A DNA stretch of 56,894 nucleotides. Source: Atractiella rhizophila (lineage: Eukaryota). Of this stretch, positions 1 through 56,894 are shown piece after piece. The notes under the pieces were generated by a model. It worked only from the letters and a program-made list of their open reading frames with translations, searched no databases and had not been told where the DNA came from. Position 1 is the first letter of the stretch. Each line of letters opens with the position of its first letter. The position numbers were made by a program, and so were the translations under genes. The stretch spans positions 62,001 to 118,894 of the forward strand of contig MU271256.1 in the NCBI GenBank assembly GCA_021432655.1. Reading direction: 5' to 3'.

Positions 1-1162
1 CCGTGCTGAAAGTTCGAAAGGCATCCTCAACATCAAGAACTAGGATCTCAGCATCGTTTAACCCTATCTCTATTGTCGACGAGGCTGGCTCGCCTGACAA
101 ATATCGACTTGTGGTAGACTTCTCCCGCAAAGTCAAGAAACCTTGCCACCTCCTTTGAGATTTTGTCGGGCTCAGTCCAGTTTGTTATGAGGCAATACAA
201 GCATTCAACAATTTCCACTTTCAGGTAAAACAAAGTGACGGTACAAGTTATTTGCAGTCAAAACATGAAAGGCGTGGAAACGACGAACATAAACATATCT
301 GGACATGGAGTTGATGACGTGCATGCCAGTAACGGTTGGAATCCTACCTAGCAGAGATGGTTACCATCAGGCAAGATGTGAAGAGATTTGTACGCCTCCT
401 CCCTTTGCTGCTCACAGACCTTCTGGATGCCTCAATGAGACTAACAATGAGGCTGAAGAAACCAATCAACGTGCAAAGTCGAATTGAGGAAATATGACAC
501 CCTGAGAGCTCACGCAACAGCGAGAGGGGTCGCAGAAACTGATCAGATTGCTGTTCGCCATGCCGTTCTCATCGCGAAGTTACTCTCTTGATCAAAACAG
601 CGGATAACCTCCTTTACGACTCTAAAGTATGGCCGAACAAGCAAAAATTCCCCGGATATCATTCCAGCTAGGTGTCTCTCAGCGATGAGAATGTGCGAAT
701 CCTTCTATTACGGACTTGACACACAACAGCCATACAACTTAGTGGGAGAACACCGCTCACCGACAAGACATAGAGATGGATTTCCGCTCTGTCATCCAAG
801 GCACCCAATGCTAGAATAACAAAACACTCAGTCCCACTTCGAATTCGTTGTAAACTTGCTGACGAGGTGGGCTAGTCAGGTCGCACTTTAGCTGTATCGC
901 AGCGGAACTGGGGGTAGTGGATGCTTGAACCTTTAGGTTTTGGGTTCTTTGGCTATGAGAGCTGAAAAAAGTGGCTTGTGGCCAAAGTTCAAATGAGGAA
1001 GGTATAAGAGATTAAAAGCACCGTCCTATCCCCAAACACTCTGTGAGAACTGTCAGATCCAGCAAGGAGAAGAAACAAACATAGTGTATATCAACCATCT
1101 CCACTATCCACTACAATTCTGGAAAGTAAAAATCAATCAGTTCCTTCCAAGAGGTACGTCCG

Positions 1163-1440
1163 GGCCCGTCCGGCAAACTGGTCGCCCAAGGAAGTCGGAG
1201 TTGGTTGGCGATAAAACTGGCTACCAGTTTTGACCTGCTTTTTGGCTGCAAATTTTCTCAAAAATTGAAGCGCAAAACAATTTTTCGCTTACGCAAACCC
1301 CCTGGAGGCAGCAGACCCATCGCCCAAGGAGTCGGAGAATGTCGGGGTTAAAACTGGTCGAAAACTGGTCGACCAGTTTGTGCTGCGGGGAAACTGGTCG
1401 ATGTCGCGCGCACCACGTGTCCGAGGCCACAAACACGGTC
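1163..1440 (+). repeat. Cluster of AAACTGGTCG / CCAGTTT motifs plus CGCCCAAGG-AGTCGGAG duplication; candidate subterminal array of the downstream DNA transposon
   Basis: AAACTGG(TCG) occurs about five times on + with two inverted CCAGTTT copies within 280 bp, about 500 bp upstream of the transposase-like ORF. Confidence 0.45.
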
Positions 1441-1920
1441 AAATCTTCCTTCAAAAGAAGAGAAGAGTTCTCAGAAGAAAGCATGAATGGAATGAGGAAA
1501 AGAAGGAAGAAGGACGGACCCACAAACCCTAAGCAAAGGCGGAGGAAAGGACTGGTGTAGTTGTGCAAGTCCTTTCCTCCTTCTTCCATCTACCCATCCA
1601 CCACGCTTTCCTTCCCCATCTTCTCATCCACCTAGCTTCATCCGACATCCTCTATTCTCTGATCTGTGAGTGTGCTTCTGCAGCACGGCAAAAAGGTGCG
1701 CCTCTCTTGTTATGTCCCATTTCTTTCCTCTTTGCATGAATGTTGTACTAACAATTATCTCCCAGTATTTTCTGTTTCTGCTTGCTTCTCACCTTCCGTC
1801 CACCAACTTCCACGGCCACTGCTCTCTTGTGCCCCGCCCCTCCTCATCACATCCACTCTATCCCACCCTTCACGCCTTCTCCCAGCAGAGTACCAGCTCA
1901 TTGGACCTTATTCAATCGCC

Positions 1921-3483
1921 ATGTCTGCGCTTTCCTCCAACATCTTCGATCCCCCTGTCGTGAAGGCACTGTGCAAACAGGTGCTAGAGACCCACACTCG
2001 ACAGAAGGCTGGGAATAAGAAGGGAAACTGGCTTGTGGACTGGGAAACAATGTGGACAAGTCAATCGGTCAATGATACAGTGGAGAAATGGAAGAAAAAT
2101 AAAAATATTATGGGAGAAGAGGGGCAACTATTCTTTGCTGCCCAAGTGTTAGAATATAGGAAAATTGTTAACCGAGTCCTTGACAAAGAGGTATGCTATT
2201 CTGTGCTTATTTTAAAGTCTCTGGGTTACAAGTGAAATGTAGATTAACCAAGGAGCCATTCCCACTGGCTTTCCCCTCTATGGACCTCTTTTCATTCCTC
2301 CCACTGCCGATTATGACCATTTACGGCGAAGAAACATTTCTAACAGTCTGGAAAAATTTCTCGTTGAACCTCTCCTTGTCCTAACTCCTGAATACTTTCC
2401 TGGCTATAATATGGAGAAATGTCCGGTCAAAGGCTGCATGGCGAAAGTTGAAAAGCAGGGGCTGGCGCTAACTGGTTATCGCTCAGTTTATGGGATATCA
2501 TACAATTTGAAAGCAATTGGTTGTTCTCTCAAATGTCAGACTCATGGCAAATGGAGCACAACCTCTCCTAACTTTTGGAGGAACTTTCAGCCATATGAAT
2601 TAGGCATCACATATTTTTTAAAATGATTTAATAAACACATGACTAAGTTGCTTGCATGGATGGAATACCTTACTTCCGAGAGTCATCGGCTGTCACTCGA
2701 GAGCTATTCAACTTTATTACAGAATTACGGCCAAAGACTGATGTTGGCAAACTGGGAGATGCGATTCAGCGTACGTAACTACTGTCTTTGCTTAGAAAAA
2801 CAACTTATACACTCTTTGTGTTTTGCAGAGCTACATTCAGAGCATGTCCAGCAGATTAAACGAGTTTGGCAACAGTACGCTATTGCAGAACAGATTCGTC
2901 ACAAATGGCCTTCCGGCCCGTTCAAGCCAATCTTGAAGCAGTTCCCAGCTGTTCTATCCAGAGCTGCCGATCCAACTATAAAAGCCGATGCGATTAATCC
3001 CTCTCCATCATCCGACCTCATCAAGACAATCTACGAACACTGGATAGAGTGTGAGCGTGGCCCAGAAAGCAACATGTATTTGAAGACCCTTACTGGTATG
3101 TATTTTGGCTTACCTTGGCCCTCTATCCTAATAAACCACCAGGTCTTTCGTTAGGCCTCAATGCAACCCTCAAGGTCGCCAAGAAGGCAAACATTTACAC
3201 TACCGTGAAGGAGACTGGTGGTCGTCAAAAAGTACAAGTTCCAAATATTTTTGGTGGAGGATTGTCGACGATGGTAAATGAGGACTGAGAACTTGTGGGA
3301 TACGTAAGTTATAAGGTTGCTGTCATCTGTAAATTCAAGGCCTAATGATAACAATCCAGGAATTTCTTGTTGGAAACTCACCGCTCGAGATGGGTCCACC
3401 ACTTCAAGATTTTGCTCAACATGCACGGCTCCTTGGAGTCGACTTTGAAGGTAGCGGGCAGGCATGTGTTGACCTCTGCTGTT
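1921..3483 (+). pseudogene. Spliced Zisupton/KDZ-like DNA transposase, 3'-truncated
   Basis: ATG at 1921; intron 2191-2242 joins ORFs in frame; CPxxxC...LKCQTH metal-binding region; motifs SLGLNATLKVAKK, GGLSTMVNED*ELV and ACVDLCC resemble Zisupton D(H/A)TFK, VLNE and VDNCC; internal TGA near 3286; homology stops right after VDLCC. Confidence 0.55.
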
Positions 3484-4660
3484 AACATAGGAACAGTATC
3501 CTTCTCTATGTGCTCGAACTCATTGGGCTGGTTTGGAGGGTAGTCAGAGAGAGAAGAGTTTTTTCGCTTATTAACTGCAGCTGCCCTGACTCTCCTGTGT
3601 GAGGCAGGAGATGTTGAATACTTCTTGGATGGCATTAGAAAGACAGATTTTGAGAATATGTGGTCATAGAGGGGCAGAGCAAAGAAGGAGGTATAAGAAT
3701 AGGACTGATTTTGTGGGGCACGTGCGAGGTGAACGAGGCATACAAGGCGAAGAAGGCGGGGATACATGCATTTAGGTTTTATGCACCTTGAGAAACATGA
3801 GAAAGTTTGGTAAAGGTGTTAAAAGAGCTAACAATATGTGAGATGTGATGAGGCGAAGGGATAGGGACGAAGTAAGAAGGGGAACAAGCAGAAAAATCGA
3901 AACCAGAGAGAGGGTCAGCAGGATTGTTAGCAGATGGCACATAAACAGGAACAAAATGGACAAGGAGAGTGTGTGACAAAGAGAAAATACGAAGCAAAGC
4001 AGAATTTATAATCGAATTAGAGCCCCAACCAGATTTGTAGGCACCCTGCGCCCCTGTATTATCTGTGTGGAGAATAATTGAGCACTCAACATGATTACGC
4101 TGGGATATAACAGAAGTATTAGGGGACAAGAGAAGAGATTGAAAGAGAAGGGTTCTGAGTTCAATAGCAAGTATTTCCCCTACTCCAATCTTCCCATCAG
4201 GGACCCTCACATCAGCTTCTAATTTCCACACAGACCAATATTTCCCTATTACAACTCCCAATACCCACAATGTGCTAGTGTCAGCAAACCATCCAAAATC
4301 GAGAGGGTTGTTGGAGTCACTTGGATAGAAGAATGGGGGAAAGTCTAGAAGGGAGTGGAGGAGGGAGAGAAGGGTATTGTGAACTGGCTGAGACACAAAT
4401 TTCTTGATACAATGTACAACCTCATCTCCCTCCTTCTGTTCAATTGCAAGAAATTGGCGTTTAAGTGCATAAAGGGGGGACGAGGTGAGGGCGTAAATGA
4501 GGAGCAATGAGGAGAATATGACCAAGAAAACCTAAGAGATACTCGAGCTGTCCAAAATCAAAGCAATAAAGTGGTGCGAGAAAAAACTGAAGCAGTAAAA
4601 AAACTTTGTAAAATTTAAGTTCAGGCAAGGAGATCTCATGAATTTTCCGAACACGTTGTT
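3484..4660 (-). mobile_element. DIRS/Ngaro retrotransposon fragment: RT C-terminus, DIRS-type RNase H and a terminal hairpin
   Basis: ORF 3779-4525 has WFADTSTLWVLGVVIG, EILAIEL, HTDNTGAQGAYKSG and VYVPSANNPADPLS (RNase H of DIRS-type RTs); minus-strand end CATAGAGAAG...TTCCTATG forms a hairpin. Confidence 0.8.
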
Positions 4661-4834
4661 CAACTTTAAGCAGAATTGGCCATTGCCCCCCTAGCTCAGG
4701 TCAAGCAATGTGCAAACAGTTATACTTGCATGCATCCAATGTTGAAGGCGTTGCATTTGAGTGAGCACACCATTAGGTTTTATTCCCTGGGTCATTTCTA
4801 GTTGCTCACCCTCAAGGAGGATGTGGCAGTACAC

Positions 4835-5571
4835 TTCTCGCCAGCAGGGCACCGTGTTTAAGGCCGCTGTGCGCCCAGCAGTTACGCTCAAAATGATTCT
4901 TCTTCTTGTCGACAAACTGGATCACTCTAATTGCTTTGATGCAGCGGTTTTAGCCTGTGCTATAATCACCTTTTTCTCTCTCTTCCGGTTAGGGGAAACC
5001 TCAGTCCGATCTCACAAATCCTTTAATCCGGCGAAATCAATTACTCGTGACGATCTCTTCTGACATCTTACGGAAGAAGATTTCCCTTATCTCCGCATAC
5101 TTCTTCGGAATGATAAATTCCTCCCCCGGTCACTCTCGAGTTTTGAGGCTTCCTCAGACCAGATTAGGCGATGTCTGGACAATGGACCTCATAGTTAATC
5201 ATCTTCACATCAACAACTCTAGAAACATACTTAACCATCTATTTGCATATATTGATCACAAGAAAAATGATGGCTCTCTTCGGGCACTTACCCGTTCAGC
5301 TTTTCTCTATCGATCTAACCAGATCTGGTCAGCAGCAGGCTATAACCACTTCTCTGGTCATTCCTTCCGTATCGGAGGTGCCTCATTTCTCCTCCAACTT
5401 GGGTTTGATATCGAGTACATTAGGATGGTAGGAAGGTGGAAGACAATCACGTATGAACGGTACCTGGATTTCCTTGATGACTACATTCCCAACCTATTCA
5501 CAAAAAATCACCCTCCTGTCGAACAGAAAAGCTTTCCTCCCAACAATTTCCGTCTCCAAACCACCCCATAA
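4835..5571 (+). pseudogene. Tyrosine recombinase (DIRS/Ngaro YR), C-terminal part, with stop/frameshift
   Basis: RPAVT...FDAAVLACA...FRLGE, then SGHSFRIGGASFLL and GRWKTITYERY (catalytic R, HxxR, W, Y); stop at 5061-5063. Confidence 0.9.
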
Positions 5572-5742
5572 TTTTTCTGATTTCGAACAATCTTTTCTCA
5601 AACGGTTTGCATATGAGAACTTCAACAGGATTTGCAGACCTTCAAACGACAACTCTTCCGCTTCAAAAATTCCACCCAATACAGGCAAGGAACTTCATGA
5701 CAAGGCCGAATTCCTAAAAAGTCTGCTTGTCATTTCAGTTTT

Positions 5743-5903
5743 GGGGCAGGACAGAAGCGCTTGATGCCCTCTGTCTTGAAACGTCGAGCATCGCTTGGGG
5801 TAAGTGTTCTGCCCTGATATGAGGTCTTGCTTTTGGCTCAGTCACTTATGAAACTTCATATTGCACACGGTTTAGCCTAGCCAAAAGCATCACCCACACC
5901 CTC
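5743..5903 (+). other. Structured terminal region of the YR element (nested stems plus predicted H-type pseudoknot)
   Basis: Complementary pairs 5743-5753/5805-5815, 5759-5766/5782-5789, 5817-5825/5853-5861 and 5828-5838/5879-5889. Confidence 0.55.
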
Positions 5904-7143
5904 TCAGTAACCTTTGGGAGCGAGTCAGAGTGGAGCTGCATGCAAAGAGGGTTCGTCTGTGACTGGGGCAACGAAAAAGCTCTTCAGGCGGAGTGGAGAA
6001 CTGCAGACAATCTTGTTTTAAATTCTGACAGATTCTGGCCAGATTTCAGGCAAATTTATAGGCAGTAATCAACTTGCAATCGCATCCGTGACCAGAGGAA
6101 TCTTCAGTTTATTAAGCTCTGTGCGGCTTGAACTTCTTCCCTTGGGTCTCGGTTTCGTCAAGGCCAAAAAGCAAAAAGCAGAGCGAACACGGCTTCTTCG
6201 CTTTTGCAGCCACAAAGAAGCGGTGGCAGAGGTTTGGAATATGGTAGTAGTTTTGCCGTTTAAATCGTTTGCACTAGTCTGGTAATCCTCTCGATGAGTT
6301 GAATCCTGTGCAATCATGTATTAGCATTAGCATCATCGATGGATCACCGAACGATATAGCATCCGTAGTGATGGGTACGGATGAACTGAGAGAAAATTAA
6401 CTGGGAACCCAATGGAAAGACCAAACAAACTCGGAGAGCAGGTGATAGAGGGAGCTCCGGCCGGATACGAGGAAATGGAGGTGGGAGGTCAAGGGACAGG
6501 AGCATTGGCGAGAGAGACGCAAAAATTGAGTTGGTGGGAGAGAAAAAAGGAGAGGTTGTCAGCGGAGTGGGAAGCAGGCATGATCTCAAGGCTTCCTTCG
6601 AGCGGCCAGAACCACGGATATTGCTGAGGTCATACGGGTACGATGTCCCTAGAAATTTGCGCAAGTTCTGCCCTGAGTCCCACCGAGGTTCCACAGGTCC
6701 ACCCGCGACGTCCAATGCCAACTTCGCCGTAACAATGCCTACGCCGACCACGACCGCTTCTCTTCTCCTGCTTGTCCTTCAAGCTGTTCTGGGCCGGAAA
6801 TCCCTTACAACGACAAGAACCCTCCCCACTGCGAGGACATTGAGGAGGCGTGGAACTGGAACCATCACACTTGGCAGTGATGGACGATAGAATGGATGAA
6901 CTCGCACTGCCACATGGTTTCTAAAATGGGGCAAGCATGATGTCTCTAACTGAAGAGAAGTGCCCAGGGGTAAAATATTGCCGCAACTCAAATACTTCAA
7001 GAATTGAAGAATCGACAGATCCAGCAAGACTACAAAAAATCCTCTTTTCTTGCTAACTTCGCTCCCTTTGCTTTCGTGCCGTTGAAAATGGTTCCAAACC
7101 AACCAACAACGCATTTACCAGTAGGCACCTGCTCGACACTAAG

Positions 7144-8298
7144 CTAGTAAAATAGTCTCCTACTGCAAACCGCCTTGCCGTTGTCCCTCAATTCCTGGCA
7201 GTCGAGGTAAAGATGGTGGTCTCCGTCTCCGTTTCCATACCGCGTGCCTTGCGTATGGTTTTCGATTTCTCGAGTTGGAGAAGAATAAAGACCTGTTGAA
7301 ACGGTCGAATAAGGGCAGTATCGACTCTGCGATGTCCGCCTGCCGCCATTGACGCGTCCAGCTCCAAGTCTCCGAGCAGACTCTGCTAAAGTCTTCATGC
7401 GCATTTCACCTCGTCCTGAATAGATTCCTCCCTCTCCGATGACGGTTGTTGTTACTGCTGAGGGTCCTGCCGTTTCTGGCATCTCGACAGCTCCTCGACG
7501 CTTTCGAGCTCTGGTAGGAGTAGCATATTCCCCTCCCGCTCCGTTCATGTTATTCTCCCCAAGAGGAGTGTCCGTAATTGCAACAACCGATCTGTTGGAA
7601 GTCCTGATCGCGACTCCGACGTCAGAATCCCCACCCCTATATCTCGCCTGTCCGCCAGGACCGATTTCGATATGGGGAGGGACACGAAAGTTTTGGTTTA
7701 CAAGGAGGGACGGTGAAATATCGAGAGATCGTAATTCGGGTTGGGAGGTAGGGCTGTGAAGACGACCGGTGAGAACGTCGTTCATCTTATAGTAACTGAT
7801 GAGATGCATTCCCGACATCGAAATCGTCTTCTTCACCAGTCCCTCCCTCTTGAACCGATACGGCCACGTTGGAGAGTCAACGAAGCTGCGTTTCCCCCGC
7901 CGAACGATGTTGTCCCACTTCTGGCCCCCCCTCTCTTTCTGCCCATAATCGACCTGCAGATCAGACACATAGCCTCCAAATCCCTCTTGAGCAGGTTGGC
8001 CGATGGAATGATCTATCGTGCACTTCTCAAGTTCACGGTAGACGAGAAAGTTCTCAAGGACTCTGGAAGGGCTCCAGACTAGACCGTCCCTCCACCTCCT
8101 GATCGCACTCTCTGCTTCTTCGAAGACGAAAATTGATCCAGAGGTTATAAGGCTCTTGTCCTGCTCCTGAAACCTCTGACCTTCGGTCTCAGTCCTTGAC
8201 GACAAGCCTCGAGGATCAACAGCGCGTCGAGGGTCGATTCGATGTATCCATGAAAAGTCGATTTTCCACCTGTAGCCATTAAAGAAGTTTTTTTCATG
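7144..8298 (-). pseudogene. Gti1/Pac2 (WOPR-domain) transcription factor, frameshifted near 8185
   Basis: TFHGYIESTLDALLILEACRQG, then frameshift to SLITSGSIFVFEEAESAIRRWRDGLVWSPSRVLENFLVYREL and YRFKREGLVKKTIS...HLISYY (WOPRa/WOPRb); true ends uncertain. Confidence 0.85.
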
Positions 8299-8751
8299 TT
8301 CTCGCTCTCCGGGACTAGGCTGCCAGGCAGGGATTCATCCTGGGACCGAACTTCGATTTGAGGCTCTGGCTGTCTGGAGCGTTGAACGTCGGAATCGGCC
8401 TGTTGCTCACGAAGAGGTTCGCCAGGGGTAGAAGGTGTCTGCCAATGAGGACGCGAGTCTTGATATCTGTTGGGTGTGCGGTCGAAGCTTAAAGGATCAA
8501 GGAAAGCAAAGTCAGAACTCAGAAGGCGAGTTAAGGGTTAGAGCAAAGTAGCACGCGATTGACAAAGAAAAATGAGGTCGAATGCGATAATAAAGTTCTA
8601 CTACTTTTGGAACCGCGAAGCGAAATCAAGAATTGCGCGAGATCAGCAAGGCAAGATCGAGTCCACTGTTGTAGTGACGCAAGCTTTATGCTCAGATGTC
8701 TTGCATCATGTTATAGCAAACGGAAGAACTTGAAGATAATCTCTGCTAAAT

Positions 8752-9889
8752 CTATGCTAACCTTGATACTAGTTCTCTCCCCATAACACCAGACGCAGGG
8801 GCTACCGTTTCCTGAGAGGTGGACACTGTGATCGGTGATCCTTGAGATGAGCTGGCATTTGGAAGAAATTCCTCCCTTGTTTCGAGCATTAGAAGCTGTC
8901 TCTGTCTGCTTAATACGTCAATCTCCAGACGCTGCTTCTTTTCCTCCAAACGCTGCCTCTTTTCCTCCAAATTCTTCGCCTTCGCCTCAGCAAAAGCAGT
9001 CTTAGCTTGTTGCTCCAAAAGTTGGACTTCGAGATAGTTGTTTTCCCGACAAAGTTGTTGGTTCTCCTCCACCGTTTGAATATATCTCTTAATCAGCGGA
9101 TTGCAATAACGCTTATCGGCCTAAATGATCCGTCAAAGAATTCTACCAATGAGCTCTTTCGCATACCTCCAGGTCAGTATGTTGGCCGTCCCAGAAGCGT
9201 CCTTCACTCCGGTTGCTGCAGCTGCTAGGAAACCACCTTGAGTTTACTATTGCCGGAAGAGGTCTTCAGGGACGTCGTGGGTGGGAAAGGATTATGCGTA
9301 CAACCTTGTTCCGTTTCGGCGCTGGCAGATTCACATTCCGACACCATTTTCTCAATGGGAGGGATCGCTGAAGCAGAAAAATCGGATCCTTCAATTTCAG
9401 TGACTTGGATATTCCCATCTACTGGATGCGACGGAGGAGTGGAATGCAAGTGATGAGCGGGCAACAAGTAGCCATCTTCAGCATCTAGCCTCACCACTGG
9501 AACCTTCGTCTGCGTTCTTTATAAATTACATGTCAAATTCAACCGAAATATACTGACCGGTTGTGTCTCAAACTCTGGTTTTTGCATTATCTGGACACCT
9601 GTACGCTTGAGTATCTGCAAATCATCAGTAGAATCCCGTGTTGCAGAGATGTAGGACTCACAGCTGCCAAATCCGTTCCAGAACCCAAACCATTCAGCTG
9701 CTGGGAAGACGGCAAAGAATCAGACGGCGCCGTAGCATTATGGAAGTCCAGGTCAAGCACTTTTCTGACAATCGCATGTGCGAGGTTGAAGTGATGAGGT
9801 GAGCGTGGGTGAGAAGTGATTGGCGCATATCCTGTGTTCCCTTCACTAGTCGCTTGACAAGAATGGTGTGGACTTGGTGAATACGACAT
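8752..9889 (-). pseudogene. Hypothetical spliced gene relic with coiled-coil C-terminus
   Basis: Collinear minus ORFs 9587-9889, 9225-9497 and 8752-9072; probable intron near 9519-9559; LEEKRQRLEEKKQRLE encoded by a 21-bp duplication. Confidence 0.3.
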
Positions 9890-10266
9890 GTCAGATAGCT
9901 AAAGTAATTATTGAAATGGAGTCGTTTATTTGGTCGCTAGAGGGGTTGAGAAGTGGATATACGAATATAACGTGATGGAGGTGAATTGAATAACAAGTTC
10001 GAAAATACCAAGTTCGAGAATGGGTAGAACTAGCGCTTTTATAATGGAATTGGGAAGAAGGGTTTTGGTTTTTTTGATTCTAACCGTATTGAACTCTCCT
10101 TCTGAATGACACAAACCATTCGTCGATCCAGAATATGAGCAACGGGTCGCCGATTTTTGGATAAGGTTTAGTCGAAAGACGAAGCGCAAGGGGATATGTC
10201 CATCACAGCGCCGTTTGATCCAGCGGATTTATTGAGAATAACCCTTTCATGTGTAAGCTTAAGTCA

Positions 10267-10387
10267 TCGCATCCATCAAAATGTTCGACGAATGCCTCGT
10301 ATCCATCCAAAATGTCCGAGGAATGCATCCATCCAAAATGTCCGAGGAATGCATCCATCCAAAATGTCCGAGGAATACCTCGTATCC
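10267..10387 (+). repeat. Hairpin minisatellite, copy A (ATCCATCCAAAATGTCCGAGGAATGC[CTCGT], about 4 units)
   Basis: Directly visible 26-31-bp tandem units; same unit at 34881-34986. Confidence 0.9.
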
Positions 10388-11462
10388 TTGACCCGTTTCG
10401 AGAATGTCAGTTTGATTCAACTTATTCCTCGAAATGGCAGTTTAATTCACCGTCACCCAACAATCTACCCCATCCGCGGTTCTAGTCTGATCCACCCAAA
10501 ATCTATTATTCAATCCGTTGCTGCGTACCGTTTGGTCCAGAATGCAGACATCCAGGGTTCTATCTGGAAGAGTAACGACCTTCACCATTCTGTTCGTTCG
10601 TCTGTTTCTTCGAATTTTGGATGCAGACCTCGAGGACCAAGATGTGTATAGATTCTTTGTGATTACATTTCATGTTTAGATTCATCTTACTTGGTAGCAG
10701 ACCTTTGGACAAAGGATAGAAGCGAATGGTACAATATGGACCGAGGCTGCTTCATATGGTGATAACTACCTGGACAAACGCATGAAGCTCCGTGCCTCCT
10801 GGAGCTTCACAGACCGCGGGCTTGACCCTCCTATAGGGGGGTTTCCCTCCACTGTTGATTCACGGCTTAAAGGTGTTAGATTTGAGCCAGCCTGTGTTCG
10901 AGGGGGACGAACTGGAAGTCATTTTGGGAAGGTTGTATTTGTATCGAATAAGCAAACATGTTGATTTGTGAAGAGTCTAGGTGCCCGAGTCTTTACTCAG
11001 AATCTGCTACCCATCTCAGAGCTTGACAGGTACCGCTCTGGCTGAGGCGATATTGTGTCATGGAATTACTCTGACATCCTCTCAGCCTTCAAAGCGAATG
11101 GCGCCCTGCTGTTAGTGCTGTACCTCTTACAGCACCGCTGCTCCGTCATAAGCCTGCTCCGCTTCAATCGTGGTACACGTCGCTTGCACAGATCAAGAAA
11201 GCAGCTGCTAGTAAGCATGGGGATCTTCGGAAGAATTTAACTCTTGATTTGGTCTCGGATTCTGGGCAGCATGGAGAAGATCTCTCTACGTGACTCTAAA
11301 GTTCTCACAGCGTCTCCCGTTTTTGCCGAGTTGGCACGACCGGCTAGGAAAGCAGAGAACAAGCTGATTAAACACGAGAAGAAGGAAAGGAACAGACTTG
11401 GACAAGAGGGGGAGTCGAATCGTAACTCGCATGGCCCCTTGAACCTGACCCTGACTCAGAAT

Positions 11463-11677
11463 AGGGTTTGAGTCCACTGCAAAACACTTTTTCTCTCACC
11501 ACTCCAAAATAAAATTTCCTTGCAGTTTCAGAAAGACGCAAGCTTGTGCAGTAAGATGGCATATCTCATTTTGGTTCAATGTGCTTGGTGATGAAGGTAT
11601 GAAAGCTCGAAAGTGCCATTTATGACTCACACCAAGAACTGATGAATCATTACAGGATAGTACGAAGTAGGATAGGA
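11463..11677 (-). mobile_element. Helitron 5'-end fragment
   Basis: Reverse complement aligns with 37935-38135 and 46957-47140; begins A|TCCTATCCTA like 37935. Confidence 0.7.
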
Positions 11678-11946
11678 TTGGATGCACAAAGCAGAAGTTG
11701 TTTGTGCTCATTTGCATCGGATCAACCACCTTCTTGCACGAGAGGAGAGGGAAAGCAAAAACACTGTCTTCTATTACGGTCAATCCTCGTAGCAGGAAGC
11801 TTCACTCGCATGAGAGGAAAGTTCCAGAGGAAGCTTCGCTCGTGCGAGAGGAAAGTTCCCTCACCACGGAGTAAGTGTGAAATATGATCTTAGCTATGGG
11901 GTTTGGCCTGAGAAAGTCTGCAATGGTGCTGTCAAGGGAAGTGACG

Positions 11947-12913
11947 GGAGTCAACAGGATGAGGGGTCGGTGACGGGACTGACCTCCAATCCAACATCAA
12001 GCTCCATATTCAGATTCATCATCGATATTCAAACGATAATTTCAGAAAGCAGAAGGCCACCAAGTTAGCCCATTTTGTGACCGCCATGTTGATGCAGATT
12101 CCAGTCTAAAATTGCACTCCCGCGATATTCCCTTCTGTGTAGGCTGACTGTGCTGCGTCCCCCAAAGAGAAGGGGATGCAGTGTTACGACCTACTCCATT
12201 GTGTCCATCCTCTTGCCCGAGAGAGTGATGGCTCCAGCGCAACTCTCGTTTCAATTTCCATTAGGTTTATTTTCCCTCCACTGGCAGAGAATACACATTC
12301 CTTCTTGCCCACCGATACCCTCCATTGATGTGAGTCAACCATAATCCTCTCCACCAAGGCCTATGCCAACTGAACATCGCATCGCTCTCCTCCATTCTTT
12401 GCTTTTTCTTAAAAGGTCAAGTCACAATCGTCGTAACTCTCCCAAACCCTTCCAACCACAAAGTTCAGTAGCAATAGTTTGGCTTCAACCCTGTTGCCTC
12501 ACCCATTCATCAAGAGTGCGACTAAGAGACTCTCTTGTGAAAACATCTCCTTCTAAGAGGTCATTCTCCAAGCGTAAACTAGCTGTGAAGCATACAGCAA
12601 GAAGAGGTATACACTGCAACTCCCGAATCCTGGCAGATCTGTCCGTGTTCCAAAGGTAATCCTTTGCGTTGTGGTGGCTACATGAAGCGCCAGAACATGC
12701 CGGCTCACGTAATGGTGTATAGGAGATCCAGGTTCGTTTGTCTCTCTTGTAACGTCAACAAATTCAAGTTGTCTTCAGCTGTAGAAACCAGGACGACGAA
12801 TGCGTCTGGGAAGGACCACACAGTGATGTAGAGGTACGCATAGAAGGACATCAGTTCCATCCTGACGGAATAGCGGGCCCACCAGGCTTCTTGCGACTAA
12901 TGGGTTCAATTCA
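11947..12913 (-). repeat. About 1-kb dispersed repeat, copy 1 (decayed membrane-protein-like sequence on minus)
   Basis: Collinear with 24199-25199 in the same orientation, with many substitutions and small indels. Confidence 0.85.
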
Positions 12914-13303
12914 TGAAACAACATCCAGAGCTCATGGGACTTCATCAGCAAATATTGGCAGCCACATTATGTGAGATCCATTTCTGATAGGTCTTAGAAG
13001 TAAATGAGGTTGCATTTTCCTTCAAACTACCAACTGCAAAAGTAGGAAGTTCTGGTTTAGGTGTAGCTCCACTCCGTTCCTCAAGAACAACCTCTCCAAA
13101 TCCACACCCTACCACCAGTGGAATAACTCTTCATACCAAGATTTCCATTTTCCTACCTCTATGTCAGGGCTGACACTCTATGAGGCTATTGAATAGGGAG
13201 GCTTGGTCATGCATCAACATTCAACAAGTCCAACAACCACCTTTTGACATGTCTTTCAGGCAAATTCTGTGTTATAACGTGCATCCCGGATGTGTGTTCT
13301 CCT

Positions 13304-15162
13304 TCCTACCTATTACGCTCTTATTCGGAGCAGAATAGAGCGTTGGGTTTTTTGGCATGAGTCATAAGACACACTTTTGAGCCCTCACACCTCCCACACC
13401 ATGCACAATAGATTGAAATGAATTATACCACCATAACCCATTTGCTTGCCTCTTTCTGAACCTGCAAGGAAAGTTTATTCTGAAAAGGTTGAAAAATTAT
13501 GTTTTGTGCTGGACTCGAACCCTTGAAAGCAAGAACATGTGTCCCGCAATCCTGCTGTAGCAGATGTGCCAGTATTGCCCTGCATGCAATTTTTTAAGTG
13601 TGGTTTGATCTTTTCTCAGGTTGTGTGCCAAAAGTTGGCTTTTGCCATTCATGAAGGAATGAAAAGCACTGACATGTAAATGAAATATAGCACTCACTAT
13701 GCCCTATCCTAAGCAAATCCTCCCTGGCATTCAGAGAGGTGTGCTGGGTTACCTCAGCGCTTTCAGCTTACACAACCCACGCCCCCTCAATATTTGACAC
13801 GTGAAATTCAGCAGTAGTAGCAAGCACATGCCCTGCAGAGGCAATGTCACCAGCCAAACCCAGAACCATTAGGCAGCAATGCAAATAGAGACTCATCTGA
13901 TGAAGACATTGAAGAAAACAACCTACACAATGCAACATATGTACCACTATCGGATGAGAGGCAACCCTGTCATCCTTTCACTGCATTCAACTTTGAGATG
14001 CAAGTGATGAAGAGGAAGGCCTGTAACTTTGAGAGTATAGATACTTGACTGTAAAGCCTTGCTAAACATTCTCATTGTCATCCATCAAACAATCAGCACT
14101 GAGATAAATTCGTTTCTGTCAGGAGATAAATCTTCGGATAAGCTGATCATTTACCAGGTCGACATCAACATTTCAGGCAGCGATGGCCATGCACTCTTAG
14201 AAGTATTACCTCAGCTGCTGAAGGAGGGTTGTCATAAGCTGGCAGGACCACCTTTTCATGGAGACAGCAATAAGAAAATTCTGGTCTTTGTTTGGAGCTG
14301 ACGTCCTTTCGTCTAGCCAACGAAATGCATCACAGTGTAAGCAGAAGACAGTGTTCTGGCTGGAAAGTTTCAAAGCTTCACCAGTATGTGGAGAATCGGA
14401 GCTCCTATCATCCTTATTCAAAAGCTCAACCCTTCTTGCTGGGCTCTGTAATGGTACACGTTTGATCGTCATCCAGCTGATCTCTAATGTCATCCTGGTG
14501 ACAATTGTCACAAGTGCATTCACAGGCAACTCAGTTCTCATTCCACGCATTGCTTTGGATAGTAAAGTCTCTAATTCATTTCCCTTTGTCCTTCACCAGT
14601 TTTGGTCAGTCGGCTTCATCTGGGTAATTGAATTTCAGAAATGTGGTCTCCCTCACGCTTACAACCTCGTCATCCTCAATCCTGAAGATACCATCAGGGA
14701 TGTTGAGGCAATCGACAGCATAGTGTCTGCTGAATTGCCTGACAAGGATATGGGCCCTGAATCGTTTGAGATTGTCTGCAATCATACCGCTGCATGGACC
14801 CTGTGGAGATATCAACCCAGATGTATGATAGATGATCCTAAAAATCCTGGAAGAAAGATCTGTGGCAAAGGGTTTCCGAAGCCATTCGTAGAAGAAACAG
14901 GCATCAATGAGGATGGCTATCGCACCTACCATCGCCGTAACAATGGACGTACCTTTCAGAAATCACAGAATGGATTTATTTACAACAATCGTTGGGTCGT
15001 ACCATTTAATGCTTATGTCCTTCCGCGCTTTAGAGCTCATATCATTGTGGAACTCTGTATCTCCACCAGATCAATCAAGTACCTCTTCAAATACATCTAC
15101 AAAGGAAATGATCGGGCACAAGCTATCCTTCATAGTGTCTGAGGTGATGCGAGGGTGAGGCA
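13304..15162 (+). mobile_element. Helitron H1, left part: 5' region, Pif1 helicase C-terminal fragment fused to a Rep fragment
   Basis: 5' region matches H2; GLCNGTRLIV...VLIPRI (Pif1) followed by IEFQKCGLPHAY and KYLFKYIYKG (Rep). Confidence 0.85.
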
Positions 15163-15510
15163 TGATATGACATAAAGACTAACCTGTAGTGGAGATAAGC
15201 CTAAGAGAATACTCTAAGGTCACCTCCACTACTCTCTGATCTATGTATACAAGCAGAATAACACTACCACAGAGTGTAGAGGAGAGGAGATGAAACATGT
15301 AAGAGAACTAAAAGGGGGAAGTGACAGTGGGATTACGTGGAGTTAATAAGAGGAGAATAGACACAAATGAGCTAAGTTGTGATGCAGGTGCAAATGGGCG
15401 ACGGGTTATGCAGAGTGGCGAATGGGCGCGATTGCAGGGAACACAAATGGGCGATAGGAGATGCAATCCGGCGAACTGGCGCCGATTTGCGTAAGATTGC
15501 AAACCTGACA
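15163..15510 (-). repeat. Gypsy 3' LTR (348 bp, TG...CA)
   Basis: Minus strand TGTCAGGTTT...CATATCA; homologous to 21324-21663. Confidence 0.9.
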
Positions 15511-16646
15511 ACACCCCCCAGTTTCTGTGGTGCTTGCTGCAGGCAGAAACTTCTGCTTCGTGAGGTTTGTTAATTTTGCGAAAGTGCCTAAAGTACCAGC
15601 CGCCGCTCAGACAGAAATGAAATTGTCGGAGTAAAGAGACATTGTGTATCTCACAATTTGAGGAATTTTTTTCGAAGTTGACCAGGTGTTGTTTTGGTGT
15701 AATAAGTGTCCATCCTGCGAAAACGAGCTGGACGACTCACCAACAAACTGGTCGCCAATCTGTCCATTGAGGAACATACCGGCGCCTCGCCTAGACCATG
15801 TTCAACAATGTGACTAGGGATTCACCCAGCGAGGTGTGCAGAGGAGTAGGTCCTCTCAAAGTGAGGGGAGGGGACCTCACAATTGAGGCAATTTTTGTAA
15901 GTACGACATTGGTGATGGTGCGAGAACGCAATGAGCATTCGTCTTTGACAGGCAATGAATGGACTCACCAACGACTAAGTCGCCGACTTGCCCATTGAGG
16001 AGCAAGTTGGCGCCTTGCCTTGACCTAAGTACCAAAGACTAGGATTTCACCCGGCAAGGCATATAGGGGTGTTGGATCCCTTAAAGTAAGGAAGACCCTT
16101 CAGCGTGTTTTCGTTGAAGGTTATGAGAACGCGCATTTGGGTGATTTTTGGCTGAGTTTGGTATGGAATCAGGACGAACTGCAAGAGGTGTGCAGTGTGA
16201 TAGTCTTTTATAGCATCCTACGAATTTTCTAGATCTGTAATGCTGATCCACTCGTCCTCAGATGGTGAATACCCTTTGTATTGAACACGCTATTTGACAA
16301 CTCTATTTAGGGTACCGAACCATTTTCCATCAACAATTTTTCCACTTACCATTCTTCAATTCCATTCACCAATTCCGGAGGTGGTTTAGGCAACTAGACT
16401 CTGCCAGGGATGTCGTCTTGGTTGCCTTTTCGTATTAGGCCCACATGGAACACTGGATGTATCTTCCATGAGGATGGCAACTCAAGTTTAAGGTTGAGGG
16501 GACCCAAAACTTGCAAAAAGCAAAAGGGGCCATGCCATTTGTCATCCAACTTTTTGACAGGTCTCATTGATTTGATGTTTTTCGCGCTCAACCAGACGAA
16601 ATCGCCCGAAATGATATTCAGGCGTCGGTGTGCGTTTTCTGTCATA

Positions 16647-16979
16647 ATACGAATACTCTTCTATAATATAGTTTTTAGGAAGAATGCGATCTAGAACATC
16701 GTTTAACAGAATTTGATTTTTGTCCACTATTTTTTTTCATATGTTCTATATAATTTTCGTAAATTCTACAAATTTATGAGATAAATCTAAAATAATATTA
16801 TCGTATATACTTTGTATAATAATAATAAATGCACTTATTAAATATACAGCTGCAGAATATATCTGAATTATAAGCTATTAATTCTTTATGCTAATAATTC
16901 TTTTATGTTTGTAGGTGTAATATTATTTATATTGGCATAATTTATTGTTATAATAGATATAGTATAAACTAAAAAAATT
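16647..16979 (-). pseudogene. nad4: AT-rich mitochondrial-derived insert (nad4 fragment at about 16767-16979) within the Gypsy integrase
   Basis: Translates, with two frameshifts, to VYTISIITINYAN...TNIKELIAYNS.IYSAAVYLISAFIIIIQSIYDNIILDLSHKFV, collinear with the ND4 motif IKELIAYSSVSHAAVYLIGVFSNTIQGIEGGILLGLAHGFV (recalled). Confidence 0.75.
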
Positions 16980-19900
16980 GAAATGCTTTGCCAAGAGATC
17001 AGCTGCTGCTTGTACTTCCCGGTCAGCAATTTGCATCTTTTCGACAAATTGCGCTACTGCAGAACGTCCTTGTCAGAGAGGGGTTCAAAAACCATGCGGG
17101 GATGTTGACCGCAATCGAGCGAAAATGGAGTTATGCCCGTCGCTGAGCTGACACGATTGTTGAGCGTAAATTCTGCATTGGGAAGTCCTTCCATCCAATT
17201 ATCCTGAAGGTGGTTGCAGAAAATGCGCAAATATTGTTCAACCTCTTGGTTCATACGTTCAGTCTAACCATCACTTTGTGGATGATCGGCTGTCAATGGT
17301 GAACCTTTGATACCTTTGATACCTAATAGGCGAAAAAGCGCGGATATGAATTTGGACACAAACTCTTTGCCTCGATCGAAAATTGTGACATAGAAAAGTC
17401 CATGTAACTTTCATACCTGATCGCGAAAAAGCCTTTCAAGGCCTTCTGCATCCATCGTCAAATGGGTGGGGATAAGATGGATGCGTTTTGAGAGTCTGTC
17501 AACTATGACGAAAATTGTGTCGAACCCCGTAGATTCTGGGAGTGGTCCAACCAAGTCCATGCTGACAATTTGTCATCGACGTGTGGGAATGTCATTTGGT
17601 TGCAAAAACCCGACAGGCGGGGAACGAAATTTTTCGTTCTGTGGCAAGTGTGATAGGCGCGGACATAGCCGCGTACATAATGCACCAAACCTGGCCACCA
17701 GTAGTACCTTTTTACGAGAGCTGTCGTCAATTTTACACCTGGATGACCTGCGATTTGCGAATCGTGCAGGTCTTGCAAAATCGAGCCGCGAATTTCGTCA
17801 TCGCGGGAGTTTTCCGCGAAAATAGACAGCGCCATCGAGTCCTTGCAACTCTCGTCGGCAAATTGTGTCGACTGGTTCATCTAGGATCTCTCTCAAGGCC
17901 TTGACTACTTGTTCTTCCCGTTCAGGCACCTTTTTCACACGTTCCAGTATACTCAACTTCGACATGTGTCTTGTGAGCGCAATGGCGCTCCCAGTCGCGT
18001 TAATGGTGATACGATCCGTGTTGAAAAAACGTTCTGGGAGTAATACTACGTCGAAGTTGTCGTAAGTCACCGGTTAGTGATCCGGTCGCCGACTGAGTGC
18101 ATCTGGTTTTGCTGAGTTTCGTCCAGGACAGTGTAAAAGACTGAAGTTGAAAGATGCAAGTTTGGTGATCCAGCATGCTTGTCGCCGATTCAACTTTTGT
18201 GGCATTCTGAAATACTCAAGATTTTTGTGATCGGTCAAGATCAGAAACGGCTCATCAGTACCTTGAAGAAGGTCTCCATTCTTGCAGTCCACGCATTATC
18301 GAGAGCATTTCTTAGTCGTAGGTGTCATAGTTCCTCTGGGCAGCGTCAGGCGATTTTGACACGAAACCGAGAGGATGAAACTTCCCATCTGACTTCATTT
18401 GCGACAAAATGGCGCCTGTCACGAAATTTGACGCATCGACTTCAAGCAAAAATCGTCCTATTTGTTCAGGATGTGCCAAAATGGGTGCCAAAGTCATGAC
18501 CTGTTTCAAAGCGGTGAGCGAACGTTGCTGTTCTACCCCAAGACCCAGGAAACCTCCATTTTCGTCAGTTCATATAAAGGTTGTACGATGTGACTGCATC
18601 TATCGCAAAAGCGGCGATAGAAATTAGTGAAACCGAGGAACATTTGGACTTCCTTCATGTTTTTCGGTTCTGGCCAATCCATCACTCCCGCAACTTTACT
18701 GGATCTGGTTCGATCCCTCTGCTAGAAATGATCAAACCTAGATACTCCACCTCTTCTTGACACCAAACAAATTTTTGAAAATTTATATAAAGCCCATTTT
18801 GACGCAAAATTTGACAAACTTGTGGAACGCGTTCCCGGTGTTCTTCTTCAGTCTCTGTTGCAATCTGGATATTGTCGATGTATATGAAGATGAACGCAGC
18901 GGCGATCATCGCACGAAAAATAGAGTTCAGGAAAAACTGAAAAGTCGCCGGTGAGTTGCAGAGACCGAAATACATCACCAATGGTTCGAAAAGCCCGCAA
19001 TCTGTGCGAAATGCCGCTTTGTGCTCGTCTCCTTCTTTGATGCGAACGTTGTTGAAACCCTTTCTCAGGTTAATCTTGCTAAAAAATTTCTTACCAGAGA
19101 CCATGGAGAAAAGTTCAGCTTGGATAGGGAGTGGAGTTTTGTCCTTGATTGGGGCTTCATTCAACTTGCGATAGTCGAAAAGGGGACGAAGTTCAGGTGA
19201 GTCCTTTTTGTGTGTATAAAGACGGAAGCACCATGTTCACCTGTGCTGGGACATATACGACCGGCGCTCAGGTCAGCGTCAATGAATTGGTCGAGCGCCG
19301 CTTGTTCGTCTCTTTTCAAGGGGTAGATGGGACCAGCATATGGTTGAGCTTCTGGTTTGAGGTTGATAGCATGGTCCCAAGGTCATCGAGGAGGAGGAGA
19401 TGTTTTGAATTTTTCGTCATCGAAAATGTCTGCAAAGCGGTATTTCGACAACCTTCTTTGGTCTCATCACCGCTGCATCTTTCGCCAGTTTCTGCGATTT
19501 TATCATGGCGGCGTGTATTGAGGCAGAGGACGATAGAAGTTGGTCTCGTGTGGGAAACACATCAACCACATTGCAACCGGTGGGGCAACGAGAGAACTCA
19601 ACTTTCCCTGATGCCCAGTTAATCTCTGGGTTGTGGTGTCTTAGTCAGTCATGAAATAGAATCATGTTGACAGTCTGCAACTCCGCCACAGCGAATTGTC
19701 AAACTTCGTGATGGGCGGCCATTGAAATAGGTAAATAAGCGACAGAATGGATGGAACCCCCTGATTGAGATATCCGTTGATATTGTAAACGGGCACTGGG
19801 GAAGGGAGTTGAGTGATGGGTAGGTTGTATGCAGAAACGAGTTTTGGAGAATACAGGAAGTGGTTGCGCCGCTGTTGATGAGCGCCGATGTGGCGTGTTG

Positions 19901-21323
19901 CCGATGGGAATGTGGGTGATGAAAGGTGGTTCTGAGTTTCGTTTTCGAACTGACTAGGGATGCAGTTGTCGAACATAAGTGGAGTTTGTCGTACAATTTT
20001 GCGAAATCTGGGCATCTTTGTCTCCAAGATGGAAAACACAATTTTGGAAATGGGGAGTCATGTTCAGGAGAAGGGAAAGCTGCACAAAGCGGCGCTTTGT
20101 TGGAAGTGATTTTAGGTGACAAAAATGAATTGCAAGTCGGCGATGGGTGCACTCCTTTCACCCATCGCCGTCTCAAAAATCCTCATCCAGATCCGATGAT
20201 TGAGCGACGCTCGTTTTTGGCAACTGGTCAGTGATTGCGCAGATTGTCGCTCTTGTTCTACGAGATGAGTGAAAAATATTCTCCTTGTGCATGAAGGTAT
20301 TGCTCTTTGCTCATGGACATCTTGCATTCCTTCTCTCTGTGTCCGATTTTTTGGCATCTTCGACAACGAGGCAGTCTGAACTTCGTTGCGTCTACCTCCA
20401 TATCGTCGGGGTCTCAAGCTTCATGAGGTTGCGAAGCGGCGATTGGCGACAAAGCCGGGCTCGGTCGGTACAGAGAGGGTCCGCTGTTGTCCTTCTGTTT
20501 CATCGATTTTGAGCGGTCTTTCTTTGCTGAATATGTATTTTGGGTTCCACTCGTCGCCGATGAGATGCCCCGAAAGAAGCTGGAATGCACGAATTCGTCA
20601 GCGTTGATTCTCTGCATTTTTTCCTTCCACTCTTCAAGGGACTTGGAGAAATCACCTTGTGTCAAGGTGTAGGGCAGGATTGAGCCCTTGTTTGAAGAAT
20701 AATGTGAGCACCTCATCATCAAAGTCTGCACCTTTCAGAAGGGAACTGTCCTGGGATCGCAGACATGTAGAAGTAAATTTCGCGAAGAAAGGTCGGCGCC
20801 AAGCTAGGCACTCCTTTGAAGATAGAGGGTGGGGCGAGTCTAATTCCTGCATAAGGCGAACTTGTGCAGTTTGAGGTATAGAGAGAGGAGAGTAAGTTTG
20901 GGGTATTGGGTCTGTTCATGATAAAAAGGGGGAGGTGGTTCTCCTGTCTCCAGGAGGAGGCAGCCTGGAGTCCAGCAATGGTAAAATTCGGTCGTTTGTG
21001 TTTTGGATGTCGGACCTCAGTTGCGCAATTTCGTGCGCATTTTGGGAGGTTTGCGCATTTTGTTGGTTGAAACTTGATATGGGGTCTTATTCGCGTTTTT
21101 TGAACTGCTTTTTGGTTGTGAGGTGTAGAGTTTGGAACATCCTTTCTAAGTGATGGATGTGTTCTTCGCTCGTCGGCGATTCGCACGGTTCCATATCTCC
21201 CCAATCCTCGAACATTTTCTAAGTTTGGTTTTGAAAGGAAAGAGAGTATTCTTCTGTTAGGGCTGACACTATGTGCGGTCACCAACAGGCGATGTGTCTG
21301 TAGTAGAGATAAACCTAAGGGCA

Positions 21324-21663
21324 TGATATGACATGAAGACTAACCTGTAGTGGAGATAAACCTAAGAGAATACTCTAAGGTCACCTCCACTACTCTCTGA
21401 TCTATATATACAAGCGGAATAACACTGCCACAGAGTGTAGAGGAGAGGAGATGAAACATGTAAGAGAACTAAAAGGAGAAGTGACAGTGGGATTACGCGG
21501 AGTTAATAAGTGGAGAATAGACACAAATGAGCTAAGTGGTGATGCAGGTGCAAATGGGCGAACAGGCGACCGGGCGCCAATTTGCACTGCGTGCAAATAG
21601 ATAGGCGACGGGAGACGCAGAGTGGCAAACGGGGGCCGATTTGCGTAAGATGCAAACCTGATA
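21324..21663 (-). repeat. Gypsy 5' LTR (340 bp)
   Basis: Homologous to 15163-15510; terminal TG mutated to TA; TATATATA at about 21403-21410. Confidence 0.9.
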
Positions 21664-22675
21664 GTTATTTACTTGGCAGTACACCTCCCTGATCAATAGT
21701 CTGTGACCTTTAATCCTCAGGATGAGTCCTTGGGTGACTTCTTGGCAGGAACAACATTGCTAAAACAATGTTAACAGAGTTCTTCACTTACTGTTGGGAA
21801 AACCCCAACATTACTGAAGACCTTACCTATCCTAAGTGGCTGTTAGAAAGTGACGAAGAATGGGATTATTGTCTCAATGAAGCCAGCACCGTCAAGAATG
21901 GCTTCGCAATGCGATCTCTGTTTGTCTACATCCTGCTATTCGGAGTCGCCAGCAAACCCAGAAGATTATGGCACAGCCATCATGAGCAACCCAGTGACGA
22001 TTGTGAACACCTTCTATGGACAAAATATGGTGTAGACAATCCAATGAACGAGCAAATTATTAGCCTCTGTCTCCTCGAAATTGAAGACCTTCTCCAAGCT
22101 CATGGTAAATCCCTAAGTGACTTTGGACTACGGCAACCCGCAGAGCGACTAGAAAGTAGGGAGTTGAGACAAGGATGATCAACCACTACTTCATGCCCGT
22201 ATTCAGCCAGAGTTACCATTATTAAATCTGGACCAACATCATGCTTATGACACCGTTGTAGAAGCATGGCAAAGTGTAAATGTGGGATTATTTTATTGAC
22301 ATGCCAGGAGGGACTGGAAAGACTTTTGCTTGCCAGGGTATGTTCAGCTGGGAAAATTGCTCTGGTAGTGGCCTCTTCCAGGATTGCTGCTATTTTGCTG
22401 GAAGGTAGACGAACAGCCCATACTCGCTTCCAGATCCCATGGGACATTGAACTGTCTGCAGTGTTACAGCTCAAAGTGGTCACGGTCGACTTTGTCAAGA
22501 GGCAGAATAGATAATTTGGACGAGGTGGGAATGAGTCATCCATAGTGCTTTGAGGCAGTTGACTGGATGCTGAGAGATATACGTAAGGTGGTGGTAAGTG
22601 CAACAAGTCAAGAGTTCATCTCTGATAAATAGTTAAGGGATATATGACAATGCCTCTCAGTTATCCCCAAGCTTC
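21664..22675 (+). mobile_element. Helitron H1, right part: internally deleted Rep-helicase
   Basis: Aligns with H2 41281-42569 with deletions; MLTEFFTYC, IALVVASSRIAAILLEGRRTAHTRF. Confidence 0.9.
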
Positions 22676-24198
22676 ATTAGGTCAGTTGCATGTGGCAATA
22701 CACATGATTCAACAAACTTGCTCTCCGTCATCGGATGATTCAAATCTATCACTGCCCTAAAAGGATTTTGGGATCACGTACTCCCAAACCACTCATGGTT
22801 TTGGAGGGCATGCTCTTGCAAGGCTTCGGCAAGAGGCTGTACCCTCCGCCAGTCATTGCCAGTCAATTTTTCAGTGGCACCTGAATCGCCAGAGGGAACA
22901 GCCAACAACCACAGGATTTCTCCACCCCTTTCCTTTCTAACCTGTTCATTATCTCTTTTGATCAGTCTAAGTACGATCCTGGAATTTTGACAAAAGATGA
23001 ATGTGCATTCATTTCGTGGATGGTTTTAAGGACAAGGTTTCCAGTTATCTCTAGAATGGCTTGTTCTACCAGCTCATCTTTCTGCCTCACCTTTACTGGA
23101 TGTGGTGAAGAATGAGTGGACTGCATTGTATTGCAGGAGATGGGTACACACCTCTCTGTGCCATTTTTGAATCCAAGATCTTTTTCCAGCACCCTTGCCA
23201 TGAATACATATCCCACCTCTCTCTAATCTCACTCTCCGCCTCTGTGTTTCCCTCCCATTCCACTGACATTTCCTCTCCCTCCTGTACTAGAAAGAATTTT
23301 TGATTATAACAACTCCATCGATATTTGAGTATCAGAGGATGCAAGTTGTTTGAGGTTTTGTCTGTCCGGTTGCCCTGGCACCACTATGGAGAACAGTGGC
23401 GGTCCATGGTGGAAGCTCATGACCTGTATTGGTTCACAGTGTTGGGGAGGATGAGATAGATAGTTGTAGTTCAATGGTTATCTGTTGACTGTTTTCGTCA
23501 GGCCGTCTGCTGCAAGAACTGCTTCACATATGATATTATCCCAGCATCTGGAATCGATGGCCCTTCATATGTTTAGAGTCCTTGGGAAGACTGATAGAAC
23601 GTCCCAGGAAATTGCCGACTCGTTTACTTATCATACACCCTCTAAAGTTGCGATTCCCCGGGTCTTTCGAATTCTCTCCTTGCATCAGCAGGTTTGTTTG
23701 CTCCAGACGTCAGCTATCAGTTTACGATGTACCAACCTAGTGCAACAACCTACAGCCTATGCTTCTCAGCGAGGGGACTTGCCCTCACATTCTGCTGGGA
23801 CAAGGGAAAGTGCCGATTATGGAACCATAGTTGCACTCATTGTCTGTAGAGTTCGGATTGGGTTGAGGGCTGTGAGAAAATGTGAACCAATGTCACAAGC
23901 ACTGGTTAAGGCATCTTTGACTCAGATCCAGATGCTCACACTTCAACACTCCACCTCTCCATTCTTCCCTCCCTCCTAACGTGACCACCTGCTGAAAGTA
24001 CACCACCGTCTCACATTTGTCCTACTTTGTGATTTTGGCCAGCACTCATTGCTGCGGTGTTTGGCCTCTTTCGCACTTGATTCTCTCGACTGTGTTTAAC
24101 TGGTATAATCAATTTTCACATCATCCTCAATGACCTTGTGGTAGGCTGCATGGTTGGACAGCAAGCAGCTGTAACCCTCAATTCTAAAATCTTTAGAA

Positions 24199-25199
24199 GG
24201 AGTCAACAGGATGAGGAACAGTGACGGGACTCACCTCCAATCCGATATCAAGCTCCATACTCAGATTCACCGATATTCAAACGATAACTGCAGAAAGAAG
24301 AAGAATCGTGGCCACCAAGTTAGCCCATTTCATGAGCACCATGATGATGTGGATTCCACTCCAAATTACATTCCTGCGATATTCCCTTCTGTTCAGGCTT
24401 ACTGCGCTCCATCACTGCAAAGAGAAGGGGATGCAGGGTTATGACCTACTCCATTGCGTCCATCCTCTCACCTGAGAGAGTGATGGCTCCAGTCGAGTCT
24501 CTTTTCAGTTTCCATTAGGTTCATTTTTCCTCCGCTGGCAGAGAATATACATTCCTTCTTGCCGACCGATACGCTCCATTCACGCGGGTCAATCATAATC
24601 CTCTCCACTAAGACCTGGATCCATGGATTCATTCAACGCAAATTGACAACTGAGGCATCGCACCGCTCTCCTCCATTCTTTGCTTTCCTAAAAGGTCAAG
24701 TCACAATAGTCACAACTCACCAATGACCTTCCAACCACAACGTTCAGCAGCAAATAATTTGGCTTCAACCCCATTGCCTCACCCATCCATCAAGAGTACA
24801 ACTGGAGAGAGCTCTCTTGTGAAAGCATATCCTTAGCTAAGAGGTTATTCTCTAAGCCTAAACTAGCTGCGAAGCCATGCAGCATGAAAAGGTGTACACT
24901 GCAACTCCCGAATCCTGGGATATCTGTCTGCGTTCCAAAGACGATCCTTCGCATCGCGGTGGCCACATTAATTGCAAGAACATGCTCACTCCTGCAACGG
25001 TGTGCAGGAGAATCAGGTTCGTTTATCTCTCTTGTAACATCAACAAGTTCAAGTTGTGTTCAGCTGCAGGAACCAGGACGATGGATGCGTCTAGGAAGGA
25101 CTACAGAGTGACATAGGGGTAAGCTCAGAAAGGTATCACACTCTGTCCTGATGGAACAGCAGGCCCACCAGGCTTATTGCAACCAATGGGTTCAGTTCA
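24199..25199 (-). repeat. About 1-kb dispersed repeat, copy 2
   Basis: Collinear with 11947-12913; minus frame shows a hydrophobic stretch VIWSGIHIIMVLMKWANLVATILLLSAVIV* followed by a GTGAGT donor. Confidence 0.85.
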
Positions 25200-28197
25200 C
25201 TTTCAGAAACATCAACTCTGTTAAGTGATCATGGGAAGACATATGGGAGTGGATGGACTCGATGCTCCTGCTAGAGATAGTTCCTTATCATTCACAAAGG
25301 TTCTGGTGCCGCCAAATGTCTCAACTTTGAGTTTATTTCGTCAAGATCAGACAGTCAAGGATTCAACCTCTGACCACCTATCTTTCTGGTGCAGCCTGGA
25401 CAGATCTGTTGGAAACACTGATATTTGAAAATCTGGCCACGTAACGTCCAACTGCTCAATTAGACTGTAGGCCTGGTCAGACCATAAAACGTTGACAGAA
25501 TGACTTGGATCAAGATTCATGCTCATAGGACTAGGATTTTGTAGTTACAAAGAGGTGATGAAAGAGGCAGTCCGAAGGAACCTGGGGAATGATGATTCAC
25601 TGTAAGAAGTAGCATGTTCAATAAATGCTGTATGTGTAACATTTGAACAATGTACTGACCTGTCTGATCCAAGAAAAGCGACAGCTGTAAGTCTTCCTCA
25701 TGCTTCAAACATTCTAGAGTAACGATCCCACTCGATTCTTAAAAACAAACCAGATCACCCACAATAATAGCAATACACAAACCGTTCATTAATTTGAATG
25801 GAACAGGGGAAAGAGACGCAGAGAACAAACAGGGTAGACAATTGATACTTTTGGGGGAAGTTTGGTGCCAACTACTTGCCTTCTCAGGCTTGACAAGCCT
25901 GACAGATTGAGAAGTGAAGCAAGCTTTGAGATGCACTGGTACATGCTGCAGGGAAGAAGAACTTGTTTCGTGATCACCAAACTAACATACAGCTGATACA
26001 ATTGCAAATGAAATGAAGAAGTGAAGAAGAATGCTGTATTGCAGTGCAGGAGTGCTGGAGTGGAAGGCAAGGCAGTGAGCAGACTTGCTGCAATAACACA
26101 AAGGTTAAAAAGCATATTCTCAACGAAGGCTCAAGGTACAGGCAGTGTAGGCATGAATCTTAATCTGTAATTCCTCATATACACCTCCTAGCAGGTGCTA
26201 ACACTCCTTTTAAGCTTCAAACTGAATTTGCTTTTCCTTCCAGATTCCAGCACCCTCATCCTTCAGAGGGACCACGTCCACCTTTTGTTTCTACTCTAAT
26301 CAGTGATTCAGTGCTCATCACACTGCTTTGTACACTACACAATCTGTTTGCTTGTTTTTCCTCCTTGCTTTCCTTTGACCAAGAAATTGTGCATAGGCAC
26401 TCACAGTGTCAAGGGTGACAAAATGTGAGGCAGCAGAGAATTAAACCAATGCCAAAAGCAAAATTAAGTTAACTCTGTACATAACACCAACTACACCATC
26501 TCACAACCCTGATACCTTATAAACTTACTTTGTATAACTAAGGCAAGTCTTGCCCAGAGTGCCAAGAAGTTGACTCAGTCATGTCATAAAAACAATTTTT
26601 TTCATCTCTTAAATATCCTTTGCTGCATATGGTTGGAAAGGCGCTGACACGCATACTCTGGTGGGTTATTGTGGGTGGTGAGAGAGTGCTCAAAAGCACA
26701 GGTGTGAGTCATACTAAAACCTGTCCATGCTTTATATACAGTGTTACAAGCGGTTGTTGGTGTTCTCAATCTACACGAAGGAACTATGTCATTTTGCTTG
26801 CTACTTTGACTTCTCATCAGTTTCAGCTATACTTGCTATTATCAGCTCGCCGTGATGTCAAAGCATCAGTAGCACGATAACATGCCAGTGTCTCCAACTT
26901 CACCAGAAGGAGAGCACAGCAGCTTTCAACGTCAAGCAGCCAATCGACAAGTACTGCCACCAAACACCACTTGGATCAACATCAGCGGGTTATGCATCTC
27001 TAGCCCTCTCAACACAAGGGGGTTTCGGGGCCGCTGAAGCGATTAGGATTTGCGAAACGTACATTTGCACCAACTACAGCCAATAGTGAATTAAGAAGTG
27101 TTGAGTGGCCCAGAACAGAAGATGCCTGGGCCCTTGGAAGCTGGGAGGAGGTCGTGTTTACGACGAAGAGGGACAGTTTGAGGCCAGAAATGGAAGAAAA
27201 GCTAGCTGCCATAGAGTACGATGAGCTTGAGCATGCTTTGGAGGAGAGTAAGAGACCGGAAGAGGAGAGAAGACAGAAGTGTGTACTTCCTGTGCTTCGA
27301 GCTTTCGGGAGATGTGGGAGCACACGGAGTTTTATGTGAAGTTGCCCCGCCTGTGCTGTCACACAGGGAACAAAATTCGCTCCGTAGCCAGATTTTTCGG
27401 CTCCGGATAATATCTCCACCTCTGACAATCCCCCTTGGCAACGTGCCTCAATCTCAGGCTGCCTACGCTAGACAGGCCCAGTAACACCGCAGAAACTTAA
27501 TAACACAAAGCGTCTCAAAGGTGGCAAAGGAATTCGGAAAAGGGAAGTTTGCCGTTTCGGAAGGATGCGTCTTCAGATGGCACAAGTAGCGGTTTGCAGG
27601 TATAGTATGGTTTTTATCATCCTCTGCTTTTCATTCACTTCTTTGGCTTCTCGGTATAGTATATTCTACCTGACTTTGAACTTCTTCCTCCTTCTTCATG
27701 TTCCTCTTCGTCCCTCTCCTCTACATCTTCAAACATACCTAACTCAACTACCAAACAAATAGGGAAGACATCACAGATTTGCCATTAAATCTCCCTCAAG
27801 TGCGTCTGCTGTGCCTCCTATAATTCCTTTGCCATCTTGTCTGAAAGCATGAACTCATGTGTTGTGAGGTTCAGGCAGGAACTTCCTTGCATTAGAAGGC
27901 ATGACCGCGCTGCTCCCAAAGGCCCTATCTGCTTCCAAATCATCGGTGGTGGCTTGAACGTTCATTCTGGTGACATTAGTTATGAGAGGTGGACTTTGCT
28001 TGCAGTATTCGCAGCAGAACCAGCAGTGCGTTGGCGATTGCTGTTATACTCCGCGCTCAGTTGATGAAGCATGCAGTTTGCCTTTCATGCTGGGAGCAAT
28101 CGTCACTCTTGATGTTCTCTGTCTGGTGGACTTATTTCCGCAATCGGTTGGTCTTTATAATTTCTTTTCTTTGGGCACATAATCTTACTGTTCGTTG

Positions 28198-30119
28198 AAG
28201 CTGCTGGAACCTATTCTTACTCTTGGGAACTATACTCGCCATCGATATCGTGACAGCGGACAACAAGCTCTTCATCATGCGACTAGGCGGTCTCCAGCCC
28301 CTCATTCGCCAAATGCTCAGTCCAAATACCGAAGTCCAACGCTACGCTGTCGTCAACGTGCACCAACCTTGCAACTCACGGTCAGCCACTCCATTCTGTT
28401 TCGGCTGCAAACTGATACCATTCCAGATGAGGATAAAACTAGGATTTCAAGATCCGGTGCTCTCGATCCTCTTACGCAAAAAGCAAGGACATACGCATCC
28501 AGCGGAATGCTACTGGTGCTCTCCTGAACAGGACACAGAGCGGTGATTTATCTCCCTCAGTCTGCCGAAACTGACATCACTGAAATTATAACAGATGAGA
28601 ATCGCCAACCGCTCGTCAATGCAGTAGATATCTGTCCTTGTAAGCCTGCACCTCTCCCGACACCGAAGTCCAGTACTATTGCACAACGGCTCTGTCCAAC
28701 TTTGCTGTTGATGGCTCGGCTTTCTTTTCCTCCCGTCCAAAAACTTTCTCTTACTGGTGCATCACAGCTAACAACCGAAAGAAGTTATTGAATACAAAGC
28801 CGAAGCTTGTTCAGAATCTCATCACCCTCATGGACAGCCCTTTGCTTAAGGTCCAGCGTCAAGCCACTTTGGCACTCCAAAACCTCACATCTGAATGGTC
28901 CATTCATTCTCTTCTCGACTCCTATGATTCCACAACAGAGAAATCTCAAACTGAGATTGTCAAATCTGGCGGCCTTCCTCCGCTTCTTCGTCTCCTTCGA
29001 TCATCGTTCCTACCTCTTTTCCTCTCCTCCGCGACCTGCATCTCCATCCATCCGTGAACAAGTTCTCCATCATTGAATCTGGCTTCCTTCATCTCCTCAT
29101 TGATCTGCTGGCATACGACGAGAACGAAGAGATACAATGTCATGCCATCTCCACTCTCCATAATCTCGCGGCGTCGAGCGAGAAGAACAAGTCAGGTCTG
29201 GTTGAAGCCGGGGCTATGGATAAAATCAAGTAACTTGTGCTCAACTGTGCCGATTAGCGTCCATTCTGAGATGACGGCTTGTGCAGCTGTTCTGGACTTG
29301 AGCGGTAAGCTGTGCGGCTTTCCAGTGAGAAGTGTGGCTGATGTACTCCACGGATGGTATCAACAGCGATCTTCTAAACATGGGCATCCTAGAAGTGTTG
29401 ATTCCTCTAACAGCAAGCAGCGGCATGGAAGTCCAAGGCAACAAGTGCCGCTGCTACAGGCAATTTATCTTCCAAAGGTGAGGGCCATTTGAGAACGAAT
29501 CTGCGCCAGCTGAAGAGATTCCCTACAGAGAAAGAATACAATTCTTTTAATGCCTTCTGAGACGATCTTGAAGGCGGTTTACACGGACACCTTACCCGCA
29601 TTTTGGAAAACAAATACACGACCTTCCAACACATTGCTGTTTGGATGATTGTCCAGCTGCTCGAATCAGGCGGTCAGTCCTTTGTAGCCCAGAGAGCCTA
29701 TCTTATCCACTCACGCTTTGTTATAGACCCAACACTGGAACGGCACATCCAAAACTCCCCTACCTTCCTCCGTCAGATTAATGCTCTTGCCATCGTCTCT
29801 GTCCCTCCGAACGAAACAAATTCACAGAGCAGCGATGGAGATGGAGATGAGGTGCAAGCACTGCTCATCAAGACATTGACGATGACGAAGGTTTGTCCTT
29901 TCATCTGAAAAAGTGCTCATGGGTCACACTTGTTACGGTCCTGGTGAAATCTCGAATTTGGCGGAGAGGATCCCATTCCTCCTAGACGATGGAGCGCTCA
30001 TTCGAACCACCGATGGAGAGCTCATGATTCAACCTGAAAGCGTCGGCGAGTTCCCAATCCAAGCCGCTGATACAAGCACGGTTTCTAGTCCCAGGGTTGG
30101 GGAGGATAACGATCACTAA
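28198..30119 (+). pseudogene. VAC8: Vacuolar armadillo-repeat protein Vac8, unprocessed (intron-containing) pseudogene lacking its 5' end
   Basis: [113 protein letters not shown]; many frameshifts and deletions. Confidence 0.92.
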
Positions 30120-30868
30120 TCGAGAAAGGACAGATGTGCTCTTGTTTTGGACTGGTTCTAGCAATATTTTGTTTGTGCTGGGTTTGTTTCTTCAAGTTTG
30201 ATTATCAGCCTTATCCATACTATCCTCTCAATCAGTTCTGTTGTCACGAATTTTTCTCTCTATTTAATCTTACCCACACCGTTGACACTTAATTGAACGG
30301 CAATGATTCGTCAGTGTAAGACATTCAATGTGGACTACATGACGGTTCCTCTACAATGTGTTGAAACTGAATGTTTGGATCTCAACTTAAGACGCACTTA
30401 GATGCTGCCAGAAAGACAGCAGGAGCAGACTAACATATGTAGTTCATGACAGAAGGAAAATATTGTCAAATAAGGGTTGACGTGACCTAGCACTTTCTAG
30501 CTCGGTGTGGGAAAGAAGGACTGCCTGGTCGAGAAGGTTTGCAATGCTTGTCAGCATTGCCTGCTAGCTGTTGCATGAACGGGTCATTGTGGTTGTAAGC
30601 TGCTCATATGACCGTAGCGAAGCTGAACGATTTTGAGCCCTGCATATGGTAAGGGTACATCTGAGTTCGTCTCAGGTATCACCATCTTAAGAAAGGCCAT
30701 GCTGTCGAGACCCATATGACCCCAGTGTAACATTAATCATGGCATCCGTTTCTTTATAACAATATCATTGAATTTTATCGGAACGATAGAACAAGTAAAG
30801 GAGGAAGTAAAGGAGCGTGAAACGAAGGAAAATCAGGCAATCAAAGGAGAGAAATAACTTTATCCTAT

Positions 30869-31381
30869 TCATAACTCCCCTGTATCCACCTTGCCAACGT
30901 CATCTAAATCCATGTCTTCATCCTCATCCATGACAAAATCTCCATCGTCCTCGTCGTCAATGTCGTAATCCCAGTGGACTTCCTTGTCTTGCTCCTCTGC
31001 CTGAAGCCGTCGTAACCTCGCTGAAACCAGCCTTCGATCGTTCTCCGCAGCTTGTTCTCTCCAACTCCATCTTGTTCGACCAGTGTTACAATGTCCAGCA
31101 TGGTCCTCCTCAGCAAATTCTTGAACATCCCCTTCAGATTCCTCTTCCAAATCAATAGATTCCGTGTCGTCATCGAGCTCAGGAAGCTTATAACGGGTGT
31201 CCAGGTCACCGTTCTTGATAGCGTCGAGGTCAGGCATCTTTTGAGCCTGTTGCTCATCTGTGAATACGTCCGGGAAGGTAAGATCAAAATTGGGATCTAG
31301 CATCGCATTTAGTCGAATACGAATGGGGAGAGGCAGTCTGTTATAGAAAACTAGATCAAAAATGTAGACCGGAGGCTTCAT
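30869..31381 (-). CDS. Hypothetical protein, terminal exon with highly acidic C-terminus
   Basis: 170-aa ORF with D/E-rich composition; probable intron just upstream; no family recognised. Confidence 0.4.
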   Translation of the reverse strand: MKPPVYIFDLVFYNRLPLPIRIRLNAMLDPNFDLTFPDVFTDEQQAQKMPDLDAIKNGDLDTRYKLPELDDDTESIDLEEESEGDVQEFAEEDHAGHCNTGRTRWSWREQAAENDRRLVSARLRRLQAEEQDKEVHWDYDIDDEDDGDFVMDEDEDMDLDDVGKVDTGEL

Positions 31382-32222
31382 GCATTCTTCTTCTGAGCGG
31401 GTGTAGCACTTTTCGGAAGAAGAGGGAGAGCATGAAATCTTGACTTTGCTTTCTCAGCATGTCGATCTCGGGGAAGTACGCGAAGTGCTGGGTTTCTTCC
31501 TCGACTGCCTCGAGCCTTCTCATATTTCAGGGCATCTAAGCACATTTCATCAAACAACCGAATAAAGTGATCCCATAAGACTGAGCGAAAAGGTGTGTCC
31601 TAGGGTACAGAACTGGGAGATGCCTCTGGGCATGGATGGGTATGGTATATATGGAACGGAGTGTTTGCCGGGAACGCAACAGATGATGGACCGATTTTGG
31701 ATTCGAAGTTCTGAGTGATTGATTAGCATGAGAACATTCTCCCACCACAAACTACGTTAGCAACATTGAAGATGGTACATGATACAAATGCAAGCCACAA
31801 AAACAACGGGATTCACAGTGTGATGGGCCACAGGAGCATGTGTGTCTCCTCCTTCCATCACATTTGGTGTGCCTTAAGCCTTTCTTTCACTTTTGCTTAC
31901 ACTTTCTTATTATTCAGCTCTCTTTGCTATAAGATGAATTGTCCTGCAAGTGTAAAAGCCACTGCTTATTTTGGTCTCGCACCTTGCCTGCAGTCTCGTA
32001 TGCTGCTATGCACTCATATTCTCACACACTACACAGGTCTTGCATATCTGTAAAAATTATCACTGTAGCCCATTGCTGTTCCTTGAGCCAAATATCAAGC
32101 AATAGAAGAAGAAAAAGAAAGGGAAAAGGTCACACAACCAAAGTGATGTAGGATGTGAGAAGTGAGAATGTGCAAATGTCCATCAATTCCTACAGACACA
32201 ATTATCTGACAAGCGATGGCAG

Positions 32223-32339
32223 TATAATAGCGGTTATCTTTTTGGAGCTGGATAGTACACAACTCATCTTAATATAGATAAAGCCATTATTGATATCTTG
32301 GATAAATACAATCTATAAAAATTTATATTCTATTTTCTT
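32223..32339 (+). pseudogene. AT-rich patch, possible nad5-derived mitochondrial insert
   Basis: G*YTTHLNIDKAIIDILDKYNL*K resembles the ND5 C-terminal motif GxxTTKxLDKGxxExLGPYGLEK (recalled); short and degenerate. Confidence 0.3.
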
Positions 32340-32978
32340 GTGCTCAGGTCTTAGGCACTGAGCGCTGTTTAGGGTGCGAAGGTGGCGATTGAGGAGTTCT
32401 TCCGCCGCCTCCAGATCTTTTTAAAGATCGGGTTGTCCGGCGTTTTTTCCTTCTGGAAACACAGCCTCGTCACGATGATCTGCTGGTTGAGTCTGGAGCG
32501 TACTTCCTTCAAAAATTCTCAAATTGGCCTACTTCAAACCCATGGTAAGCTTCCTTCTCCTTTCACCTTCCAGATTTCTGTCTGATGGAGTTCTTTGTAT
32601 AGGTTTCTTCATGTCCAAAGCTCAACCAACGACAGTGGAAAGGGTCTCGTACATAGGAAGATTGGTCTGTGTGGCAAAGTGAAGTGGCTGCGTCGATCAT
32701 GTCAGTTCATCTCATATTCCTATCTATCGATAGAACACAGTTACATTGGACGACGCTTCCTGTCATGGATGTGCCAGTACAGAAAGTGCAGACGACTGAG
32801 TAAAACTGAGGGACTTGCTTATGCAGAGTGACCAAAAAATTGCATAGAAGACAGTCTGCCACAGTCGAGCCACCAAGATCCAGGGAAGCAGCTACGTTCA
32901 GTCATTATCCTGCTCCTTTGAAAGATGGGCACCTAAGTTTTGTGGAAGGAACACATTTATTCCCTTCAAGACTGGTTC

Positions 32979-33098
32979 ACCATAATAACCAACTATATTA
33001 GGACCAATTCTTCTTTGAGTATAAGAAACTTTTCTTTCTATAATTGTTATTATTGCTACACTTATTAATACGGGAACTAATACTAATAATATATCTAA
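32979..33098 (-). pseudogene. nad1: NUMT: 120-bp nad1 5' fragment
   Basis: LDILLVLVPVLISVAIITIIERKV-SYTQRRIGPNIVGYYG, the ND1 ERK...QRRxGPNxVG signature, in AT-rich codons unlike the flanks. Confidence 0.9.
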
Positions 33099-33529
33099 TC
33101 GGTTTCCCCAAATGGAGAGAAGAAAGACCAGATAAGCTGTTTGAGGTTTGATCCACTGCTCTTGAGGTTAGCCCAAATAGTTTGGATCGAAGCTGACTAA
33201 CGGAACAGGTGTCCAGTACTGAGCCAAGGAAAAAGAAAAAGTGGTAATGAGAACAAAAATCAATAGAGTGATTCATTTTGAATCCCTCTTCCTGAGAACA
33301 TCGAGATGACAAGCGTACAGAGAGTGACAGATGACAGTGATTGACATGCCATTTGAAAGTCTTAGGGGCTGTGGTCAACACTGAGAGCAAGAGAGCACCA
33401 CGTACAGAGCAATCACAAAGTGATCTGACGGGCTAGGAAGAAACACAAGTCGAGCGAAGATATGGAAGAGAAGAAAGTCTTATCACCAAACCCCTTACTC
33501 CGCAAACATTGACCTGTTGGATAAATCGT

Positions 33530-33920
33530 TCAAACGAGATAACTTTTCTCCACTTCAGCTTGCCCAGTCAGCATTCTTACCGGCTGAGTACACAATGAAA
33601 CAAACGAGTTCATAACGTGAGCGATGAGCAGAACGAGAACCATGAACCAGCTCGCATTTGTCTGCCAAAACACTTCAGTATATTCTGTTCCCATCTTCGA
33701 GACCAAATTAGGTACTTGTGGGCTTTTGATCGAATGGATTTGAAGCATCGACAAAACCAAACCGACCTCGATAATGATTAAAGTGGAGGATTGAATTAAG
33801 GATGAGACGAGCCTGAATGATACCTATACCTGCTAGACAGAAAAATAGGACGATCGAAACGATGATCTGGCGAGTGAGGTCAAGAAACTCGTTTGGAGGT
33901 ATAGCTGCCATCTTGAACAT
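33530..33920 (-). pseudogene. Small membrane-protein-like relic split across two frames
   Basis: Hydrophobic segments QIIVSIVLFFCLAGIGII and WFMVLVLLIAHV in overlapping ORFs 33708-33962 and 33530-33760. Confidence 0.25.
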
Positions 33921-34880
33921 GGTGGGGTCTTGTAGTTTCAAGAGATATGAGACTCGCCACAAATAACTGATGATTTGCGATGGATGGCAAAGTTAAGTTC
34001 ACGGAGAGAACGGGAACAAGCAGCCGACAAATGGGATGAGAAACTCGAATCTGCGCTGTCAAAGCCTATTTTCCAACTTTGGTTGGATTTCACCAGCCAC
34101 GGATGAACCGTAAAGAATTATGATGGCGAGCAGGAAGGAGATAGGCAAAATCCATCAGTCATAAATTCTCTTCCATGAAGAAGCTGAAAAAGGGTTGTCA
34201 AATTATAGTGAAAACTACTAGGAAGAAAACCATTCCATTCCGCCTCAGACAGGATCTACAAACAGTCATTTGTTGTTGGATCTCAATCAACCGCTGTTCC
34301 AAGGGCCATCGAACGCTTATTTTTTTGATAAGGATTAAATGGTCAATGTTATGCACACGCATCAATGGAATCGACATAAGAAACATGTGCCTCGTAACTG
34401 CTTTCATCATGCTCATGAAAATGGCCACGGGGGGAATCTCAGTTTCATCCATCGAAGACACCAAAATGAGCGAGGAACCAGGCTGAGAAAGATGTAACAG
34501 GGCCCTGCAGAAATCTGAAACCCCAGGTGTGACTTGTATGCGAAGGAGCGCAACGATAATACCTTCTCCTTGCCTTCTCAATGCAATTGTTCGAAGGTTA
34601 AGGTGAGGAGTCACGAGAACCCCGAAAGCATGGTTGCACGGCTCCTGTTGGCTTTCAGCCTGCTGTAGAGGAACGAAAGTTTGTTGCATTTGATTCCATA
34701 CAATACATTGCAGGATCTGACCATTCTGATGTTTGCAATTGTTGGGCAGGATCTAGAGTACCGAACAGTCATTCTGCACTGTCGTCCAGCGCATGTATGA
34801 CTATTGGTTCGAGGGCAGTGTACTCAGGTAAGTTGGCGAGGCATCAACGCTCTTAAGAAGAATAGAAGAGGGTTCCGTCT

Positions 34881-34986
34881 AAATGTCCGAGGAAATGCCT
34901 CATATCCATCCAAAATGTCCGAGGAATGCCTCGCATCCATAAAAATGTCCGGAGGAATGCCTCGTATCCATCAAAATGTCCGAGGA
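34881..34986 (+). repeat. Hairpin minisatellite, copy B (about 3.5 units)
   Basis: AAATGTCCGAGGAATGCCTCGTATCCATC units, same as 10267-10387. Confidence 0.9.
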
Positions 34987-36875
34987 TCAGGATTGGGTCG
35001 TACTGACCGTTCAGGAATGACCGAGCGTGACTCGCCGTCAGCGGGCACTCGTGGAGGGAGTACTAAATTCGTTGGTTTCTCTAAGAACGACTTGACAGTT
35101 GTTAAGAATCATCATCATCCATCCGCTTTGATCCAATCGGATGACGTGGGAAACTATGACTGCCGTCCAACACCACTTATCAATGCCATTCATCAATCGT
35201 TGAGAGGTGCGAATTCCAGTGCTCGAGTTCAACGGATCCGACGGTGTTGACTCCGCCCAAAATTATAACCGCTTTGTTCCCGCGGATTCGTGGATTACGA
35301 TCCAGAGCCCGTACGGAGACAAACAAACGACCATTTATCTGCCGGATCATTCGTTCCCTGCGTCTCAGACGTCCCGTCAGGAGGCTTGCAATAAAACCTC
35401 AGACTCGGACTGAAAGAGGAGGCTGAGCAACAGCGGACCATATCTCAAGAAAACAACGAGGGGATGGGTACATCTTACACTTACATGTATGGACATGCTG
35501 AACGAAATGCTTGATAGGGCTGGCTTGCTTAGTACGTCGTGACTGGGTTCTTTCGTCATACACATACGTTGAGTATTGATGAATTACTCTTTCAGGCGTG
35601 TAAAAGCCAAAAGATTCGGTGTGACAAGGTATCTAGAGCTCCACAGCACTGGCAGTAAGGCTAATCCGTTTGGAGGCGATACCCTGTACACAATGCGTCG
35701 TGTAAGTGTACCATTTTCCATTCTAGAAGCCTGAACCTTGCGTAGAAGGGGGCGAGGGGATCTGTGTCAGCCCAACCAGGCAACGGCAAGGGGGCGTCCA
35801 AAGGGATCCGGCCGAAAGAAGCGTACAACAGAAATGGTAAAGACTGTATTTCTTCAGCGACGTGGACATACTTGAGCTTCTTTAACGACAGATTCAGTCT
35901 GATGCATCCGTTCCTCGTTCGTTCTTGTCCGTTACCTTTCCTTGCTGCCTCTCAGAACCAGGGCTAGACGATCAAGGTTGTGAGAATTGTGGGGACTTGA
36001 CACCTAGTAGGTGGAGGAAGGATAGCACTGGACAAAGGGTTTGTAATGCTTGTGGTGTGTCAACGTCCTTCATTCAGCAAAGCTTATGAAGAGCTCTAGG
36101 ACTTTATTTCAATGTCGCTCTCATCGCTTTCTTTTTTTGGACTGTAGTTGATACATTGGAACAGCGGTATGGCAAACGTCGTCCTGCGCACGTTGCCCCG
36201 AAACGCGAAGAACGAGAAATAGTCACTACTTCACAATCTGACACATCAAATGTGCGATGATATGATTCTTCGAATAAAGCATAAGGTAACGAAACTCTAC
36301 TGTGTCTTAGGGACCGCTGTCGCATCCACGCCGGCAACCGCACAATATCCCCCACCAAATCTGCGCAACCTTTTCCTCCGCCGTAGTTGTGGGTGATCAC
36401 CCTAACATCCAAGGAGGCGAACATTCAAGTAGGCCCAAGCCTGGCGAAGGAATTGGAGGTCTCTGTTAGAACTGTGAAGCTGTCGAGCTTACTGAGGGTA
36501 ATTCAGGACAAACGAGTAACAGCTTTTACCAGCAGCCAGCAATCCGAAACATTGACCGTGCGTACATCATTTTATGACGACACGCGAACTAACACTCCCG
36601 TGTTTAGAACCAACCATTACGTTCTGCGTTCCCAGAACGCCACGATGCCCATGGACGGATCTCTAGAACTGATTCCTCCTCCGCAATGGTGTATGTTCAC
36701 CCTACAGTCCAAGGATGCGAGGAAAGAAGGCACAGTGGCGCAAGGCACTGCAACATTCGTCAAGAAATGAGTTTCGGTTATGATCAGAATTATTTGCAGT
36801 ATACTCGCGACTTGTTGCCACTGCAACAAGGTAAGTCCCTAATGTGGGGAGTTGCGTTCACATTCATTTGTGTAG

Positions 36876-37129
36876 AGTTGAACATCATCAAAAAAGAGAA
36901 CGAAGGCTTGCGAAGACGGATATTAACATTGGAAAAGGAGAAAGAGTTGGCTCTCATGAAAGAAGAGAACAATGGCTTGCGAGGATGGATATTAACGCTG
37001 GAAAAGGAGAAAGAGCTTGCTCTCATAAAAGAAGAGAACAATGGCTTGCGAGAAACGATATCAAGGTTGGAGAAAGCGTTGAACTTCACTGATGGCAGAG
37101 AACAAAGGGTTGCGAGGAGAGGATACTAA
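36876..37129 (+). CDS. Terminal exon of a hypothetical coiled-coil protein built from a 66-bp tandem repeat (about 2.7 copies)
   Basis: KEENNGLRxxILTLEKEKELAL repeats; intron GTAAGT...TGTAG at 36831-36875. Confidence 0.5.
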
Positions 37130-37934
37130 CGCCTGAATTGGAAGAAGAGTCGGGGCTAGATGCGGTACAGGTGGTGTTCTTTTAAGCTCAATTCGTGTTT
37201 GTTTTTCTCGAAAGATCTTGCCTAGCTCTCGATAACCTCAGACGTTATCAGATAACCGTCAACGTCGATCTTTGTGCTCTCCTGTCACCTCGTTACTAGG
37301 CCAAATGGTTCCTGTCTTCCACCACCCACCACGCTTAAACTGCTATCCAATGACCAATTTACTCCCATAACTAAAACATGTTACAAATTGAGGCTGATGA
37401 TAAGAAAGTCAAAATATTTGAGACAAGGAGTCTGATTTAATCTGTTGAAAACTGGTCCGGAAATGGCAGCGAGTTTTGTAAATATGAAACGGTATCCTAG
37501 TGCTGGACTGGTGCTGGACCGGGATGGATGGACTGCTGGTACACAAAAGTATGGAAGTTGGGATAGCAATAGAGATCATCGCAGGCAAGCCGACGTGGTG
37601 ACGAATGCATTTTGGAGTGAAGAGGAGGCAAAGAGTGTCTCGAAGGCTTAAAATGAGGGGGTGTCGTCGTGTTTGAAAGAGGTTGCAGCATAGAGAAACC
37701 AACAAATATGGTACTCACCAGTACCCCCACCACAGGTACCTGTGACAACGAGTCACAAATCACTTCAGGGTACAAAAAAAGCAGGATGGGTACCGGTGGC
37801 TATTACTTGAGACTATTAACCAGTACTAGCCATGGGACCATAAGTACTTGAGTGTACTTGTTTGTGTACCTAAGGTGAAATTTTATGGTAAATGCATTGA
37901 GCCATGAAGATAGTCATTTTAAGAGTTTTGACCA

Positions 37935-40900
37935 TCCTATCCTATACTCTAAGATTCATCAGTTCTTGGCATGAGTCATAAGGCGCACTTTTGAGCCCTT
38001 ACACCTCCCTCACCATACACAATAGAATGAAGTGTATTATACCATCATATCCCATATGCTTGCCCCTTTCTGAACCTGCAAGGAAATTTTACTCTGAAAA
38101 GGTTGAAAAATGTGTTTTGTACTGGACTCGAACCCTTGAAAGCAAGAAAATAGCCAACTCTGTCCCCGATTCCGCCGCAGCAGCCCCGCAATGAACCAAA
38201 TTCCGCCGTAACAGGCTTACCCAGAGTTGCCCTGCATTTGCAGCCTTGCCCAGAATTGCCCTGCATACATGTGATTTGTTTATATAGCGTGGTTTAGACT
38301 ACGATAAAGTCTTTGCACCAACAGCACGATTGGCAGCCATCCGTGCCATTTTGTCCCTGGTAGCCATTGAAGATCTCGAGTGTGAGACAATGGATACAGT
38401 CACTGCTTTCCTAAACAGTGATCTAGAAGAAGAAGTCTTTATGGAACCTCCTCCTGGTCTAGATGTTCCAGAAGGCATGGTGTTGAAATTGAAGAAGTCA
38501 CTTTATGGCCTTCATCAATCAGCACGTTGCTGGAACAGAGACCTCGATAAAACACTTGTTGAGGATGGTTTCAAGAGGTGTAAAAGTGATCATTCAATCT
38601 ATGTCTGGGAAAAGAACAGAAAATTCGTTATACACCAGTACATATTGATGATCATTTCTCAGTTGTGTGCCAAAAGTTGGCTTTTGCCATTCATGAGGGA
38701 AGGAAAGGACTAACATGCAAGTGAAATATAGCCTCTTACATGCTTCTGATGGCCAAGTAGACTTATTATGCCCCGTCCCAAGCAAAAAAAAGGTGCTGAG
38801 ACATGAATTCGGGCCCAACAGCAGAGGCGAGAAGATAGCCCTGTTGATCTCCCCCGCCGTTCAGAGAGACGTGCTGCAGGATTGCCTCAGCGCTTTCAGC
38901 TTACACAACCCACACCTCCTCAAATTTGACCCATCAAATTCGTATGCAGCAGCAGGAGTGTGAACCTCCTAGAGGACGCCGACGTCAGCCAGACCTCCAC
39001 CTTTACGTGAAGAAATCGATGACAGTCTCTCAGATGGACAGCTGGAGGGTGGATTTGAGATTCCCAAACTTCCTAACCAAACGATGATAGCTTCTCGGGG
39101 ATACAAGACAAGATCAGCATCCTTTTTCCGCATTCAACTACTTACCACAAAGTGGAGGCCATCCGACTTTCGGGATGGAATGAAGCCTTTTGCTCAGAAT
39201 GTGGTGCTTTTCATTGGCTCGAGGAACGGATAGCAAGGAGCTCTAAGCGGAATCCAAAGTTTTCTAACTGTTGTTTTCTGGGAAAGATTATTCTTCCTGC
39301 TTATGAAGGACCACCAGCAGAATTACATCAGCTATTAATCAACCCAGATACCCAAGAATCAAAGCAGTTTCAAGAAAATATCCGCTCCTACAATAACGCT
39401 CTTTCCTTTACTTCTCTTGGAGTCAAGCGGCCTCCTATTCCTGGGCAAGGAATTTATTCTTTTCGGATTCAAGGGGAGCTGTGCCATTGTATTGGAGCTT
39501 TGCTACCTGATTCTGGCGGAGATGAACGGTTTGCACAAATCTATATGCTGGATTCTGAAGAGCAGATTCGACACAGAGTAGAGACCGTTGGACAGCACAA
39601 ACTCGGGGGAGGGGCTTTGAGGAAGTTGCAAGGAATGATGTGGCGGGTCAATCCCTGGCCGGAAATTTATAAAACAGCAAGAGAGCGCATGGAAGATAAT
39701 CCGACTTTGAACATCCATCTCTGAAGCATCAATCCTACTGATCAGGACCCTCGACGATACAATAGGCCAACAGGTCATGGCATAGGAGAAATTGCAGTAC
39801 TTCTCATAGGTGAACAGTCAGGAGCTACAGCAGGTATCACAAGGGATATTGTGGTTAAACTTCGATGTCCTGATGGTCAGAATGTCTTTGAAAGAGTTAG
39901 TGATCAGAATGCCAACTACCTTCCTCTACGCTTCCCACTTTTGTTTCCCTATGGCGAGCAAGGTTGGCACGCATATATCCCCCTCAGTCACGGAGGCTTG
40001 CTTCAACGTGGTCCACGAGAGGAATATCGAAATGATGAAGGACAAATAGTTGGTAATATGGGGGAACAGAAACACGTTACTCAGATGAACTACTACTCTT
40101 ACCTGCTTCACCTAAAGAAGGACACATTCTCTCTAATTCACCATGGTGGCCGCCTGTTCCAAGAATTGGTTTGTGATGCTTATGCTCAGATAGAAAGTGG
40201 AAGATTGAGGTTCCTGAGGTACAATCAAGAACTTCTCCGAACTGAGTCTTATGCTGGACTTGGCGATGCATTAGATGATGGTCTCGATGCTGCAGATGTT
40301 GGGAAGCGGACCATTCTACATCGTCACACACTGGAAGTCCCCGCCAAATGAACCAGCAATTCCAAGATGCTATGGCGATTGTTGGGAACTGAGGTTCACC
40401 TGCTATCTTCACAACTTTCACTTGCAATCCAAGGTGGCCAGAAATCATAGAAGCTCTACTTCCTGGGCAAACAAGCTGCCGATCGACCAGACTTGGTCTC
40501 TAGAGTTTTCAACGCAAAGGTGTAGGCTTAAATGCAGGACATCAAGGATAACTCAATCTTCGGACGGTCAGTCGGCTTCATCTGGGTCATTGAATTTCAG
40601 AAACGTGGTCTTCCTCATGCTCACATCCTTATCATCCTCAATCCTGAAGATACATCAGGGATGTCGAGGCAATTGACTGCATAATGTCTGTCGAATTGCA
40701 TGACAAGGATACCGACCCTGAATTGTTTGAGATTGTCTGCAATCATATGCTTCATGGACCATGTGGAGATATCAACCCAGATGCTACATGCATGATAGAT
40801 GATCCAAAAATCCTGGAAGAAAGATCTGTGGCAAAGGGTTTCCGAAGCTATTCGTGGAAGAGACAGACATTAACGAGGATGGCTATCCCACCTACCATCG

Positions 40901-42569
40901 CCGTAACAATGGACGTACCTTTCAGAAATCACGGAATGGATTTATTTACGACAATCGTTGGGTCGTACCGTTTAATGCTTATGTCCTTCGGCGCTTTATA
41001 GCTCATATCAATGTGGAACTTTGCATCTCCATCAAATCAATCAAGTACCTCTTCAAATACATCTACAAAGGAAATGATCGGGCGCAAGCTGTCCTTCAGG
41101 GCGCCCGAGCTGATGTTAGGGTAGTGGATGAGATTCAAGAGTATTTGGATGCTAGATTCATCACATCTTCTGAAGGTAAGTGTTAACAACTACTCCTGAG
41201 ATGACGCTAGGGCTTATTTGATACAATTTACAGCCTGTTATAGGATTTTCCATTTTACTTTACACCAGCATTTTCCTGTGGTTATTCGATTGGCAGTACA
41301 CCTCCCTGATCAGCATTCTGTGACCTTTAATCCTCAGGATGAGTCCCTGGGTGACATTCTTGGCCGGAACAACATTGCTAAAACAATGTTGACAGAGTTC
41401 TTCACTTACTGTCGGGAAAACCCCAACATTACTGAAGACCTTACCTATCCTAAGGATCCTCAATTCCTTACCTGGAAGTCAGGGTCACGCTCTTGGAAAA
41501 TCTGGGAGAGACAAGAAGCCATCGGCGGTATCTACTATGTTGCGCCATCACAAGGGGAGTTATTCTATCTCCGAATGCTTCTGCATCAGGTTGCCAGCCC
41601 AAAATCTTTTGAGGATATCCGAACAGTCGAGGGAACTGTCTATGAGACTTTCAAGGCTACATTGTGGCTCTTGGGCTCTTAGAAAGTGACGAAGAATGGA
41701 ATTATTGTCTCAATGAAGCCAGCACAGTCAAGAATGGCGTTGCCATGTGATCTCTATTTGTCTACATCCTGCTATTCGGAGTCGCCAGCAAACCCAGAAG
41801 ATTATGGCACAGCCATCATGAGCAACTCAGTGACGATTGTAAACACCTTCTACGGACAAAATATGGTGTAGACAATCCAACGAATGAGCAAATTATCAGC
41901 CTCTGTCTCCTCGAAATTGAAGATCTCCTCCAAGCTCATGGTAAATCCCTAAGTAACTTTGGACTACCACAACCCGCAGAGCGACTAGAAAGATGGGGAG
42001 GTGAGACAAGAATCATTGGAGAAGAACTTGATTATGATTGACCGCTACTTCATGCATGTATTCAGACAGAGTTACCGTTATTAAATCTGGACCAACGCCA
42101 TGATTATGATACGGTTGTAGAAGCATGGCAAAATGGAAATGATGGATTATTTTTTATTGATGGGCCAGGAGGGACCGGAAAGAAGTTTGTTGAAAACCTA
42201 TTACTTGCCAGGGTGCGTTCAGCGGGGAAAATTGCGCTGGTAGTGGCCTCTTCCAGTATTGCTGCTATTCTGCTGGACGGTGGACGAACAGCCCATACTC
42301 GCTTCCGGATCCCATTAGACATTGAAGCTGATTCCGTCTACCGTGTTACGGCTCAAAGTGATTACAGTTGACTTTGCCAAGAGGCAGAATTGATAATTTG
42401 GGACGAAGTGGGAATGAGTCATCAATGGTGCTTTGAAGCAGTTGACCGGATGCTGAGAGATATACGTAAGGTGGATGTGCCTTTCGGTGGAGTTATTTTG
42501 GTTCTTGGTGGTAAGGGCATCAAGTCAAAGAGTTCATGTCTGATAAATAATTAGGTGACATGTGACAAT
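37935..42569 (+). mobile_element. Helitron H2, most complete copy, 3'-truncated and pseudogenised
   Basis: A|TC start; Zn finger CSECGAFHW...CCFLGK; HUH EFQKRGLPHAH at about 40593; KYLFKYIYKG; Walker A GPGGTGK at about 42163; IIWDE; introns 41177-41233 and 42511-42554; ends at LTR-B. Confidence 0.95.
38296..38649 (+). mobile_element. Isolated Copia RT fragment inserted in the Helitron 5' region
   Basis: LDYDKVFAPTARLAAIR...MDTVTAFLNSDLEEEVFMEPPPG...LKKSLYGLHQSAR; absent from H1, which reads GTGGTTT|GATC at about 13600. Confidence 0.9.
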
Positions 42570-42736
42570 TGAGAGAATCTGATGCTGGATGGAGCTAGGG
42601 GACAGAGATTGGTGGTCAAAGATGATGACCGCCTAAACTTCCCCCTAGGGGGCTGAAACTCCGAAGTGAAGCAGACAAAACAGAGGTGGCTGACCACACA
42701 AACACAACACCATGAAATATAACACCTAATCCAACA
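42570..42736 (-). repeat. Copia LTR type B, isolated, no TSD
   Basis: TGTTGGATTAGG...TTCTCTCA; flanks ACAAT and CCTTA differ; joins Helitron H2 to a Copia RT. Confidence 0.85.
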
Positions 42737-45700
42737 CCTTATCGGGTTTCTTCTGCCATTGATGGCCTCCTTGCCTTGTACGATAGATGGCCTTGATTAA
42801 CTTGAGAACATACTCTGGAGGACCCTGTGGATGACCTTCTGGTTGTTATGCATAGACTTCTGATCCATATCGCTGTTAAGGAATGCCGTAGAGATATCCA
42901 CTGACTCCAACTCCATGTCCAGGACATAAGCGAGCGAAAGAATCGTCCTAAGTGTCGCCCATTTGACCGTAGATGCAAAAGTATCAAAGTAGTTGAATCC
43001 AGGGCGTTGAGAGAACCCCTTGATGACAAATCTGGCCTTGAAGCGCTCAATAGAACCATCTGACTTCTTCTTAACCGCAAACACCCATCGAGAACCAACA
43101 ATTTTTGCTCCTTTAGGCGGTTTGACCAGAATCCAACTCTTGTTGTCCAAGTGAGATTGAATCTCCTTCACTGTCGCTTCATGCCATTCCTTTGCATTAG
43201 GGCTTGCCATCGCTCTTGAATATGACTGAGGAACCTCTACTCCTGTTGCTGCACTCATGGCATGCTCTGTGACAAGCATATAGCCTCTGGCTCAGTGAGG
43301 ATGTCACATTCCCTTACCAACATCCCAAGCTCATCTGCTGATCCCTCTTCGTTGCTTTGAGGTGCTTCTGGGGTCCTAATTCAGTCTACAGTTCGTCCTC
43401 TACTCATAGAATAAATTCTTGAAGACCTGGTGGCAGGAGGAGGTGTCAAAGCTGCTGGAGGAGGTTGATCTGGTGTTGTTGGACGGATCTGGAGGGGATC
43501 TGGAGACTCTGAGAATCTAGGCATGTGAACTCCTGTCCAAGGATCTCTCTCTGCATGGTGTACTGACGAGGTGGTGTCCTAGGGCGTTCAGGCACAAGCT
43601 GTAGCGGGGTCTGGAGACGCCTCTCTTTCTTCTTCTTCTTCTTCTTCAACCTGCAGGGGCTGAAATCGATCTGGAGACTGTATTCCAAGTGGTCTGGGTT
43701 GTTCCTGAGGTGTAGGAGGTGCTCCTGGCTGTCAAATCCATCCTTCTTCTTCATCGTCGTCTAGCGAAATCGGAGGAGCGGCTGGAGCATTATTCTGTCC
43801 ATCTCCCACCTGATCCTGACGCTCCTTCCACTCATCAAGTGGTTCCTGTGGCTCTTCCAACATAATCTTCTCCTTCCTCACCTTGCAAAGCATCTCTCTC
43901 TCATCAAATCTGGCAACATCTCGAACGTAGACCTTCTTTCCAACAGGATCCCAGAACTCCCACCCTTTCGCTGCAAGGGAATAGCCTATAAATGCACATT
44001 TTCGAGTATGAGATCCTAAGCTGTGTGGCCTTTCATCCTTCTGAACTTGAACGTAGGCAGTGCATCCAATGATTCTGAATCTTGAGATGGTTGGAGTAAG
44101 TCCAGTGAGTTTCGTGTGGGGAATAGCATGGTCGATCGAAGCTGAGGGAGATCTGTTGCGAATGTGGACGACCACTGAAGCGATAGATGGCCAGAGAAAG
44201 AGAGGAAGCCCAGATTCTTCAAACATGGCGACCATAGTCTCCTGAATCGTCCTATTAGCTCGTTCTGCCCTGCCATTCTGGTGAGGAGAGTTCCTGATCG
44301 TCTCTTCACGCTGAATACCACAGGCCTTGAGGTATTGATCGAATTCCTTAGAGGAATAAGCGCCTTCCTTGTCCTCTCTAAACTTCTTGATCTTCTTCCC
44401 AGTAGCATTCTCTACCCAATTCTTGAAGGTCTTGAAGAGTTCTGGGGCCTCTGATTTCTTCTTGAGGAAGGCAATTGTGCAATGATTTGTTGCTTCATCG
44501 ATGAAGGTGACCCAATATCGATATCCTTCTCTGGAAGTGACTGGAAGAGGTCCATGCAGGTCCGAGCTGATCCTACCCAGTACTTCCTTCTCCCTGGTCT
44601 CTGCTGACTTGTTGAAGACCCTATGCTGCTTCCCAGCTAGGCATGGCTCGCAAAAAGGGTCTGGATCATCCTCCAGGTCCAAAATCATCCCATTCACAAG
44701 TTCCTTCCTCTTCAGACGCTTGATGTCCTCATAATTCAGGTGTCCAAGTCTCCTATGCCATAGAGAAGCATCCATGGGCAGTGTAGAAGCATTCCCAGCG
44801 AATTCTGGAGCAGGAAGGGTGTTCCCATCAAGTATCCCAGCCATGCTTCCATTCTTGTAGTCCACAGTGGCACTAAGGCAGAGTTTTTGATGCTGGAAGA
44901 AGAGAACCTTGTTGTGCTTGATGGAGACCCTCATTCCTTTGTAGATGGTGAGCCTGAAGACTGACAGGAGTGACAGGAGGTTGTTCCAGAGCTCGAGGAC
45001 ATGTAGGACATCTGAAATGGTAATGGTGGTGGTCTTCTTCTTCCCCAACTTGGCTTCAAAGATCAAGCTCCCAATTCCAGCACTCCAAATCACTTCTCCA
45101 CTTGCTACCCTGAGAGGAATGACCTTCTTCTGATACGTTCTGAACCAATGACGATGGGGAGACATGTGGGAAGTTGCACCAGTGTCTGCTATCCACTCAA
45201 GGCTTGCTTGAGGCATAGTGACATCATTTGCTGCAGCAAGACTGTTCTGTCCAGCAAATTCCAACCCATTAAGAGCCATTTCCATCCCTAACATCTTCCC
45301 AGAGTCTGTGGCTGAGTCCTAAGATCCACTGATGTGATGGAGGAGGTGGGGGCTGACGTGATGTGATGTGATGGTGGCAAATTTCGAAATTTTGACTCTT
45401 CTGATCAAGGTGATCTGTTGTAGGATAGTAGAATAGCCTCTTGTGAATCCAATGGCGATAAAATCGTCCAGATCAGACCAGATCTGACTTCACAAAGTCG
45501 AAAAATATGTTTTAGGGGTATGAAGGAGGTGATAGAGTAGCTATCTCGAAATTTTCGTTTATTGTGACCAAGATGGTTCCTAGTAAAGTTGTACCGCAGT
45601 GTTTCGCGATCAAAATAAGCCCTATAACGTCCAAATTTGTCAAAGTTTGAGTCCAGGGTGGCAAATTGCGTTTTAAGGCAGGTGATAGATTTCGATTTTT

Positions 45701-46070
45701 CTTGATTCCTGAGTAGGCAGAAACCTTCTAAGGTGGTAAAGGAACGTTTGAGGATCACAAATCTGTTCTGATCATCGAAATTGAGTGAAATTTGAGTGTG
45801 GGAGGGTCAAAATTGTCTGGAGGAGGAGGAAGGTGATAGGTGTGACCAAATGTAATCCTAGCCACCAGCTCTCACTACCATGTAAGGATCTAAGGCTAGG
45901 AGTAGTTGGTGGTCAATAATGAGGCATTGATGAAGTATAGAGAGACATACCTAGGAGTAGTTGGTGGTCAATAATGAGCACCAACACTCCTAGGCAGAAC
46001 TAAACTACATAGTTATGACTCATATGAGTCATAAGAGGCAGATGACCAAAACAACACACTACAACTAACA
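42737..46070 (-). mobile_element. Copia element A-1: 5' LTR-A 45881-46070, PBS, protease-integrase ORF 43732-45294, partial RT; no recognisable gag
   Basis: PBS TGGTAGTGAGAGC; WIADTGATSHM, LWHRRLGH...CEPC, SDLHGP, QNGRAERANRTI; RT KARFVIKGFSQ, DISTAFLN. Confidence 0.92.
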
Positions 46071-46109
46071 GTTGTGGCGGTAAGTAGTAACCTGCACAAA
46101 TATCGTCAA

Positions 46110-46840
46110 CACTTTCATTCAGAGAAATTAATGGCATTACAGCCTGACTTGAAATCTCAGAACCCTGAGGTGGCTGAGGTTGTTGAAGCAGCAGGACGCC
46201 TTGCCATCTTCATGCCCAAGTCTCATTCTGAACTTTCCTTTGTCGAGTTTTTCTGGGGTACAGCTAAAACAATATGTTCAAGGTGAGTTTTAAAGCTTTC
46301 TTCTGTGTCGCAAGTGGTGAAGGAAAGATGGCACAGAAGACTGTCATATACTTTTGAGGGATTACCATAAACCATTCCACATGGTTTGAAATCAGTTTCT
46401 GTCCTCACATTTTCTAGATTTGAGCACAGAATGCATCATTAGGTGAAAGCTTATAAGGAAGGGAAAAATGTTATGGACCCTGGGTACCAGGTGCAACATT
46501 GTGCTTCTTATTGGCGAGTTCTTGATGTTAGTTGTAGTGTGTTGTTTTGGTCATCTGCCTCTTATGGCTCATATGAGTCATCACTATGTAGTTTAGTTTT
46601 GCCTAGGAGTGTTATTATTGACCATCAACTACTCCTAGGTATGTCTCTCTATACTTTTCTAATGTCTCATTATTGACCACCAACTACTCCTAGCCTTAGA
46701 TCCTTACACTTGAGGTTAGAGCAACTTGTGATGATTTCCTATCAATCTGGATATTCCACCAATTTACAGTAATTTAATGATGATTTTATGTAGAAAAAAA
46801 AACCTTTCAAAAGTGGATAGTGACTTAGGTGACCTATACT
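46110..46840 (+). mobile_element. Tc1/IS630-like (DDE_3) transposase C-terminal relic
   Basis: QPDLKSQ...EVVEAAGRLAIFMPKSHSELSFVEFFWGTAK matches the fungal PKFHCELNFIEFFWG motif; later RFEHRMH...AYKEG. Confidence 0.7.
46526..46708 (+). repeat. Solo LTR-A with TSD CTTGA
   Basis: TGTTAG...CTTACA flanked by CTTGA on both sides. Confidence 0.95.
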
Positions 46841-46956
46841 ATAGCCTCATCTATTCTCAGATCTCTTCCTGAGTGAGAGTTTGGCTTTAGAGTGACAGGT
46901 ATGTCATGTGGGATGAACGATGACTAACGTTCTACGCAGTTTCAAACGATCAGTTT

Positions 46957-47603
46957 TCTATCCTCTAAGCTTCATCATTTGTTGGCATGAGTCATAAAAT
47001 GCACTTTTGAGCCTTCATACCCTCCTCACCAGGCACATTGAAACAAAATGAATTACATCATTTTACTGCATATGCTTACACCTTTCTGAAGCTACAAGAA
47101 AATTTTAGTGAGAAAATGCGTTTTGTATAAGACTCAAACCCTTGAAAGCAAGAACTTAGGCAACTCTGTCCCTGCATCTTGGCCATAGCAGCCTCACAAT
47201 GAACCAGATTCCGCCGCAGCATCGGTGCACCATGCATGTGATTTCTTCAATGCTGTTTGATCATTGCTCACATCACACACCAGAACTTGGCTTTTGCCCT
47301 TCATGAGGGAAGGAAAGCACTGACATGTAAGTGAAATATATCCTCTTACATGCTTCTAACCGCCGATTAGACTCACTATGCCCCCGTACCCAGCAAAAAA
47401 AGGTGCTGAGAGACGAATTCACCAGCCCGAAATATTTTGAGGATATCTTAACAGTAGAGGGAACTGTCTATGAGACTTTCCACACAACATGTGTGGCTCT
47501 TGGGCTATTAGAAAGTGATGAAGAATGGGATTATTGTCTTAATGAAGCCAACTCAGTCAAGAATGGCTTTGCAGTGCGATTTCTGTTTGTCTACATCCAG
47601 CTA
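46957..47603 (+). mobile_element. Helitron H3, internally deleted derivative
   Basis: 5' region joined at about 47420 directly to SPKYFEDILTVEGTVYETF (about 2.8 kb of H2 missing). Confidence 0.85.
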
Positions 47604-47604
47604 G

Positions 47605-49921
47605 TAGGGGGCAGTTTAGGCGGTCATCATCTTTGACCACCAATCTCTGTCCCCTAGCTCCGTCCAGCATCAGATTCTCTCATGGTAGCGAGAGCGGTGG
47701 CTAGGATTGACAGATCAGTTTTGCCACCCACTTGGCTGAAAATTTTGATCACTCAGCCATCCGTTGTCCAATCGGTTTGAAACTTTGGGATCACAAACGA
47801 GACCCCCTTGCGCCTATATCCACCCATTTCTACGAAGATCGGACGATCCAAATTCGAATTTTATCACCATGGCCGAAGAAAGGAAAATTTTGATTACCCC
47901 CCTTGGAGAGAAGAACTATGGCACCTGGTGCATTGATATGCAGGTGGAATTGATGCGAAAAGGATTATGGGAGATAGTCTCTAGAGTGGAGACAAAACCA
48001 GAAGATTTGAAGGAGCAAAAACAGTGGCAAAAGGACAGCTCCAAAGCGGCTGGGATCCTGTTCCTTAGCCTAGAAGCGACCTAGAAAGCCCATGTGGTCT
48101 CTGTCCTTCAAGATCCAGTCAAGATCTGGTCTACCCTTCAAGAAATCCACCAACAGAAGCGCTCCTCAACTCGTTTCACTGCCCTCAACACCCTCCTTGC
48201 CCTCCAGAAGAAGGAAAGCGAATCTCTGATCACCCTGTGTGCCAGAAGCGACCAGCTGCTTCTAGACTTCACCAACACGCTTTCCAAGGACTATTCCCTT
48301 GATGATTTGAAGGAAGATCTCCAATCCTTCGCTCTCATCCGCTCCTTAGGCCCAGAATATGCTAGTTTCGTCCAAAACATCACCCTCATGACCTCTACTG
48401 ACCTCCAATCGATCAAACAAGTGTTCTACTCGATCCAAGCCACCAAGAACTCAGAGGAAGCCATCTCCAACACTCAAATGGCAAATCAGGCATCCAGCAG
48501 CAACAAAGGACGAGGAGGATGGCGTCCCAGAGGTGGTAGTGGTGGAGGAAGAGGTGGAACTCGCATTTTTTCGCAACCTGAGTGCAACTACTGCCGCAGG
48601 AAGGGCCACTATGTCTCCCATTGTCCAGAAACCCCCACTGGACGCAATAGGATCGAACTAGACAAGTACAGGACAAAGTATAGGAAGCTGGAAGAGGCAA
48701 AGGAAGCTCAAGTGGATGGGGAAGGGTCAGAATTCGCTGGGGAGACCAGCTATGCAGCGGTAGATGATGCCATTAGTCGCCAGAAAGCTGGGACTGACTG
48801 GCTAATCGATACAGGGGCAACTTCATCAATGACCCCACACCACCAATTCTTCAAATCCTATCGAAAACACGTTGTACCCATCAGAGTTGCTAATGGAGAA
48901 GTGATCTGGTCAACTGGGATTGGAGAGGTGGTGATTGAGGCGAAATTGGAGGATAAAAAGTCGAAGAAGGTCACCATTCACATGTCTTCGTGTCCCCAAA
49001 TTGTGTAGCAATCTGCTATCAGTTTTCAAGCTTACAATCTTTGAAGGTGTAACTGTAACCTGTTAGTTGTAGTGTGTTATTTTGGTCATCTCCCTCTTAT
49101 GACTCATATGAGTCATCACTATGTAGTTTAGTTTTGCCTAGGAGTGTTGGTGCTCATTATTGACCACCAACTACTCCTAGGTATGTCTCTCTATACTTCA
49201 TCAATGTCTTATTATTGACCACCAACTACTCCTAGCCTCAGATCCTTCCATAACCATCATTGGGAGCAGAGTACGCTTCGTCAAGGCCAGAAATCCCTGT
49301 TCCACAGCTACAGTTGACCACAGGAGAGGAAGCATGAGTGCCATCATCGATGGAAGAACACTCATGGCCTCAGAATTCGTTGCACATGCCTCCACTACCC
49401 ATTTAAATGCTTCCCTGTGGCATTGAAGACTTGCCCACTTGAATCATGAAGATATAAAGCGAATGCTGAAGAAAAAACTTGTGAAAGGAATGATTCTGGA
49501 CTCAGATGACGCTCCTAACCCCATCTGCGAGCCCTGCATCGCTGGGAAGCAGCATAGGATCTACAACAAGGCTGCAGAGAATAGGGAGACGGAAATTTTA
49601 GGAAGGATCAGCTCAGATCTTCATGGACCACTCCCAGTTGCTTCAAGAGAAGGATTTCGCTATTGGGTGACGTTTATAGACGAGGCAACAAGTCACTGGA
49701 CGATCGCTTTCCTCAGGAAGAAGTCAGAGGCGCCTCAACGCTTTAAGGAATACAAGGAAATGATGCAGAACCTAACTAGACAAAGAAGGAGCCTATTCCC
49801 CAAAGGAGTTTGATGAATATCTGCGAAACTGTGGCATCCAGCGCGAGCAAACGATTAGGAACTCTCCCCATCAAAATGGGAGAGCAGAGAGAGCAAATAG
49901 GACAATTCAGGAGGGTATGGT
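47605..49921 (+). mobile_element. Copia element B-1: partial 5' LTR-B, PBS, gag-protease-integrase, truncated
   Basis: LTR end 47682, PBS TGGTAGCGAGAGC; gag ATG 47869 with stop at 48082; zinc knuckle CNYCRRKGHYVSHC; WLIDTGATSSM; SDLHGP. Confidence 0.92.
49061..49250 (+). repeat. Solo LTR-A with TSD TAACC
   Basis: TAACC at 49056-49060 and 49251-49255. Confidence 0.95.
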
Positions 49922-50737
49922 TGTAAGGATCTAAGGCTAGGAGTAGTTGGTGGTCAATAATGAGACATTAGAGAAGTATAGAGAGACATACCTAGGAGTA
50001 GTTGGTGGTCAATAATGAGCACCAACACTCCTAGGCAGAACTAAACTACATAGTGATGACTCATATGAGTCATACGAGGCAGATGACCAAAACAACACAC
50101 TACAACTAACACTCCCACCTGGGTAGCTGTCTCTTGACACTCCCACCACATCCAGAGAATCTCCCACCAAATTCGTACAATGTATACTCGATATAAAGCA
50201 GAAAGCATATTAGTTTTTCAGTGAAAAGAAGAGGGAAAGTCCTCGCACCGCTTAAAGCGGTGTCTTATAACCCACAGAGGAGGAAAGGAATTTTTTATTG
50301 CACCCCATAACTGCCTCAGACACTTGGGTAGGGGCGCAAACCCATCATAACTCGAAACTTGTCCACACTGACGACTGGAAGTGCCTTGGTAAGGAGGTCC
50401 GCTGGCATATTGACCCCTGGACAGAAGACTGGACTGATCTTGCCCATCTCAACAACATCCCTGAGCCAATAAAAGTGAAGGTCCAGGTGTTTCATTCGAC
50501 CATGGTGCTCAGGGTTCTTGGATACCTGTAGAGCGCTGCTGCTATCTGTGAAGCTTGAGGAGCGAAGCCAATTTCTTCTAAAAGATTCCTTAGCCAGACG
50601 ACTTCTTGGCCAGCTGAGACTCCTGAGACATATTCCGCTTCCGTGGTAGAAAGAGCAACGAGGGATTGTAGTTTGCTGCTCCAACTGACTGCTCCGTTGC
50701 CTATCTTGAGGAGATAGCCTCCTGTAGAACGTCCAGT
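49922..50737 (-). mobile_element. Copia element A-2, 3' end: RNase H, PPT, 3' LTR-A 49922-50111
   Basis: SWSSKLQSLVALSTTEAEY, RMKHLDLHFYWLRD, ADLLTKAL; PPT AGGTGGGAG abuts the LTR. Confidence 0.9.
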
Positions 50738-52896
50738 TGAGAGAATCTGATGCTGGATGGAGCTAGGGGACAGAGATTGGTGGTCAAAGATGATATTGAT
50801 AGGGAAACACATACCTAGGGGACAGAGATTGGTGGTCAAAGATGATGACCGCCTAAACTGCCCCCCTAGGGGGCTAAAACTCCGAAATGAAGCAAACACA
50901 ACCAAGGTGGCTGACCACACAACACAAGACCACAAATATAACACCTAATCCAACACTCCCACCTGGCAGCCACCTCTTGAAGCTCATACCAAATCCAAGA
51001 ACCATCCAAAATAGCCATCGAACAAAGCTCCCACTGAATAAAGACAGCATGAAATAGCATGGCAAAAAGAAAACATATTAGTTGGCTAATTCCGTCGCTC
51101 CAAGGTCCCTCAGCTTGAATCTCTTGCTTAACTCCTTCTTGAACTCCTCCATAGCGCTTCTGGATGTGCTAGCAATCATTATATCGTCCACAAAGACTGG
51201 GACAATCACCTTGACTTCACCATTCGAGTAGATCCAGAGACTGCTGTCACACTTGACTTTGGTGAAGACCATAGACACGAGCTCCTTGTCCAGTTTCTTC
51301 TGCCATTGACGTCCTCCTTGCCTGGGTGCCATAGATTGCTTTGAGGAGTTTGAGAGCGTATTCTGGAGGACCTTGAGGGTGACCTTCTGGCTGCTTGGCA
51401 TAGACTTCTGCATCCATTTCTCCGTTTGTTGGAAATCGATGGGCTGAGGAGTGGAGCTAAGTACAACTTGGTTACGTTTGGCTGAGCTCTTGCAAACACA
51501 TGAGCACCAGGAAATGGAATTCTATGTGTTTATATAGCTTACAGCAGTGGCAACTAGAAAATCGTAGAACATTCCAGAAAACTAAAGAACTTTGCCACTG
51601 AGTGGCACGAAACTAGACTGCAAAATCCAACACCGTTCAAGAAAGCGGTTGAGATGTCCACAGACTCCAGTTCCATGTCTAGGACACAGGCAAGCGAAAG
51701 GATGGTTCTGAGGGTGGCCCATTTGACTGTGGAAGCAAAGGTGTCGAAGAAGTCGAATCCAGGACGTTGGGAGAAGCCCTTTATGACAAATCTAGCCTTA
51801 TAACGCTCAATTGAGCCATCAGACTTCTTCTTGATAGCAAACACCCATCTGGAGCCAATGACCTTTGCTCCCTTTGGTGGTTTTACCAGCACCCAACTCT
51901 TGTTGTCCAAGTGCGCTTGATCCTCCTTCACTGTCACCTCATGCCAGTGTTTTGCCTCTGAAGTCTTCATGGCTTCTGCATACGTCTTGGGGATGTGTTC
52001 CTGCGCTCCTACAGCCATGGCATGCTCAGTAACCTCCATAAAACCGCACTCCAACGCTTCAGGTTCCGTAATAATCCAACAATCCTTAGCCAACATTGCC
52101 AACTCATCCTCAGAGCTCTCCTCCTGTGGTTGGGGCAGCTTGGGTGCCTTCCAGAACTCGACTGATGGTCTCCTCTGTCGTTCAGGATAGCGTCTTTCGA
52201 CTGGCGGAGGAGCTGAAGGGGCAGGGATAGCTTGAGCAGGCGTCATTTGGAGGGGATCTGGCGATTCTGTCTGTCTTCCCACCATCATTAGTCCAGTCCA
52301 AGGGTCTCTCTGAGGAGCAAGTCGTAGAGGGGGTGTTACTGGCCGCTCTGGAGCAGCCTGTGGCCTGTCTGGTGCTTCTTCCCTCTCTTGCTCCGCTTCC
52401 TGATTTTCTCCTTCGTCCCTTAACCTTTCAAAACGTCCTCCCCCTCTTCATCTCTACCAAAATCCAAAAGGACGGCAGGAGCATCTCTCTTTCCTTCTCC
52501 CACCTGATCCTGGCATTCTTTCCACTCGTCCAGTGGTCCCTGAGGCGGTTCCAGTGTGTTCTCCTTCCTCCTGACTTTGCAAAGCATTTCCCTTTCGTCA
52601 AATTTCACGATATCTCGTGTGTAGACCTTCTTAGATACTGGATCCTAGAAATCCCAGCCTTTAGCGCTGGGAGAGTAACCTATAAAGGCACATCTTCGTG
52701 TATGGGATGCCAGACTGTGCCTTCTCTCGTCCTTCTGAACTTGGACATAGGCAGTGCAGCCTAGGACTCTAAAACGTGAAATATCGACCAGTTCTCCCGT
52801 TAATTTCATGTTGGGAATGGAGTGATTGATGGAGGAAGAGGGGGATCTGTTCCTGATGTGAACAACCGGTAGCAGGAAGTGCAATGGGAGGACTTT
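50738..52896 (-). mobile_element. Copia element B-2, 3' half: integrase end, RT, RNase H deleted, PPT, 3' LTR-B 50738-50955
   Basis: VVHIRNRSP, KARFVIKGFSQ, VPVFVDD, FKLRDLG joined directly to the 3' UTR; LTR carries an internal duplication. Confidence 0.9.
51427..51632 (+). repeat. Solo LTR type C with TSD CCGTT
   Basis: TGTTGGA...TCCAACA flanked by CCGTT on both sides; interrupts the RT of B-2. Confidence 0.95.
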
Positions 52897-53913
52897 AGTA
52901 ACATATTAATTGCACAAGCAGCAAAAAAGGTATAATAAGGGTGAGAAAGAGACAAAATATCGAAATCAGATAGAGTTAGCTGGGTGATCCGTGATCAATA
53001 AGTGTCTGACAGCTTAATGTCAGAGTTGTGATCCCAACATGATTTGCATCTGACCCTGATGAGCGCCGTATGATGTACCTTAGTTAGTCTAATCACCTAC
53101 TGATTCAATTCTGATACTGAGATCCTTTAACGCTGACGAAGCTCTGATCATTTTCCACCTTACATCCGTCATGATAATACCATGACTGATCTGGACTGAC
53201 CATAGTCTTACGGCCTGATGGAGAGGACGATCTGATCGCGGCTGGTCAGTCAGATTTTTTTCCAAGAAGTTTGCAGTAACTTCGTTGCCACCTGCCTTCT
53301 TTGACTGCGAATTGGGCAGAGTTGTGCCTGAGAGTCTCTCATACGTGTATGTAGAGAGGATGGTTCTTCATGGCCGTTTCTAAGATGCCTCGTGACGCTC
53401 TCTCTCCCATTCCCGTTTCGAGGGCTGAGTGCCCCGGAAAGCTGACTCCCACTTCATCCCCTTCAGTTAGGTAGAGTAAAAAAATTGGATAACACCGCGA
53501 TATAAGCCCCCGTCAACCTGAGCGTTCTCCCAATGCCAGATTGATACCCACAAGAACGGCCTGATAGATCAGCGGTCTAGGCTGACATTGAATGCTGCCT
53601 TGCCGGGGCGAGGAACGGCTGATTCTAGAGTTTCACCTATGGATTAAACAATTTTCATAGTACAGCTGACACAGATTCAAGAATGAAAGTTCTTCAGGCC
53701 GCTCCTTTCTGTTATGGCGAAGTTTAGGCTTGTTGTATATATTTTGTGCGCGAAGCTGGGATCCTTTTGTAAGATACTCGTCGCCACTGTTTGCTGCTAT
53801 CACAAATTGTAAGAACAAAGATGCTCATTTTTATCTGTTCACTTGACTATTAGACTTCTAGTATATGAAGTCTTGAGGAGTAGCTCATAAGGTCGCATAT
53901 TCCAGAAGCAAAA

Positions 53914-54507
53914 ATGCCTATGTTGCCAGAACCCAAATACGAGCCTCCTTTATGCAGAGGCGATGCATGCATGGTCAGTGGTGGCTCTTGTTCCTTTTAC
54001 CACCACTTATGTGTTGCAGAATTGTCGAAAGAGAAAGATAGCTTGTGATGGCAACCGATCAGGATGCAACCAGTGCCTCAAGAGCCAGCAAGCCCGAAAG
54101 TAGAGTTGTGATCCAATCATTTGCACCTACACAAGTCATGCCAGAAATGAAGACGTGGTTGCCGTCGAGCCCAAGATTGCTCACTTGGAAGAGCGAATAG
54201 GTAGGTAGTTCCTTCCTTGACCTTAAACAAGACAAGAAGGTTTTGTTGACTTGTTTGTAAAGCTTTGTTTGAGGCACAACTCACGCATCAGGAAGCAATC
54301 ATCAGCTGTCTCGTAACTTTTTGGACGCATTTGTCCACTTTGTCAACGTCAATGCAATCGGCTTTGTCGCGCATAGACAATCACTTCGCTGAAGGCGAAG
54401 TGGTGATGCAGGATACCGCAACATTTGCCTCATTTGAGAATGTCCCAGCAGATCCAAGTTTTGTAAATTTGACTCCCAACTTTTTCCCAACTCCTTCTCT
54501 GTCGTAA
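53914..54507 (+). pseudogene. Zn(II)2Cys6 binuclear-cluster protein with an in-frame stop
   Basis: Spliced RGDACM|NCRKRKIACDGNRSGCNQC...K*SCDPIICTY...KIAHLEERI; introns 53974-54019 and about 54201-54262; TAG near 54101. Confidence 0.8.
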
Positions 54508-54935
54508 AAATGGTTCAACCGCATTCAATATCTCCACCTTGGCAGTTCCCAGTGCTCTCTGAATCACACAAATATATTGGCTTTCTAACTTTTTGAGACT
54601 CCGGACCTTCTAGTAAGTAGAGGGCAAAGGAAGCATTGTAGACTCAAAGGTAGCAAAATGTGCTTAGTTAATGATTCGGGTCTTCTCTTGCCAGGGTGTC
54701 TCGCTTTTGTTTCACATTGTCAATGCATTGTGACATCTTGATCAGAATTCCTTAGGGTGAATGTGGTAAGGTCTTTGTAGGAGTTTCGGACCAATTGCAG
54801 GACATAGAAACAAGCGAAACCGCCCCAGGAGGGCTCTGTCACCGCTGTTTGATGGAATCCAAACAAGGCAGGGTTGGTGGGCCTGACAGAAAGAAGAATT
54901 AAACTGAAAGTGCCTCCGTCTGATGGCAGTAACCC

Positions 54936-55141
54936 TGTTGGATTTTGCAATCTAGTTTCGTGCCACTCAGTGGCAAAGTTCTTTAGTTTTCTGGAATGTT
55001 CTACGATTTTCTAGTTGCCACTGCTGTAAGCTATATAAACACATAGAATTCCATTTCCTGGTGCTCATGCGTTTGCAAGAGCTCAGCCAAACGTAACCAA
55101 GTCGTACTTAGCTCCGCTCCTCAGCCCGTCGATTTCCAACA
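54936..55141 (-). repeat. LTR type C, second copy, no TSD
   Basis: Near-identical reverse complement of 51427-51632; flanks AACCC and CAAAC differ. Confidence 0.9.
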
Positions 55142-55209
55142 CAAACGCATCCGGTTAGACCACCGTCACCAGTCCAGAAGAGCGGATCTGTACGACCCAC
55201 GCGCCAGCC

Positions 55210-55510
55210 ATGTCGACCCACACTGTTGGAATTCATTCACTCATCCGCGAAATTCCAAAGCTCGATGGAACGAACTATGCAGACTGGAAATTTGCTGTTA
55301 CCCTCGTCCTGAAGAAATGCAATTGCTGGGATATCCTTACGAGCATGACAGATGGTGTCCAAACAAGGACTGCATCAGATGAAACAAAGAGACAGCTTGA
55401 AGACTCGCTTACAATAATTGGACTCAGCCTCGATCCATCGCAGTTCATGTATGTTCGAAGCAGCACTATGGGTCCAGAAGCATGGAAAGCCCTGAAGGAG
55501 AAGTATGAGA
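55210..55510 (+). mobile_element. Copia gag N-terminal fragment
   Basis: IPKLDGTNYADWK...WDIL...EAWKALKEKYE, cut by LTR-D. Confidence 0.85.
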
Positions 55511-56894
55511 TGTTGAGACTAGGATTCTCCCTATCACACTGGGAAGCATACATTGCAGAAGAAACTCACCTAGGATTGTTCTATCACATTGGGAAGCGTG
55601 AAGGGAAAAAATCCTTGTGAGGGGGGTATATGTATATTTTACATTGTGGGGCATTGCGGGGCACTCATGTGACCATAGTTGTCACGGTTTGTCGCTTACT
55701 CCAACACTCCCACTCGACAAAACAGTGATGCTAAAATTATAAAATCAAAAACTCGTAAAAATCCAAAACTAAGGAGTTGCTCTCCCACTCGATGAAGCAG
55801 TGCTTGGTTTTGACACCAAAGATAGTAAACTGCAGAGATATTCGTGTTTCCCTTTTTCTAATGGTTTCGTGAAGATGTCTGCAATCATTTCTGTTGTGGG
55901 ACAGTATCTGAAATCGAGGATATTGTTCACTTGTGCCTCTCTGATCCAAAATAACTTGATGTCCACATGCTTCATTTGTGAAAAATGTTCTAGGTCGTGT
56001 GCATTTTCAAGAGCTGCTTTGTTATCGTTAAATATCGGTAGAGCCCGTTCTTGCCTTCTTCCCATTTCTTCAAATAAACTCCGATACCAAACTCCTTCCA
56101 CTCTACCATGTGTCATCGCTGAGAACTCGGCATTTCCTGTGGAGAGTGCTACTCCATCTTGCCATTTGCTACTCCAACTGATCGGTCCTTTGCCTAAGAA
56201 GAAGGCAAAACCCGACGTTGATCGTCGTGTGTCTAAGTCTCCGGCATAATCTGCGTCTGTGTATTCACAGAAAAACGGACGGGAGTCCCCTTCACTTTGT
56301 AGGCCATATTCATAACAATAATGTTTCATGGTTCGCAGGTAACGTAAACCTCTCTTGACTGCCTCCCAATGCTTAGGCCCTGGATTAGAAGAAAATTTCC
56401 CGAAGTGACCCACAACCCAAGCTATGTCAGGGCACGTTGCAATAGCAAGATAGATTAAGCTTCCTATCGCATTTAGATATGGGACCTTTTTCATGTATTC
56501 AATCTCTTCTAGTGTGTTTGGGCATTCTGCTTTTGAGAGCATGTTCCCTGAGTCCTAAGGAGTGGAGCTGGACGACCTTCGTCTGTCATATTGTGCCGCT
56601 TCAGCACTGCATCAAGATATCAATGTTGGCGCAGGTACAGTCAACAATTTGGACCATCTCTGGCTATCTCAATTCCAAGGTAAAGGCTGGCATCACCATT
56701 TTCAACCATTCGATAACGAGGGTGGAGCTTCTGTTTGACACGATCCATTATAGCTCAGTCATTTGAAGCAAGAAGAAAGTCATCAATATGTACTGGTGTT
56801 ATAACGAATTTTCTGTTCTTTTCCCAGACATAGATTGAATGATCACTTTTACACCTCTTGAAACCATCCTCAACAAGTGTTTTATCAAGGTCTC
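55511..56894 (-). mobile_element. Copia element D, 3' end: RT, RNase H, PPT, 3' LTR 55511-55706
   Basis: PYLNAIGSLIY, YTDADYAGD, SWSSKWQ, KHVDIK, ADIFTKPL; PPT GAGTGGGAG before a TGTTG...CAACA LTR. Confidence 0.92.

Follow-up and report, generated by a model that had tools for sequence, protein, structure and literature searches.

Two tandem structured RNA modules in the 3' region of a fungal chromovirus family

How the intact, unspliced RNA of fungal LTR retrotransposons leaves the nucleus and enters the particle is poorly documented. Here we report on a chromovirus of Atractiella rhizophila that carries two diverged copies of a sequence of ~130 nt in its 3' region, and ask what these copies are and what the element might use them for. 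Both lie in a stretch of 56,894 nt of contig MU271256.1 (the window), to which all coordinates refer unless another locus is named. The copies had been noticed in an original prediction made from the window, and their positions (15734-15866 and 15962-16091, minus strand) were verified.

The host element and the fold of its modules

The source assembly comprises 51 Mb and is rich in repeats. The family belongs to the Ty3/Gypsy chromoviruses, as judged from gag, the order PR-RT-RH-IN, an SH3 domain and a C-terminal chromodomain (Pfam, one family copy), a polypurine tract (PPT) and LTRs. The window copy consists of the following parts:

15159..15508, minus strand: 3' LTR, 86% identical to the 5' LTR over 356 columns
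15514..15551, minus strand: pre-PPT hairpin at 15520-15551 and, at 15514-15519, the G-run polypurine tract
16081..16083, minus strand: pol stop codon TAA, inside the 5' end of module A
16084..21319, minus strand: decayed gag-pol (RT, integrase, chromodomain), broken by stops, frameshifts and an AT-rich insert
21320-21661, minus strand: 5' LTR, partner of the LTR at 15159-15508

The AT-rich insert interrupts the integrase (16640-16990). As predicted, both modules sit between the chromodomain and the G-run PPT of this minus-strand element; the overlap of module A with the pol stop had been missed. In many family copies the pol frame ends with EGSSSL at this very stop.

One common fold, a five-way junction, was obtained for 12 A and 12 B modules with RNAalifold. 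Its parts and the flanking hairpins are located as follows:

16103..16134, minus strand: hairpin in the last pol codons just 5' of module A, as folded in a family copy; in the window copy it is decayed
15962..16091, minus strand: module A, five-way junction, 143.5 bits with covariance model R1
16085-16090 with 15964-15969, minus strand: P1 of module A
16066-16080, minus strand: P2 of module A
16053-16060 with 16012-16019, minus strand: P3 of module A
16044-16052, minus strand: internal loop of module A; P3b starts at 16043
16000-16011 with 15982-15993, minus strand: P4 of module A, loop 15994-15999
15970-15981, minus strand: P5 of module A
15867..15961, minus strand: spacer between A and B, containing a hairpin at 15936-15961 and, at 15875-15888, a unit-end CCTC/GAGG hairpin
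15734..15866, minus strand: module B, same five-way junction as A, 131.1 bits with model R1
15840-15856, minus strand: P2 of module B
15828-15835 with 15784-15791, minus strand: P3 of module B, internal loop 15819-15827
15772-15783 with 15754-15765, minus strand: P4 of module B, loop 15766-15771
15649..15663, minus strand: unit-end CCTC/GAG(G) hairpin 3' of module B

P1 is the closing stem CUCACU/GGUGAG and P2 a short hairpin. P3 forms a long arm with a GGGUGAA internal loop and a distal stem CCUA-GU/AC-N-UAGG, P4 is a 12-bp hairpin with a CUCAAC loop, and P5 has 3 bp; there are no linkers between P3, P4, P5 and P1. The copies are ~75% alike and differ by a 4-nt insert. The predicted period of 228 bp applies to their 3' ends, that of the 5' ends is 225 bp, and a typical family copy has 227/231. 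The shared junction had been recognized without its closing stem P1, and a GGG-TGAA(T/A)-YCC hairpin proposed within it is probably not the true fold: its ensemble probability was 0-0.27 across the 24 modules, against 0.47-0.98 in 21 of the 24 for CCUA/UAGG. The thermodynamic model thus suggests that the longer CCUA/UAGG stem is probably favoured and the GGG/YCC hairpin a minor alternative.

The folding z-scores of the window modules were -2.6 and -2.7, and those of less decayed copies were -6.0/-6.8 (A) and -4.2/-2.6 (B). A rough scan gave -4.1, -3.7, -1.7 and -5.7 for windows covering the modules, and a z of -4 was reached by 1 of 42 upstream and 0 of 21 downstream windows. On the antisense strand module B folded poorly, and module A folded as well as on the sense strand.

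Selection on the fold

Modules A and B differ by 13 letters in 37 homologous pairs, of which none is broken and five are changed on both sides. This outcome was not matched by any of 200,000 random placements, a test that is optimistic in that the structure had been chosen on the same sequences. Since the structure was drawn from the sequences compared, single copies were folded separately. One A copy alone gave 45 confident pairs, of which 41 are kept in B; the remaining four are at helix ends or belong to an alternative P5 register. In the alignment of 12 A and 12 B modules, 98.2% of the cells pair, compared with 30-44% once the partners are shifted against each other. Double-sided changes affect six pairs, a count that by itself was matched by 81 of 500 shuffles.

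Two stems named in the original prediction, CCTTGC/GCAAGG versus CCTCGC/GCGAGG and TGCTC/GGGCA versus TGTTC/GGACA, do covary, and so does the upstream hairpin, in the form GGGG/CCCC versus GAGG/CCTC. The supposedly invariant CTCAAT loop is indeed conserved, but as CTCAAC in most copies, CTCAAT being a product of CpG decay. The double changes are located in three separate helices, and the unpaired words GGGUGAA, CUCAAC and UUGA are retained, in contrast to the diverging spacer behind B. On the sense strand, G-U pairs are conserved and alternate with G-C or A-U.

Substitutions were counted in 52 aligned copies, after removal of L205 (no match at 80%) and L204 (a duplicate of L066). Private substitutions amount to 0.8-1.2% per site in stems, loops and spacer alike, as expected of decay after insertion. 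Non-CpG stem changes common to at least three copies preserve pairing in 9 of 10 cases, compared with 23 of 71 private ones (Fisher p 0.0008). Within the family, one pair of P4 changed from C-G to U-A (14 U-A, 24 C-G, 3 C-A, 1 other), and the U-A state is grouped in a poorly resolved tree of the pol tail (400 nt, 41 copies, those with too little upstream sequence left out). The covariation thus amounts to one A/B split and one event within the family, which is two lineages' worth and not a deep alignment.

An old duplication of palindrome-rich sequence, with stems matched by template switching and no function, would account for a pair of this kind, and template slippage has been frequent in the family (losses of P4, loss of a whole unit, a micro-inversion). 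Template switching yields perfect Watson-Crick stems, however, and here G-U pairs persist, double changes occur in three helices and unpaired words are kept; we regard an origin without function as improbable.

A conserved coding frame (LTLRxPTPL...PQW), named in the original prediction as the competing explanation, was rejected since the peptide does not form one frame in the family copies. That the region is coding in some other way, or serves as an IRES or reinitiation element for a downstream ORF, appears very improbable. In several copies, one sense frame has no stop over ~205 codons from module A onward (4-17 of 1000 shuffles), and an AUG lies 3' of module A. The differences between A and B, however, fall 6/6/6 over the codon positions and comprise 2 synonymous and 10 replacement codons, the two modules differ by the 4-nt insert, and the downstream stops switch frames among copies. 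Stop-codon readthrough was ruled out, as the pol frame meets a TAG 14 codons past its stop.

We are highly confident that the modules are a selected, non-coding, sense-strand RNA fold present in two copies. They go back to an old duplication, in tandem, of a structure that acts in cis on the full-length sense (genomic) RNA.

Family copies and searches for relatives

A DNA search gave a family size of at least 40 genomic copies (41 matches; 40 of 55 candidates scored), and one motif had 85 matches, compared with 4 for its reversed control. Thirty loci were assigned to a short form (15) and a long form (15), both of which contain A and B and include copies with intact pol frames. The short form, to which the window copy belongs, runs from pol through A and B to the PPT and has no antisense ORF. 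The long form has in addition a spacer of 700 nt, a third element that folds weakly and an antisense ORF of ~500 codons, and it ends in a different LTR. Because A and B are kept in both forms, the modules are independent of the antisense gene; it is the genomic RNA that needs them.

The third element is GC-rich and conserved (825-905 in L170; 34 genome matches); it contains a GTGAGT word and its folding z-score is not significant. The antisense ORF (1228-2710 in L170, protein P0079) carries a likely GTGAGT..AAG intron and encodes a CxxC..C..CxxC..C cluster and a basic patch. The protein matched no Pfam family above the cut-off and had Atlas scores below 0.9; its only relatives are four proteins assigned to Atractiella rhizophila (Pucciniomycotina).

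The same 35-nt excision of P4 between short direct repeats was found in five B modules and one A module, in both forms (L017, L028, L062, L192, L199, L202), and this recurrence indicates that the hairpin forms on a single-stranded template. The 3' end of module A carries a micro-inversion in L014, and one whole unit is lost in L201. Three decayed loci that lack both modules retain gag and the third element; the loci without modules (L186-L189) carry little weight as evidence because they are chimeric or nested.

As the original prediction had proposed, the modules were compared with Rfam and a covariance model was used to look for homologues. The best scores against Rfam 15 were 21 bits for the window region (threshold 59) and 18 bits for a less decayed copy (threshold 84). 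Family members score 57-162 bits with model R1, which comprises 0.95 effective sequences and is so narrow that distant homologues could be missed. R1 found no match in 17 viral pattern loci or in 11 other chromodomain loci of the same genome, where a match of 27.6 bits was a truncated family member. Its best scores were 14.4 bits on 19 chromovirus loci from IMG/VR, 12.8 bits on the best 80 of 470 metagenome relatives (36-46% identical) together with two prokaryote pattern matches, and 18.7 bits on 90 loci, 89 of them picked by the pattern itself (80 of the 87 matches listed). A de novo search for tandem copies, which detected its positive control, was negative for all 82 related chromovirus loci with at least 400 nt past the stop. 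Other chromodomain families of the same genome run from pol to the PPT without modules, and many of the nearest elements reached (36-46% identical) go from pol directly to the PPT or into a further sense ORF; since other chromovirus families do without such a tandem, the modules are not generally required.

In several metagenome loci (L089-L132) the further sense ORF begins within ~100 nt of the pol stop. Related fungal chromoviruses (L068, L070, L072, L075, L147, L165) have in common a small hairpin just 5' of the PPT, the loop of which is of the AGGAC type; the unit-end hairpin of the present family resembles this hairpin only superficially. The sequencing runs listed included none with RNA, and three environmental runs contained no more than short pieces that are nearly identical.

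No account of a comparable element in fungal LTR retrotransposons was found in the literature searched on this region, mostly the part available without subscription. A collection of 15 fungal motifs does not contain the terms 'transpos' and 'LTR' in its main text (PMC5640933). The modules represent a structured RNA that is not catalogued and belongs to a single family of fungal chromoviruses; no homologue outside the family was found in the loci searched. The selected, undescribed cis-acting RNA of the original prediction is supported by the pair-keeping changes between A and B, the pairing of shared changes and the lack of an Rfam match.

The tRNA-like and catalytic functions that had been suggested did not fare as well. 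The compact multi-helix fold and the conserved unpaired purines would suit a self-cleaving ribozyme or a tRNA mimic, but ARAGORN reported no tRNA gene in any of four loci. CUGANGA, the hairpin loop B and the HDV J4/2 word, which are core words of the hammerhead, hairpin and HDV ribozymes, were absent from both strands of the modules in two copies. Moreover, a self-inflicted break between pol and the PPT would sever the genomic RNA, which must stay whole as the template for reverse transcription, and we consider both functions extremely improbable. Likenesses to the K-turn, group I and II introns, VS and twister were dropped, as none fitted when judged by eye against its consensus.

Buried splice donors and possible functions

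Each module contains a splice donor consensus, G/GTGAGT (the slash marks the splice position), in its closing stem:

15963..15969, minus strand: G/GTGAGT in P1 of module A
15735..15741, minus strand: G/GTGAGT in P1 of module B

The word is invariant in both modules, and positions -1 to +4 are predicted to be paired (probability >0.9). In a long copy, sense GTGAGT words are confined to modules A and B and a third predicted stem. GTRNG donor words are depleted by about half in pol (6-7 versus 13-16 expected, three related copies), whereas a broader donor word, GT..GT, shows no depletion. The introns of the host beta-tubulin have loose signals (seven introns of one gene, read by eye), with donors GTCTGC, GTTTGT and GTGCGG; AAG is the likely acceptor of at least one of them (L206). 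Some copies carry in the LTR an optional intron-like insert of ~30 nt (GTTAGT..TAG) with a duplicated flank, located at 21320-21400 (minus strand) in the window and at 1740-1800 in L189. The loose host introns, the LTR insert and the shortage of donors in pol suggest that splicing is a live problem for the element. None of 18 deletions of at least 6 nt in the 52 aligned copies matches splicing from the module donors, and the resemblance to a donor may simply follow from the invariance of the stem. An exon-cassette or circular-RNA function was discarded, as no copy has a spliced form and the branch-point look of the P1 partner strand is forced by its complementarity to the donor.

The loops of the two long arms contain complementary words:

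16032..16035, minus strand: P3b loop word of module A, UUGG in the window; candidate partner UCAA in the P4 loop (15994-15999)
15802..15806, minus strand: P3b loop word of module B, GUUGA; complementarity to the P4 loop extends over 5 nt

The word of module A is UUGA in 38 of 46 copies. UUGA is present in the P3b loops of both modules despite loop lengths of 7 versus 11 nt, and UCAA is retained in the P4 loop. Among the copies parsed, UUGA/UCAA is the sole all-Watson-Crick loop-loop match of at least 4 nt that is common to both modules. The only shared variant (8 of 46 A copies) yields a G-U pair, and no double-sided change was seen at UUGA/UCAA. Judged from this complementarity, the chance that the P3b and P4 loops kiss is about even.

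We tentatively favour an element that protects the full-length RNA from splicing and keeps it competent for export, a reading by analogy that we put somewhat short of an even chance, because of the position, duplication and size of the modules, the candidate kiss and the masked donor. The closing stem of each five-way junction would hide a strong splice donor, and the two long arms may kiss loop to loop. Host factors that hold back splicing of the full-length RNA and could carry it out of the nucleus might then dock on the fold. The modules have the position of an export element, between the last gene and the 3' LTR on the sense RNA.

The closest parallels are found in animal retroelements. 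The MTE of the mouse LTR retrotransposon MusD comprises a kissing loop as well as a pseudoknot (PMC5767303, PMC3362945). Like the modules, it is a structured multi-helix cis-element on the sense RNA of an LTR retrotransposon, and its kissing interaction has a candidate counterpart in them; unlike it, the modules measure ~130 nt, are duplicated, reside in a fungal member of the Metaviridae, have no sequence or model match to it and would act in export by analogy only. The candidate kiss of the modules is between hairpins, whereas that of the MTE is between a loop and an internal loop, and a second pseudoknot was not found in the modules. Two copies of ~115-135 nt near the 3' LTR are described for the direct repeat (DR) of Rous sarcoma and avian leukosis viruses and the CTE of MPMV, and unspliced RNA requires the DR in order to be exported and packaged (PMC9143442); a new CTE is presented in PMC11379458. 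The DR and the CTE are long hairpins with internal loops that bind NXF1, whereas the modules are five-way junctions, adjacent and ~75% alike with compensatory changes. No match to CTE, DR or MTE was found in sequence or Rfam. AAGACA is the CTE word; it is missing from both modules in each of two copies, with one chance match in the spacer of one. By analogy, the modules may work like export elements, but they belong to none of the named families tested.

A packaging or dimerization signal bound by Gag and placed at the 3' end is rather unlikely, although the same evidence for selection and the retention of the modules in both subfamilies would fit, and the DR of Rous sarcoma virus serves packaging too (PMC9143442). 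The loop-loop complementarity could act between two RNAs, but no self-complementary loop was present among the loops compared. The packaging signals of retroelements are mostly 5'. A position at the 3' end would be understandable because the element appears to be self-priming, so that no 5' tRNA platform is needed. The three decayed loci that retain gag without the modules argue against packaging, though they were perhaps not moved by retrotransposition.

Protection from RNA decay is unlikely, be it an exonuclease block of the xrRNA type, a shield against NMD of the RSE type or a poly(A) clamp of the ENE type. The structure begins at the stop codon of an RNA with a tail of 0.6-2.8 kb, and its tandem layout and compact knot recall the xrRNAs of flaviviruses, which occur as pairs. 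An xrRNA is a three-way junction with a ring-forming pseudoknot at its 5' end and resists Xrn1; the present fold is five-way, and the Rfam scans returned no xrRNA family. The RSE of Rous sarcoma virus likewise follows a stop codon, but that of gag, the main stop, whereas the modules lie behind a pol stop that is rarely reached. As gag and pol overlap in different frames, most ribosomes would terminate 4 kb upstream, at the end of gag, so that a shield at the seldom-read pol stop would be misplaced. ENEs are structured, are found in Evade and other retrotransposons of plants and fungi, in the 3' untranslated part (PMC12501189), and share with the modules the location 3' of the genes; the modules are multi-branched, without a U5 run or a U-rich internal loop, their internal loop being GGGUGAA.. 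/ UC.A.

A functional P1 donor, gated as a U1 decoy or by release through a ligand or protein, could set the ratio of full-length to shortened RNA. The invariant G/GTGAGT, predicted to be paired in both modules, would suit such a gate, a downstream ACTCACC in some long-form copies could compete for pairing, and stems ending in GAG/GTGAGT occur in other LTR families of the same genome. The NRS of Rous sarcoma virus, which contains a decoy 5' splice site (PMC9143442), offers a precedent; it also holds a donor sequence but lies in gag near the 5' end, unlike the modules. Against this, none of the 18 deletions fits splicing and a 6-mer in a conserved stem can arise by chance, so that a gated donor is improbable. 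A further version, in which the five-way junction with its kissing loops acts like a riboswitch and uncovers or covers the donor in answer to a ligand or protein, for example the antisense-encoded cysteine-cluster protein, and so toggles between full-length and shortened RNA, is quite improbable. If true, it would be a new class of eukaryotic RNA switch.

The modules are so far known from one family in one genome. The module is small, self-contained and naturally duplicated, with ready-made compensatory variants, which renders the question directly testable and the module a good target for RNA structure determination.

Several further observations concern other elements and genes. In another chromovirus family (L049, L050), an LTR stem ends exactly at GAG/GTGAGT and is followed by an intron-like stretch. 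The layout of the long subfamily resembles that of plant Retand elements, in which a long region from pol to the 3' LTR contains an antisense ORF and repeats of unknown function (PMC11963269). The Retand repeats are short tandem arrays, and the main text of that article does not contain the term 'secondary structure' (PMC11963269). Elsewhere in the window, Helitron-like and Ty1/Copia remnants with nested LTRs occupy 39077-41682 and 42797-52447, and a gene for a Gti1/Pac2 (WOPR) transcription factor (7147-8334, minus strand) is surrounded by repeats.
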